In this document: one piece after another, positions 1 through 55,445 of the stretch | Layout of the letters: each line of letters opens with the position of its first letter | Position numbering within the stretch: the first letter of the stretch is position 1 | Source: an uncultured Bacilli bacterium | GTDB lineage: Bacteria > Bacillota_I > Bacilli_A > RF39 > UBA660 | Direction of reading: 5' to 3' | Assembly: GCA_944329195.1 (NCBI GenBank) | Contig: CALVHX010000003.1 | Location: 1 to 55,445 of the forward strand | DNA length: 55,445 nt | The notes under the pieces: model-generated | What the model saw: the letters and a program-made list of their open reading frames with translations, nothing else | Databases searched by the model: none | What the model was told of the DNA's origin: nothing | Program-made: the position numbers and the translations under genes

Positions 1-945
1 GTATTAAGAGAAGAGATAGAAGAGATAACGATAGCAGAAGATAATAATGTTCCAGAAGGAGTAGAGAGCGTAGATATCTCATCAAATAAAGATGGAAGTG
101 TAATGATGTGGTATGAAGACGCAGATGGAAATAATTTATATGAAGTATATATAGGAGGAATAAATGGACTAGTAAGAACTAATACTAGTGGAAGTGGATT
201 ATTTTCCTATTTAACAAATATAGAGAGTTTAGATTTAAGTAATTTAGATACATCATATATGACAAGTATGAGTTATATGTTCTATAATAGTAGTGGTCTT
301 AAAGAAATAAACTTAAGTAATTTTGATACAAGTAATGTTACGGATATGAAACAGATGTTTCGTGGATGCACTAATTTAACAAGCCTAGATTTAAGTAGCT
401 TTAATACAAGTAGTCTCACGGATGTGACGCAAATGTTTCGTGGATGTACTAATTTAACAAGTTTAGATGTAAGTAGCTTTGACACAAGTAATGTAACTAA
501 TATGGCTGGTATGTTTTATGGGTGTTCGAGTTTAACGAGTCTAGATTTAAGTAACTTTAATACGTCAAATGTTACTTCGATGGGAAGTTTTATGAACGGC
601 GGGATGTTTGAAGGGTGTAGTAGTTTAACAAGTTTAGATTTATTTAGTTTTGATACATCTAGTGTAACTAATATGGAAAGAATGTTTTCTGATTGTAGTA
701 GTTTGAAAGAGTTAGACTTGAGTAACTTTTATACAACTAGTTTATTTCAAGCGGATATGTTGTTTAGTGGCTGTAGTAGTTTAAGATTACTAGATATAAG
801 AAATTTTTCTTTTGGTACAATGGGCTATTCTCTATGGAATGGATTTAATAGCGTACCGAGTGATGCAACTATCTATGTTATAGATGATTCTACGAAGAAC
901 TGGCTAAATAGTGAGTACAATTTAACTAATGTTATAGTAGTTTGA
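1..945 (+). CDS. BspA-type leucine-rich repeat (DUF285) surface protein, 5'-truncated by window edge
   Basis: Frame 1 is open from base 1 (VLREEIEEITIAEDNN...) to TGA 945. Repeated 26-aa units MFxGCxxLTSLDLSxFDTSxVTxM. Confidence 0.9.
   Translation, partial: VLREEIEEITIAEDNNVPEGVESVDISSNKDGSVMMWYEDADGNNLYEVYIGGINGLVRTNTSGSGLFSYLTNIESLDLSNLDTSYMTSMSYMFYNSSGLKEINLSNFDTSNVTDMKQMFRGCTNLTSLDLSSFNTSSLTDVTQMFRGCTNLTSLDVSSFDTSNVTNMAGMFYGCSSLTSLDLSNFNTSNVTSMGSFMNGGMFEGCSSLTSLDLFSFDTSSVTNMERMFSDCSSLKELDLSNFYTTSLFQADMLFSGCSSLRLLDIRNFSFGTMGYSLWNGFNSVPSDATIYVIDDSTKNWLNSEYNLTNVIVV
223..810 (+). repeat. Degenerate 78-bp (26-aa) LRR tandem repeats
   Basis: atgtttcgtggatgYactaatttaacaag occurs at 355 and 433, 78 bp apart. 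Similar units flank these. Confidence 0.85.
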
Positions 946-966
946 ATGTTAGTGATTTATATATGT

Positions 967-1016
967 AAGATAAATACATGGTATTTAAGAAGTAATGTGT
1001 TTATCTTTCTTTTTTA
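967..1016 (+). terminator. Intrinsic terminator after LRR gene
   Basis: aagataaatacat / atgtgtttatctt stem followed by a T-rich tract. Confidence 0.6.
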
Positions 1017-1078
1017 TACAATGAGAGCTTAACAAAATAATTTTTTTATCTTTCTATTTTTAATAAATTCAATAGTTT

Positions 1079-1375
1079 TTGATACTTCTATTGGTAACAA
1101 GCAACGAAAATCAGCTATTAATGTTAGAAATTAAAGATGTTTCTTTAACTTTTATTATCACTGGAAATAAAAAAATGCGAGATACATCATTAAGAGATTT
1201 AAAAAGACTTGTAGATAGATATCAAATAAAACTTGATGTTCCTAAATTAAGACAAATGGAGTGCTGGCAAAATTTTGATATTACTACATTATCTTTAAAT
1301 GATTATTCCATTTATTTACCTACTATAACATTAAGTGCAGTAGGAAAACTTGGTGGTAACGACAAGGCGTGGTAA
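1079..1375 (+). CDS. Hypothetical protein or gene remnant
   Basis: 98-codon ORF with no clear RBS and no recognisable motif. Confidence 0.3.
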   Translation: MILLLVTSNENQLLMLEIKDVSLTFIITGNKKMRDTSLRDLKRLVDRYQIKLDVPKLRQMECWQNFDITTLSLNDYSIYLPTITLSAVGKLGGNDKAW

Positions 1376-1486
1376 AACTTGTTTTACCTTTTGTTCTGGA
1401 TTGAATGTTTATTATTTTTTTTCTACTCATTTACTTTTTGTTAAAGTAATGATATAATTGGTTATAGTTATAGAAGGATTGATGTT

Positions 1487-3682
1487 ATGAGTAAAAAGAA
1501 GAAAAAGAAAGATAGTGAAAAGAAAAAATTTGAGTATAGTAATGAAGTTGTGGGTATTATTTTAATTCTTTCTGCAATTATTGGGATTGGTGGATATGGT
1601 CCTGCGGGGAATTTTATTAGATCTTTTGCTGTTTTTTTAGTTGGAAATATTTATATATTTTTATTGGTAGCGGTTCTTTGTTTAGGTGGCTATCTTATTG
1701 TAAAAAGAAAAAGTCCTAATTTTTTTAGTTTAAGATGGATTGGTTTATATATTATTGTTGTATCATTTTTGATACTTCTACATGTTAAGTATATTACAAA
1801 TAATTCACAAGAAGGGGTAAAGATAATTACTGAAACATTTAATAATTTATTATTAACTTTTAAAAGTACTGCGGCTATATCTAATAGTGGTGGTGGAATT
1901 ATAGGGGCACTATTTACATTTCTTTTTTATAGTTTATTTAGAGATGGAACAACAATTGTTGTTGTTACTATGATAGTAATAGGGGTTATTTTGCTCTTTA
2001 ATACTAGTTTGATTGAGCTTTTGAAGAAGACAAAGCTTCCTAAATTTAAGAAAAAGGAAAGAAGTGTTAAAGATGATTCTGAAGATGAAGTAGATAAACG
2101 AATTATTGTTTCTAGTTCTAAAGACATAGATAAGATTCCTGATAAGGAAATTACTGAGCCTGATATTCCGATTAAATCTATTTCTTCATCTGCTGATAGT
2201 GTAGATAGTATTTCTGAAGTTGAAAAGCCTGTTGTCAATGTTAATTATAAGTTACCGCCTCTTTCTTTACTGAAGCTTTCTAAAGGCAACAATGATAAGG
2301 AAAATGTTGAATCTGTTAAACAAAATATTGCTACTTTAGAGAAGGTTCTTATGGATTTTGATATACCTGGTAAAATAAAAGAGTGTCATATTGGACCTTC
2401 TGTAACTCAATATGAACTTGAATTGCAGGCTGGTACTAAAGTTAATAAGCTTCTATCTATTCAAAAGGAGATTGCCCTTAATTTGGCTGCTAAAGATGTA
2501 AGGATTCAGGCACCGATTCCTGGAAAGAGTACGATTGGAATTGAACTTCCAAATAAAGTAAATTCGGCTGTTTCTTTTAGAGAAGTACTTAGTAAACTGC
2601 CAGAGGTTAATGAAAAGACACTTTTGGCGGTTGGTTTGGGTAAAGATATTATGGGAATTGTCAAGTGGGCTGAAATTAATGCAACTCCGCATCTTTTGAT
2701 AGCTGGTGCGACTGGTAGCGGTAAGTCTGTCTGTATTAATTGTATAATTGCTTCGATACTTATGAGAACTAAGCCAGATGAAGTTAAGCTTGTCATGGTG
2801 GATCCAAAAAAGGTAGAGCTTTCCATGTACAATGGTGTTCCTCATCTTCTTACTCCAGTAGTTACCGATCCTAAAAAGGCTTCGATAGCTCTTAAGAATA
2901 TTGTCGCTGAGATGGAAAGAAGGTATCAGGTATTTGAAGATACTAAGTGTAAAAATATTGCTTCATATAATAAAATGTGTGAAACAAATACGGATTATCA
3001 AAAAATGCCATATATCGTTTTTATAATAGATGAGCTTGCTGATCTTATGTTAGTAGCTGCTAAAGACGTTGAAGATTCAATAATGAGAATTACGCAGATG
3101 GCAAGAGCGGCAGGTATTCACTTAATTGTTGCAACTCAAAGGCCCTCTACTGATGTAATAACTGGTGTGGTTAAAGCTAATATTCCATCGCGTATATCTT
3201 TTGCGGTGTCATCTTCTATTGATTCTAGAACAATTTTAGATCAGACAGGAGCAGAAAAACTTTTAGGTAAAGGTGATATGCTATTTAAACCGATGGGAGA
3301 AAATGTTCCTATTAGAATACAGGGGGCTTATGTAAGTGATGAAGAGTTACAAAAAATAGTTGATTTTACAATATCTCAACAGAAAGCTAATTATGATCAC
3401 TCTCTTACTGAAGAGAAAGGAGAAGGATCTGATGCTGGAAAATATGATGATGGATATGAATCAAAAGAGGAATATGATGATCCCCTCTACAATGATATAG
3501 TTGATTTTGCTATGGAATTTGGAAAGATTTCTGCTTCATTGATACAGAGAAAATATCGTATTGGTTATAATAGAGCGGCTAGAATAGTGGATCTTCTCGA
3601 AGAAAGGGGCATAATAGGTCCACAAAATGGGTCAAAGCCTAGGGAAGTATTAATAAAGAAAGATAGTAATGATGGTGAATAG
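1487..3682 (+). CDS. ftsK: DNA translocase FtsK/SpoIIIE
   Basis: N-terminal TM segments, Walker A GATGSGKS, IIDELADLM, ATQRPS, C-terminal gamma domain (GYNRAARIVD). Confidence 0.97.
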   Translation: MSKKKKKKDSEKKKFEYSNEVVGIILILSAIIGIGGYGPAGNFIRSFAVFLVGNIYIFLLVAVLCLGGYLIVKRKSPNFFSLRWIGLYIIVVSFLILLHVKYITNNSQEGVKIITETFNNLLLTFKSTAAISNSGGGIIGALFTFLFYSLFRDGTTIVVVTMIVIGVILLFNTSLIELLKKTKLPKFKKKERSVKDDSEDEVDKRIIVSSSKDIDKIPDKEITEPDIPIKSISSSADSVDSISEVEKPVVNVNYKLPPLSLLKLSKGNNDKENVESVKQNIATLEKVLMDFDIPGKIKECHIGPSVTQYELELQAGTKVNKLLSIQKEIALNLAAKDVRIQAPIPGKSTIGIELPNKVNSAVSFREVLSKLPEVNEKTLLAVGLGKDIMGIVKWAEINATPHLLIAGATGSGKSVCINCIIASILMRTKPDEVKLVMVDPKKVELSMYNGVPHLLTPVVTDPKKASIALKNIVAEMERRYQVFEDTKCKNIASYNKMCETNTDYQKMPYIVFIIDELADLMLVAAKDVEDSIMRITQMARAAGIHLIVATQRPSTDVITGVVKANIPSRISFAVSSSIDSRTILDQTGAEKLLGKGDMLFKPMGENVPIRIQGAYVSDEELQKIVDFTISQQKANYDHSLTEEKGEGSDAGKYDDGYESKEEYDDPLYNDIVDFAMEFGKISASLIQRKYRIGYNRAARIVDLLEERGIIGPQNGSKPREVLIKKDSNDGE

Positions 3683-3745
3683 ATGTCATTATTATCTTGA
3701 ATATTAAAGTCTTTGTAATAAAGGATGATTTATTTATTCAAATGG

Positions 3746-3774
3746 TTGATATTTGAGTAAAAATATTATATAAT
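3746..3774 (+). promoter_or_regulatory. SigA-type promoter of yceD-rpmF
   Basis: TTGATA-17 bp-TATAAT. Confidence 0.55.
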
Positions 3775-3794
3775 TATTAAGCGGGTGAAATTTT

Positions 3795-4265
3795 ATGATA
3801 ATAGAATTATTTGATCTTACTAGTAAGGGGAAGAAAGTAAATATTGATGGTGATGTTAATATTTCGAAGGAACTTTTAGATGCTAGTACGATTAGAAGAT
3901 TAAATAATGTTCACTTTAAAGGTTATATTGATAAACTCATCGATGATAGTTATGTGCTAGCGGGCGTACTATCTGGTACAATGATTATTCCTGATGATAT
4001 AACATTTGAAGATTTTGAGTATAATTTTACAAGTGAAATAGAAGAAAATATTGAAGAAACAAGAATAAATTTCCAAAAAACTATTGATATTACTGAAGAT
4101 TTATGGCAAAATATTCTTGTGGAGATTCCTCTTAAAGCTGTCAATGAGAAAAATAAAAACTTGAAGCTTAAGGGTGATGGATGGAGACTAATAAGTGAGG
4201 ATGATATTACAAGTAATGAAAATAATCCTTTAAGTAGTCTTGAAGAAATGTTTAGGAAGGAGTGA
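3795..4265 (+). CDS. yceD: YceD/DUF177 family protein
   Basis: [18 protein letters not shown] motif; immediately upstream of rpmF, the usual synteny. Confidence 0.88.
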
Positions 4266-4270
4266 AGGAT

Positions 4271-4513
4271 ATGGCAGTTCCATTTAGAAAAGTTAGTAAA
4301 ACTAGAAAAAATATGAGAAGAACTCACTATAAAATTACCGCTAATGGTCTAGTTGAGTGTACTAACTGTGGGGCTAAAATAAGACCTCATAGAGCATGTC
4401 CAGAATGTGGATTTTATAAGGGAGCAGATACTTCTAAAGAAGAAGTGGTAAAAGCTACAGAAGAAAAGAAAGTTTCTAAAAAAGAAAAAACTTCAAAAAA
4501 GGTAGAAGAGTAG
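4271..4513 (+). CDS. rpmF: 50S ribosomal protein L32 with K/E-rich C-terminal extension
   Basis: [19 protein letters not shown], CxxC...[12 protein letters not shown]; ATG at 4271 after a purine-rich RBS. Confidence 0.96.
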
Positions 4514-4590
4514 TATAGAGCAGTACAACGGTGTTTTTGTGCTGTTTTTTAGTAATAAGTAGAGTTATTTAAGTGTTAAGGAGAGGGAAA

Positions 4591-6585
4591 ATGGATAAGA
4601 AAAATTGGACTGGTTATCCACATATAGATAGACCATGGATGCAGTATTATAAAGAAGGTGCAGATAAAATTAGAATACCTAATATTAATTTAAAAGAATA
4701 TTTAGAAGGGAAAAATATAGGTAGAGAATCATTAATAGCGGAAAGTTATTATGGTAGAAAAACTTCTTATAGAGAATTTTTTGATGGTTGCGATCTTGCA
4801 TCGAAAGCGCTTTCACAAGTTGGTGTTAAAAAAGGGGATATGATAATGTTTTTAGTTCCTAATATCCCTGAAACTTCGAGGTTGTGGCTTGGAGCTACTC
4901 AGTTGGGAGCAATATCTGACTTTGTTGATCCAAGGCCTGATAGTATGAATATAGAAGCCAATGCAAGAAAGGTTTTGGAATTAATAAAATACGAGAAGGC
5001 AAATTATATTGTTGCATTAGATAAATGTTATTTAGGTATGTTAAAACCTATTGAAAATGAGCTTAAAGAATTGGGAATAGATACTATAATATTACTATCT
5101 GCTACTGATTCAATGAATTTGTCTGGTAAGATAGATTATTTAAAAGATGTAATAAATTATAAGAAAATAGAGAATATGCGAATTACAGATGAAGCTGTAA
5201 AATTAAATATTTACAGAACTTTATCTGATAAGCTTAAAGCGATGAAGGGGGAAAATAAGCGCCTTACAGAAGCGTTAAAATCATCGCCTTTAAGGATTAT
5301 TAAATATGCTGATTTAGTTAGAGAATGTGCAAATTCTAGGTTTGATGTGGTAAGTGAAGCGGATCTTATAAATTATATAGGTCATACTTCTGGAACTAGT
5401 GGATCTAGACCTAAACCTATTACTGCCACTAATAGAAATGGAATGTCGACCCTAGAGCAATTAATAAAGGGAAATGTCAGTTTTGAAAAGGGCGATAGAG
5501 TACTTCATGTTTTGCCATACTTTGCTCCTTTTGGTGCTTATGATAATTTTTTATTAAATCTTGCTAGTGGTTCTATTGATATATGCGTTCCAGAATTTAA
5601 AATTAGTGAATTTGGATATTTAATAAAAAAACATCTTCCAAATGTAATTGTAGGAACTCCAGCATGGCTAGCGGCTCTTCCTGGATGTGATTATCTTGAA
5701 AATATGGATCTTTCATGTATTAAAAGAATAATTTATGGAGGAGATTCTATGACAGTTGCTGATGAAGAACATTTAAATGAATGGCTAAAGAAGCATGGTA
5801 GTAAGGCTGTAGTCGAAAAGGGTCACGGAATGAGTGAATTTTTGGGTTGTGGTTCTTATGCACAAAAAAGTTATAATTCACCTGGTTCTATTGGGATACC
5901 TTTGCCAAAAACAATATATGCAATAGCTGATCCTGATAAAGAAGAATTGGTGCCATTGAAGTTTGAAGATGGTCAAGAATTTTTGGAAGGAGAATTAATA
6001 GTGTCATCTGAAGCTGTTACTCTTGGTATATTGCATGGTGAAATTATTGTTCCACGTTATAAGTTGGACGGAAAAAAATTTATAAAAACTGGTGATATTG
6101 CTCGTATGTATAGAAATGGCGAATTTTATATCATAAATAGGATGAACCGCATGTTTACTAGAGTTGATGGGTTTAAAGTAAAGCCTTATGAGATTGAAAG
6201 GGAGATACTAAAAAATCCAAAAGTGAAATATGCTTGTGTTGTTGGTTATCATGATGAGAAGAGAAGAGGGCTTATGCCAATTTGTCATGTTGTTTTAGAT
6301 AAAGTGTATAGTCAGGAAGAAGCATTAGAAATTGTTAAAGATATTGTATATAATATAATTGGCAATCCAAATATGTCCTCAAGGCAAATACCTGCTAAGT
6401 TTAAAGTAAGAGCGGAGATGCCACTTTCTAAGAATAGTAAAGTAGACTATAGAGCTTTGGAAAGGGAAGGCTTAACTGGAGAAGAAATTAATGTTGATGT
6501 TGAAGAAACAAACTTACGAGTTGGTGCTATAGAAATATATACTTCAAATATAGGTAAGGCACGCACTAGAGCAAAAAAAGATTAG
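4591..6585 (+). CDS. Class I adenylate-forming enzyme (acyl-CoA synthetase-like)
   Basis: HTSGTSGSRPK P-loop, GHGMSE, KTGDIA, GFKVKPYEIE, SKNSKVD; ATG 4591 after GGAGAGG. Confidence 0.9.
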   Translation: MDKKNWTGYPHIDRPWMQYYKEGADKIRIPNINLKEYLEGKNIGRESLIAESYYGRKTSYREFFDGCDLASKALSQVGVKKGDMIMFLVPNIPETSRLWLGATQLGAISDFVDPRPDSMNIEANARKVLELIKYEKANYIVALDKCYLGMLKPIENELKELGIDTIILLSATDSMNLSGKIDYLKDVINYKKIENMRITDEAVKLNIYRTLSDKLKAMKGENKRLTEALKSSPLRIIKYADLVRECANSRFDVVSEADLINYIGHTSGTSGSRPKPITATNRNGMSTLEQLIKGNVSFEKGDRVLHVLPYFAPFGAYDNFLLNLASGSIDICVPEFKISEFGYLIKKHLPNVIVGTPAWLAALPGCDYLENMDLSCIKRIIYGGDSMTVADEEHLNEWLKKHGSKAVVEKGHGMSEFLGCGSYAQKSYNSPGSIGIPLPKTIYAIADPDKEELVPLKFEDGQEFLEGELIVSSEAVTLGILHGEIIVPRYKLDGKKFIKTGDIARMYRNGEFYIINRMNRMFTRVDGFKVKPYEIEREILKNPKVKYACVVGYHDEKRRGLMPICHVVLDKVYSQEEALEIVKDIVYNIIGNPNMSSRQIPAKFKVRAEMPLSKNSKVDYRALEREGLTGEEINVDVEETNLRVGAIEIYTSNIGKARTRAKKD

Positions 6586-6596
6586 AAGGGTGAAAA

Positions 6597-8402
6597 ATGG
6601 AAAGTATAGCTGGATTTTTATTAATAAATATATATGCTCTTTTACTTATAATAGCTACTTGTATAATATTTTTTAGTAAGCAAAGAGCTAGACAAGTAGA
6701 AGATGAGATATATAAAAATTTTCTTTTAACTAATGTGTTCATGTCTATTAGCGGATTGATTCTTGGAATATTTGTAAGTCCTGACTTTTTTAATAGATCT
6801 ATCGTTGTAATATTTAACAAGCTATACTTAATAAGTTTACTTTTATGGATATATCTTTTAACAGTATATACTGTATACATATCGTTAAAAGACAAAATAA
6901 AGAAGTATAGAAAACTGGGGAATATACTAATTGTAATAAGTGTCATACTTATTATAGTTTTGCCGATAGAAGTTAATTTAACAGAAGGCGCTTCTGCTGT
7001 TGCAACAGGTCCTAGTGTGATGATTACTTATTTAGTAGCGGGAGTAGGATTTCTGATACAAATAATATCATTATTTTTGAACTATAAAAATTTAAAAAGT
7101 AAGAAATATATACCACTTTATTTATTAATTATTTTGGGTACTTTAGTGCTCGTTATACAGATTGTAAATCCTACGCTTAATTATTTGATAAATCCTATCT
7201 TGATATTTATTGCATATATAATGTATTTTACGATAGAAAATCCTGATGCTAAGGTTCTCGAAGAAGTACATAAGGCTAAGGAAATATCAGATAATGCTAA
7301 TGAAGAGAAGGCTATATTCTTATATAACATGACTAATGAAATTAGAAGTATTACAAAAGATATAGATGACTCTGCCGATAGTATTATAAATGCAATAGGT
7401 AGTGAAAAGATAGATGTAGAGGAGATTGGTTATTCTGCGAGAGATATTAAGACAAGTACATCTAAATTTACGATGATGACTAATGAGATATTAGATATCT
7501 CTCAAGTAGATAGTACAAATATTAAAATATATAATGATAAATATAATATTAAGTTAATAATTAAAGAATTAGTTCAAAAATACAAAAGAGAATGTGAAAA
7601 TAAGAATTTAGATTTTAGAAGCAATATTGCTAGTGATGTGCCAGAGTACTTATATGGGGATAGTGTTGGATTAAAAAAGGCTTTATCTATAATATTAGAT
7701 AATAGTATAAAGTATACAAACGATGGATTTATAGAGTTTAGTGTCAATATTATAAAAAAGCGTGATGTATGCAGACTTATAATAAGTGTGGAAGACTCTG
7801 GCGTAGGAATAAAAGCAGAAGATCTGTTCAAGATATTTAGTAAGAAACAAGAGGATAGAGAAGATAATAGACATAATTTAGATAGTAACTTATACAATGC
7901 TAAAAGGTTGATAACTTTGATGAATGGTACAATAATACCGAATAGTGTATATGATAAGGGTACTACTATTAAAGTTGTCTTGGATCAGAAAATGGTCGAT
8001 ATTGATACCAGCGGACTTAATAAGTATGAAAAGGTATACGATAAGAAAAAAATATTACTAGTAGATGATAATGAATCAAGTGTAAAGATAATAAGTAAGT
8101 TATTGGATGGTACTAATATTATTTTAGATACGGTATCTTTAGGTAGTGAATGTTTAGATAAGATAAGAAACAAAGAAAAATATGATTTAATATTGCTAGA
8201 TGAAGAGATGAAGCCACTCGATGGTATTACTGTAATGAGAAAATTAAAGAGTATTAGAACATTTAATACTAATGTGATACTTCTTACCCGTAATAATAAT
8301 CACGAATATGATGAGAGTTATTTAAAATATGGATTTGTCGATTATATATTAAAACCGATAGATAAGGATAAGTTATTAGAAAAAATAAGTAAATATGTGT
8401 AG
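6597..8402 (+). CDS. Hybrid membrane sensor kinase-receiver protein with degenerate H-box
   Basis: About 7 TM N-terminus, FLYNMTNEIRS, ILDNSIKYT, VEDSGVGI, receiver (LLVDD, LILLDEEM, YILKP). Confidence 0.85.
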   Translation: MESIAGFLLINIYALLLIIATCIIFFSKQRARQVEDEIYKNFLLTNVFMSISGLILGIFVSPDFFNRSIVVIFNKLYLISLLLWIYLLTVYTVYISLKDKIKKYRKLGNILIVISVILIIVLPIEVNLTEGASAVATGPSVMITYLVAGVGFLIQIISLFLNYKNLKSKKYIPLYLLIILGTLVLVIQIVNPTLNYLINPILIFIAYIMYFTIENPDAKVLEEVHKAKEISDNANEEKAIFLYNMTNEIRSITKDIDDSADSIINAIGSEKIDVEEIGYSARDIKTSTSKFTMMTNEILDISQVDSTNIKIYNDKYNIKLIIKELVQKYKRECENKNLDFRSNIASDVPEYLYGDSVGLKKALSIILDNSIKYTNDGFIEFSVNIIKKRDVCRLIISVEDSGVGIKAEDLFKIFSKKQEDREDNRHNLDSNLYNAKRLITLMNGTIIPNSVYDKGTTIKVVLDQKMVDIDTSGLNKYEKVYDKKKILLVDDNESSVKIISKLLDGTNIILDTVSLGSECLDKIRNKEKYDLILLDEEMKPLDGITVMRKLKSIRTFNTNVILLTRNNNHEYDESYLKYGFVDYILKPIDKDKLLEKISKYV

Positions 8403-8568
8403 AATATTTAAAGATCAGTCAATTAATTTTGAACTGATTTTTTAATATGGAATAGTATTTAAATTTATAGAAAAATATCTAGATATGTCGAAATAGTATT
8501 TTTTCCTTTACTTTTATATAGTTAGTTGATATACTTTAGATGTAATAGTAGTAATAAAGGAGAAAGTT

Positions 8569-8952
8569 ATGATAGGAGTTCATACTGTTGATATTACTAA
8601 TATAAAAAAAATACTTAAAAGTTGTCCTTATTATGATGAAATTGTTAACTATGAATTTGATTATAATGATAAGATGACAATTAATCTTATTGATTGGTAT
8701 AAGGATCTTATTTTTTCTTGTAATGGTGATGATGATAGTGATATTAAAATTATATCACAAATAGATAGATGCTTGTATTTATATATTAAAGATAATAAAT
8801 TTAAAATGGGATTGAAAAATAGAATTGATACTGAAGACGTAGAATTTAATAATGAATGGATAAGTAAATATTTAGTAGATGTTATTGTTAATTTTACAGA
8901 AGAATATGAAAATTTAAAAATCTTAGATTTTACTAGTAGCAGGTGGATATAA
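8569..8952 (+). CDS. Hypothetical protein
   Basis: 127-aa ORF with AAGGAG RBS. Confidence 0.7.
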   Translation: MIGVHTVDITNIKKILKSCPYYDEIVNYEFDYNDKMTINLIDWYKDLIFSCNGDDDSDIKIISQIDRCLYLYIKDNKFKMGLKNRIDTEDVEFNNEWISKYLVDVIVNFTEEYENLKILDFTSSRWI

Positions 8953-9010
8953 TTAAGGTATTTTAAGATCAATTTTATTTTTATGATATAATGGTTATAG
9001 GTGTTAAGTT

Positions 9011-11191
9011 ATGTATATAGATGTATTATGTGAATTAGGTGCGAAGGCTATTGATCAGACTTTTGTCTATCACGTTCCTACTTTTTTAAAAGAGAGTATT
9101 AAAATCGGAGTTAGGGTGAAAATTCCCTTTGGTAAAATGGAAATAGAAGGTTTTGTTATCAATATTAATAACGATTCTTTGTTTGATAGGGATAAAATTA
9201 AAGATATTATATCTGTTATCGATGAGGAGCCAGTTCTTAATAAAGAAATGTTAATTCTTGGAAAATATATGGCAGATAGTTTGCTTTGTTCTAAAGTATC
9301 GGCATATCAGGTTATGTTACCAAAGGCTCTAAAGGCGCAAGTTAATACGAATGTAAAATTAAAATACAATAAGTACTTGAGAAGAAATAAGAGTATTGAA
9401 GAGATCGATTTATACATTAGTAAATGTAGATATGAAACTCAGATAGAACTTTTATGTAAATTGAAAGAAAAAGATATTTTAATTAGGAAAATGAATAGTA
9501 GTATAAATACTATATTAAAACATGGTCTTGCCTCAATTGTGTATGAGGAAGAAAGTAGATATAAATATACTGGTAAATCTGACTATAAAAAGGTAAGTCT
9601 TACAAGTGAGCAAGAGAAAGTTGTATCTTGTGTTGTTAATTCTTTTGATAGATCACATACCTTTCTTCTTTATGGAGTTACAGGTTCTGGTAAAACAGAA
9701 GTATATATGAATATTATCGAAGAAGCTTTGAAACAAGAGAAGTCTGCGATTATGTTGGTTCCGGAAATTAGTTTGACTCCACAGATTGTTGGAAAATTTA
9801 TGGCAAGATTTGGTGATGTTATTTCTATATTACATTCTAAACTTTCCGATAGTGAAAGGTATGATGAATACAGAAAAATTACTCAAGGTAAATCAAAAAT
9901 TGTGATTGGAACTAGGAGTGCTATATTTGTTCCTTTTTTAAATATTGGAGTAATTATTATCGATGAAGAACATACTTCTTCTTACAAGCAAGAGAATAAT
10001 CCTAGATATAATGCTAAAGATATTGCTATGTGGAGAAGTAAATATCATGATTGTCCAGTATTATTGGGTTCCGCTACTCCTTCTATGGAGACAATGGCAA
10101 GAGCTGCTAATGGAGTGTATACTCTACTTACGCTGAATAAAAGAGTTGGAAATAGTACTCTTCCAATAGTGGAAGTTGTCGATATGAAAAAGGAAGTTAA
10201 AAAGGGGAACTTTATTTTATCAGATATATTAAAAAATAAAATAGATGATAGGTTGTCAAAAAAAGAACAGATAATTTTATTACTTAATAAACGTGGTTAT
10301 TCTTCCATTATTAGTTGCAAGGAATGTGGATATGTGGCGAAGTGTCCTAAATGTGATATAACATACACTTATCATAAGAAAAGTAATAATTTAAAATGTC
10401 ATTATTGTGGAACATCAGTACCTGTAATTTATAAATGTCCTATTTGTGGTAGTGATAATTTAAAAGATTATGGTATGGGAACAGAAAAGTTAGAAGAAGA
10501 GTTAAAGAAAATATTTGATGCAAAAATAGTTAGAATGGATGTTGATACTACGACGAAAAAAGGTGATCATCAGAAAATAATAGATGATTTTGGTGAACGT
10601 AAATATGATATATTGATTGGTACACAGATGATTGCTAAAGGGTTAGATTTTCCATTAGTTACTTTGGTAGGAGTGGTGTCAGCAGATAGTAGTTTGACTG
10701 CTTCTGATTTTCGTGCTAGTGAAAATACTTATCAATTACTTTCTCAAGTTGCAGGTAGAGCGGGTAGATCTGATAGAAAAGGTGAGGTTATTATTCAAAC
10801 GTTTAACCCTGATCATTATAGTATTAGATTGGCTGAAAGACATAACTATTTAGAATTTTATAGGGAAGAAATGAAGATGAGAAAAATGCTCAAATATTCA
10901 CCTTATTATTATATGGTTCTTTTGAGTATAACTTCTAAAGTATATGAAATTGGTTCTGTAGAGTCAAATAAGATTGCTAGTTATTTAAGAAATAATTTGG
11001 ATAAAGAGACAATTGTGTTGGGGCCTTCTATGGCAAGTGTGTTTAAAGTTAACAATATATTTCATTATCAGATAATTATTAAATATCGAAAAGACAACAA
11101 TTTGATGTCTACTCTTAAATTTATTGATGAGATGTATAAGAAGAATAATAAGATAAATGTAGAAGTTGATTTTAGCCCGATTAGGATATAA
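9011..11191 (+). CDS. priA: Primosomal protein N'
   Basis: GVTGSGKTEVY, VPEISLTPQ, DEEH, four CxxC, GTQMIAKGLDFP, QVAGRAGR. Confidence 0.98.
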   Translation: MYIDVLCELGAKAIDQTFVYHVPTFLKESIKIGVRVKIPFGKMEIEGFVININNDSLFDRDKIKDIISVIDEEPVLNKEMLILGKYMADSLLCSKVSAYQVMLPKALKAQVNTNVKLKYNKYLRRNKSIEEIDLYISKCRYETQIELLCKLKEKDILIRKMNSSINTILKHGLASIVYEEESRYKYTGKSDYKKVSLTSEQEKVVSCVVNSFDRSHTFLLYGVTGSGKTEVYMNIIEEALKQEKSAIMLVPEISLTPQIVGKFMARFGDVISILHSKLSDSERYDEYRKITQGKSKIVIGTRSAIFVPFLNIGVIIIDEEHTSSYKQENNPRYNAKDIAMWRSKYHDCPVLLGSATPSMETMARAANGVYTLLTLNKRVGNSTLPIVEVVDMKKEVKKGNFILSDILKNKIDDRLSKKEQIILLLNKRGYSSIISCKECGYVAKCPKCDITYTYHKKSNNLKCHYCGTSVPVIYKCPICGSDNLKDYGMGTEKLEEELKKIFDAKIVRMDVDTTTKKGDHQKIIDDFGERKYDILIGTQMIAKGLDFPLVTLVGVVSADSSLTASDFRASENTYQLLSQVAGRAGRSDRKGEVIIQTFNPDHYSIRLAERHNYLEFYREEMKMRKMLKYSPYYYMVLLSITSKVYEIGSVESNKIASYLRNNLDKETIVLGPSMASVFKVNNIFHYQIIIKYRKDNNLMSTLKFIDEMYKKNNKINVEVDFSPIRI

Positions 11192-11250
11192 AATTATTGC
11201 TTCTTTTTTCCTTTTATTGTATAATTGATTTATGATATGGAGGAGCGGTA

Positions 11251-13821
11251 ATGAATAGAAAAGGTTTTACTTTGATAGAGTTATTAGTTACTATTGCTAT
11301 AGTTTCTTTAATAGCGGGCATTTCTGCTTATGCTATTATTTCTTCGGTAAACGATTCAAAGGAAAGAGCACTTGCTATTACTTCTAATAATATAAAAGAT
11401 GCTGCTAAACTTTATGCCACTGAGCAAAATAGTGAAAGTGATTGGAAAGATGTAACTGGCTATGAATATAAATATTTTTGTGTTACTATTCAAGAGCTTA
11501 TTAATAAGGGATTATTAAATTCAGATGATACTTTGAATAAAGATTATAATTTTACTGGTTCTACATACGTTATAGTAATGAAGGATAAACTTACTTCTGT
11601 TGTAGAAAAAGAAGAGATAACTGATGACTCTTCTCTTGATAGTTATAAGATATGTACTGGTGAAATAAAAAATGAAGAAGTTACTGCGCCAGAAGTTAGT
11701 GGTAGTAATTCTTATACGGATCAAATTGACTTAGATTTTGAAGATGGAGCGGCAGAATCTGCTAGAGAATATGAGTGCTTATATGGTCTTACTTCAAATA
11801 ATTTAGATAGAACGGGAACTATTGATGGAAATGTTTGTAGGATGTCTGGGCTCGATAATAATACTAATTATTATGCAAGAGTGTGTATGAGAACTGAAAG
11901 AGAAAGTTATATATGTTCAGAAACTAGTTCTTATAAAACTAAAGACTTTGTTTCTCCTACTATAGATAAGGTTGGAAAAACTGGTGTTATGATAAAGTAT
12001 GATGACAGTAATGTTATAGGTGGAGCTAATTACTATTTTAAGTCTTCGGTAGATACGATTTCTATAGGTGATGTTAATAGGTGCGATCTAAATGGTGATA
12101 CGTTTACTTGTAGTGGAAGTACAACGACAACAATTGAGGCAAATACTTGGTATAAGACGGATATGGAGAATGTCGATTTGGAATATGAACAAGAAAATTA
12201 TATTGTAACTATTACCGCTAGAATAACTGATAAAAGTAATAATTTTAAAGAGTCAAGTAAAAATATTTCAATTGAAAAAAATTTGGTTACGTATACTGCT
12301 ACTTTTAATTTGGGACTTGCCGACACGATAAATGGTGGAAAAAATAATATAAAAATTTCTTGTCAAGCGGAAGAAGGAAAGAGTTGCGTTCCTAGTTCTA
12401 AAGCTCCTACTATAGTAAGAAATGGTTATACTTCAGTTGGGTGGAGTACATCAAAGTCCGCTACGAGTGCTAGTTTATCTAGTGGTGGTACGATAACACT
12501 TTCTGGTAATATTTCTTATTATCCTATAACCTATAAGAGAGTTACTGTAACATTTGATAAAAATGGTGCCTCTTCAATAGGCAGTACAAGTGTAAGTTGT
12601 AACATGTATAATAGTGCTACTTCGTGTTCAGTTAAATCGCCAACGATAACTGCATCTTCTAACACTCCTAATGTAGTAGGTTGGAATACAAGTAAGAGCG
12701 CTAAAACATCATCTTGGAATGTTGGGGTTAATAAAAGTTTTAGTTCAAATACTACATATTATGCTATAACTAAAAGTAGTTCTAAAACTTATACTGCAAC
12801 ATTTACAGTTCAAGATACTAATTCTGCTAGTAGTAGTTTTGGAAGTACTAGCTGTACAATAGCGGAGACATATAATGGTGCTGCACCAAGTAGTAGTTGT
12901 CAAATAACGGCTCCAGTTCTTACTGGTAAAAATGGATATTCGGCAGTTGGATGGAATACGAATAGAAATGCGACTGTCGCTAGTGTAGGTAGTGGTGGTA
13001 GAGCATATTTAACTGGTAATACTACTTATTATTCGATAGTTGCTAAATCTGCTCCTTCTGTTCCTGCTCCTAGTTTGACAATTAATATTTCTTCGCATGG
13101 ATTTAATCAAACATACACTAATAGTAGCGGTGGTACTAAGAGTGTAAATATCACATGTAATTCTTCTTCGTGTACAGATATAGGTTCTAATAGTTGTACA
13201 AATTCATCGTGTCAAGGAATTGGTTGGAGTGGTAAAAAACCAATTATTAGTTGGAGCACTAACTCTTTGAATACTTTAAATGTATATTATGATAGTCAGA
13301 CACATAATCAATTTGATGAAAGTAGATGGGGATCTTATAGCACTTCTACTACTGGAACGATGAGCGTTGAGACAGGCGGATATAGGATTATTAGAATAGT
13401 AGATACTGATGGTAACTCAACTGTTGAAGTGAAAATTTACTTGAAATTAGATTATGTTGCTCCTATTGTTACATTACCATCGTCCAGTTCGACAGCTTGG
13501 AGGAAGGACCTTTGGGATATTTACTATAGTGACAGTTTATCTGGTCTTAGCAGTAGCGTCAATGCTTTTGCAGAACCTACGTATATAAGTTGTAGCAATT
13601 CTGAGGCAAGAAATAATTGTGGTATTACTAATGGTTTTCAGTCCTATGGTGGTAGTTCTGGCTCGAAGACTACGCAGTGTAGTGCATATTATGATTGTTA
13701 TTCTAACTATTTGGAATTATGGTCCTGTGCTACAGATAATGTTGGTAATAAAACTTGCTCAAAAAGGGTTAATCCAAGTGGAACACAGACAAATTATACA
13801 TATTTAGTTAAAGATTATTAG
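11251..13821 (+). CDS. Large prepilin-type (N-methyl-Phe) surface protein with Fn3-like and InlB B-repeat-like domains
   Basis: Class III signal MNRKG|FTLIELLV; three repeats of type TF..NG....P....GY..VGW.T; Ser/Thr/Cys-rich. Confidence 0.8.
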   Translation: MNRKGFTLIELLVTIAIVSLIAGISAYAIISSVNDSKERALAITSNNIKDAAKLYATEQNSESDWKDVTGYEYKYFCVTIQELINKGLLNSDDTLNKDYNFTGSTYVIVMKDKLTSVVEKEEITDDSSLDSYKICTGEIKNEEVTAPEVSGSNSYTDQIDLDFEDGAAESAREYECLYGLTSNNLDRTGTIDGNVCRMSGLDNNTNYYARVCMRTERESYICSETSSYKTKDFVSPTIDKVGKTGVMIKYDDSNVIGGANYYFKSSVDTISIGDVNRCDLNGDTFTCSGSTTTTIEANTWYKTDMENVDLEYEQENYIVTITARITDKSNNFKESSKNISIEKNLVTYTATFNLGLADTINGGKNNIKISCQAEEGKSCVPSSKAPTIVRNGYTSVGWSTSKSATSASLSSGGTITLSGNISYYPITYKRVTVTFDKNGASSIGSTSVSCNMYNSATSCSVKSPTITASSNTPNVVGWNTSKSAKTSSWNVGVNKSFSSNTTYYAITKSSSKTYTATFTVQDTNSASSSFGSTSCTIAETYNGAAPSSSCQITAPVLTGKNGYSAVGWNTNRNATVASVGSGGRAYLTGNTTYYSIVAKSAPSVPAPSLTINISSHGFNQTYTNSSGGTKSVNITCNSSSCTDIGSNSCTNSSCQGIGWSGKKPIISWSTNSLNTLNVYYDSQTHNQFDESRWGSYSTSTTGTMSVETGGYRIIRIVDTDGNSTVEVKIYLKLDYVAPIVTLPSSSSTAWRKDLWDIYYSDSLSGLSSSVNAFAEPTYISCSNSEARNNCGITNGFQSYGGSSGSKTTQCSAYYDCYSNYLELWSCATDNVGNKTCSKRVNPSGTQTNYTYLVKDY

Positions 13822-13829
13822 GAGGAGTA

Positions 13830-14264
13830 ATGAAAAAGAACGTTGATAAGAAATTACAGATAATTTTAATTGTATTGATTGCACTTATTATAACTGTTTC
13901 AATTGTAATTTTCGTTAGTAAAAATAGACCGACTTCTGATGAAAATTATGAAGTGATAATAGGTGATGATGGTACATTGCCAGATGTTAATTATAATGAT
14001 TTTGAGATTACTGATGCTTCTTTTTCTGTTGATAGAGAAAATAATAATACGAAAATTTATTTGACAATAAAAAATAATAGTAGTGATTCTAAATATTTAG
14101 ATAGCTTTAATGTCATTGTTAAGGATAGTTTGGGCAATAGAATAAATAAATTTTATGTCATGGTCGACAAAGAATTTTCGGCAGGAGAAGAATATGAAAC
14201 TATTACTGGTGGAGATATAATTCTAGAAGATGCTTATAAACTTGAGTTTGAATTTAATGATTAA
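13830..14264 (+). CDS. Membrane-anchored beta-sandwich hypothetical protein
   Basis: AGGAGG RBS, N-terminal TM, LTIKNNS...VIVKDSLGNRI; directly follows the pilin-like gene. Confidence 0.7.
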   Translation: MKKNVDKKLQIILIVLIALIITVSIVIFVSKNRPTSDENYEVIIGDDGTLPDVNYNDFEITDASFSVDRENNNTKIYLTIKNNSSDSKYLDSFNVIVKDSLGNRINKFYVMVDKEFSAGEEYETITGGDIILEDAYKLEFEFND

Positions 14265-14341
14265 AAAAAGATAAAATGCTTATCTTTTTTTCATATTTAT
14301 TTTTATTCTTAATATAATTTACTAGAAAGAAGAGGAATAAT

Positions 14342-14830
14342 ATGATTAATAAGAAAAATTTGTGGTTTTTAACCTTGTTTAGTTTAGTACTTGTCTTATC
14401 TATCTACTATGTGACAATGCCTAACGAAATATTTATTTCTAACACAGATAAAGTATCAGAAGATGAAAGAGATGTGTCGGTAGATGAATCATCGATAATA
14501 GCGGCTCTTAAAGTAGAAGATGATACGGAAGTTATGGAAAAAATGAACGAACTTAAGGAAAAAATTACCGATGTAGATGCATCGACTGAAGAGAAAAATA
14601 CAGCATTTGAGGAATTAAAATTAATGAATAAAAATTCTTCAAAGGAAGAAACATTAGAAACTAAAATAAAGGAAATGTGTAATTGTGATAATTTTGTTAA
14701 AATAGATGGAGATAATGTTAGAGTTGTTCTCAATTCAGATGATTCTTCAGTAACTAGTGCCAATAATATAATGCGATTAGTTCAAGATGAGTTTTCTGAA
14801 AAAATGTATATTTCAGTAAAATTTAACTAA
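14342..14830 (+). CDS. spoIIIAH: SpoIIIAH-like protein
   Basis: MINKKNLWFLTLFSLVLVLSIYYVTMP resembles the Bacillus SpoIIIAH N-terminus; C-terminal ring-building-type domain. Confidence 0.85.
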   Translation: MINKKNLWFLTLFSLVLVLSIYYVTMPNEIFISNTDKVSEDERDVSVDESSIIAALKVEDDTEVMEKMNELKEKITDVDASTEEKNTAFEELKLMNKNSSKEETLETKIKEMCNCDNFVKIDGDNVRVVLNSDDSSVTSANNIMRLVQDEFSEKMYISVKFN

Positions 14831-14919
14831 TATGGGTAGTTTTACCTCACTTTAATTGTTCATATGAATACAATATTATGAGTAGACATAGACCACCCTA
14901 AAAGGGAAGTGAGGTATTT

Positions 14920-15126
14920 ATGAGTAAAGGCATACTAACAAATAGAGAAAAAGAAGTGTTTTCCTTATTAGTCGAAAATAAGACAACAAGAGAAATTGCT
15001 GATATTTTGAATATTAGTGAAAAGACAGTACGAAATCATATTTCTAATACAATGCAAAAATTATCTGTGAAAGGAAGAGCACAAGCAGTAGTAGAACTAA
15101 TAAGATTAGGCGAAATAACTTTATAA
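14920..15126 (+). CDS. gerE: GerE, stand-alone LuxR-type HTH spore regulator
   Basis: LTNREKEVFSLLV..KTTREIA..L.ISEKTVRNHISN.MQKL.VKGRAQAVVELIRLGE closely resembles B. subtilis GerE. Confidence 0.92.
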   Translation: MSKGILTNREKEVFSLLVENKTTREIADILNISEKTVRNHISNTMQKLSVKGRAQAVVELIRLGEITL

Positions 15127-15150
15127 GTCACATGTTGTGACTTTTTTCTT
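15125..15150 (+). terminator. Intrinsic terminator after gerE
   Basis: aagtcaca-tgt-tgtgactt followed by a T run. Confidence 0.75.
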
Positions 15151-15192
15151 TTTTTGTAATGATGACTATACTAATTACATATATTTTACTAG

Positions 15193-16164
15193 GTGATATT
15201 TATGTTAACAAGAATGTCTATAAAGAAAATAATGGTGTCGACAGCGGCGGTTTTAATTTTACTCATTATTTATTTAATTCCGGATAATAGAAGAGAAATA
15301 GAACTTAAAAATGATGGAATTGAATATGTTTATGATAATACTGGGTCTACGATTTATTTAGTGGATAGTAATGATTATGTGGCAAGGACTACTATTCCTA
15401 CTTGCAATTGTGAAGGAAAGGAGAAAGCTGATGATTTATTAGAAGGATTAATTATTGGTGGGAGTAAATCGAATATTATTCCCAATGGTTTTCGAAGTGT
15501 CATACCGCCAGGAACTAGTGTCTTAGGTTTAACATTGGAAGATAATGTTTTAACGATAGATTTTTCAAAGGAATTATTAGATATTGCTGAAAAAGAGGAG
15601 AAAAAAATGATTGAAGCAATTGTCTATACATTAACTAGTATAGACGGGATTGATAAGGTGATTATAAAAGTAGAAGGGGAAGTGTTGTCTAACCTTCCAA
15701 ATAGTAAGGAGAACTTGCCTACAGTACTAGATAGAAGTTATGGTATTAATAAGACATATGATTTAGTAACAACAAATAATATTGAATCTTATACAGTCTA
15801 TTATGTTAATAATTATAATGACGAAGAATACTATGTTCCTATTACAAAATATGTAAATGGAAATGGTGATGATCCAATTAAAGTTATAATTAAGGAGCTT
15901 AGTAGTTCCCCAATATATGAGACTAATCTTATGAGTTATTTAAACGCTGAAGCATCTCTTTTGGGTTATGAATATACAGATAATAATTTGAAACTTAATT
16001 TTAATGAATTATTACTTAATGGAATAGATAATAAAAATATTTTAGAGGAAGTTATATATACGATTAGTTTATCCGCTAATGATTTGTATGATGATTTGGA
16101 AATGGTATCATTTTATGTAAATAATGAAGAAGTTTATACGATGAATTTGAGTGAAATAGAATAA
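15193..16164 (+). CDS. gerM: GerM spore protein (two GerMN domains)
   Basis: IPNGFRSVIPPGT, IDFSKE, EAIVYTLT, YYVPIT; next to gerE. Confidence 0.88.
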   Translation: MIFMLTRMSIKKIMVSTAAVLILLIIYLIPDNRREIELKNDGIEYVYDNTGSTIYLVDSNDYVARTTIPTCNCEGKEKADDLLEGLIIGGSKSNIIPNGFRSVIPPGTSVLGLTLEDNVLTIDFSKELLDIAEKEEKKMIEAIVYTLTSIDGIDKVIIKVEGEVLSNLPNSKENLPTVLDRSYGINKTYDLVTTNNIESYTVYYVNNYNDEEYYVPITKYVNGNGDDPIKVIIKELSSSPIYETNLMSYLNAEASLLGYEYTDNNLKLNFNELLLNGIDNKNILEEVIYTISLSANDLYDDLEMVSFYVNNEEVYTMNLSEIE

Positions 16165-16273
16165 TAATGAATTGCGTAATTTTATTATGAACGATTTAAT
16201 AAAGATGTTTGTAATTGTCAACTATTTTGAGTCTTTATATAATATTATGAAAATGGCTTGATAAGCTATTGGA

Positions 16274-17125
16274 ATGGTGGTGAGAAACTTGATAATTACT
16301 AAAAGGCAGATAAGCGAACATTTTAATTCTGAAGAGTTTATGTGCCCTCATTGTAGGGAAATAAAAATAGATGAGAATTTGGTTAATAAAATGGAGAATA
16401 TTTTTAAAAAGTTAAATGCTAGTAAATGTATTGTATCAAGTGGTTATAGGTGTCCTAGTTATGATATTCAAATAGGTGGTTTTGCAGGTCGTCATAGTGA
16501 GGGATTAGCCGCGGATTGTGTCTATTATGATAAAGATGGAAAAATTATTCCCAGTAAGATTGTCATATGTGTGGCTTACGATTTAGGTGAATTAAATGGT
16601 ATTGCTAAAATCGATGATAACTACGTTCATTTAGATAATAGAAGTAATGGAACATACTATGGAGATGAGACAAGGGGGAACTCTAGTTATTGGTCTAATC
16701 CTTATGCTTATTTTAATGTTAGTAGAGAAGAGGTAGAAGAGTACACAGGTAAAGAAAAGATTCAGTATCAAGTACATGGAATAAATAAAAAATGGTATGC
16801 TAATGTGAATGTAGGTGGTATATCAGATACAGATACTAATACTTATGCTGGTGTCTTTGGTATTCCTATTGATTGTCTCTACATTGATAATTTGGAATAT
16901 CGTATTAAGACAAAAAATGGATGGCTACCTTCTGTTTTAGGAAGAAATGATTATGCTGGTATATATGGTAGAGAGGTAATAGGCATTGCAATTAAAAATG
17001 CAACTTATAGAGTGCATATTAAAGGAGGTAATTGGCTTCCTTGGGTATCTGGTTATGATGTTAATGACTATAATAATGGCTATGCTGGTAATGGCAAAGT
17101 TATAGATGCACTGCAGATTAAATAA
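16274..17125 (+). CDS. Peptidase M15A Zn-peptidase with C-terminal ChW-like cell-wall-binding repeats
   Basis: HFNSEEFMCPHC, SSGYRC, H..GLAAD, YVHLD; C-terminal YRVHIKGGNWLPWV-type repeats. Confidence 0.82.
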   Translation: MVVRNLIITKRQISEHFNSEEFMCPHCREIKIDENLVNKMENIFKKLNASKCIVSSGYRCPSYDIQIGGFAGRHSEGLAADCVYYDKDGKIIPSKIVICVAYDLGELNGIAKIDDNYVHLDNRSNGTYYGDETRGNSSYWSNPYAYFNVSREEVEEYTGKEKIQYQVHGINKKWYANVNVGGISDTDTNTYAGVFGIPIDCLYIDNLEYRIKTKNGWLPSVLGRNDYAGIYGREVIGIAIKNATYRVHIKGGNWLPWVSGYDVNDYNNGYAGNGKVIDALQIK

Positions 17126-17181
17126 ATAAAAGACTACTAAAAGTGATGTGAACTTTGTTTATAAGGCATTGTAAAAAATTA

Positions 17182-17234
17182 ATAAAAAATCAAGAGTTAA
17201 TAAAGTGAGTTTAACTAGACTCTTGATTTTTTAT
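17182..17234. terminator. Bidirectional terminator-like hairpin between convergent genes
   Basis: Perfect 16-bp inverted repeat ataaaaaatcaagagt / actcttgattttttat. Confidence 0.7.
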
Positions 17235-17354
17235 CGATATAAATTATTTCTTTAAAAAAGAAAAAGCCTTAATTTATAAGACATAAATTATTAAGATAAT
17301 GGATATAATAAAAGAACATAATTATAATTCATAGACTGAATATAATTATGTTCT

Positions 17355-17771
17355 TTACATATTAGTTTCTAAAAATTCATCTTTTGTAAATGAAATTCTT
17401 TCAACTTTATTGTTCGCGATATATTTATTATATCTATTAATAATATTGTTATATTCGGTTTGCTCAATTTTATAACCATTTTTATATAAATATTTTTCCA
17501 ATCCAGTAAAGTTTTCTATTACATAATTATCATTTATTTTAGCAAATGATAATCTTGGTAAAGGTGGATTATATTTTCTTATTAATACATTGAAAGGATA
17601 AGTAAAACAATTAGGTTTGCCATCGACTTTAGATATATTTATTAATGTTAGAGTGTTATATAAAGTATTTTTGTTTACTACTAACATTAATCTTTTTTTA
17701 CATTCGATATTTTTTATACCACTTGCAAAATACGGTGGTACAAAATATAAGAACATACCTTCTTCAATCAT
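17355..17771 (-). CDS. Putative toxin, PemK/MazF-like fold
   Basis: KRLMLVV...LINISK...YNPPLPRLSFAKIND follows the PemK pattern; start overlaps the antitoxin stop. Confidence 0.6.
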   Translation of the reverse strand: MIEEGMFLYFVPPYFASGIKNIECKKRLMLVVNKNTLYNTLTLINISKVDGKPNCFTYPFNVLIRKYNPPLPRLSFAKINDNYVIENFTGLEKYLYKNGYKIEQTEYNNIINRYNKYIANNKVERISFTKDEFLETNM

Positions 17772-18298
17772 TAATAATCTAGTTCTTCCATTGATTTAAA
17801 TTCTTCTGAATTCATAATATTATAAGCATCCAAAACATCCCTAATGTTATCAAGTTCTTTTTCTAATTCTTCATTTGGAACAATTGATTTATTTTTATCT
17901 TTAAAATCAAGCTCATTATTTGAAATTTGTAAATACTTTTTCCAATATTCAAATTGGTGTGTCATATTAGATAAAGTATCAGCATTTTCAGAACCATATA
18001 TATTTTTTGTTAATTCTAAAATTTCTACTTCTTCATCTGTTAGTTTATTTCTTCTATAGTTTAGTAATTCATCTAAATTATTCTTGTATTTAAGTCTTAC
18101 ATTTTCCATAACCATGCCATTTTCAAATGCGCAAAATTGGTCGTCAAATAACAATTTGTTATTCTTTGCTAAACTTATTAACTGAGCGAAAAATAATAAT
18201 TTTTGTAATTTCATATTACCTTTAAATGTATTTCTAGGGGTATCTAAATTGTTTTCTAAAAACCATTTAGTATAATCAAAAACATTAGTCCTGTTCAT
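17771..18298 (-). CDS. Panacea (SocA/DUF4065) domain antitoxin
   Basis: MKLQKLLFFAQ, LFDDQFCAFENGMV, YG..A..LSNMTHQ..YW; GGAGG RBS. Confidence 0.88.
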   Translation of the reverse strand: MNRTNVFDYTKWFLENNLDTPRNTFKGNMKLQKLLFFAQLISLAKNNKLLFDDQFCAFENGMVMENVRLKYKNNLDELLNYRRNKLTDEEVEILELTKNIYGSENADTLSNMTHQFEYWKKYLQISNNELDFKDKNKSIVPNEELEKELDNIRDVLDAYNIMNSEEFKSMEELDY

Positions 18299-18322
18299 GT
18301 TAGCACCTCCATTGTTATATTC

Positions 18323-18353
18323 ATTATATCATATTCTATGAAATATTAGAATA
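18323..18353 (-). promoter_or_regulatory. Extended -10 promoter of the TA operon with adjacent inverted repeat
   Basis: Minus-strand TGATATAAT (18331-18323); TATTCTA-N8-TAGAATA at 18332-18353. Confidence 0.45.
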
Positions 18354-18683
18354 CGCTTTGCTCAAATATGTGGGAAATATTATAACATATATTTTGGAAA
18401 ATGATACATTTTTTGTTTGTATTTTAGACAAGTTTATGTACTATATTTATATTATAATTTTTATCATTTTATGACCAAACTCGTGTATTTATTTTTAGCT
18501 GGAGAATATGGCAGACAACAACTACCCAGTTGGTAGTATACCCCAGTATTTAAAGAGTTTATGTAAATTATAGATGCCATACACTTTTAAAAATATCTTA
18601 TTTTTGTCCAAAAAGTTATTGACATTTACATATATCACAATTTCTAAATTTGTCAGTCATAAAGTTTAACACAACTTATAAAT

Positions 18684-18711
18684 AAAAAAGGTTAACCGAA
18701 ATTAACCTTTC
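18684..18711 (-). terminator. Terminator of tRNA-Arg
   Basis: Minus strand gaaaggttaa-tttcgg-type hairpin closing with ttaacctttttt. Confidence 0.75.
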
Positions 18712-18748
18712 ATATATTCTAAGTCGATTAGTTCGACTGGTTTTCCTA

Positions 18749-18825
18749 TGGTGTCCTGGTGGAGATTCGAACTCCAGACCGATCGCTTAGAAGGCGATTG
18801 CTCTATCCTGCTGAGCTACCAAGAC
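18749..18825 (-). tRNA. tRNA-Arg(UCU)
   Basis: Reverse complement GTCTTGG...ATCGC-CT TCT AA-GCGAT...GTTCGAATC...CCAGGAC-A-CCA, 77 nt. Confidence 0.97.
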
Positions 18826-18967
18826 ATCAGTCAATATAGATTATACAATAATATTGTAAAAATATCAACTATTTTTTTTAATTTTAATAAAATATTTATA
18901 TTATATGAAGGGGGTAAAATTATTTACAAAAAATAACTTTTAATATATAATTTAGATAGGTGGTAGT

Positions 18968-20434
18968 ATGGAAAAGTATGTTAAATGGCTATTTTTCTTT
19001 TTTGTAATATTATTATGTCATATTACTAAAAGTAATAATTTATTTTTACTTACAATAAGTTTTAGCTTACTAATGATATTTTATAATTTGTTTTCATGTA
19101 ATAATTTTAAGAATATCTTGAGTAATTATCATGATAAAAAATATTATCATTCAAGAGATAAGCTATTTAAATACTTTGTATCATTTGTTTTTGTTATTAT
19201 GCTATTTTTGGGGTTATTTTCTTATTTGTTAGGTAACATTATGGGAATTTATAAACTTGGGGTTGTTAATATTACTTCGATTATTTTTCTTTTTTTCTTA
19301 ATTGTTACTAGGATAACTGGTGAATATTTGGAAGTTATTGGTCATAAGAAAATTGGAAGTAATTTATTTAGTGTCTTTTTATTTGTGACGATTATTGTCG
19401 ATTTAGTTGGGGCTATTTTAACTTTCAATATATTTAAGTTAGATGATTATTTTGGTGTTATGTCTCTTTATTTGGGAAGCGTTTTAACTTTTATTCTTTT
19501 ATTTACTATATTATATTTCAAAATATTTAGAAAGATGAAAAGGAATACTTATAGAGATAATCGTGAATTAAAAATAAATTATTTTAAAGAAATTAAGAAT
19601 ATATTTATTAAAGATACTACCATTGTAGTATTTAATATTATTAAACCTTTTTATATATATTTTTCTATTGTTATTTTATATTATTTACTGATAAATAAAT
19701 ATGGTTATAATTATGATGAAGTTGGTCAAATTATTACTGATACTTATTTTTTTGGTATTATTGTTTTTTATTTTATTTATTTGGTGATGAGGTCATTTTA
19801 TATTAATAATATAGAGGATTTAATAAATGAAATAAAAAATAAGAATAAAAAAATTAATGTTATGTTTAATAATTTAATTAACAAGGTTGTCGATCTTTCA
19901 CTGATGATTTGCATTGTCTTGTCTGTTATATCTGGACCTATAAATTTGTTACTTTTTGATAATAATTATAATGTTGTTTTAATTTTGGTCCCTTTTTTAT
20001 TATTTTATATTTTATACGATGTTGTTGTAAGGATTAATTTGGTGTGTAATAAAAGTAAGACGGTATTAATTATTATCTTACTTGGCGCTTGTGTAAAGAT
20101 GATATTTGAGGTTGGCTTTATAGCTACGGTGTATAGAATGGGATATAGTTTAATATTCGGAAGTATTATTTCGAGTGTACTGGGCTTTACTATTAGTATA
20201 ATTATAGGTTTATTTTTTATTCAGAGGAGACTAAAGATTTCCTATTTAGAAAACTTTACTAATATCTTAAACATTATTTATGATAATCTTTTGTTTTGTG
20301 CTATTTTAGTCTTGTTTACTTTAGTTGTGAAAGTAAACACTGATACTATTTTGTCTAGTATTTTAGTAATTTTATTTTATTTGATGGTGTCAACTTTACT
20401 AATTTTTATAAAGAAAAGATTGAAGAAAAAATAA
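18968..20434 (+). CDS. Divergent MOP-superfamily flippase (MurJ/YtgP/SpoVB-like)
   Basis: About 13-14 hydrophobic segments with a central loop; pattern of polysaccharide-biosynthesis exporters. Confidence 0.55.
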   Translation: MEKYVKWLFFFFVILLCHITKSNNLFLLTISFSLLMIFYNLFSCNNFKNILSNYHDKKYYHSRDKLFKYFVSFVFVIMLFLGLFSYLLGNIMGIYKLGVVNITSIIFLFFLIVTRITGEYLEVIGHKKIGSNLFSVFLFVTIIVDLVGAILTFNIFKLDDYFGVMSLYLGSVLTFILLFTILYFKIFRKMKRNTYRDNRELKINYFKEIKNIFIKDTTIVVFNIIKPFYIYFSIVILYYLLINKYGYNYDEVGQIITDTYFFGIIVFYFIYLVMRSFYINNIEDLINEIKNKNKKINVMFNNLINKVVDLSLMICIVLSVISGPINLLLFDNNYNVVLILVPFLLFYILYDVVVRINLVCNKSKTVLIIILLGACVKMIFEVGFIATVYRMGYSLIFGSIISSVLGFTISIIIGLFFIQRRLKISYLENFTNILNIIYDNLLFCAILVLFTLVVKVNTDTILSSILVILFYLMVSTLLIFIKKRLKKK

Positions 20435-20504
20435 TTCTATTTATTGCACTTTTCTTCTTATTATGGTATTATTGTATTAGTATAAATGGTACGGAGGTAA
20501 GTTT

Positions 20505-22034
20505 ATGAATAGTCTTATTAATAAAAGAAATGTTTTCATAGTAGTTGGTATTATGGTTTTTATTTTTTTACTTGGTGGAAGTTATGCTCTTTGGAAATAT
20601 GTTAGTACCGCTAATGCTGATATTAATACTATTACTCATGGTCTTGACTATTATATAAATTATACTAAAGGCCAAGATATTACTTCTGGGGTATTAAATC
20701 AAAGTTTTGACTATACAGGTGGAAATAGTACTGATATCGAACTTTGGAAAAAGGATAATACATACGATATATACGGTCATATTTATTTAGATGTTGAAGA
20801 AATAGGAAGTAATTTGCGGAAGGCTTCTTCTTTGAAATATGTGGTTCTCAGTGGGGAAAATATTATATCGAACGGAAGCTTAAGGGGGATTAATCAAGGT
20901 AAAAAAGTTCTTTTGAAAGGTGATATTCCGCTTATGACTAGTAAGCAAGTTTTTACTGTGTATATATGGCTTGATATAACAGAGGAAACAGATGAAAGTG
21001 TTTCTGGAGAAACTTTGGATATTAGTGTAGTATGTGATGCTACTATGATGGAGCTTGGTCTTCCTAATTACGATGGTACTAGGGATATAATTGTCGATAA
21101 GATAAGAGATATGTACAATAATGCTACTAAAACTGTTGTGACTAACAATGGTGTTAGATATAATTATGCAACAAGTGTAAACTTGATGGAAGATGCGGAC
21201 GGTAATATTAGGTATTATGGTGCAAATCCTAACAATTATATATACTTTAATTGTTCTGATTATAGTAATCAGTCATCTGCTACTTGTGAAGTATGGCGTA
21301 TAATTGGTGTTTTCGGGGATAATTTAAAGATAATGAGAAGTGGATCGATTGGTTCTTATTCTTGGGATAATAAGGATGATACGAGTGGTTCGGAAGGAAG
21401 TTATGGTAAGAATGATTGGTCTGATGCAAGAATTATGAAGTTATTAAATCCGGGTTATACTACGCAAAGTATTGGAGGAAGTCTATACTATAATAGTAGA
21501 AGTGGCAATTGTTATGCTAATGGTGCTAATGCTTATACTTCTTGTGATTTTACTAATAGTGGCTTGAAAAATGAGACAACTAGAGCGCTTATCGAAGAAA
21601 TGACATGGAATTTAGGTGCTCACAGTAGTACGGGAGTATATCCAAATCAAATCTATCAATATGAAAGAGGAACTAATGTATATTCTGGAAGACCGACAAC
21701 TTGGAATGGCAAAGTAGCTCTTCCTTACGCATCAGATTATGCTTATGCAGCAGACTTGAGAAGTTGTAATAGTCAGCTTTCTAGTTATAGTAATTCTAAT
21801 TGTACATCGACCAACTGGATGAAATCTGTCTTTGGTAGTCAAAGACTTGTCTGGCTTCTTACTACATCATCCGCTAATAGTCATTATGTTTGGTACGTAG
21901 AACCAACTGGTAATTTAAATGTCAATTCTGCTTTTGGAGTACCTGAAATTTTTCCTACTGCTTATCTTGATTTTTCATCTTCTGTGCTTTCTGGTACGGG
22001 GACTAGTACTAATCCTTATATGTTAAATGTGTAA
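20505..22034 (+). CDS. Surface protein with C-terminal DUF6273/C-type-lectin-like domain
   Basis: N-terminal TM ending GGSYA; YYGANPNNYIYF, WRIIG, WLLT...VWYV...G...P..YL, GTGTSTNPY. Confidence 0.65.
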   Translation: MNSLINKRNVFIVVGIMVFIFLLGGSYALWKYVSTANADINTITHGLDYYINYTKGQDITSGVLNQSFDYTGGNSTDIELWKKDNTYDIYGHIYLDVEEIGSNLRKASSLKYVVLSGENIISNGSLRGINQGKKVLLKGDIPLMTSKQVFTVYIWLDITEETDESVSGETLDISVVCDATMMELGLPNYDGTRDIIVDKIRDMYNNATKTVVTNNGVRYNYATSVNLMEDADGNIRYYGANPNNYIYFNCSDYSNQSSATCEVWRIIGVFGDNLKIMRSGSIGSYSWDNKDDTSGSEGSYGKNDWSDARIMKLLNPGYTTQSIGGSLYYNSRSGNCYANGANAYTSCDFTNSGLKNETTRALIEEMTWNLGAHSSTGVYPNQIYQYERGTNVYSGRPTTWNGKVALPYASDYAYAADLRSCNSQLSSYSNSNCTSTNWMKSVFGSQRLVWLLTTSSANSHYVWYVEPTGNLNVNSAFGVPEIFPTAYLDFSSSVLSGTGTSTNPYMLNV

Positions 22035-22064
22035 TAAAATAGAATAAAAAGAGAAGGTGTTTTT

Positions 22065-24410
22065 ATGGCTAACGTGAGTAATTATTATATAGATAAAAGA
22101 GAAAACTTAATTAGTAATAAAGACTCTTATGTTGTTGGAAAAAAGTATCGTTTTACTGTTTTATCTTCTCGTTTAATTAGGCTAGAATATAGTGAAAGTG
22201 GTGTTTTTGAAGATAGACCGACATCCTTAGTCATAAATAGGTCCTTTCCAAAAGAAGAGTATTCTATTACTGAGAGTAATACGCTTATACAAATTACTAC
22301 TAGTGTTTTTACAATTACTTATGTAAAGGAAAGTCCATTCAAAGCGGGACCTTTGGGTGGAAACCTTAAAGCGGCAATTAATGGGACTGATAAGGAATGG
22401 CAAATTAACAGTCCAGAAGCTAAAAACTTTAGGGCTATTAATTATTCAATTGACAGCGCTAAAAATAAGATTGTTTTAGATAAGGGTCTATATTCTTTAG
22501 ATGGTTTTTGTGTTATTGATGACTCTAATTCTTTAGTGTTAGATGATAATGATACTTTTGTCGAAAGAGAAAATAAGGAAAAAGATTTATATTTATTTTT
22601 GTATAATAAAGATTTTGAAGGATGTTTAACTGACTATTTTACCTTGACTGGTTATCCGAATTTGATACCGAGATATGCATTGGGTGTGTGGTGGTATAAG
22701 AATGATAAATATAACTCTAATGATATAATTAATTTAGTAAATAAGTTTAGCAGTAGTAATGTGCCTTTATCAATTTTTTTACTGGGAGATTGTTGGCATG
22801 GTGAAGTTAACTATTATACTCCTAATAATAGTCAGATAGATCTTTTAGGAATAAGTAATTTTTTAAATCAACAAAAAATAAAATTAGGGGTAACTATTAA
22901 TCCGAAATTGGAAATTAAGAAAGGAAGCTTTGAATATAATATAATCAGTAGTTACTATAATGGCGATAAACTTAATTTTATTCCTCTATCTAATGAAAAA
23001 CTCGGTATTTATTTAAATTTATTTATAAATAATTTAGAAAATTTGGGTGTTGATTTATTTAGTATCGATTACAACAATGCGTTAGATAGAATTACTCTAT
23101 GGAAATTTAATCATTATCATTGTGGTAGAAATGAAATAAGAAATAGAAGGGGACTGGTATTATCTCGTAATAGTGGCATAGCATCTCATCGATACCCTGT
23201 TGTCTTTAGCGGAAAGACATTAGTTAACTGGACGACGTTAAATTTACTTCCAAGGTATAATTTACAGGCATACAATATAGGAATATCTTTTGTTGCACAT
23301 CCAATAGGGGGATATTTTGGTGGTGTAGAAGAGGATGAATTATATTTAAGATACGTTCAGTTTGCCACTTTTTCTCCTATTTTCTTACTTGCTAGTGAGG
23401 GTGGAAAATATTATAAAAGGGAACCTTGGATGTGGAATTCTATTATAGAAAGACATGCCTTATACTATATGAATTTAAGATATCGTCTAATACCGTATTT
23501 GTATACTGAAAGTTATGATTACCATAAAACTGGTCATGGTATAATTAAACCTTTTTATTATGATTATCCTAAAATAGTCGATGAACCTATTTTTAATAAT
23601 CAGTATTTTTGGGGAAGGGAGTTTTTTGTAGCTCCTATTACTAATAAGAAGAATTTAATTATTAATAGGGTGATGAAAAAGATATTTGTTCCTTCTGGTA
23701 TTTGGTTTGACTTTTTTAATGGTAAAAAGTTTAATGGTAATAAGAATTATAATAATTTTTATCGTGATGAAGATTATCCTGTTTTTGTGAAAGCAGGTGC
23801 TATTGTGCCTATGAGTATCAATATAAGAGAGGAAATACCAAGTGCCTTAGAAATCAATATATATCCTTTGGCTAGCGGTGAGTATAGTCTATATGAAGAT
23901 GATGGATATAGTAATAATTATAAGAGAGGATTGTATATGATAACTAATTTTAGTTATCAATATGAACAAGATAATTATACTTTTAAGATAGAAAAAAAAG
24001 ATGGTAAGAATTTACTTAATACGAGAAGTTATCTGTTACGATTTAAAAATACTAAGAATATAACTGAAGTAGTTATTACTGATAAAATGGTTAAATATAA
24101 CTGCTATTATGATGGAAATGATTTTATAGTGAGTTTAGATAACTTAATTATAGGTAGAAATTTTGAAGTTAATATAAAAGGGAAAGATATTTTGGTTAGT
24201 TCAGTTAGAGTTATCAATGAAGAAATTAAGGAAATATTGTATGACTTGCAGATTGAAACTAAACTTAAAGAAAAAATTGATGAAATACTATTTAGTGATT
24301 TGGAAGTAAAGAAAAAGAGAATAAAGATTAGAAAATTAAAGAGAAAGGGTCTGGATAGTAAATACATTAAAATATTTATTAATTTACTTGAATATGTCGA
24401 GAAAGCATAG
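22065..24410 (+). CDS. Glycoside hydrolase family 31-like protein (probable pseudoenzyme)
   Basis: LTGYPNLIPRYALGVWW, HRYPVVFSG, ELYLRYVQF, LRYRLIPYLYT, LYEDDG (DUF5110-like). Confidence 0.85.
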   Translation: MANVSNYYIDKRENLISNKDSYVVGKKYRFTVLSSRLIRLEYSESGVFEDRPTSLVINRSFPKEEYSITESNTLIQITTSVFTITYVKESPFKAGPLGGNLKAAINGTDKEWQINSPEAKNFRAINYSIDSAKNKIVLDKGLYSLDGFCVIDDSNSLVLDDNDTFVERENKEKDLYLFLYNKDFEGCLTDYFTLTGYPNLIPRYALGVWWYKNDKYNSNDIINLVNKFSSSNVPLSIFLLGDCWHGEVNYYTPNNSQIDLLGISNFLNQQKIKLGVTINPKLEIKKGSFEYNIISSYYNGDKLNFIPLSNEKLGIYLNLFINNLENLGVDLFSIDYNNALDRITLWKFNHYHCGRNEIRNRRGLVLSRNSGIASHRYPVVFSGKTLVNWTTLNLLPRYNLQAYNIGISFVAHPIGGYFGGVEEDELYLRYVQFATFSPIFLLASEGGKYYKREPWMWNSIIERHALYYMNLRYRLIPYLYTESYDYHKTGHGIIKPFYYDYPKIVDEPIFNNQYFWGREFFVAPITNKKNLIINRVMKKIFVPSGIWFDFFNGKKFNGNKNYNNFYRDEDYPVFVKAGAIVPMSINIREEIPSALEINIYPLASGEYSLYEDDGYSNNYKRGLYMITNFSYQYEQDNYTFKIEKKDGKNLLNTRSYLLRFKNTKNITEVVITDKMVKYNCYYDGNDFIVSLDNLIIGRNFEVNIKGKDILVSSVRVINEEIKEILYDLQIETKLKEKIDEILFSDLEVKKKRIKIRKLKRKGLDSKYIKIFINLLEYVEKA

Positions 24411-24436
24411 TATAATACTTGTTTAGATGGAGGTAA

Positions 24437-24829
24437 TTGTGTATGAATGAGGTACTTAATATTTTACTTGAATATATTATTGTATATGTACTTATTTTCA
24501 TACTTAATTATCTTTTTTTTGTAAGAAGAAAAACAAAGTATAATAAAAATAAAGTGCCAGTAGAATTTTACTATTTAGTAAATTTGTATAAGCTCGATCA
24601 AAAGAAAATTAATTATAAAAAGTTTATTTATATAACGGCTTTTATTAATACCTTTATTGTAGCTAGTACTTATATTGTTATTTATAGATTATTAGATAGC
24701 TGGATATGGCAACTTGTTTTTGGGATAATAATAATTATTTTATTGATTGTAATTTGTTATGGATTACTTGGTAGATATTACCAAAGAATTATGAACAAAG
24801 GAAAGAAGAGAGGTAAGAAGAATGTATAA
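24437..24829 (+). CDS. Hypothetical membrane protein (3 TM)
   Basis: GGAGG RBS, hydrophobic segments, overlaps leuS start. Confidence 0.7.
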
Positions 24830-27638
24830 TTTTCGTAAAACAGAAAAAAAATGGCAGGAGTATTGGGAAAAGAATGATACCTTTAGAACTGATATTTACG
24901 ACTTTAGTAAACCTAAATATTATGTTTTAGATATGTTTCCTTATCCTTCCGGTGTCGGGCTTCATACTGGTCACGCCGAAGGATATACGGCAACTGATAT
25001 AATTGCTAGGATGAAAAGAATGCAAGGATATAATGTACTTCATCCAATGGGATGGGACTCTTTTGGGCTTCCAGCGGAGCAGTATGCTATTAGTACTGGT
25101 AATCATCCTAATGGTTTTACTGAGAAAAATATAGAAACGTTTAGAAAACAACTCAAGTCACTTGGCTTTTCTTATGATTGGAGTAAAGAAATATCTACTA
25201 GTGATCCTAAATATTATAAATGGACACAGTGGATATTTAAAAGACTATATAATGATGGACTTGCGAAATATATCGATATGCCAGTTAATTGGTGTGAAGA
25301 ACTTGGATGTGTACTTTCCAACGATGAAGTTATAAATGGAAGAAGTGAAAGAGGTGGATATCCTGTTATTCGTAAAAATATGAAACAATGGGTTATGGAT
25401 ATTCCAAAGTATGCTGAAGTGCTTCTTTCTGGTTTAGATAAATTAGACTGGCCAGAGTCGACAAAGGAAATTCAAAGAAACTGGATTGGAAAATCGGTTG
25501 GAGCAGAAATTACTTTTAAAGTAGCAAATACTAACAAGGAATTTATCGTGTTTACGACGAGAGCGGATACTTTGTTTGGGGCTACTTACTGCGTGCTTTC
25601 TCCCGAGCATAAATTAGTTGATGAAATTACGACAGATAGTCAAAGAGAGGCTGTAGATAAATATAAAGAAATTGCCTCTACTAAATCTGATTTAGAAAGA
25701 ACAGAGTTAAATAAAGAAAAAACGGGATGTTTTACTGGGGCATATGCAATAAATCCTGTAAATGGTAGGAAGATTCCGATTTGGATTGCAGATTATGTTT
25801 TAGCTACATATGGTACAGGTGCCATAATGGCAGTACCTGCACACGATGAGAGAGATTATGAATTTGCTTCAAAATTTGGCCTTGATATTATTCCTGTATT
25901 ACAACAAGAAACGGGAATAAGAAGGGAAAAAGAAAGCTTTAAAAATATTATAGTAGCTGTTATTTATGATCAAAATTCAGATAAATATTTAACAATAAAC
26001 TGGAAAGACAAAGATGGAAGATTATTTGTTAGCGGAACTAAAAAAGAAAATGAAACCGATTTAGAATGTGCTATAAGAGAAATACAAGAAGAAACGGGGT
26101 ATACCAATATTAATTTTGTGAGAAACACTTTTCCTATTAATCATCATTATTTTGCCTATAATAAAAATAAAGCTTACTCTATAAATGTAGTTGGTTTGCT
26201 ATTTGAATTAGTAGATGATACTAAAGTTAACACTAATTTAGATGAAGATGAAAAGGATAATTTTAAAATTGAATGGGTATGTAAAGAACAAATTTCGGAG
26301 GTAATCGATGAACTTCACAGTACTGTATTTTGTAATCTTATATATCCTAAAGCTTATACTGGAGATGGGGCTCATATAAATTCTGATTTCTTAAATGGAC
26401 TTGGCAAACAAGAGGCAATTGATAAAATGATTTCATGGCTAGAAGATAAGAAGATAGGTAGTAAGAAAGTTAATTATCGCTTAAGAGAATGGATTTTTGC
26501 TAGACAAAGATATTGGGGTGAACCTGTTCCCGTTGTCCATTTAGAAGATGGAACTATAAAATTATTGGATGATAAAGATTTACCGCTAGTGCTTCCTGTT
26601 ATGGAAGATTATAAAAGCAGGAATGGTAAAGCTCCTTTAGATAATGCCCAAGATTGGAAAAATGTCGTAATAGATGGTGTTAAAGGCGTAAGAGAAACTT
26701 CAACGATGCCTGGAGCGGCAGGGTCTTCTTGGTATTTTCTTAGATATATTGATCCACACAATGAAAATGCTATTGCAGATGAAGAATTACTTAAGCACTG
26801 GATGCCTGTCGATTTATATATTGGAGGACCTGAACATGCTGTTGGACATTTATTGTATTCAAGATTTTGGAATAATTATTTATATGATAAAGGTATATCT
26901 CCAGTTAAAGAACCATTTGAAAGATTAGTTCATCAAGGAATGATACTTGGGGAAAATGGTATTAAAATGGGTAAGAGATATCCTGAATTTGTAATTAATC
27001 CTACAGATATTGTAAATAGTCATGGAGCTGATGCACTTCGCTTATACGAAATGTTTATGGGACCATTAGAGGCAGATAAACCATGGAGTAGTTCTGGTAT
27101 TGATGCCGCTAAAAAGTTTATCGATAGAATATATAGAATTTTTGAAGATGGTAAAGTACTCGATAAAGAAAATAAAAAGCTGGAGAAAATTTATCATCAA
27201 ACAATTAAGAAAGTGACAAGTGATTATGAAACTCTTAACTTTAATACTGCTATCAGTCAGATGATGATTTTTGTAAATGCTGTCTATAAGGAAGGTTTTT
27301 TACCTAGAGAATATGCTTTTGGCATTGTTAAAGTACTTAGTCCTCTATGCCCTCATTTAGGAGAAGAACTTTGGGAAATGTTAGGTAATAATAATACTAT
27401 TGCTTATGAAAAGTGGCCTACCTTTGATGAGAATAAAATAGTAGAAGAAGAAGTGTCTATTGCTGTCCAAGTTAATGGTAAACTAAGAGATACTATTAAG
27501 GTATTACAAGATGCTGATAAAAGTGTACTAGAAAATGAAGCACTTAATAGTGAAATAGTTAAGAAGTGGGTCGATGGTAAAGAAATAGTAAAAATTATTA
27601 CTGTACCTAATAGAATTGTAAATATTGTCGTAAAATAG
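24822..27638 (+). CDS. leuS: Leucine--tRNA ligase with inserted Nudix domain
   Basis: [46 protein letters not shown]; Nudix box at 26034-26102. Confidence 0.98.
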
Positions 27639-27754
27639 GCACTCAAGTGAGTGCTTTATATGTTATTTAGATACTATATAGTATTTTGGAAAATACGAAA
27701 AAAATCACAAATTTTTTATGGTGATTTATATTCAAAAGCAATAGGTGGGATGAT

Positions 27755-28348
27755 ATGAGTAAAATTTCAAATGCTATTCAAATGGTAAATTATTTAAATA
27801 CAGGTAATAAATATACTGTGAAGGAACTCGCAGCAAAATTGGGTGTCACTGAACGCATGATTAGATATTATAAGGCAGAATTAGAGCAAGCTGGAATTCC
27901 CATAGATACTTTCATGGGACCAAATGGTGGATATTACATATTAAATATAAAAAATCAATATAATCACTTTAATAAATATGATTTGCAGTTATTAGAAAAT
28001 GTTTACAGAATTTTGGAAGAGAATGGTTATGAAGATATTGATAAGTACTGGAAAATAATTGATAAGATTAGAGTTGCTAGTGATATTGAGGAAGAAAAAA
28101 GTAAATATTTTCTAGATAATTCAACTGGTAATAATTCGGAATTATATTTTATATTAAAAAAAACGATTGTAAATAGATCATCAATAAGAATCTTATATAG
28201 AAATTTGAAGCAAGAATGGCAAGAAAGGATTATCCATCCTTTACAGATATTTAATTATGAAAATAAGTTTTATGTAACGGCTTTTTGTGAATTAAGAAGT
28301 GATATTAGACATTTTGAATTTGATAGAATTAGATTGAACGATAAATAA
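27755..28348 (+). CDS. HTH-WYL domain transcriptional regulator
   Basis: wHTH ELAAKLGVTERMIRYY...GPNGGYY; WYL RIIHPLQI...FYVTAFCELRSDIRHFEFDRI; no C-terminal WCX domain. Confidence 0.93.
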   Translation: MSKISNAIQMVNYLNTGNKYTVKELAAKLGVTERMIRYYKAELEQAGIPIDTFMGPNGGYYILNIKNQYNHFNKYDLQLLENVYRILEENGYEDIDKYWKIIDKIRVASDIEEEKSKYFLDNSTGNNSELYFILKKTIVNRSSIRILYRNLKQEWQERIIHPLQIFNYENKFYVTAFCELRSDIRHFEFDRIRLNDK

Positions 28349-28353
28349 TTTAG

Positions 28354-28383
28354 ACGAAATATTTCCTACATGTGTGCTATAAT
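28354..28383 (+). promoter_or_regulatory. Extended -10 promoter with palindrome in the -35 position
   Basis: TGcTATAAT at 28375-28383; ACGAAATATTTCCT at 28354-28367 (one mismatched pair). Confidence 0.5.
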
Positions 28384-28408
28384 ATAGTTACAGGTGGAGG
28401 TGGTTAAA

Positions 28409-28885
28409 TTGAATAAAAAAATATTTATTGATTTTGATGGCGTGATTTTTGATACAGAAAAAAGGGTAGTTGATAGAAAAAAACAAAATCCAAAAATGAG
28501 TTGGAATGAATTTTTCGAAAATTTAGATTGGTTTCAATTGTTAGAAGAATCAATGGTTATAAATAATGCAATTGATTATATATTAGAAGGACAATCGAAA
28601 TCCAAACAGATTGCTATTTTAACAAAAATTCATACTTTGGTTGAAATGCAAGCCAAAGTAAAAGCATTAAGAAGTAGAGGGATAGAGGTTCCAATATTGT
28701 TTGTTCCTCCTCATGTTAAAAAGAGTCAGGTTTATTTACCCAATAATGAAGAAATTTTGATCGACGATAGTCTTAAAAATCTTGTCGATTGGAAGCAGAA
28801 TGGTGGAACTAGTATCTATTTTAATGAGGAATTAGTTTGTATACCTCAATTTAAAACAATAAAGTCTTTAAACAAGGTATTATAA
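28409..28885 (+). CDS. Small HAD hydrolase, 5'(3')-nucleotidase-like
   Basis: IFIDFDGV, ILTK, KKS, LIDDSLKNLVDWKQNGG; TTG start after GGAGGTGG. Confidence 0.82.
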   Translation: MNKKIFIDFDGVIFDTEKRVVDRKKQNPKMSWNEFFENLDWFQLLEESMVINNAIDYILEGQSKSKQIAILTKIHTLVEMQAKVKALRSRGIEVPILFVPPHVKKSQVYLPNNEEILIDDSLKNLVDWKQNGGTSIYFNEELVCIPQFKTIKSLNKVL

Positions 28886-28894
28886 GGTGGTTTT

Positions 28895-30418
28895 ATGATA
28901 AGCGAGGAATTGATAAAAAATTATGAAAGAGCTCTAATGCAAAAATATAATGCCGTTTGTTTTGACATTGATGGTACTCTTACCGAAGATAATTCAACAA
29001 GGATAGATGTTCGAATATTACCTATTCTAGCGAATATATTAAAGCGACACATTCCGGTAGTATTTATAACTGGTAGGGGAGAGACTGGACTGAATGATTT
29101 ATCAAGAGAAATAGTTTATGATTTAAAAAATAAACATGGTGTTACAGATAAACAATTGTTAAAAATGTACGCCCTTACTAATGATGGTGCTAGGATATTT
29201 ATGACTAGTAATGGTAGTAGTAAACTTTTTAATGTTAGTGAATATATTTCAGAAAGAGAAGACTTGCTTAAACTAAATGAGTTAAATATCAAGATTGTTA
29301 ATTTGTTGAGGTCAACTGTATTAGGTGATTACTGTAAAGTTACTTATTCTAAAGATTCTGATAGTGATTTAATAGTTAACATTCGATTGTTAGTTTTAGA
29401 TGAAAGTATTGAAGTCAAAAATACAATAATAAAAGAAATTGAATCTTTAATAAATGATACTAAAAGCTGGAATATTAATTTAACTATTGGAATACATAAT
29501 GGGAAGCAAATTCTACAAGTAGGCACAACAACAAAGGATAAGGCAATGCAAGTGGTTGAAAGAATGATTGGTATTCCACAAAATTCGATGTTAAGGATAG
29601 GAGATTGTGGAGATAAAAATGGTAATGACTATTCGATGTTGAATTGTCCCCAAGGATTTAGTGTGAATAAAGTAAGTGGTAAGAATGATAGTTGCTTTCC
29701 AGTTATTGATAATGGAAAAATAATAAGGGGAGTAAATGCTACATTATTTTTAATGAAAAAAGTTAAATTATTACCAACGATTTGTTTAGAACACGCGATA
29801 CAGGAAGATTATAAAAAAGCATATGCTAAAGTGGAAAAGAAAATGAATCAAGGTAAAAACAAAAATATTTATTATTTTGATGGTTTAATAAATGAAAAGT
29901 TTCAGACAGTTTATGGCATTAATAGTTTGTTCGATTCATCCAGTGGAAGTATCAAAATTCCCATGTATGAGTGGGTTAATATATCAGATGATAACCAGCT
30001 TAAACGGTTGTGGTTAACATATGATGGTGCAAGTTTATGTTATTCCATGTATGATAATGAAAATATTTTACTAAGAGGTTCAAGAATATATTACTACTTT
30101 TTGTCACAAAGATTTCATGATGAAAAGAAAAAAGAAGATATAACAACTAAAGAGATGATATATGGTTGGTTGAATAATAATGGAGAGTTTTTGCTTCAAT
30201 CCTTGAATGCTTTTAGTAATGTTAATGTAGATGAATTAAACAACATAAAAATGATATTGGGAATAATTGATAATGTTAGAAATTATCTGCTGATTTTATT
30301 AAACCAATTAATTGTTGGAAATGATACGGAAAAAAATATTATGTTAAATTTGACTTGTTTAAATAAAAATACACTGATTTATAAAATATACAATAATTTG
30401 GTAAGTGCGAAAAATTGA
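28895..30418 (+). CDS. HAD type IIB hydrolase with C-terminal extension (possibly N-part of a HAD-PRTase fusion)
   Basis: CFDIDGTLT, FITGRG, TKDKA, IGDCGDKNGNDYSML. Confidence 0.85.
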   Translation: MISEELIKNYERALMQKYNAVCFDIDGTLTEDNSTRIDVRILPILANILKRHIPVVFITGRGETGLNDLSREIVYDLKNKHGVTDKQLLKMYALTNDGARIFMTSNGSSKLFNVSEYISEREDLLKLNELNIKIVNLLRSTVLGDYCKVTYSKDSDSDLIVNIRLLVLDESIEVKNTIIKEIESLINDTKSWNINLTIGIHNGKQILQVGTTTKDKAMQVVERMIGIPQNSMLRIGDCGDKNGNDYSMLNCPQGFSVNKVSGKNDSCFPVIDNGKIIRGVNATLFLMKKVKLLPTICLEHAIQEDYKKAYAKVEKKMNQGKNKNIYYFDGLINEKFQTVYGINSLFDSSSGSIKIPMYEWVNISDDNQLKRLWLTYDGASLCYSMYDNENILLRGSRIYYYFLSQRFHDEKKKEDITTKEMIYGWLNNNGEFLLQSLNAFSNVNVDELNNIKMILGIIDNVRNYLLILLNQLIVGNDTEKNIMLNLTCLNKNTLIYKIYNNLVSAKN

Positions 30419-31224
30419 TGATAAATATTTCCTTTAATAAAAGTTATAAAATCAATAATAACGATATTATTCAACTGATAAAAAATGTAATTACGATTAC
30501 CGATATATTTAGGATAGATTTTGCTAAACAACCTATTAAAGCAAATTATTCTAAAGAATTTAGGGTGTATAGGGAGATAGATAATTTTGCTGAAAATTTT
30601 ATCACCTCTTGTTTAACGATGCAAAAGGATTTAAGAATTTATAAAAAGGGTATTTGTGGTGTGTGTTATGGCGGCTTGGAACTACCAATTATAATGAAAT
30701 CAATGGATAATAGGATAGATGATGTATCTGTGTTAAAGTTTAACAAAAATGTAACTGGTTATTCCAAAAAGCAATCATTGGAGTTGAGATTTTTTGATGT
30801 ATTTAATGCTGGTGGTATTGAACTTTTTGGTGTCGATAAGCAAAAATCTTATGTTTTATTAGATGATAATTTATTAACAGGAAAAACTATGCAGCTTGCA
30901 TTGACTACTTTATATGACATAGGAATTGATGTAGATAAAATTATTGTTGTTAGATATCCGGGTGTTAATAGAATTAGTCAAATGTTTATGCCAAATCATG
31001 GGGCTATTGACTATAGACATTTTTTTGAATTTATTGAGGGTTTATATTTTCCTAGTCCATATAGTTGGAGAGACCCATATAGTTCTGATCCATATGAGGA
31101 TTCTCTTGGGATATTTGATTTGAATAGAAGAAAAGTGCTAGAGTGTTTAGTAAAAAACGGTGACTACTCTAAAAATAGTGAAGTGTCATTTGTAAAGAGG
31201 TTGATTAGGAATGAAAATAATTAA
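30415..31224 (+). CDS. Type I phosphoribosyltransferase domain protein
   Basis: PRPP-binding loop VLLDDNLLTGKTMQ; GVCYGGLELP. Confidence 0.8.
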   Translation: MMINISFNKSYKINNNDIIQLIKNVITITDIFRIDFAKQPIKANYSKEFRVYREIDNFAENFITSCLTMQKDLRIYKKGICGVCYGGLELPIIMKSMDNRIDDVSVLKFNKNVTGYSKKQSLELRFFDVFNAGGIELFGVDKQKSYVLLDDNLLTGKTMQLALTTLYDIGIDVDKIIVVRYPGVNRISQMFMPNHGAIDYRHFFEFIEGLYFPSPYSWRDPYSSDPYEDSLGIFDLNRRKVLECLVKNGDYSKNSEVSFVKRLIRNENN

Positions 31225-31323
31225 TGTTGCTAGCTTGTTGTTTAAGGTGTATATGTATATGTTATATTATTTAAAATTTAGTTTGTGTGAAAAATACAAA
31301 AATGAAATATAAGGAGAGGTTGA

Positions 31324-32277
31324 TTGATTTTAATAATGAATGAGATTGTAGATGTATTAAAAAAAATTAATAATAATATTTATATTAGTGGTCATAAAAA
31401 GGCTGATTGTGACTCTTTATTCTCTTCTTTAGCTCTGGCTCTTTTACTTAACGATATGGGAAAGACTTGCAAGGTTTATATTGAAAAAGAAGATATAGAG
31501 AAGGTAGAATATTTTCAATGTAACGATATCATAGTGGATGACATTGTTGATGATAATTTTACTTTTATATTATTGGACTTAAATAAGATAGAAAGGCTTC
31601 CAGATAAAATGATATATGCCTTTCAAAAAGCTACTACAACAATCAATATAGACCATCACATAAAAAATAATACCAAATCAAAATTTGTTTATAGCTTTGA
31701 AGAAAAAAGTTCAACGTGTGAGATAATTTATGACATAGCTAGTGAATTACAAGTAAAGATTAGTAGTAAAATTGCTGAATTGTTATTCACTGGTATAGTT
31801 AGCGATACAAATATGTTAGTGAATAATGCTGATTATAATACTTTTTTAATATTATCACATTTATTAAAGAAAAACATAGATAAAGATTTTCTAATAAATA
31901 AGTATGTTATTGAAAAAACAGAAGAAGAAATGAAAATTATAGCATATATGATAAATAATATTATTTTTGATGAGGTTTATTATGTTGTATTGGATATGAA
32001 GAGGGAACCTTTTAGAAGTGTTTCATATGTTGATATTTCAAAAAAATGTATACCAACTATTATGAGTGATGAAAATATAAATATATTGATTGTAATAATG
32101 GATTATGGAATTAAAAAGAAAGGAGAAATACGGAGTAAAGGAAAAATTGATTCTGAAAAGTTAGCTAATATTTTAACTGGTGGTGGCCATTTTCATGCTG
32201 CTGGTTTCTCTAATAAAAAAAGTATAGATGAGATAATAGATATTTCGAAAAAATATATGGGTGATATTAGTGTATGA
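31324..32277 (+). CDS. DHH/DHHA1 phosphoesterase (NrnA-like)
   Basis: H..ADCD, LLD, NIDHH, GIVSDT, GGGHFHAAG. Confidence 0.92.
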   Translation: MILIMNEIVDVLKKINNNIYISGHKKADCDSLFSSLALALLLNDMGKTCKVYIEKEDIEKVEYFQCNDIIVDDIVDDNFTFILLDLNKIERLPDKMIYAFQKATTTINIDHHIKNNTKSKFVYSFEEKSSTCEIIYDIASELQVKISSKIAELLFTGIVSDTNMLVNNADYNTFLILSHLLKKNIDKDFLINKYVIEKTEEEMKIIAYMINNIIFDEVYYVVLDMKREPFRSVSYVDISKKCIPTIMSDENINILIVIMDYGIKKKGEIRSKGKIDSEKLANILTGGGHFHAAGFSNKKSIDEIIDISKKYMGDISV

Positions 32278-33301
32278 TATTTTAAAATATTATTATGATA
32301 TAGATGCAAATAACATAGAGCCTTTATCTGGCGGTTGGATGAATGGAAAGTATATAGTTACTTCAAATAAAAATAAATACGTTTTAAAAGTATATAATCA
32401 TAAAAAAATTGAAAAAATGAGTAATGGTGAATTTTCTACTAATTATTTAGATAATCAAATGTTAAATAATTTGAGAATAGTAAACTATATGAACGAATTA
32501 AAATTAAATTGCCCAAAAGTTATACCGACAATTTTTAGCGATTTAATTGTAAAGTATGGCAATGATAGGTTGACTTTAATGACTTATATAAATGGAAAGA
32601 ATGTAGATAGAAAAAGTATAACTGGAATTCAATTATGTAATTTGGGTAATGAATGTTGCAAGATGCATAATTTATTTAAAAATGTTAGCGATGAGTTATA
32701 TGTAGGTAAATATTTAGCGCTTCCTACTTTAAATGACTTAGAAAATAGACTTATTTATAACACGTCAATTGTTTCTGCTGAAACTTCTAAAGAATTTATA
32801 GAGTTATTAAAGTTTGAAAAAAGAATTATAAGAAAATTATGTGATACTAATATAATTGATGAAATACCAATTGGTATTATACATGGTGATTTTGCAGATG
32901 ATAATATAATATTTAGTAATGACGCTCCGTATATTGTTGATTTTGAATTGGTAAGAAAAAATTCTTATTTACAAGATATAGGTAGAATTCTTTTATCGTA
33001 TTGTTTTGATGATGGTGTAATTAATTTTGGAAGAATTAATAATTTCAAAGCTGGGTATGATAATTTGAACTATAGTCAAATATTGTTATCATTAGTTATT
33101 GTTTGGATTAATGAAATTAATATGTGGATAAAAAGTAATTATTTTAGTAGAAATTTGACTTTAAAAGCAAAAAGATTTCAAGACGAATTAATATATTTGA
33201 CTATAAATCTTGAAAGTATTATTGATTTGTATTTTTATTGTGACAATGAGGAAATAATAGGAAAATATAAATCTTGCGAAAAGAAATTAGTTAGAAGATA
33301 G
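32261..33301 (+). CDS. APH/choline-kinase-like phosphotransferase
   Basis: LSGGWMN, YVLKVY, IIHGDFADDNIIF, IVDFE. Confidence 0.88.
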   Translation: MILVYDILKYYYDIDANNIEPLSGGWMNGKYIVTSNKNKYVLKVYNHKKIEKMSNGEFSTNYLDNQMLNNLRIVNYMNELKLNCPKVIPTIFSDLIVKYGNDRLTLMTYINGKNVDRKSITGIQLCNLGNECCKMHNLFKNVSDELYVGKYLALPTLNDLENRLIYNTSIVSAETSKEFIELLKFEKRIIRKLCDTNIIDEIPIGIIHGDFADDNIIFSNDAPYIVDFELVRKNSYLQDIGRILLSYCFDDGVINFGRINNFKAGYDNLNYSQILLSLVIVWINEINMWIKSNYFSRNLTLKAKRFQDELIYLTINLESIIDLYFYCDNEEIIGKYKSCEKKLVRR

Positions 33302-33320
33302 TTTAAGGGAGATTAATGAT

Positions 33321-35285
33321 ATGAAAATAATTAGTATAGGTGACTTAGTTACGGATTTCTATTATAAGAATGGTAAATTAATTGGTATCAATGGTGGTAT
33401 GACTGCGCATAATATAATTGCAAATATTAGTAAAATGGGCTTTGAATCTGCTACTTATGGTGTATGTGGAAATGATGCCGCTGGAAAGATAGCAATAGAT
33501 AGTTTGAAAAATATTGGTGTCAATATTGATAACATAAAAATAATAGATGGTTTAGAAACGCGCTGCTTTCACGTGTCATATTTTGAGGAAAATGGTAAAT
33601 TAGATTTTACTTCAAAAAAGAGATGCCCTTTTTGCGGTGAGAAACACTGGTATAATGATAGTAATATAAATTGCGATGATATTTTGAAAAATATAGATGA
33701 AGATGATATTTTAGTATTTGATAATTTAAATAGTAGAAACCAAATTATTATTGATAACTCTCGTAATAGAAAAATGTTAGATTTGGGTCAGTATTTTGAA
33801 CTAGACGATTATAGTGATAATGAGATTATTGATAAAATTAAAGGTAAGTTTGATTTTATAAACTTAAATGAACGTGTTGAAAAATATTTAATGAAAAGAT
33901 TTTCTATAAATTTATTAGAAGATGTATATAGTATATTGAAACCTAAATTAGTAATTGTTACTAGGGGTAGAAAAGGATCTGATTTTGTATTTAATGGTTA
34001 TAAAGTGAATAAAGAATTAGCAAATCCTTCTTTGGAACTTGATCCTACGGGAGCGGGCGATGCGTTTTTTTCTGTGTTTATTGGTGAGTATGTAAAAAAT
34101 AATTATGTTCTAGATGAAAAATTTATAGATTTTACTTTTGATAAGGCTACTAAACTTACGAAGAAAGTGGTAAAAAAGTTTAGTGCTAGGGGACATATAC
34201 AAAATTTATATAAGATAAAAAAGTTAGATAATAGTTGTACTTGTAGAAATTTTGATATTTTATTAAGAAAACAAATTAAAAGGTGTAATATAAATGTAAA
34301 TAACTTGGAAACTAGAATTATAAATGCTATTAAGAGCGGTGCTTATGAAAAATTAGTAAATATTAATTTTAAAGATTTAAATAATAGTATTTTTATTGGC
34401 ACAGGGGGTTCTTATGCTAGTGCTAAGTTTTCTTCTAAAGTTATTAATTATTTGTATGGTTTAAATACAATTGCTTTATTTCCAAGAGATTTGTATTATA
34501 GAAATAATAGTCGTGTAGATTCTATATTTATGTTTACTTATTCTGGCACGACAGATGATTTATTAATTTCAACTAAATCAATTGATAATAAAATTAAGTA
34601 TATTATTTCCAAAGGTGAGCTACAAAAAATCATAGCTAAAACAGGAATAACTAAAAATAACATTATTTCGTATAGGACAAGTACTAATAGAGGTAAGGAG
34701 AGAGGCTTCTTGTCTTTTGAAGGAGTTTTGGCTCCCGCTAGTTTATTTTTGAAACTATATTTTGAAAAAAACTTGAGAGATGATGTTGATTACTTTATTA
34801 GAGATAGTATAAACTATTGGAAGAATTATTTTGATAAGTATTTTAAGGATAATAAGAAAATGTTAAAAGATTTTCTAAAAATGGGAGGATTGCTAAATAT
34901 TTTTATAGGAGATTTTACGGAAGCGGCTGGTAGTGATTTAGAAAGTAAAATAGTGGAGTCTGGTATTTATAATTGCTTAATTCATGAAAAGAAAAATTTT
35001 TCTCATGGAAGATTTATTAATTATGAACATTTAAGTCAAAAAAAGAACATTTATCTTAAACAAAAAAGTACAAGCTTATATGAAGAAAAATTATTAGATT
35101 ATTTATCAAAAGATAAAAATCTAATAATTGAAAGTAGATATGATGGTATATTATGTGAATTTGATTTGTTAGTTGCTTCTCAATATTTGGTATATTATAT
35201 ATCGAATTTTCTTGATATAGATATTTCAAAGCCAAAGTATAGTGAAGATGCTATGAAAATATATTTTTACAAGGGAGAATTATAG
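33321..35285 (+). CDS. PfkB-family kinase fused to tandem SIS domains
   Basis: GGMTAHN, GNDAAG, VTRG..GS, DPTGAGDAF; CPFC insert; FIGTGGSYASA, TYSGTT, E.KIVESG...KNFSHGRF. Confidence 0.88.
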   Translation: MKIISIGDLVTDFYYKNGKLIGINGGMTAHNIIANISKMGFESATYGVCGNDAAGKIAIDSLKNIGVNIDNIKIIDGLETRCFHVSYFEENGKLDFTSKKRCPFCGEKHWYNDSNINCDDILKNIDEDDILVFDNLNSRNQIIIDNSRNRKMLDLGQYFELDDYSDNEIIDKIKGKFDFINLNERVEKYLMKRFSINLLEDVYSILKPKLVIVTRGRKGSDFVFNGYKVNKELANPSLELDPTGAGDAFFSVFIGEYVKNNYVLDEKFIDFTFDKATKLTKKVVKKFSARGHIQNLYKIKKLDNSCTCRNFDILLRKQIKRCNINVNNLETRIINAIKSGAYEKLVNINFKDLNNSIFIGTGGSYASAKFSSKVINYLYGLNTIALFPRDLYYRNNSRVDSIFMFTYSGTTDDLLISTKSIDNKIKYIISKGELQKIIAKTGITKNNIISYRTSTNRGKERGFLSFEGVLAPASLFLKLYFEKNLRDDVDYFIRDSINYWKNYFDKYFKDNKKMLKDFLKMGGLLNIFIGDFTEAAGSDLESKIVESGIYNCLIHEKKNFSHGRFINYEHLSQKKNIYLKQKSTSLYEEKLLDYLSKDKNLIIESRYDGILCEFDLLVASQYLVYYISNFLDIDISKPKYSEDAMKIYFYKGEL

Positions 35286-35346
35286 AAAGATATGCTAGTT
35301 TTATTTTTAACTTCTAGTAGTGAAAACTTAAATTATTTAATTAATT

Positions 35347-35383
35347 AGACTTATTTCATTAAAAATAAAACGGAAATAAGTCT
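35347..35383. terminator. Hairpin downstream of the island operon
   Basis: AGACTTATTTC / GAAATAAGTCT inverted repeat. Confidence 0.5.
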
Positions 35384-35422
35384 TTTAATTAATTATCATA
35401 TGTTAAAGATACGGCGAAATTA

Positions 35423-35589
35423 GTTACTATTCACAGCCTTTTGCCCTTTAATTTATAGTACTTTAAATTTAAAATTTGGATAAAAATAGGCTGTGAATAC
35501 TTGCTATTACACATATTTATAAACTCAAAAAAACAATAAAGTCCTTAAAATAAAGAAATTAATTGTCGAATTTAGCTGTGAATAGTAAC
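35423..35589. repeat. Nested inverted repeats, possible MITE/IS-end relic
   Basis: GTTACTATTCACAGC (35423-35437) / GCTGTGAATAGTAAC (35575-35589); extra copy AGGCTGTGAATA at 35488-35499. Confidence 0.6.
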
Positions 35590-35658
35590 CGAAATTAAAA
35601 AAAGATGAAATTTTACTCTTGAATATACAAGCTCTTAATGTTATAATTATATTGTCAT

Positions 35659-35733
35659 TGCCTCGTCGCCAAGTGGTAAGGCACCAGACTCTGACTCTGG
35701 CATTCGTTAGTTCGAATCTAACCGAGGCAACCA
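35659..35733 (+). tRNA. tRNA-Gln(CUG)
   Basis: TGCCTCG acceptor / CGAGGCA-A-CCA; CCAGA-CT CTG AC-TCTGG anticodon arm; GTTCGAATC. Confidence 0.96.
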
Positions 35734-35742
35734 CGCAAAATT

Positions 35743-35770
35743 AGCCCTTATTTTTTAAGGGCTTTATTTT
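35743..35770. terminator. Terminator between tRNA-Gln and a convergent small ORF
   Basis: agccctta / taagggct stem with A/T flanks. Confidence 0.7.
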
Positions 35771-35785
35771 AACAAGTTACAATTA

Positions 35786-35920
35786 CTAGCAGCAATTATT
35801 ACCGATGGGATGATTTCTATTATCGCAGAATAAAATAAAAAATATTATCAATACAATAATAATTATCCATATCCAATTGCTACCGCATCCATAATAAGCA
35901 GGATATCCGCATCCATACAT
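35786..35920 (-). CDS. 44-aa small membrane protein, YjcZ-like spore peptide (not in ORF track)
   Basis: GAAAGGAG RBS; MYGCGYPAYYGCGSNWIWIIIIVLIIFFILFCDNRNHPIGNNCC. Confidence 0.75.
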   Translation of the reverse strand: MYGCGYPAYYGCGSNWIWIIIIVLIIFFILFCDNRNHPIGNNCC

Positions 35921-36038
35921 GTTAATCAAATCTCCTTTCATAATTATTATATTTTAATTAAGAAATGGCGAATATTATGGATACCTAATATAATGGTAGT
36001 TTATAACAAAAATGTTAGTATATAGTAGGAGGAAAATT

Positions 36039-37700
36039 ATGACAAATAGAGATTTAGCTAATTTAATGTATCCAAATGTTACTAAAACACCAGATGATTA
36101 TGAAAAGAAATATCCAGATAGAAATCTTCCCGAAGGTGCTGTCGTATCAAGATTTGCTCCATCTCCAACGGGATTTGTTCATATGGGAAGCTTACTTACC
36201 GCTCTTATTGCCGCTAAAGTTCCGAAAGACACTAAAGGGGTATTCTATCTTAGAATTGAAGATACTGATGGGAAGAGGAGTATTGAAAATGGGATTCAAG
36301 GTATTATTGATGATCTTGATAACTTTGACATAACTATAGATGAAGGTGTCGTATCTGAGTCTTTAGAAAAAGGAATTTATGGTCCTTATATTCAGACTAA
36401 AAGAAAAGAGATATATGATACTTATGCTAAATATATGATAGAAAATGATCTTGCTTATCCTTGTTTCTGCTCGGAGGAAGAGTTAGATGAAATAAGAAGT
36501 ATCCAAGAAAAAAACAAGGAGAGAATTGGTTATTATGGAAAATATGCTAGATGTCGTCACCTTAGTATGGAAGAAGCGTATGATAGGATTAAAAATGGTG
36601 AGAAGTATGTGATTAGATTAAAATCTCATGGAGATTTTAATAAAAAAGTAGAAGTTAATGATTTAGTTCGTGGCAAATTAGAATTTCCGGAAAACGATAT
36701 TGATACTATCCTTATTAAGAGTGATGGTATTCCTGTTTATCATTTTGCACATGTTATTGATGATCATTTAATGAGAACCACGCATATTCTTCGTGGTGAA
36801 GAATGGATAAGTAGTACTCCTATTCATTTACAGTTATTTAGAATGCTTGGGTTTAAAATTCCTAAATACGCTCATTTAGGTCTTGTTATGAAAGTAGATG
36901 AAGATGGGACTAGAAGAAAACTATCCAAAAGAAAGGATCCAGAGGCCGCTGTTAGTTATTATCATGAAAAGGGGATTCCAGTCGAGGCTGTAAAACTATA
37001 TCTTATGACTATTGCTAATTCTAACTTTGAGGAATGGTTAAACCAGAATCCCGATAAAACTATAGATGACTTTAAATTTGATTTTAAGAAGATGAGCACT
37101 AGTGGGTCTTTATTTGATATCGAGAAACTTTTGAATATATCAAAAAATTATATTAGCAGATTGACAAAAGAAGAAGTTTATAGTGGTCTATGTGAGTGGA
37201 CATCAGAATTTGATTCTGAGTTTTATAATATTATAGTCAATTATAAGGACTATACTATGGATATTCTTAATATTGAAAGGGAACAAAAAAAGCCTAGGAA
37301 GGATTATGCTAGTTATTCAGAAATAAAAAGTCAGATATTTTATATGTATGATGAGTTATATAGTCCTACTGGTTATGAATGGGGAAGTATTACGGATAGA
37401 AAAGAAATTATGAATATTTTAAATACTTACATGGATAAATACTTTGATGTTTCTTGTAAAGAAGAATGGTTTGACAATGTAAGGAAGCTTACCGATATAT
37501 TGGGTTATGCTAGTAATATGAAAGATTATAAAAATAATCCTAATAATTATAAGGGAAGTGTTGCAGATATTTCTACTGTACTTAGGGTAGCTATTACTTC
37601 AAAGTGTACTACACCTGATCTATATGTGATTATGAAGCTTCTTGGTAAAGAGAAAATTAAAAAAAGAATTGCCAATATAGAAAAAATATTAGCTGATTAA
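36039..37700 (+). CDS. gltX: Glutamate--tRNA ligase
   Basis: RFAPSPTGFVHMG, LRIEDTD, AYPCFCS, RGEEWISS, KLSKR; ATG 36039 after AGGAGG. Confidence 0.97.
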   Translation: MTNRDLANLMYPNVTKTPDDYEKKYPDRNLPEGAVVSRFAPSPTGFVHMGSLLTALIAAKVPKDTKGVFYLRIEDTDGKRSIENGIQGIIDDLDNFDITIDEGVVSESLEKGIYGPYIQTKRKEIYDTYAKYMIENDLAYPCFCSEEELDEIRSIQEKNKERIGYYGKYARCRHLSMEEAYDRIKNGEKYVIRLKSHGDFNKKVEVNDLVRGKLEFPENDIDTILIKSDGIPVYHFAHVIDDHLMRTTHILRGEEWISSTPIHLQLFRMLGFKIPKYAHLGLVMKVDEDGTRRKLSKRKDPEAAVSYYHEKGIPVEAVKLYLMTIANSNFEEWLNQNPDKTIDDFKFDFKKMSTSGSLFDIEKLLNISKNYISRLTKEEVYSGLCEWTSEFDSEFYNIIVNYKDYTMDILNIEREQKKPRKDYASYSEIKSQIFYMYDELYSPTGYEWGSITDRKEIMNILNTYMDKYFDVSCKEEWFDNVRKLTDILGYASNMKDYKNNPNNYKGSVADISTVLRVAITSKCTTPDLYVIMKLLGKEKIKKRIANIEKILAD

Positions 37701-37721
37701 TTTTATTTGGGAGGTTTTGTT

Positions 37722-38258
37722 ATGAAAAATATAAATTATAAAATAGAAAGAAATGATGTTTATATTGGTGAGGTGGTGAGAGCGGATGATATATTTAGGC
37801 ATGTAAGTGATGAAAATTTTGCTCTTGTGAAATCGGGACAATTGGATACTTCATGTCGTGAGGTATATCGAAATATGTTATTTGTTGTAGATGAAGAAAA
37901 TTTGTCAAATGATTTACTTTATACTTCTCCTAGTTATCCAATCTTGAATATTACTAATGATAATGTTTGTTTACAACTTAAAGGTCTTACAGTTATAAGA
38001 CGGTCATATAATTTGGGATCATTGCTTGAACTTTATGGATATAGAAAGAAATTATCTTATAATGATATAGTAAAGATACGAGAAGAAGTTTTTGGTAAAT
38101 CATTTTCGAGAGTGTTCCCGCTATTGCTTAAAATATCTTGTGACTCACAATATAGTGATATGGAAAAATTATGCCTTCCTATGCTTTTTTATACATCATC
38201 AGAAGAAAAGTTCATACCACATGCTGAAGAAGGAAAAATAAAAAGACTAATTAAATAA
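37722..38258 (+). CDS. Hypothetical protein
   Basis: ORF with GGAGG RBS before ATG 37722. Confidence 0.65.
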   Translation: MKNINYKIERNDVYIGEVVRADDIFRHVSDENFALVKSGQLDTSCREVYRNMLFVVDEENLSNDLLYTSPSYPILNITNDNVCLQLKGLTVIRRSYNLGSLLELYGYRKKLSYNDIVKIREEVFGKSFSRVFPLLLKISCDSQYSDMEKLCLPMLFYTSSEEKFIPHAEEGKIKRLIK

Positions 38259-38326
38259 TAAAAAGATGAGTTTGTAGGTTTTTCCAAATGTTTAGGAATG
38301 GAATAACTTATTTATAATCATCTTTT

Positions 38327-38680
38327 TTAGTTTTTTCTTCTATTGATTCCTACCATTGAGGCTAATGTGGAATCTAACATTAATAATAAAAAGTATATAG
38401 AGTTTCTAAGACTTAACGATTTTAAAAATAGATTTATAATTAAAAAGACAAAAATCCATATTATTCCATATTTTATTCCTTCTATATACCCTTTTTTGGT
38501 GGATGCTTTTCCTATTTTGTAACTTCCAATAAATATTGCAATAATGGGAATAAGAAGTTCCACTATTTTTAATATTGTACCGTTTAAAATATTGAAATAG
38601 TTTAAAATGGTTACAATAATGATACTTGTAAGTATGATTCCAATAGTCCAAGCTGAACTTTTTAAATAATTGATTAACAT
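38327..38680 (-). CDS. TIGR04086/YrzE-like membrane protein
   Basis: 4 TM, GK...KKGYIEG motif; divergent from a DUF421 gene as with Bacillus yrzE/yrbG. Confidence 0.75.
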   Translation of the reverse strand: MLINYLKSSAWTIGIILTSIIIVTILNYFNILNGTILKIVELLIPIIAIFIGSYKIGKASTKKGYIEGIKYGIIWIFVFLIINLFLKSLSLRNSIYFLLLMLDSTLASMVGINRRKN

Positions 38681-38742
38681 AATTTTCACCCAATTAATAG
38701 TATGTTTTTGTATAAAAAAATATACTTTCATACATAATTATA

Positions 38743-39390
38743 ATGGTGATTAAAATGATGATAGTGATGTTAAGAACAGTATTTTTTTATTTTTTTATTT
38801 TCATAATTTATAGAATAATGGGTAAAAGAGAGATTGGGCAACTCAGTATTATAGATTTAATTGTTTCTCTTTTAATAGCGGAACTTACAGTTATTAGTAT
38901 TGAAAATTATGATAAATCGATACTGTACTCGTTAATACCAATTGTTATATTAGTACTCTTGCAGTGTATACTTGCGTATTTTAGTCTGAAAAAACCGAAG
39001 TTTAGAATTTTTTTGGATGGAAATCCTTCTGTTATTATTAAAAATGGAAAAATAAACTATAATGAGATGCTAAAACAAAGATATAATTTAGATGACTTAC
39101 TTGTGCAACTTAGAGATAAAGGATATAGAAGTATTGAAGAAGTAGAGTATGCTATATTAGAAAGTAATGGTACTTTGTCTGTTTTTCCATACGATAATGG
39201 TAAAAGTCCTCTTCCACTTCCTATAATATTGGATGGAGACATTCAAGAAGATACAATTAAGCATTTGAAGAAAGATAAGAACTGGGTATATAATTTTTTG
39301 GATAGAAAAAATATTAAATTAGAAGATGTCTTTTTCGCTTTTTATAAAGATAAAAATATATTTATAATTAAGAACGATGACTTGTTATAA
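38743..39390 (+). CDS. DUF421 (YetF/YrbG) membrane protein
   Basis: RIMGKREIGQLSIIDL, GNPSVIIKNGKI, AILESNGTLSV. Confidence 0.92.
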   Translation: MVIKMMIVMLRTVFFYFFIFIIYRIMGKREIGQLSIIDLIVSLLIAELTVISIENYDKSILYSLIPIVILVLLQCILAYFSLKKPKFRIFLDGNPSVIIKNGKINYNEMLKQRYNLDDLLVQLRDKGYRSIEEVEYAILESNGTLSVFPYDNGKSPLPLPIILDGDIQEDTIKHLKKDKNWVYNFLDRKNIKLEDVFFAFYKDKNIFIIKNDDLL

Positions 39391-39445
39391 AAAATGGTAC
39401 TTTTTTCTTATATCTCTCATAAATTATTGTGAGGGGTGATATCTT

Positions 39446-39985
39446 TTGTCAGCATATAAAGAGATAGTAACAAAGGCAGTAGTGGGTAAGGGTAAAAAAT
39501 ATTATCGTAATACTTATACTGTCAATACTGAGACAGTTCCTAATACTGTACTTGGATGTTGGGTAATAAATCATAAGTTTTCTGGTCAAGAAGTAGATGG
39601 AAAAATTGAAATAGATGGTTCTTTCGATGTGAATTTATGGTATTCTTATGACAACGATACAAAAACTTCTGTTATAACAAAAAATATACCATATAAAGAA
39701 GTGGTAACGGTATCCCAAAAAGAGACAACTGATTCTAGTAGTAAAGATATTATAGTAAGAAGTTTAAAACAACCTAGCTGTATATCTGCAAAAGAAAATG
39801 GAAATGCTATTAATATTGAGATAGAAAAAGAATTGGGAGTAGAAATTGTAGGTGATACTAAGGTTAAGATAGCTATTGAAGAAGATGAAGAGCCATGGGA
39901 TGAAATACCAGAAGAAGTTACTGAAGAAGTAGAGAAGGAAATTACTGATAATATTGATCCTAACTATATTAAAGAAGAAAAATAA
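39446..39985 (+). CDS. cotE: Outer spore coat protein CotE
   Basis: YKEIVTKAVVGKGKK, LGCWVINH, DVNLWYSY, acidic tail. Confidence 0.93.
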   Translation: MSAYKEIVTKAVVGKGKKYYRNTYTVNTETVPNTVLGCWVINHKFSGQEVDGKIEIDGSFDVNLWYSYDNDTKTSVITKNIPYKEVVTVSQKETTDSSSKDIIVRSLKQPSCISAKENGNAINIEIEKELGVEIVGDTKVKIAIEEDEEPWDEIPEEVTEEVEKEITDNIDPNYIKEEK

Positions 39986-40077
39986 TCTTCTTTTTTCTTT
40001 GATTTTTTTTATAGAGTAAGAAATTTCTTGAAACTTTCTTCTATTTATGAGATAATACATGTGGACGGTGCTTTTTT

Positions 40078-40572
40078 ATGAATGACAAGGTTTATGATAA
40101 TGGAAATATTGTTATCTCAAAAAACAAACTATATTTTTATAGGGAAAATATTAGTTTTAGTCATTTAGAAAGTGCTAACTGTAGAAAACTTCCGAGGAGA
40201 AGTTTGTTTGTATGATTAAAGATTTGGTTTTCTATTTTGATTATACTTGTTATTGTATGTAATATTTGGAGAAATCTAATGATTGTAGGAGATATCTATA
40301 TTTATTCTATTTTTGTTTTGATGGCTTTTAATATTTTTTGTTTTTTTCAGAAGTATTATCTACTGACAATTAGGACTATATCTGGAAAAGAATATTATAC
40401 AAAAGGTAAAGATGGGAATTTGATGATGAAGATTTCAGATGTTATTAATTCAAAAATAGAAGATATACAAGATGTAAAAAATACAAGTGTTATTGTAAAT
40501 AATGGTATTATCAATAAAGGAAATAATAATATTAATAAAATTAGAGGAAAGAAAGATAATGATTATAAATAA
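40078..40572 (+). pseudogene. Membrane protein gene (DUF6232-like layout) interrupted by a single in-frame TGA
   Basis: ATG 40078 with GGACGGTG upstream; frame continues through TGA 40213-40215 into the 40237..40572 ORF. Confidence 0.65.
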
Positions 40573-40825
40573 TGGTGTAATAAATATAGGGGACAATAAT
40601 ACTGTAATAAGTGCTATTAGTTATTGTGACATAGCTAGGGAGCTTAATGTTTTACTTAATTATACTGAAAATAAAGAAGTTGTAGAATCCGCTATTAGAT
40701 ATGCTAATGAGGAAAATAGTGAAAAGTTAAAAAAAGTATTAAAGAAAATAGGAAAAGAGATGTTTTCTTTAATTAAAGAGTTGGGTTTAGTAGTACTTAA
40801 AAAATATATAGAAGGTATGTTGTGA
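40559..40825 (+). CDS. Small protein with N-terminal N/G-rich motif and helical domain
   Basis: ATG 40559 after GAGGAAAG; MIINNGVINIGDNNTV...; overlaps the upstream gene. Confidence 0.65.
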   Translation: MIINNGVINIGDNNTVISAISYCDIARELNVLLNYTENKEVVESAIRYANEENSEKLKKVLKKIGKEMFSLIKELGLVVLKKYIEGML

Positions 40826-40850
40826 TTTTGGAAAGGAAGTATTTTTACAA

Positions 40851-41579
40851 ATGGAAAGGCTTCAAAAGAAGATTGCAAATCTCGGATATTGTTCGAGAAG
40901 AAAAGCAGAAGAATTGATTACTAAAGGGGAAGTTTTAGTAAATGGAAAAGTTGTAACTAAACTTGGTACTACAGTTAAGCAAGGTGATGTTATAACTGTC
41001 GAAGGGAATATTTTAGATAATAGTAAAAGTTATGAATACTATTTATTAAATAAGCCAAAGGCAGTAGTTACGACTACTAGTGACGAAAAGGGAAGAAAAA
41101 CTGTTACGGATATTATAAGAACAAGTACGAGAATTTATCCTATTGGAAGACTTGATTATGATACGACAGGAATATTGCTTTTGACTAATGATGGGACACT
41201 GGCCAATTTACTTATGCAACCTAATTCACAAGTGGAAAAGACATATATTGCCAAAGTAGAAGGTATTATAAGTATATCTGATGTGCAAAAATTACGAAAT
41301 GGTGTATTAATAGAGGGTATTAAAACAAGAAAAGCAAAAGTGAAAATTAAGTCAGTTGATAAGAAAAAACAGACATCAATAGTAGAAATAACTATTCATG
41401 AAGGTAAAAATCATCAGATTAAGAAAATGTTTGAAGCACTGGGTTATAAGGTAGTGAAGCTTCGCCGAGAAAAATATGCTAATTTAAATTTGAAGGGGTT
41501 AATGCCCGGAGAATATAGAGCTCTTACTATCAAAGAGGTAAAAACCTTGTATAGTTTGTGTAAAAACAAGAAAGATTGA
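40851..41579 (+). CDS. rluB: 23S rRNA pseudouridine synthase, RluB/RsuA family
   Basis: ERLQKKIA..G.CSRRKAE S4 domain, LNKP, GRLDYDTTG, EGKNHQIKKM. Confidence 0.92.
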   Translation: MERLQKKIANLGYCSRRKAEELITKGEVLVNGKVVTKLGTTVKQGDVITVEGNILDNSKSYEYYLLNKPKAVVTTTSDEKGRKTVTDIIRTSTRIYPIGRLDYDTTGILLLTNDGTLANLLMQPNSQVEKTYIAKVEGIISISDVQKLRNGVLIEGIKTRKAKVKIKSVDKKKQTSIVEITIHEGKNHQIKKMFEALGYKVVKLRREKYANLNLKGLMPGEYRALTIKEVKTLYSLCKNKKD

Positions 41580-41598
41580 TATATTTTAGGGGGTAAAT

Positions 41599-43164
41599 AT
41601 GAAATTAGAAGTATTTGAGAAAGATAAAAATAGTATTGCTTGTGATGATGATTATGGAGCTAGAATCTTTATAGATGATTTAAAATTACTGTTAGAAGAT
41701 GATTATGAAAAGAAGTTAATTTTTAAAATGATGAATGGCGATCAGATTGTAGAGAATCTCAATTTATCAAGACAAGTATGTGACATAATAGAAGATTATA
41801 TATTTAATAATTTGAGTCAGAAAGAGTTAATAGAAAATTTAGAAAGAAAAAATATACCTTTATTTTCTTTTATTATTCACTTGGTCGCTCGTTATCAGAG
41901 ACTTTATAATTCGTTAAAAAGAGATTTTACTTCTGTAATGATTTATTGTGATTATGAGAAATTTGATAAGAGCTTTGATAATGCAGTTGAGATAGTAAAA
42001 AAGTATAAACTACCTTCTACTATTTGTTGTGACGGTGTATCTTTAAATGAATATAAGCATATTCTTTCTAACTATGATTTGGAAAAATTAGATGCTCTTA
42101 ATATTAAAATTTACTATCAAATTTATAATAGGGCTGTTTCTCCAAGTAAATTATTTGAAGTTGCAACTTTTATTTGCGGAAAGGCTGATGAAATAAAAAG
42201 GTATAATTTGTCACCGTTAGAGCAAGTTATTTATGCTTATGATATTGTAAAGCAAAGAAAATATAAAAAGTCCGAAGGTAGTAATTTATCTAGAAATTTG
42301 GACAGCGTTATTTTTGGAGAATATATAGTCTGTTTGGGGTATGTAAATTATTTCAATGCTTTACTAAAGTGCTTAGGATATAATGCTTTGAATATTATTG
42401 ATTTTAAAAATAAGCATTGTAGAAGTGTTGTCCATATATGTGATCCTAAATATCGTTTAGATGGTTTTTATGTCTTTGATCCGACTTATGATTGTAGAAA
42501 GGAAAACAGTGAAGACTATTTAAGTCAATATAATTATTTTGGTGTTTCAATTGAGGAAGGAAGCCACTCTTTCCATAATAATATTGAAGAGCTTTTATCT
42601 TACGGTTTTGATGAATTTATTAAGATTATAGAGGGCCAAGATTCCATGGATAAAAGCATTATATTTAGTCGCTTGTTAAAAGAAATATTTGTATTTTCAA
42701 AAAATCCGAATTATAAATATTTTGAAGAAGAAATGAGCAATAGCGGTTATTTGGATGAGAAAGTGAGAGTTAAATTGCAGAGTATATACGAAGAGGTGAT
42801 GTCTAAATTTTTAGTACGTACTATTGATTTTAAAATTCTTGTTAAAGCGGTGTATTTTGTAAGGAGAATACAATATTATAATGGGGTGATATCTAAACTA
42901 TCTTATGAGAGTATTAAAGATGAAATGATTGCTAAGAAACTTGATGGAAGACGAATGGAATTGTTAGAAGAAGGAGTAGATTTTAATAGCGTACTTTTTA
43001 GATTGTGTTTTTATGAAGAACGCCTAGAAGAAAAACTTTTGAAAACTGAAGATAGTATTGGTTCTTCCTTACCTCCTGGTGTAGAATTAGTTAGAGATGA
43101 ATATAATATGAGACTTTTGAGAGTACTAAAGAGGGGACATGATGATAGGTCTATTCAAAGATGA
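41599..43164 (+). CDS. Transglutaminase/papain-like domain protein
   Basis: Cys-His-Asp pattern IVCLGY...HCRSVV...VFDPTYD. Confidence 0.7.
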   Translation: MKLEVFEKDKNSIACDDDYGARIFIDDLKLLLEDDYEKKLIFKMMNGDQIVENLNLSRQVCDIIEDYIFNNLSQKELIENLERKNIPLFSFIIHLVARYQRLYNSLKRDFTSVMIYCDYEKFDKSFDNAVEIVKKYKLPSTICCDGVSLNEYKHILSNYDLEKLDALNIKIYYQIYNRAVSPSKLFEVATFICGKADEIKRYNLSPLEQVIYAYDIVKQRKYKKSEGSNLSRNLDSVIFGEYIVCLGYVNYFNALLKCLGYNALNIIDFKNKHCRSVVHICDPKYRLDGFYVFDPTYDCRKENSEDYLSQYNYFGVSIEEGSHSFHNNIEELLSYGFDEFIKIIEGQDSMDKSIIFSRLLKEIFVFSKNPNYKYFEEEMSNSGYLDEKVRVKLQSIYEEVMSKFLVRTIDFKILVKAVYFVRRIQYYNGVISKLSYESIKDEMIAKKLDGRRMELLEEGVDFNSVLFRLCFYEERLEEKLLKTEDSIGSSLPPGVELVRDEYNMRLLRVLKRGHDDRSIQR

Positions 43165-44047
43165 AGAAATATGTAATAATTATGATAATTCTGATGATAT
43201 TTTAAAGATTTTAAAGAGTTCTAAAGGATATAATCATGAATATATATATCGAATGTTAGCAGGAAACAGTGTTCTTGAAAAAGATAAAGTTTTAGAATTT
43301 GTAAAACTTATTAGCAGTGCAAATGCGGAATATAAGGCTAGATACATATATTATGTTTTGGTGAATGAAAATGTAAGAAAAATAGGAAAGAATTTAGAGT
43401 TTGCAAGATTAATTGATAGGTCTAAAGCTGAATATAATGCTAAATATGCTGCTTTAGTTTTGACAAATAGAATTGCTATTGAAAAGGGGATAGCATATGA
43501 AGGGGCAGAGTTAATTAATAAGTGTGATCGGGATTTTAAAGCGAGATTTATGGTGGTTGTTTTGACTGATGTAAATGCTATTACTTTAGGAGACGTCTTT
43601 GCGTTTGTGAAATTAATTAGTGAATCTGGAAGTGAATATAATGCTAGATATGCTGCTTTAGTTTTAACAAATGAGAGTGCTCTTGAAAAGGGTATAGCAT
43701 ATATGGGGGCAAATTTAATCAATGAATCGAAAGAGGAATTTAATGCTTTAATGGCATATTGTGTCTTCACCTATGAAAATGTTATGGCAGCGGGGAAATC
43801 TTTGGAGTTTGCAAGCTTAATTAACAAATTTGATACAGAGTATAAGACTAGATATGCTGGGTATATTTTGAGAAATGAAGAGGCAATAAGGTCTGATGTT
43901 GCAGATGTTTATGCTAAAATAATTGGTGAATCTACTAGTGAGGAGGAGGCTTCAAAAATATACATGGCGCTTGTTTGCTCCTTAAATTCAGAGAAAAGAA
44001 TTGGAAATAGGAAAAGTTTTAGCGTGAAAGTGCGAGAAAAACTTTAA
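43139..44047 (+). CDS. Alpha-solenoid protein with about seven 34-aa repeats
   Basis: Units such as LEFARLIDRSKAEYNAKYAALVLTNRIAIEKGIA. Confidence 0.75.
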   Translation: MMIGLFKDEEICNNYDNSDDILKILKSSKGYNHEYIYRMLAGNSVLEKDKVLEFVKLISSANAEYKARYIYYVLVNENVRKIGKNLEFARLIDRSKAEYNAKYAALVLTNRIAIEKGIAYEGAELINKCDRDFKARFMVVVLTDVNAITLGDVFAFVKLISESGSEYNARYAALVLTNESALEKGIAYMGANLINESKEEFNALMAYCVFTYENVMAAGKSLEFASLINKFDTEYKTRYAGYILRNEEAIRSDVADVYAKIIGESTSEEEASKIYMALVCSLNSEKRIGNRKSFSVKVREKL

Positions 44048-44093
44048 ATTTTAGGAAAAATTGCTGAAAAACTAAATTTTTAGATTGTTTTGG

Positions 44094-44122
44094 TTGACTT
44101 TTTAATTTTCCTATAATATAAT
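44094..44122 (+). promoter_or_regulatory. SigA promoter of infC-rpmI-rplT
   Basis: TTGACT-17 bp-TATAAT. Confidence 0.75.
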
Positions 44123-44134
44123 TAACTAGAAAAC

Positions 44135-44265
44135 GGAAAGAAGATTGTATTTATCTCACCTGACTAGCAGATAAGTAGTAGGTAAAAAAGCTGGCTCAAT
44201 TATATAAAACGAATTTAATAGCTTTTGTGTGGATAAATGAATACTTCTTTGGTATTCATTTTTTT
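44135..44265 (+). ncRNA. Ribosomal protein L20 leader
   Basis: 5' UTR of infC containing AGAAG...TCTCACCTGA and terminal hairpin aatgaatac/gtattcatt plus U run; boundaries approximate. Confidence 0.7.
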
Positions 44266-44278
44266 GGAGGTGTTAGCT

Positions 44279-44800
44279 ATAGCTACTTTAAAGGATAATC
44301 TTATTAATGAACAAATTAAATGCAAGGAAATGATGGTGATTGGACCTAACGGAGAACAACTTGGTATTAAAACAAAACAAGATGCTTTGACCCTAGCGGG
44401 ATATGCTGGGTTTGACTTGGTTCTTATGAATGAGAATGGTAATCCACCTGTTTGTAAGATTATGGATTATAACAAATTTAAATACGAAAAAAAGAAGAAG
44501 ACGAAGGAAGCTCAAAAAAAGCAGCGTGAAACACAAGTTGAAACTAAAGAGTATCGTCTATCGGTAAATATTGATATTCATGATTTTAATACGAGAGTGG
44601 TAAATGCTAAAAAGTCATTGGAAAAAGGTAATAAAGTTAAAGCTAGTATTAGATTTAAAGGAAGACAAATTGCTCATCCTGAGCTTGCACATGATGTTCT
44701 AGATAGATTTTATGAAAAAGTTAGTGATGTTGCAGACATGGAGGCAAAGCCTAAAATAGAGGGTAAAACTATGTTTATGCTACTTACACCTAAAAAATAG
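44279..44800 (+). CDS. infC: Translation initiation factor IF-3 (non-AUG start)
   Basis: INEQI, GEQLGI, PPVCKIMDYNKFKYE, KVKASIRFKGRQ; GGAGGTG RBS 6 nt before in-frame ATA. Confidence 0.95.
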   Translation: MATLKDNLINEQIKCKEMMVIGPNGEQLGIKTKQDALTLAGYAGFDLVLMNENGNPPVCKIMDYNKFKYEKKKKTKEAQKKQRETQVETKEYRLSVNIDIHDFNTRVVNAKKSLEKGNKVKASIRFKGRQIAHPELAHDVLDRFYEKVSDVADMEAKPKIEGKTMFMLLTPKK

Positions 44801-44812
44801 AAGGAGGATATT

Positions 44813-45016
44813 ATGACTAAACTTAAAAAAAATAAGATGAAGACACATAAAGGAACAAAAAAAGTGTTGAATATTAGACAAAGTGGTTCAATTAGTAAGT
44901 CAAGACAAGGAGTACTACATAATACTGGTAAGAATTCTGCTGCTAGAGCTAGTGACAAGAAGAAGGGTACTAGTTTGAGTAAATCAGATTATAAGAGAAT
45001 TAAAGATTTAATATAG
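44813..45016 (+). CDS. rpmI: 50S ribosomal protein L35
   Basis: [17 protein letters not shown]; lies between infC and rplT. Confidence 0.92.
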
Positions 45017-45026
45017 GAGGCAAGAA

Positions 45027-45530
45027 ATGACAAGAGTTAAAGGCGGCACAGTTGCACGTGCGAGAAGAAAGAAAGTATTAAAAGAAGCAAAAGGTTATTT
45101 TGGTAGTAAACATAGATTGTATAAGACAGCGCATGAACAAGTAATGCACTCTGGTGTCTATGCGTTTAGAGATAGAAAACAAAATAAGAGAAATTTCAGG
45201 AAACTTTGGATCACAAGAATAAATGCTGGTTGTAGAGAAAATGGTATTTCTTATTCTAAATTTATAAATGGATTAAATAAGGCAGGTGTTACAGTAAATA
45301 GAAAGATGCTTAGCGAACTTGCTATCGATAATCCAAAAGCATTTTCTGATTTAGTTGTTATTGCTAAAGATGCGTTAAATGGAAAAGCTTATGTACCAAA
45401 AAATATTTCTGCTACTAAAGAGAAGGAAGTTAAGACTGATAGTACAAAAACTACTAGTTCGAAGTCTGATGTAAAGAAATCTTCTACAAGAAAAGCTACT
45501 AATAAAACTAATGAGAAAGAGGAAAAATAG
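45027..45530 (+). CDS. rplT: 50S ribosomal protein L20 with K/T/S-rich C-terminal extension
   Basis: MTRVKGG...[26 protein letters not shown]. Confidence 0.97.
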
Positions 45531-45624
45531 TATCTTTCTTTTTTATTTACTTTTTTATTTAGAGATGGTATACTTATAGTTGATGGATAAGTCTTTTTAA
45601 AAGTTTGATGTGTGGTGATAGAAA

Positions 45625-45918
45625 ATGACATGTTCTAGTTGTAAGAATTTAGATGAAAAGAAGAAGTTAGAGGGAAAGGTGAGTGGATGCAAATATTATT
45701 GTAAGAAGAATAAGTGTTATGTCTGTGGTGATATGCCAAAATGTAAAAATCATCAAAGAGCATATTCGCGTGATAATATTACGTGTGATAAAATTTATGA
45801 AGAAGGAAAGGTTTTTTATAACGATGACCATTCACCTTTGTTTTATTTAGTTATTATAGCTGTTGTAGTTATTCTTTTAATAATAGCAAGGATTACTAGC
45901 CCTGAATTATTTGGATAG
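45625..45918 (+). CDS. Small Cys-rich protein with C-terminal TM anchor
   Basis: Eight Cys including CSSC and CYVC; hydrophobic C-terminus. Confidence 0.65.
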   Translation: MTCSSCKNLDEKKKLEGKVSGCKYYCKKNKCYVCGDMPKCKNHQRAYSRDNITCDKIYEEGKVFYNDDHSPLFYLVIIAVVVILLIIARITSPELFG

Positions 45919-45977
45919 ATTAAATTTAGAAGATATTATTTTACATAGTTCTATGATATAGAAGGCAGTGATAAATT

Positions 45978-47765
45978 ATGGAAACAAATAAAATTAGAAA
46001 TTTTAGTATAATAGCACATATTGATCATGGTAAGAGTACTTTAGCGGATCGTATTTTAGAGTATACAGGTGCAATTGAAAAAAGGCAGATGAAGGAACAA
46101 CTACTTGATAGTATGGATATAGAAAGAGAAAGAGGTATTACTATAAAATTAAATACTGTTAGACTAGAATATGATGGGTATGTTTTAAATTTGATCGATA
46201 CTCCCGGACATGTTGATTTTAGTTATGAAGTATCTAGAAGTCTAGCAGCTTGTGAGGGTGCAATACTTGTAGTTGATGCTACCCAAGGTATTGAGGCACA
46301 AACTCTTGCTAATGTATATTTGGCTTTAGATAATAATTTGGAAATAATACCTGTTATTAATAAAATTGATTTACCTAGTGCGGATATTGAAAAAGTAGAA
46401 AGAGAACTTTTGGATACTTTTGGTTTTACTAGTGACGAGATAATTAAAGTATCTGCAAAGACAGGAGAAGGTATTGAAAAATTAATAGAGGCAGTAATCG
46501 ATAGAGTACCTCCGCCAAAAGTGAATAATGATAAGTTAAAGTGCTTAATATTTGATAGTTATTTTGATTCTTACCGTGGTGTAGTGATTTTAGTTAGAGT
46601 TATGTCAGGTACTCTAACTAAAAAAACAAAAATAAAATTTATGGAAACTGGGGAAGTTTTTGATGTTGTATCGCTCGGATATCATACACCGTTTGAAAAG
46701 GAAGTATCATCATTAAGTATGGGGGAAGTTGGCTTTGTTACTGCTTCCATTAAATCTTTGGAATCAGTTAAAGTTGGCGATACTATTACTGATGTGGAAG
46801 ATCCTGCTTTGAATCCTCTTGCTGGATACAAACCGATGAAACCGATGGTTTACTGCGGAATATACCCAATCGAGCCTTCCAAATATCCTAATTTAAAAGA
46901 AGCTATACAAAAACTAAAATTAAATGATGCTGCTTTGACTTTTGAACCCGAATCATCTAGTACTTTGGGATTTGGTTTTCGCATGGGATTTTTGGGATTA
47001 CTGCATTTAGAAATTATTTCTGAAAGAATAGAAAGAGAATTTGGAATTGATATTATTGCTACGACTCCTTCTGTTAATTATGAGATAAATTTGACAGATG
47101 GTAGTACTATATTTATCGATAATCCTAGTATGATGCCAGACAAGGTTAGAATTAAGGAAATTAAGGAACCATATATTTTTACTAATATATTAGTTCCCAC
47201 TATATATATTGGACCTATTATGGAACTATGTCAAGATAAGAGAGGGATATATAAAAGTACGGATTATATTGATAAGACTAGGGTTAATATTCATTATGAA
47301 CTTCCATTATCTGAGATAGTTTATGATTTTTTTGATAGACTGAAATCATCAACGAAAGGATTTGCTTCATTTGATTATGAAATGATAGGTTACAAGGCGA
47401 GTGATCTTGTCAAGATGGATATTCTTTTAAATGGTGAAGTTGTAGATGCCCTTTCACTTATTGTTCATAAGGATTTTGCTTATGATAGAGGAAGAAGAAT
47501 GGTCGATAATCTTAAAAATATTATTCCAAGACAAATGTTTGAGGTGCCTGTGCAGGCAGTTATTGGAAGTAAGGTTATAGCGAGAAGTGATATTAAAGCC
47601 ATGCGAAAAGATGTTTTGGCTAAATGTTATGGCGGTGACATTACGAGAAAAAGAAAGCTATTAGATAAGCAAAAAGAAGGAAAAAAGAAAATGAAAACGA
47701 TAGGTAAAGTTGAGATTCCAAGTGAAGCCTTCTTAAGCATTTTAAGTGATTATAAAAAAAATTAA
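45978..47765 (+). CDS. lepA: Elongation factor 4
   Basis: [49 protein letters not shown]. Confidence 0.98.
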
Positions 47766-47786
47766 CTAATATAAAGGCGGTATGAA

Positions 47787-49619
47787 ATGAAAGAATCAGA
47801 AAATATATTACTTGAGATATTGCTGGGGGAAGAAAAACTAGATTGGGAAAGATTAAATAAATTATTAGAAGAAGATTACGTCCAAACAATAAGAGGAATA
47901 TTTAAAGTTTTTACTGATTCTTTTTTGTCGAGGCCTTATAAAGAAATTGACCTAATCTTATTCAATATAGAGAAGATTGTATTATCTCAGAATTCAAAAA
48001 ATTTTAGAATAATAAAGAATGCGGTGATGGAAGCTAATAAAGAATTGTCGCAGATTAAGCTTAATAATGTCAGCTTCATATTGCGCTGTTTTAAATTTAG
48101 ATTGTTCGATTTAAATAGAAAGTTAAATGAAAAGTTAAAACAAGATAGCAAAGTGAATTTATATTCTATTTATTATAACTTAATATTTGAGCAGAGAAGA
48201 ATAGATATTATTATATTTGTTTTTAAATCAAATAAAAATATTTTGGATCTTACTGATACAAAAGGAAATGACTTATTTTTCAATATATTAGATTATTATT
48301 GCGAACTGAAAGATGAGGAAGAAAAGAAGTACTTTTGGGAAGTAATAATGATATTTTTGGAATATATGAGTAGTGAAAAAATAAGGGATAGTAAATATAT
48401 GAATTTACTGGAGAGAGAATTTTGTGTTAATGAAGAGCACGTGATTGCTTTAAGGGAAAAGATGATGGAAATAGTACAAATAGATTTAATGGGACTGTTT
48501 AAAAAATATCATGTTTCTAGTGAAGTACATAAATCTGTTATTGATGAATTAAAGAGTTTTTCTCGCTCTGAGGATGGAAGGGCTTTTATACATGGAAATT
48601 TTGTGACAATTGATGGCGAAGATGCTGAATGTCTAGATGATGCAATTTGTTTAAAAAAGAATAGCGATGGTACGTTTTATTTTTATGTTGCAATTACTGA
48701 TATACCTTCTGTTATTCCTTATGGGTCACTTAATTTTTATGATGCGTTAAAAAAAGTGGAAACGATATATCTTCCCGATAAAACTATTGATTTATATCAT
48801 CCACATATTTCGAGAAATTTATGTTCACTACTTCCTAATGTTAATAAAAATGTTATTGTATATAGATATTTATTAACGCCTAATTATGAGATCGATATAG
48901 ATAGTTTAGAAATAATCAAAGGAGTAATTAGAGTTAATAGTAACTTGAACTATAATCAAGTTAATAAACAGATGGGTATAGATGCTAAAACGTTAGAGAT
49001 GCTCGAAGGGATCTATTTGATGACTTTATTTTTAAGGTGTCAAAATAAAGTTAAGGAAAAATATCGAAAGGTAGAAAACATAATAAATAGTTCTGCCGTT
49101 TATCATCATAGTATGTTTGCAGACACTTCTATTTCTGCAAATATTGTACAAGAGTCGATGCTACTTGTTAATAGCTCTGTACCATATTATTTTAGTAGGA
49201 GGGGACTTGTTTATATTTTTCGAAATCATAAAGTAACAGATGATAGGGAAAAAGAAATTAAAATTAAAAATGCAATAGATGCAGTTCTTAATAGCAATGG
49301 TAGTATATCTTCACAAGAGTTAGATGAAATGGTAAATACTATAAGGCAGATGTATTTAACGGCTAGTTATAGTACTGTAAATCAAGGCCATCAAGGATTA
49401 GGATATGAGTTCTATTCGCATTCTACTAGTGGTGCCAGAAGATTTATAGATAGTTATAATCAATATTTGACATATCTTCAAATTTTTGGTAAAGAAAAAG
49501 GTGATGATTTAATCGTTTCTGCTGAAGAAGTAGTAGAAAGAGTTAATAAGCGAAAGATTGAGATCCGTATGTTCGAATCTGAATATGGAAGCCAACTTTC
49601 GAAAATAAGAAGGAAGTGA
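47787..49619 (+). CDS. RNB-domain (RNase II/R-like) protein with atypical helical N-terminus
   Basis: TIDGEDAECLDDAI, ETIYLP, LCSL, HQGLG..FYSHSTS..RR..D. Confidence 0.82.
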   Translation: MKESENILLEILLGEEKLDWERLNKLLEEDYVQTIRGIFKVFTDSFLSRPYKEIDLILFNIEKIVLSQNSKNFRIIKNAVMEANKELSQIKLNNVSFILRCFKFRLFDLNRKLNEKLKQDSKVNLYSIYYNLIFEQRRIDIIIFVFKSNKNILDLTDTKGNDLFFNILDYYCELKDEEEKKYFWEVIMIFLEYMSSEKIRDSKYMNLLEREFCVNEEHVIALREKMMEIVQIDLMGLFKKYHVSSEVHKSVIDELKSFSRSEDGRAFIHGNFVTIDGEDAECLDDAICLKKNSDGTFYFYVAITDIPSVIPYGSLNFYDALKKVETIYLPDKTIDLYHPHISRNLCSLLPNVNKNVIVYRYLLTPNYEIDIDSLEIIKGVIRVNSNLNYNQVNKQMGIDAKTLEMLEGIYLMTLFLRCQNKVKEKYRKVENIINSSAVYHHSMFADTSISANIVQESMLLVNSSVPYYFSRRGLVYIFRNHKVTDDREKEIKIKNAIDAVLNSNGSISSQELDEMVNTIRQMYLTASYSTVNQGHQGLGYEFYSHSTSGARRFIDSYNQYLTYLQIFGKEKGDDLIVSAEEVVERVNKRKIEIRMFESEYGSQLSKIRRK

Positions 49620-49620
49620 T

Positions 49621-51045
49621 ATGATGAATTTTCCGGATTTAAAGGAAGCAAGAAAAAGAACAAAAGAAAAAGTAAATATTTTATATGATAAATATCTAAT
49701 ACCATATGAAGTAAAAAATATTGGTGTAGGGAAAAAATATTCAGTACTTACATATGGATGCCAAATGAATGTACACGACAGTGAAAATATTAGCGGCATT
49801 ATGGAAGAATTAGGATATTCTAGGGAAGAAAATTACGAAAATAGTGATATTGTGATCATAAATACTTGTGCTATTAGGGAGAATGCTCATAATAAAGTTA
49901 TTGGTATTTTGGGAAGAATTAAACATTTAAAAGAAATAAATAATAATTTGATTGTCATATTTTGCGGTTGTATGGCACAAGAAGAGTCTATTACTAATAT
50001 GATATATGAAAAATATCCATGGGTAGATATTGTAATAGGTACTCATAATATTTATGAAATTCCTCTATCTTTAAAAAAGGTGTTAGAAAGTGAAAAACAG
50101 AGTATTTCAGTGTATTCGATAGAAGGAGATATTATAGAGAATCTTCCAATAAAAAGAGACTCTAAATATAAAGCTTGGGTTAATATTCAATATGGATGTG
50201 ATAAGTTTTGTTCATATTGCATAGTTCCTTATACGAGAGGAAAGCAAAGAAGTAGGATGCCAGAGGATATAATAGAAGAAGTTAAAGGCTTAAAGGAAAA
50301 AGGTTATAGAGAGGTAACTTTGCTTGGTCAAAATGTTACCGCTTATGGTAAAGATTTGGAGAAAGGCTATACTATGGCTAACCTACTTGAAAATATATCG
50401 AAAACTGGGATTGACAGAATTCGTTTTGTTACCTCGCATCCTTGGGATTTTTCTGATGATATGATAGAGGTAATTGCTAGATATGATAATATTATGCCAT
50501 ATATTCATCTTCCTATTCAAAGTGGCTCTGATGATATTTTAAAAAAGATGAATAGAAGATATACAGTAGAAGAATATAAAGAGTTATTTTATAAATTAAA
50601 GAAAAAAATTCCTGGTGTTAGTATTACGACAGATATAATAGTGGGTTTCCCTAATGAAACTTCGAGTGATTTTGAAAAGACTTTAGCGGTATACGATGAG
50701 CTTAAATTTGATTTGGCTTATACATTTATTTACTCTCCTAGAGAGGGTACTCCTGCTTCTTTCATTAAAGATGAGATATCTATTGAAGAAAAAGAAGAGA
50801 GACTTTACAAACTTAATCAGAAAGTAAATGAATATGCAAAGATTGCTAATCAAAAATATTTGCATAAGATAGTCCCCGTTTTAATAGAGGGTTTTTCGGA
50901 TAAGAATGGTAAGGTTATGGGATATACTGATACAATGAAGTTAGTTAATATTGAGGCTGACGAATCTTATATTGGAAAGATAGTTCCCGTATTTATTACT
51001 GATGTTAAGACATGGTCGATGGAAGGAGTAGTAAAAGTTGATTGA
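49621..51045 (+). CDS. miaB: tRNA methylthiotransferase MiaB
   Basis: TYGCQMNVHDSE, NTCAIRENA, CDKFCSYC radical-SAM motif, TRAM domain. Confidence 0.97.
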   Translation: MMNFPDLKEARKRTKEKVNILYDKYLIPYEVKNIGVGKKYSVLTYGCQMNVHDSENISGIMEELGYSREENYENSDIVIINTCAIRENAHNKVIGILGRIKHLKEINNNLIVIFCGCMAQEESITNMIYEKYPWVDIVIGTHNIYEIPLSLKKVLESEKQSISVYSIEGDIIENLPIKRDSKYKAWVNIQYGCDKFCSYCIVPYTRGKQRSRMPEDIIEEVKGLKEKGYREVTLLGQNVTAYGKDLEKGYTMANLLENISKTGIDRIRFVTSHPWDFSDDMIEVIARYDNIMPYIHLPIQSGSDDILKKMNRRYTVEEYKELFYKLKKKIPGVSITTDIIVGFPNETSSDFEKTLAVYDELKFDLAYTFIYSPREGTPASFIKDEISIEEKEERLYKLNQKVNEYAKIANQKYLHKIVPVLIEGFSDKNGKVMGYTDTMKLVNIEADESYIGKIVPVFITDVKTWSMEGVVKVD

Positions 51046-51373
51046 AAGCAGTATAGAAGAATTATTTAATAGTATAAATGATTCTAGTGAGTACAAAGAA
51101 TATAAAAAAATTGTCGAGATACTTGCTAAGAATAAAGATATTATGAAAATGGTAGAAGAAATTAAAGCCCTTCAAAAAGAGGCTACTAATTTAGAATATC
51201 TCGGTGACGATAGATACAAGGATATAGATAAAGAGATAGAAGAAAAGATGCAAATTTTAAATAGCAATAAAGATTATCAAGAATATTTGGAGAAATTAAA
51301 ATCTTTTAATAAAGTGCTTTTAGCATCATCTTCGATGATTGAAGAATATGTCGATGAAAAAGTTGGAATGTAA
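51038..51373 (+). CDS. ymcA: YlbF/YmcA (RicA-like) regulator
   Basis: Helical Com_YlbF-type sequence (EIKALQKEA); directly follows miaB as in Bacillus. Confidence 0.65.
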   Translation: MIESSIEELFNSINDSSEYKEYKKIVEILAKNKDIMKMVEEIKALQKEATNLEYLGDDRYKDIDKEIEEKMQILNSNKDYQEYLEKLKSFNKVLLASSSMIEEYVDEKVGM

Positions 51374-51468
51374 GTTTTTTGGGCGATTATTTACATAGTG
51401 TCAATTATTATATATTTTGTATTGTACGATAGATTTTTTATGATAAATTTGGTACAATATAGGTAGAG

Positions 51469-52626
51469 GTGTTAATGATGAAATTAAGTATTGGAGTAAT
51501 TTTTGGTGGAAATAGTTTAGAACATGAGCTATCTATTTTAACAGCGGTACAGGCAATGGATAATATTGATAAAGAAAGATACGAAGTTGTTCCCATATAT
51601 ATAGCAAAAGATTTTACGATGTATACAGGTGGAATGCTTAGATATATTGATAGTTACAAGGATTTTAATCTAATTAATAGATATGCTACAAAAATAAATT
51701 TAATAAATAAAAAAGGAAGATTTATTTTACAAACATCCGGAATAATAAAAAGAGAATATAAAGAAATACATCTTGCATTTCCAATGGTACACGGGAAGAA
51801 TACGGAAGATGGTAGTATTGTCGGATATTTAGAAATTTTAGGTATTCCTTATGTTGGTAGTGATATATATTCTTCTTCGGTAGGGCAAGATAAAGTGTTT
51901 ACTAAACAGATACTTGCCTCTAATGGGCTTCCTGTTACTGATTTTGTTTACTTTACTAGTAGTGATTATCAGACTGATAAGGAAGATATATTTAAGAAAA
52001 TAGATGATTTATCTTACCCTCTTATCGTAAAACCTGCTAGACTAGGGAGTAGTATTGGTATTGAGCTAGTTAATAGAAAGGAAGAACTTGAGTCATCGAT
52101 TGAGAAAGTTATGTTAAAAGATGAGAAAGTACTAGTGGAAGAGTATATCGAATCGCGAAGTGAATATAATATGGCGGTTCTTGCAAGTAAAGGAAAATTA
52201 ATTGGATCTGTTATTGAAAGAATTGAAAAAGATGGCGTGTGTGACTACTATGATAAATATCATAAAGATAGTGATGATGACAGCTATAAAAGAATTTATC
52301 CTGCCGATATAAGCAAAGCACTTGCCGAGGAAATTGAGAAGACAAGTAAAAAAGCATATAAGGTGCTTTCTCTAGCGGGGGTTGCTCGAATTGATTATAT
52401 TTATGACAATAAAAAGAAAAAACTATATATAAATGAGGTTAATACTATTCCAAATTTCTTTTGTCATCATTTATTTGATGATAAAAATATTGACTACCGC
52501 GAACTTCTTGGCATAATGATTAAGGAGTCTATAGATAAGATTCATAAACAAGATAATATGGTAAAGACGTTAGATGATCAAATGTTTAAAAAAGTGACTA
52601 GTAAAGATGTAAGGGATATGAAATAA
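51469..52626 (+). CDS. ddl: D-alanine--D-alanine ligase family protein
   Basis: FGGNSLEHELS, HGKNTEDG, VKPARLGSSIGI, ARID, INEVNTIP. Confidence 0.9.
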   Translation: MLMMKLSIGVIFGGNSLEHELSILTAVQAMDNIDKERYEVVPIYIAKDFTMYTGGMLRYIDSYKDFNLINRYATKINLINKKGRFILQTSGIIKREYKEIHLAFPMVHGKNTEDGSIVGYLEILGIPYVGSDIYSSSVGQDKVFTKQILASNGLPVTDFVYFTSSDYQTDKEDIFKKIDDLSYPLIVKPARLGSSIGIELVNRKEELESSIEKVMLKDEKVLVEEYIESRSEYNMAVLASKGKLIGSVIERIEKDGVCDYYDKYHKDSDDDSYKRIYPADISKALAEEIEKTSKKAYKVLSLAGVARIDYIYDNKKKKLYINEVNTIPNFFCHHLFDDKNIDYRELLGIMIKESIDKIHKQDNMVKTLDDQMFKKVTSKDVRDMK

Positions 52627-52627
52627 T

Positions 52628-53188
52628 ATGTATGGATATATTAGTGGAATGGTAAAAGAAATAGAACCTAATTACATTATTATTGATAACAATGGTATCG
52701 GATATCTTGTCTTTGTTCCTAATCCTTATGGTTTTGTGATAAATAAAGAGTATACAGTATATACATATTCTAATATAAGAGAAGATGAATATTCACTATA
52801 TGGTTTTAAAACAAGAGAAGAGAAAGAGTTGTTTTTAAAATTGATTTCTGTAAAAGGGTTGGGACCAAAGATGGCACTTCCTATGTTAGCTACTGGTGCG
52901 ACTAACTTAATTGAGGAAGCTATCGAGACAGAAAACATTAATTATTTGAAGAAGTTTCCTAAAATTGGCGATAAAGTGGCAAGACAGATGATTTTAGATT
53001 TAAAGGGTAAACTTAATGTTATTAACACGGGAATATTTGCTAGAGAAGATCATTCTGCCGAACTTACGGAAGCTTTAGTGGGACTTGGATACAGGCAAGT
53101 AGATATTAAAAAAATTATTAATAAGATCGATATAAATTTATCATTAGAGGAACAAATTAAAATGGCATTAAAGTTACTATTAAAGTAG
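52628..53188 (+). CDS. ruvA: Holliday junction branch migration protein RuvA
   Basis: MYGYISG, IREDEYSLYGF, LISVKGLGPKMAL, ALVGLGY. Confidence 0.96.
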   Translation: MYGYISGMVKEIEPNYIIIDNNGIGYLVFVPNPYGFVINKEYTVYTYSNIREDEYSLYGFKTREEKELFLKLISVKGLGPKMALPMLATGATNLIEEAIETENINYLKKFPKIGDKVARQMILDLKGKLNVINTGIFAREDHSAELTEALVGLGYRQVDIKKIINKIDINLSLEEQIKMALKLLLK

Positions 53189-53240
53189 CTTTAATGTCAT
53201 TTTTATCATTTTATAAAAAAAGAGCAAATGGCTCTCAAAA

Positions 53241-53867
53241 TTAAAATTTTCTATATAATCCTATTGCTTTTCCCAAAATAGTTACATTTTTTAATATTAT
53301 AGGAAGCATATAATCATTTTCAGGTTGTAATCTAATATAATCATTTTCCCTAAAGAATCTTTTTATCGTAACTTGATTCTCATCATCCATAGCTATAATA
53401 ATTTCTCCATTTTTGGCACTGTTGGTTCTTTCTACAATAACAATGTCTTTATCGTATATTCCCGCATTGATCATACTATCTCCTTCTACTTTGATGGTAA
53501 ATATTTCTTTCTTTTTAGGTAGTAAGTAAGCAGGCAAGCTAATTACCTCATTGGGAACTTCGATTGCTTCGATTGGATTACCCGCGGTTACTTTGCCAAG
53601 TAAAGGTACAGTTACAATATCATTACTTTCTTTTTCAAACTCGTTTGGGACTAATAATTCTAATAGGTGATTGCTTCCTTCTCCTCTTTTTAAATATCCT
53701 TTTTCTATTAATTTATTTACATGAACATGGGCCGTAGCAGGGGAACTCAGATTAAAATTAGCGGCTATTTCTCTTATAGATGGTGGGTACTTTTTTTGGG
53801 CAGAAAACTTTTTTATATATGTTAAAATATCTTTTTGTCTGTTAGTTAATTTTCCTTCTTTAACCAT
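53241..53867 (-). CDS. lexA: SOS repressor LexA
   Basis: YPPSIREIA HTH, VTAG cleavage site, GDSM Ser, TIKR Lys. Confidence 0.97.
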   Translation of the reverse strand: MVKEGKLTNRQKDILTYIKKFSAQKKYPPSIREIAANFNLSSPATAHVHVNKLIEKGYLKRGEGSNHLLELLVPNEFEKESNDIVTVPLLGKVTAGNPIEAIEVPNEVISLPAYLLPKKKEIFTIKVEGDSMINAGIYDKDIVIVERTNSAKNGEIIIAMDDENQVTIKRFFRENDYIRLQPENDYMLPIILKNVTILGKAIGLYRKF

Positions 53868-53888
53868 TTGTTAACTCCTTTCTTCTAT

Positions 53889-53917
53889 AATATAACACAT
53901 TAAATGTCAAAAGTCAA
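53889..53917 (-). promoter_or_regulatory. lexA promoter
   Basis: Minus strand TTGACT-17 bp-TATATT with TG extension. Confidence 0.55.
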
Positions 53918-53928
53918 ACAAATATTCG
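53915..53928. promoter_or_regulatory. SOS box 1
   Basis: CAAAC-AAAT-ATTCG versus Firmicute consensus CGAAC-N4-GTTCG. Confidence 0.7.
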
Positions 53929-53936
53929 CTTTTTTC

Positions 53937-53965
53937 TTGACACGAACAAAAGTATGTGTTATCAT
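53937..53965 (+). promoter_or_regulatory. SigA promoter with SOS box 2 in its spacer
   Basis: TTGACA-17 bp-TATCAT; CGAAC-AAAA-GTATG at 53943-53956. Confidence 0.78.
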
Positions 53966-53988
53966 TGGATAGTAAGGAGATGATAGAT

Positions 53989-54120
53989 ATGGAATTTGTT
54001 AAAAATAATAAGGGAGTAATAATTTTCTATTTACTTTTAATTTTAACTACTTTGGTTATAGTTCAAAGTAATAAAAGAAGTTTAGAAGTAGAAAACAAGT
54101 ATGTCTATCTCTCCAGATAG
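53989..54120 (+). CDS. 43-aa single-TM protein divergent from lexA (YneA/SosA position; not in ORF track)
   Basis: AAGGAG RBS; MEFVKNNKGVIIFYLLLILTTLVIVQSNKRSLEVENKYVYLSR. Confidence 0.75.
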   Translation: MEFVKNNKGVIIFYLLLILTTLVIVQSNKRSLEVENKYVYLSR

Positions 54121-54228
54121 ATTTTTCTATATAATAGAAATTTAACAAAATAATTTTTTTAGTTAAAATGTATTGATAAACATTTGCTTATATGTTATAG
54201 TTTGATTGTAGGCGAGGAGATACTTATA

Positions 54229-54490
54229 TTGACTTATAAATTTAGATTATATCCAAATAAAAACAAATAGTCGTTTAGATATGTAAGACCGGTATATAAT
54301 TGTTATCTTACTAAACAATAAAAAGAGGGAGTAAAAAAGCATCTACTAATTACAAAGATTTAAAATACTTTCAAGAAGATAATAACTATTTCTCTAAAAG
54401 GAGTAATTATCCTGTATTTAAATAAAAGATTTAAGTATAAGGATTTATGAATGCACAAGATGTGGATTAGAGTTTGATTGGGATATATAG
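54229..54490 (+). pseudogene. tnpB: Internally deleted tnpB relic (IS200/IS605 family)
   Basis: N-terminal TYKFRLYPNK*..FRYVRPVYNCYL and C-terminal KDLSIRIYECTRCGLEFDWDI fragments with stops. Confidence 0.78.
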
Positions 54491-54574
54491 GAGGAGGGTA
54501 AAATCTATTTTATCTTTGGTTTACCTTTTCAAAATTATAAAAATATATTATAATAATTGTGAAGGAAGGTTATT

Positions 54575-55387
54575 ATGAGTAATAGAACATCTAAAATTTT
54601 AGTGATTGTTTCGGCAGTGGTTCTTCTGCTATCAGGAGCGGGATTATATGTCTTGTTTGACATACAAGGATATGGTAAAACAGAAAGAAAGCAAGTAGTT
54701 TCTTATAATATAAAAGATTATATTGAAACTAGAGCATTAGCTTTTAATGATTATAATAATGTTTATAATAGTATCAATGTGTCGAGAGTAGATATAAAGA
54801 ATATAAGTAATGATAGTATTAGTGATTTTATTTCTAGAGAAGATGAATTAATCGGGTATATAGATGCTTATTACGATGAGATTGTTGCTAGAGATGGTTA
54901 TGTTCCTATTAATACCGCAAATAGTAATATTAAAGTTCAAATAAATGGAACAATATTGTCTGTATTTTATGAACTTGATTTCTTTTTAGATGATAGTATC
55001 TTTGAAAATAATATAAAGAAGTATGTAGCCACTATAAATATAGACTTAGCTACTGAAAAAGTATTAAGTAATGATTTTTTACTGGAAAAATATGATTATA
55101 CTAAGAGATATCTTTCTGAAAAACTTTTTGAAGAAGATGTACTTATTGCTACTAATCAAGTGGTAATGCAGAAGGATACAAATATAACTTTGACTAAAAG
55201 TGACATTGAAAAACAAAAAGAAGAGTATGTGGAAAGAATAGTTAATGAATTTGATAATATAATAAAAATGTATATTGAAAATAATTCTCTTGTTATGGTC
55301 TACGATAAAAAAGAATTAAATAACATATTCTTTGATAATAATTATGTGACCGAACTTAAAATTAGATATTTCAGAAATAAAGAGTAA
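54575..55387 (+). CDS. Membrane-anchored hypothetical protein (RsiV/PdaC DUF3298-like)
   Basis: N-terminal TM; NGTILSV...TINIDL.T.KVLS motif. Confidence 0.6.
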   Translation: MSNRTSKILVIVSAVVLLLSGAGLYVLFDIQGYGKTERKQVVSYNIKDYIETRALAFNDYNNVYNSINVSRVDIKNISNDSISDFISREDELIGYIDAYYDEIVARDGYVPINTANSNIKVQINGTILSVFYELDFFLDDSIFENNIKKYVATINIDLATEKVLSNDFLLEKYDYTKRYLSEKLFEEDVLIATNQVVMQKDTNITLTKSDIEKQKEEYVERIVNEFDNIIKMYIENNSLVMVYDKKELNNIFFDNNYVTELKIRYFRNKE

Positions 55388-55445
55388 AATTAATTAAAAT
55401 ATAAAATTTGATTAAAATTACAAATTTAGTAATTTGATCTAATTT

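What the first reader, a model, noticed from the sequence alone, without database searches (positions are those of the whole stretch)
27755..35285. Candidate new system: WYL-regulated nucleotide/sugar-phosphate enzyme island (WYL, HAD, HAD-PRTase, DHH, APH kinase, PfkB-SIS)
Seen: seven co-oriented genes between leuS and tRNA-Gln. Every gene after the regulator encodes a phosphoryl- or ribosyl-handling enzyme with intact motifs: two HAD phosphatases, a PRTase, a DHH phosphoesterase, an APH-like kinase, and a PfkB kinase fused to SIS domains. There is no transporter or glycosidase, which argues against sugar catabolism. Established: WYL regulators (BrxR, CapW, DriD, PafBC) sense nucleic acids and control defence or DNA-damage genes. 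PRTase and HAD combinations also occur in ter-associated operons predicted to make nucleoside-like metabolites. Inference: an infection- or damage-induced pathway that makes a modified nucleoside/nucleotide (antiviral or signal) or remodels nucleotide pools. I do not recognise it as a named system.
Basis: partly seen in the sequence, partly recalled or inferred. Interest (0 to 1): 0.9.

Follow-up and report, generated by a model that had tools for sequence, protein, structure and literature searches.

The report
WYL-headed riboside/sugar-phosphate enzyme cassette
A conserved but uncharacterised, mobile gene cassette of uncultured gut bacteria pairs a WYL regulator with unusual fused enzymes that probably make and take apart a nucleoside-like small molecule; no experiment or known system yet tells what it is for.

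Summary
The gene row at 27755-35285 is real and its domain calls hold. The two middle ORFs are one gene: 4 of 4 independent chicken-gut assemblies carry one extra C behind 30407, which fuses HAD-IIB and PRTase. Across about 90 informative loci the conserved core has four genes: a WYL-HTH regulator, an NT5C-like small HAD, a HAD-IIB-helical-PRTase fusion, and a PfkB-Zn-double-SIS fusion. DHH plus APH is a rare filling of a variable slot. That slot more often holds a CatA-like acetyltransferase plus an esterase. HAD-PRT was never found without PfkB-SIS beside it (9 of 9). The cassette sits in many different genomic contexts. In this genome it is an 8-kb insertion between leuS and tRNA-Gln. PfkB-SIS resembles FrlD/FrlB-type kinase-deglycase pairs. 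The PRTase module's only homologue in a cultured organism lies in a Bacillus cereus plasmid gene row that looks biosynthetic, next to a CatA-like acetyltransferase. Only the regulator matched any PADLOC model, and I found no phage copy and no paper. My best reading is inducible synthesis and turnover of a riboside-like metabolite (about 0.4). A defence role is unproven. Interest is moderate to high.

The parts
27637..27656 (+). Terminator-like hairpin ending the leuS unit; upstream boundary of the cassette
   Evidence: 8-pair stem with 4 GC pairs, then a T-rich tail. No terminator-like site was found inside 27700-35650.
27657..27754 (+). Putative promoter and short leader of the cassette (inferred)
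   Evidence: weak promoter-like sites at 27655-27682 and 27704-27732; in 26 of 48 loci an extended -10 (TGnTAnAAT) starts 13-41 nt before the WYL start codon; the window itself lacks an exact match.
27755..28348 (+). WYL-HTH transcription factor (197 aa), first gene
   Evidence: WYL 8.5e-14 (residues 134-193) and HTH_11 5.8e-7 (9-60). PADLOC cas-associated WYL model, 9.7e-29; present upstream of PfkB-SIS in 36 of 47 genome loci and 29 of 43 metagenome loci.
28394..28885 (+). Small capless HAD phosphatase, NT5C-like (5'(3')-nucleotidase-like), 163 aa
   Evidence: DxDGV, K and DD motifs are invariant; 13 of 22 family members hit PF06941 NT5C (best 4.6e-7); the window's own copy has no significant Pfam hit; present in 31 of 47 and 18 of 43 loci.
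28895..30418 (+). N-terminal part of the HAD-IIB-helical domain-PRTase fusion (HAD-IIB phosphatase plus a helical middle domain)
   Evidence: TIGR01484, 45.6 bits (cut-off 41.8). AF2 model of the fused homologue (pLDDT 83.6); Foldseek top hits are trehalose-6-P phosphatase, the IMP nucleotidase ISN1 and Cof-type HADs.
30407..30408 (+). Site of a 1-nt difference that splits the fusion gene in this assembly
   Evidence: 'put in behind 30407: C' at full depth in 4 of 4 runs from four studies; frames of the two ORFs.
30415..31224 (+). C-terminal part of the fusion: divergent type-I PRTase-like domain
   Evidence: PF00156 at 3.7e-3, below the cut-off. DDNxxTGxT, YREIDNF, YGGxELP and VRYPxxNR are invariant in 24 sequences; best PDB profile hits are PyrR (0.0095), then APRT, UPRT, PRPP synthetase and ComF, all weak; only 98 unnamed relatives.
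31324..32277 (+). NrnA/TmPDE-like DHH-DHHA1 phosphoesterase (optional module)
   Evidence: DHH 8.1e-21 and DHHA1 4.6e-6; profile hits NrnA 5.5e-31 and TmPDE 1.3e-29; a second, 28%-identical DHH paralogue lies elsewhere in the genome.
32261..33301 (+). APH-fold small-molecule kinase (optional module, always found with DHH)
   Evidence: APH 7e-17. HGDFADDN and DFE motifs; the only PDB hit is homoserine kinase 2ppq, 7e-4. Found in the window, L065 and L179 only.
33321..35285 (+). PfkB kinase - Cys4 linker - double-SIS fusion (654 aa); the constant component
   Evidence: GAGDAF, the Cys pairs C102/C105 and C306/C308, GTGGSY, SYSG, and E546...H562-G-R are invariant or nearly so. PfkB in 40 of 40 and SIS in 34 of 40 members; fructokinase-like N-terminal half; GlcN6P-deaminase / GlmS-isomerase / FrlB-like C-terminal half; pLDDT 90.8.
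35334..35394 (+). AT-rich hairpin, probable terminator of the cassette
   Evidence: -16.3 kcal/mol, z = -5.0, 0 of 200 shuffles fold as well; followed by a U-rich stretch.

Best explanation
This is an accessory, horizontally moving operon of small-genome gut Bacilli. It is headed, and probably autoregulated, by a WYL-HTH transcription factor. It encodes a short small-molecule pathway built from two fused-enzyme modules.

Module A is the NT5C-like HAD plus the HAD-IIB-helical-PRTase fusion. It would transfer 5-phosphoribosyl from PRPP to an unknown base or amine and then remove the 5'-phosphate, giving a riboside.

Module B is the PfkB-Zn-double-SIS fusion. It would phosphorylate the CH2OH of a furanose or ketosamine. 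The phospho-product would then undergo a Glu/His-catalysed aldose-ketose-amine (Amadori-type) isomerisation or cleavage, as in FrlD/FrlB and FraD/FraB. I read this module as the turnover, recycling or self-protection step for the same or a related compound.

Between the modules lies a slot for 'add and remove' pairs that would block and unblock a hydroxyl. These are a CatA-like O-acetyltransferase with an alpha/beta-hydrolase or, as in this window, an APH-fold kinase with an NrnA-like DHH phosphoesterase.

Shown: the domains, the fusions, the conserved order, the co-occurrence and the mobility. Inferred: the substrates, the order of reactions, the control by WYL, and the biological purpose (antimetabolite, signal or antiviral).
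For: 1. The linkage is conserved. In 47 species-level genome loci with at least 6.5 kb upstream, WYL occurs in 36, HAD-IIB-PRT in 33 and the small HAD in 31. In 43 metagenome loci the counts are 29, 26 and 18.
2. The HAD-PRT / PfkB-SIS adjacency persists at 26-31% PfkB-SIS identity, in contigs of GC 0.34-0.54 (L122, L123, L164).
3. In 151 genomes, one per genus, all 9 HAD-PRT genes or remnants lie beside one of the 14 full-length PfkB-SIS genes. None lies elsewhere.
4. Fusions point to consecutive steps. HAD-IIB-PRT is one ORF in 43 loci, and in this species too. PfkB-SIS is fused in 80 of 80 loci. A viral contig carries a double-SIS-HAD-IIB fusion.
5. The PRPP-type motif is invariant. The HAD-IIB fold matches the IMP nucleotidase ISN1 and sugar-phosphate phosphatases. 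The small HAD is NT5C-like.
6. The SIS half keeps an invariant Glu and His 16 residues apart in an HG motif. This matches the catalytic E214 and H230 of FraB (PMC12359202, abstract and passages read).
7. The only homologue of the middle-plus-PRTase module in a cultured organism is a 473-aa hypothetical protein on B. cereus plasmid pRML02 (profile E 4.8e-53). It is directly followed by a CatA-like O-acetyltransferase that is 36% identical to the cassette's acetyltransferase. The row also holds an ACP, an adenylate-forming enzyme, two PLP enzymes, a DUF6005 protein, an ABC transporter and an extra metG.
8. The modifier pairs are asymmetric. The acetyltransferase is never found without the hydrolase (17 of 17), nor APH without DHH (3 of 3). 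The hydrolase alone occurs 6 times and DHH alone 3 times.
9. The cassette behaves as an accessory, mobile unit. Six of 24 congeners have a full-length PfkB-SIS, and a seventh has one cut by a contig end. The 261 flanking genes fall into 197 families. The leuS-tRNA-Gln site is empty in 12 of 26 congeneric loci, and none of the 26 has WYL or the small HAD there. Identity to the window's PfkB-SIS does not track host relatedness: 57-59% whether leuS is 78% or 48% identical.
Against: - No substrate, product or phenotype is known. Every reaction named above is inferred from distant homology.
- The PRTase call rests mainly on one motif. Pfam scores below its cut-off, and the best PDB profile E-value is 0.0095. 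The domain could be a PRPP- or nucleotide-binding regulatory domain, like PyrR.
- The cassette has no exporter and no enzyme that would build an acceptor scaffold.
- PfkB-SIS most resembles catabolic kinase/deglycase or deaminase pairs. It often stands alone or with WYL only: in 5 of 14 genomes, and in many loci. That fits salvage as well as 'orphan immunity'.
- The product of the B. cereus gene row is itself unknown, and that row lacks PfkB-SIS.
- The 'add and remove' reading of the slot enzymes is an inference from family names.
- No RNA holder was listed, so transcription as one unit and regulation by WYL are untested.
Confidence: 0.4

Rival explanations
1. Salvage or metabolite-repair operon. 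PfkB-SIS would be a fused fructosamine- or aminosugar-6-kinase plus deglycase/deaminase acting on an intracellular Amadori or aminosugar compound. The nucleotidases and PRTase would recycle the released or damaged base or nucleotide. The set would serve nucleotide and sugar-phosphate house-cleaning in a 1.1-Mb genome that depends on salvage.
For: - The PfkB half hits fructoselysine-6-kinase, fructokinase and tagatose kinase models weakly, at about 1e-10. It also hits fructokinase and AIR-riboside kinase structures.
- The SIS half matches GlcN6P deaminases, the GlmS isomerase domain and the FrlB-like 3eua. It keeps the FraB-type Glu/His pair.
- PfkB-SIS occurs alone or with WYL only, which would be a complete two-step unit.
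- House-cleaning genes recur next to the cassette in different arrangements. Ham1 is adjacent in L012/L143, L034, L075 and L079 and about 5 kb upstream in L060. NUDIX lies beside it in L064, L092 and L145, HD_3 in L057, and HD_4-AAA_28 in L064, L091, L095 and L169.
Against: - No transporter lies in the cassette in any architecture, unlike the frl/fra operons.
- The regulator is WYL, not the type of regulator found in those operons (recalled as GntR-type).
- A PRTase fused to a nucleotidase makes a nucleoside from a base, which is wasteful for salvage.
- The distribution is patchy and the location variable.
- The acetyltransferase and kinase 'adders' have no role in catabolism.
- The PRTase module's cultured homologue sits in a gene row that looks biosynthetic.
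- The genome already has a canonical GlmS-like gene.
Confidence: 0.27
2. Anti-phage (abortive-type) defence by remodelling nucleotide pools. WYL would derepress the operon on infection. The two nucleotidases, the PRTase (consuming PRPP), the DHH enzyme and the kinase-isomerase would then drain nucleotides and sugar-phosphate precursors that phage replication needs. No special product would be made.
For: - WYL regulators head several defence operons. This is recalled for BrxR and CapW. PMC9503650 (passages read) describes WYL or Nudix transcription factors as predicted sensors in conflict operons.
- The distribution is patchy and mobile, with a variable slot.
- Some flanks hit defence or mobile-element models: mad3, mad8, PDC-S05, AbiO, RhuM, a Schlafen-type helicase, integrases and Fic.
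- NT5C-like and NrnA-like enzymes act on nucleotides.
Against: - Only the regulator matched a PADLOC model at E below 0.001.
- No control set was run for the flank hits, and many flanks are housekeeping genes.
- The window's own flanks are leuS, tRNA-Gln and a GltX-type synthetase gene.
- Depletion does not explain the fusions, the acetyl and phosphoryl 'adder' enzymes, or why PfkB-SIS is retained alone.
Confidence: 0.15
3. Xenobiotic or antibiotic modification island. The APH-fold kinase, CatA-like acetyltransferase, esterase and PfkB kinase (compare acarbose kinases) would inactivate an external aminosugar- or nucleoside-type compound met in the gut. The remaining genes would degrade it.
For: - The APH and CAT families are classical drug-modifying folds.
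- The PDB profile list includes an acarbose 7-phosphotransferase at 3.5e-8.
- Distribution among gut bacteria is mobile and patchy.
- The cassette is held near-identically in chicken-gut runs from 11 studies.
Against: - APH and CAT are optional: APH in 3 loci, CAT in 9 of 47 and 8 of 43. The core lacks them.
- Their divergence (48-82% identity) tracks that of the core genes, so they are not recent resistance insertions.
- A PRTase-nucleotidase fusion has no known role in drug inactivation.
- There is no efflux gene.
Confidence: 0.12
4. No system: a chance row of unrelated housekeeping genes.
For: Base composition does not differ from the flanks. No mobility gene lies inside the cassette.
Against: The same order recurs in dozens of species with unrelated flanks and down to 26-31% identity. 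The components are fused. HAD-PRT lies with PfkB-SIS in 9 of 9 cases.
Confidence: 0.03

Closest known systems
FrlD/FrlB (E. coli, B. subtilis) and FraD/FraB (Salmonella): Amadori-compound kinase plus 6-phosphate deglycase
   Same: A PfkB-family kinase is paired with a double-SIS enzyme. The SIS half keeps an invariant Glu and an HG-motif His 16 residues apart, like FraB E214/H230. There are weak model hits to fructoselysine 6-kinase and to the FrlB-like structure 3eua.
   Different: Here the two activities are fused through a Cys4 linker. No transporter is present. The regulator is WYL. The partner genes are a PRTase-nucleotidase fusion and an NT5C-like HAD. The match to FrlB-type sequences (7e-4) is weaker than to uncharacterised or GlcN6P-deaminase-type double-SIS proteins (6e-9 to 7e-5).
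Ter-associated PRTase plus HAD 'nucleoside-like metabolite' operons (Anantharaman, Iyer and Aravind 2012; recalled, paper not read here; the phrase was found only in citing papers)
   Same: A PRTase combined with a HAD phosphatase, which is predicted to give a riboside-type product.
   Different: The seven proteins gave no Pfam hit to any Ter-type domain (no Ter-specific search was run). The PRTase here is an orphan family with 98 plus 15 relatives, all unnamed. It is fused to the HAD and linked to PfkB-SIS and WYL.
WYL-regulated conflict operons (BrxR/BREX, CapW/CBASS, PafBC, DriD; recalled) and the WYL/Nudix-regulated ADP-ribose-processing operons of PMC9503650 (passages read)
   Same: An HTH-WYL factor is encoded as the first gene of an accessory operon of nucleotide-handling enzymes. 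Most loci have their own promoter-like extended -10.
   Different: The regulator is short (197 aa). It is most similar to cas-associated WYL models. None of the effector genes belongs to a described defence system.
Gene row on Bacillus cereus HN001 plasmid pRML02 (NZ_CP011157.1, about 102-115 kb)
   Same: It holds a homologue of the helical-middle-plus-PRTase module (profile E 4.8e-53). That gene is directly followed by a CatA-like O-acetyltransferase 36% identical to the cassette's.
   Different: It has no HAD-IIB fusion, no PfkB-SIS and no WYL. It carries an ACP, an adenylate-forming enzyme, PLP enzymes, a DUF6005 protein, an ABC transporter and an extra metG. Its product is unknown, and I found no paper on it.

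Membership tests
Named anti-phage defence systems (PADLOC-DB 2.0) | Component proteins match the system's HMMs | tested here: not met
   only the WYL protein matches, and only generic WYL models (9.7e-29). Five of the other six proteins have no hit at E up to 0.01. The HAD-IIB ORF has one weak hit (C3a76, 'unknown function', E 0.0025).
WYL-domain transcription factors | N-terminal HTH plus a WYL domain above the Pfam cut-off | tested here: met
   WYL 51.8 bits (cut-off 21.8) and HTH_11 29.7 bits (cut-off 25).
WYL-domain transcription factors | Binds its own promoter and responds to a ligand | not testable with these tools
   Only the position as first gene (36 of 47 loci) and a promoter-like -10 in 26 of 48 loci are known.
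frl/fra-type Amadori catabolic operon | PfkB-family kinase plus a double-SIS deglycase with a catalytic Glu/His pair | tested here: met
   PfkB in 40 of 40 and SIS in 34 of 40 members; E546 and H562 are invariant and 16 residues apart.
frl/fra-type Amadori catabolic operon | A dedicated transporter in the operon | tested here: not met
   no transporter within any cassette architecture.
frl/fra-type Amadori catabolic operon | Activity on fructosamine 6-phosphates | not testable with these tools
   Needs enzymology.
Type I phosphoribosyltransferases (PF00156) | Score above the Pfam gathering cut-off | tested here: not met
   17 bits against 26.3; best PDB profile hit is PyrR, E 0.0095. One distant relative (P0380) carries a precomputed PF00156 hit, as does P0270.
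Type I phosphoribosyltransferases (PF00156) | PRPP-binding loop: acidic pair, three residues, then T-G-x-T after a hydrophobic strand (definition recalled) | tested here: met
   D149, D150 and T157 are invariant and T154 nearly so, in 24 sequences.
HAD superfamily, subfamily IIB | Score above the TIGR01484 cut-off, and motifs I-IV | tested here: met
   45.6 bits (cut-off 41.8). DxDGT, TGR, K and GDxxxxxD are invariant.
NT5C 5'(3')-deoxyribonucleotidase family (PF06941) | Pfam match | tested here: inconclusive
   13 of 22 family members match at E up to 1 (best 4.6e-7). The window's own copy does not. No PDB relative by profile.
NrnA (bifunctional oligoribonuclease / pAp phosphatase) equivalog | Score above the NCBIfam equivalog cut-off | tested here: not met
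   86 bits against 350. The DHH and DHHA1 domains are above their Pfam cut-offs, and NrnA/TmPDE structures are the best profile hits.
Ter-associated nucleoside-like metabolite operon | Linkage to TerD/TelA-type genes and an ATP-grasp (definition recalled) | tested here: not met
   the Pfam scan of the seven proteins gave no such domain. None appears among the 25 most frequent Pfam families of 149 flank proteins. No Ter-specific search was run.

The most novel reading that the evidence does not exclude
This would be a WYL-gated 'protected antimetabolite' system. On a stress or infection signal the cell would ribosylate a base or amine with PRPP and dephosphorylate it, giving a toxic riboside. 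The compound would be kept harmless by O-acetylation or O-phosphorylation and unmasked by the paired esterase or DHH phosphoesterase. PfkB-SIS would be the dedicated kinase-cleavage enzyme giving self-immunity. That role would explain why PfkB-SIS survives as an orphan, sometimes beside a 3' remnant of the deleted PRTase gene, in genomes that have lost the synthesis module. It would be a new chemical route to an antiviral or antibacterial nucleoside analogue in uncultured gut Bacilli, with a distant relative in a B. cereus plasmid gene cluster.
Probability: 0.2. Interest if true: 0.85.

Novelty: new variant of a known kind. Interest (0 to 1): 0.6.

Why it matters
If the cassette makes a modified riboside under WYL control, it would add a new enzyme logic to the small set of bacterial pathways known to produce nucleoside antimetabolites. 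That logic combines a PRTase-nucleotidase fusion, acetyl or phosphoryl masking pairs, and a kinase-deglycase fusion. It would also give a function to two widespread fusion architectures that are so far only named by their domains.

The cassette comes from uncultured, reduced-genome gut Bacilli. In chicken-gut metagenomes this exact cassette is held near-identically by runs from 11 studies. It could therefore matter for microbe-microbe or phage-microbe interactions in the gut.

If instead it is a deglycation or salvage unit, it would be an unusual transporter-less, WYL-controlled repair pathway. Either outcome can be tested with ordinary cloning, LC-MS and enzymology.

Tried and rejected
- Riboswitch or other RNA element as a ligand clue: Rfam at E up to 1 over 27400-36100 found only the tRNA and a spurious antisense hit.
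- Target-site duplication or att-like repeats around the insertion: only short AT-rich chance repeats.
- Base-composition anomaly: none.
- Phage origin: scans of 2.9 million viral contigs gave one weak SIS match (L099) for PfkB-SIS and nothing for HAD-PRT.
- Plasmid origin: no PfkB-SIS among 72,556 plasmids.
- Single-sequence PDB searches of the SIS half and of HAD-PRT gave nothing useful. The small-HAD profile found no PDB relative.
- Foldseek on both AF2 models returned only the PfkB and HAD-IIB folds. The helical middle domain and the PRTase domain were therefore not placed by structure.
- Atlas look-ups gave only 'hypothetical' or HAD-IIB clusters for HAD-PRT. For PfkB-SIS they gave PfkB/SIS clusters in Bacillota, Actinomycetota and Myxococcota.
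- Two phylum-level genome searches, with a distant PfkB-SIS and with the B. cereus PRTase module, hit only the window's own family: 2 of 400 and 2 of 399 genomes. Contexts in other phyla could not be fetched.
- Neighbours of 'PfkB-SIS alone' loci were uninformative: two-component proteins, LemA, RuvA and a C39-like peptidase. Family f12, which flanks several cassettes, is a hybrid histidine kinase.
- PADLOC and Pfam scans of 149 flank proteins have no matched control set. I do not count them as showing a defence island.
- Expression: no RNA holder was listed. The laid runs were contigs, so nothing can be said on transcripts.
- Papers: seven searches found no description of this cassette or of either fusion. 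Supplementary files were not consulted. Supplements of comparative-genomics papers such as PMC9503650 and PMC5512222 might list such neighbourhoods.

Full report
**What is in the window.** The window is contig 3 of a 1.12-Mb, 59-contig, 93.7%-complete genome. GC is about 28%. The nearest named protein relatives come from 'Candidatus Onthousia' and similar uncultured gut Bacilli.

A terminator-like hairpin follows leuS at 27637-27656. No terminator-like site was found inside the row. A strong AT-rich hairpin follows the last gene at about 35334-35394 (-16.3 kcal/mol, z = -5.0). Intergenic gaps are 45, 9, -4, 99, -17 and 19 nt. One transcription unit is therefore plausible but not shown.

**Domain calls.**
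- Gene 1 is an HTH-WYL factor: WYL 8.5e-14 and a PADLOC generic cas-associated WYL model at 9.7e-29.
- Gene 2 is a 163-aa capless HAD. It has no Pfam hit of its own. In an alignment of 22 orthologues the DxDGV, K and DD motifs are invariant, and 13 of 22 members hit NT5C, the 5'(3')-deoxyribonucleotidase family (best 4.6e-7).
- Gene 3 is HAD-IIB: TIGR01484 at 45.6 bits, above the cut-off of 41.8.
- Gene 4 is PRTase-like. It scores below the Pfam cut-off (17 against 26.3 bits). The acidic pair and T-G-x-T loop are invariant in 24 of 24 aligned homologues. The best PDB profile hits are PyrR (0.0095), APRT, UPRT, PRPP synthetase and ComF, all weak.
- Gene 5 is an NrnA/TmPDE-like DHH-DHHA1 enzyme. 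The genome has a second, 28%-identical DHH paralogue elsewhere.
- Gene 6 is an APH-fold kinase with HGDxxxxN and DFE motifs. Its only PDB profile hit is a type II homoserine kinase, at 7e-4.
- Gene 7 is a 654-aa PfkB kinase fused to a double-SIS module.
  - Pfam sees only PfkB in the window's copy. SIS is found in 34 of 40 aligned family members.
  - Profile searches hit double-SIS GlcN6P deaminases (1j5x, 8eol), 2aml, 3hba, GlmS isomerase domains and the FrlB-like 3eua.
  - The AF2 model is confident, at pLDDT 90.8.
  - The N-terminal half superposes on fructokinases, ribokinases, KDG kinases and nucleoside kinases.
  - Invariant or nearly invariant residues include GAGDAF, two Cys pairs (C102/C105 and C306/C308), GTGGSY, SYSG, and E546 with H562-G-R.

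**The junction.** ORFs 3 and 4 overlap at TGATG in different frames. Relatives have one ORF of 764-789 aa.

I laid contigs of four runs from four different studies on the stretch. All four carry one extra C behind 30407, at full depth. By reading, that base puts both parts in one frame. The tool flags two of those runs (X5, X10) as possible sources of this DNA. They nevertheless differ from the window at this base and at 7-11 other positions.

In this species the gene is therefore normally a single HAD-IIB-helical-PRTase fusion. The window's split is an assembly-specific or rare 1-nt difference. Other loci show other breaks in the same gene: L022, L023, L035, L042, L052 and L083, an in-frame stop in L015, and G399 with stops. 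Decay of this gene seems to recur.

**Conservation and core.** Relatives of PfkB-SIS were collected from three sources:
- congeneric genomes;
- 185,579 species genomes, giving 182 relatives of which the best 80 were kept;
- metagenome contigs, giving 255 relatives of which the best 80 were kept.

I counted only loci with at least 6.5 kb upstream of PfkB-SIS.

| Partner | Genome loci (n = 47) | Metagenome loci (n = 43) |
|---|---|---|
| WYL | 36 | 29 |
| HAD-IIB-PRT | 33 | 26 |
| Small HAD | 31 | 18 |
| Alpha/beta-hydrolase | 12 | 11 |
| CatA-like acetyltransferase | 9 | 8 |
| DHH | 1 | 2 |
| APH | 1 | 0 |
| None of the queried partners | 4 | 12 |

The commonest architecture is WYL - small HAD - HAD-PRT - PfkB-SIS (16 and 8 loci). 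Next is the same with acetyltransferase plus hydrolase inserted before PfkB-SIS (8 and 7).

The full window arrangement with DHH and APH recurs in L065, at 45-58% identity. L179, which starts inside the PRTase gene, has the PRT - DHH - APH - PfkB-SIS part at 47-58%. It is an old but rare variant.

The adjacency of HAD-PRT and PfkB-SIS survives at 26-31% PfkB-SIS identity, in contigs of GC 0.34-0.54 (L122, L123, L164).

In a sample of 151 genomes, one per genus of the family, 14 have a full-length PfkB-SIS. Six have HAD-PRT, and three more have only a 44-54-codon 3' remnant of it. All nine lie beside PfkB-SIS and none lies elsewhere. The remnants look like deletion scars, so the PfkB-SIS-only state seems derived. 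About 20 further genomes have stand-alone double-SIS or PfkB relatives.

The fusion family is broad. It has 798 clusters at E up to 1e-3 and 108 at up to 1e-30, in fused and split forms. Look-alike clusters occur in Actinomycetota and Myxococcota.

**Mobility.** Six of 24 congeneric genomes have a full-length PfkB-SIS, and a seventh has one cut off by a contig end. The 261 genes flanking the cassette in the 80 genome loci fall into 197 families.

In 12 of 26 congeneric leuS loci, tRNA-Gln follows leuS within 55-1039 nt. Six of these also show the GltX-type synthetase gene next. None of the 26 shows WYL or the small HAD in the 1.5 kb available. In the window the gap is 8,021 nt, so the cassette is an insertion here. 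I found no flanking repeats or mobility genes.

Identity to the window's PfkB-SIS is 57-59% in G017 and G012, whose leuS is 78% identical. It is also 57-59% in G014 and G010, whose leuS is 48% identical. That argues against simple vertical descent.

Neither fusion was found in viral contigs, apart from one distant double-SIS-HAD-IIB fusion in L099. PfkB-SIS was not found on plasmids.

**Clues to function.**
1. Fusions usually join consecutive steps. A PRTase fused to a phosphatase whose fold matches the IMP nucleotidase ISN1 and sugar-phosphate phosphatases suggests base or amine + PRPP -> ribotide -> riboside.
2. PfkB-double-SIS has the domain logic of the FrlD/FrlB and FraD/FraB pairs. Those pairs phosphorylate an Amadori compound at C6 and then cleave it. 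FraB's essential E214 (base) and H230 (acid, in an HGP loop) are 16 residues apart (PMC12359202, abstract and passages). The cassette family has an invariant E546 and H562 (HG), also 16 apart.
3. The variable slot holds pairs of opposite activities. The acetyltransferase never occurs without the hydrolase (17 of 17), nor APH without DHH (3 of 3). The hydrolase alone occurs 6 times and DHH alone 3 times. This 'adder never without remover' asymmetry is what masking and unmasking of a reactive or toxic intermediate would give. That is my inference.
4. A tblastn of HAD-PRT against plasmids found one hit, on B. cereus HN001 plasmid pRML02.
   - The hit is a 473-aa hypothetical protein that matches the helical-middle-plus-PRTase part (profile E 4.8e-53).
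   - It is directly followed by a CatA-like O-acetyltransferase 36% identical to the cassette's (E 4e-39; it hits 12 of 12 family members).
   - The row also holds a DUF6005 protein, a PLP aminotransferase, an ACP, a PLP decarboxylase, an adenylate-forming enzyme and three ABC-transporter genes. An extra metG lies divergently upstream.
   - That row looks like a secondary-metabolite cluster with a possible synthetase-type self-resistance gene. This too is my inference.
   - The family is rare and unnamed: 15 relatives of the B. cereus protein and 98 of the PRTase domain.
5. House-cleaning genes recur beside the cassette in different arrangements: Ham1, NUDIX, HD_3 and HD_4-AAA_28. This fits a nucleotide-centred role, but it does not separate synthesis from repair.
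6. In 26 of 48 loci an extended -10 motif lies 13-41 nt before the WYL start. This fits WYL as the first gene of its own unit.

**Best reading and rivals.** I favour, at about 0.4, a WYL-controlled pathway that makes a riboside-like metabolite and also turns it over. Module A would make it, the slot enzymes would mask and unmask it, and PfkB-SIS would process it. The rivals are:
- a transporter-less salvage or deglycation unit (about 0.27);
- defence by nucleotide-pool depletion (about 0.15);
- a xenobiotic-modifying island (about 0.12);
- chance (about 0.03).

Against my own reading:
- the PRTase call is weak;
- no exporter or scaffold enzyme is present;
- PfkB-SIS looks catabolic and often stands alone;
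- the B. cereus product is unknown;
- nothing is known about expression.

Only the regulator matched a PADLOC model at E below 0.001. Flanks are mixed and I ran no control set.

**Comparison with what is known, and novelty.** The cassette shares parts with three known kinds of system but meets the membership test of none (see the membership table):
- Amadori operons share the kinase plus double-SIS pair;
- Ter-linked PRTase-HAD operons share the riboside logic;
- WYL-regulated conflict operons share the regulator.

Seven full-text searches found no description of it. Supplements were closed. I rate it a new variant of known kinds (WYL-headed accessory operons, or nucleoside-like metabolite clusters) with two uncharacterised fusion proteins. 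Interest is 0.6. It would be higher if the protected-antimetabolite reading proves true.

Noticed in passing
window 24822-27638 (leuS), residues 379-491: The leucyl-tRNA synthetase carries an inserted NUDIX domain (PF00293, 6.2e-9) after the editing domain, giving 938 aa. Among the 27 leuS matches, in 26 genomes of the genus, only G000 (947 codons) and G013 (948) have such a long open frame. The others have 798-824.
   Followed up: partly
L099 9905-11821 (IMG/VR viral contig, GC 0.44): A 638-aa ORF whose N-terminal part matches the double-SIS module (21% identity, E 9e-6). Its C-terminal part hits HAD-IIB Hydrolase_3 (3.8e-7). This is a SIS-HAD-IIB fusion on a putative phage contig.
   Followed up: partly
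L207 (Bacillus cereus HN001 plasmid pRML02, NZ_CP011157.1, about 99.7-115 kb): An uncharacterised gene row that looks biosynthetic. It holds DUF6005, two PLP enzymes, the PRTase-like hypothetical, a CatA-like acetyltransferase, an ACP, an adenylate-forming enzyme and an ABC transporter. An extra methionyl-tRNA synthetase gene lies divergently upstream, which might be a self-resistance copy.
   Followed up: partly
G457:C1:113753-113914, G486:C7:45844-45999, G524:C3:59440-59571: Remnants of 44-54 codons of the 3' end of the PRTase-coding region persist upstream of intact PfkB-SIS genes, directly in G486 and G524 and 1.3 kb upstream in G457. They look like deletion scars of the HAD-PRT gene.
   Followed up: no
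window 18968-20434 and 20505-22034: Two adjacent ORFs of 488 and 509 aa upstream of a GH31 glycosidase (22065-24410) have no Pfam hit at E up to 0.001.
   Followed up: no
window 39446-39985: A CotE outer-spore-coat homologue (1.3e-50) in a genome of only 1.1 Mb. This suggests a reduced-genome gut bacterium that still forms spores.
   Followed up: no
L011 13872-15671; also L064, L091, L095, L169: In several relatives PfkB-SIS is directly followed by a 444-447 aa HD_4 (RelA/SpoT-type HD) plus AAA_28 (NadR-kinase-like) protein. In L011 and L064 a NUDIX gene comes next. This may be a further optional module of the cassette.
   Followed up: partly
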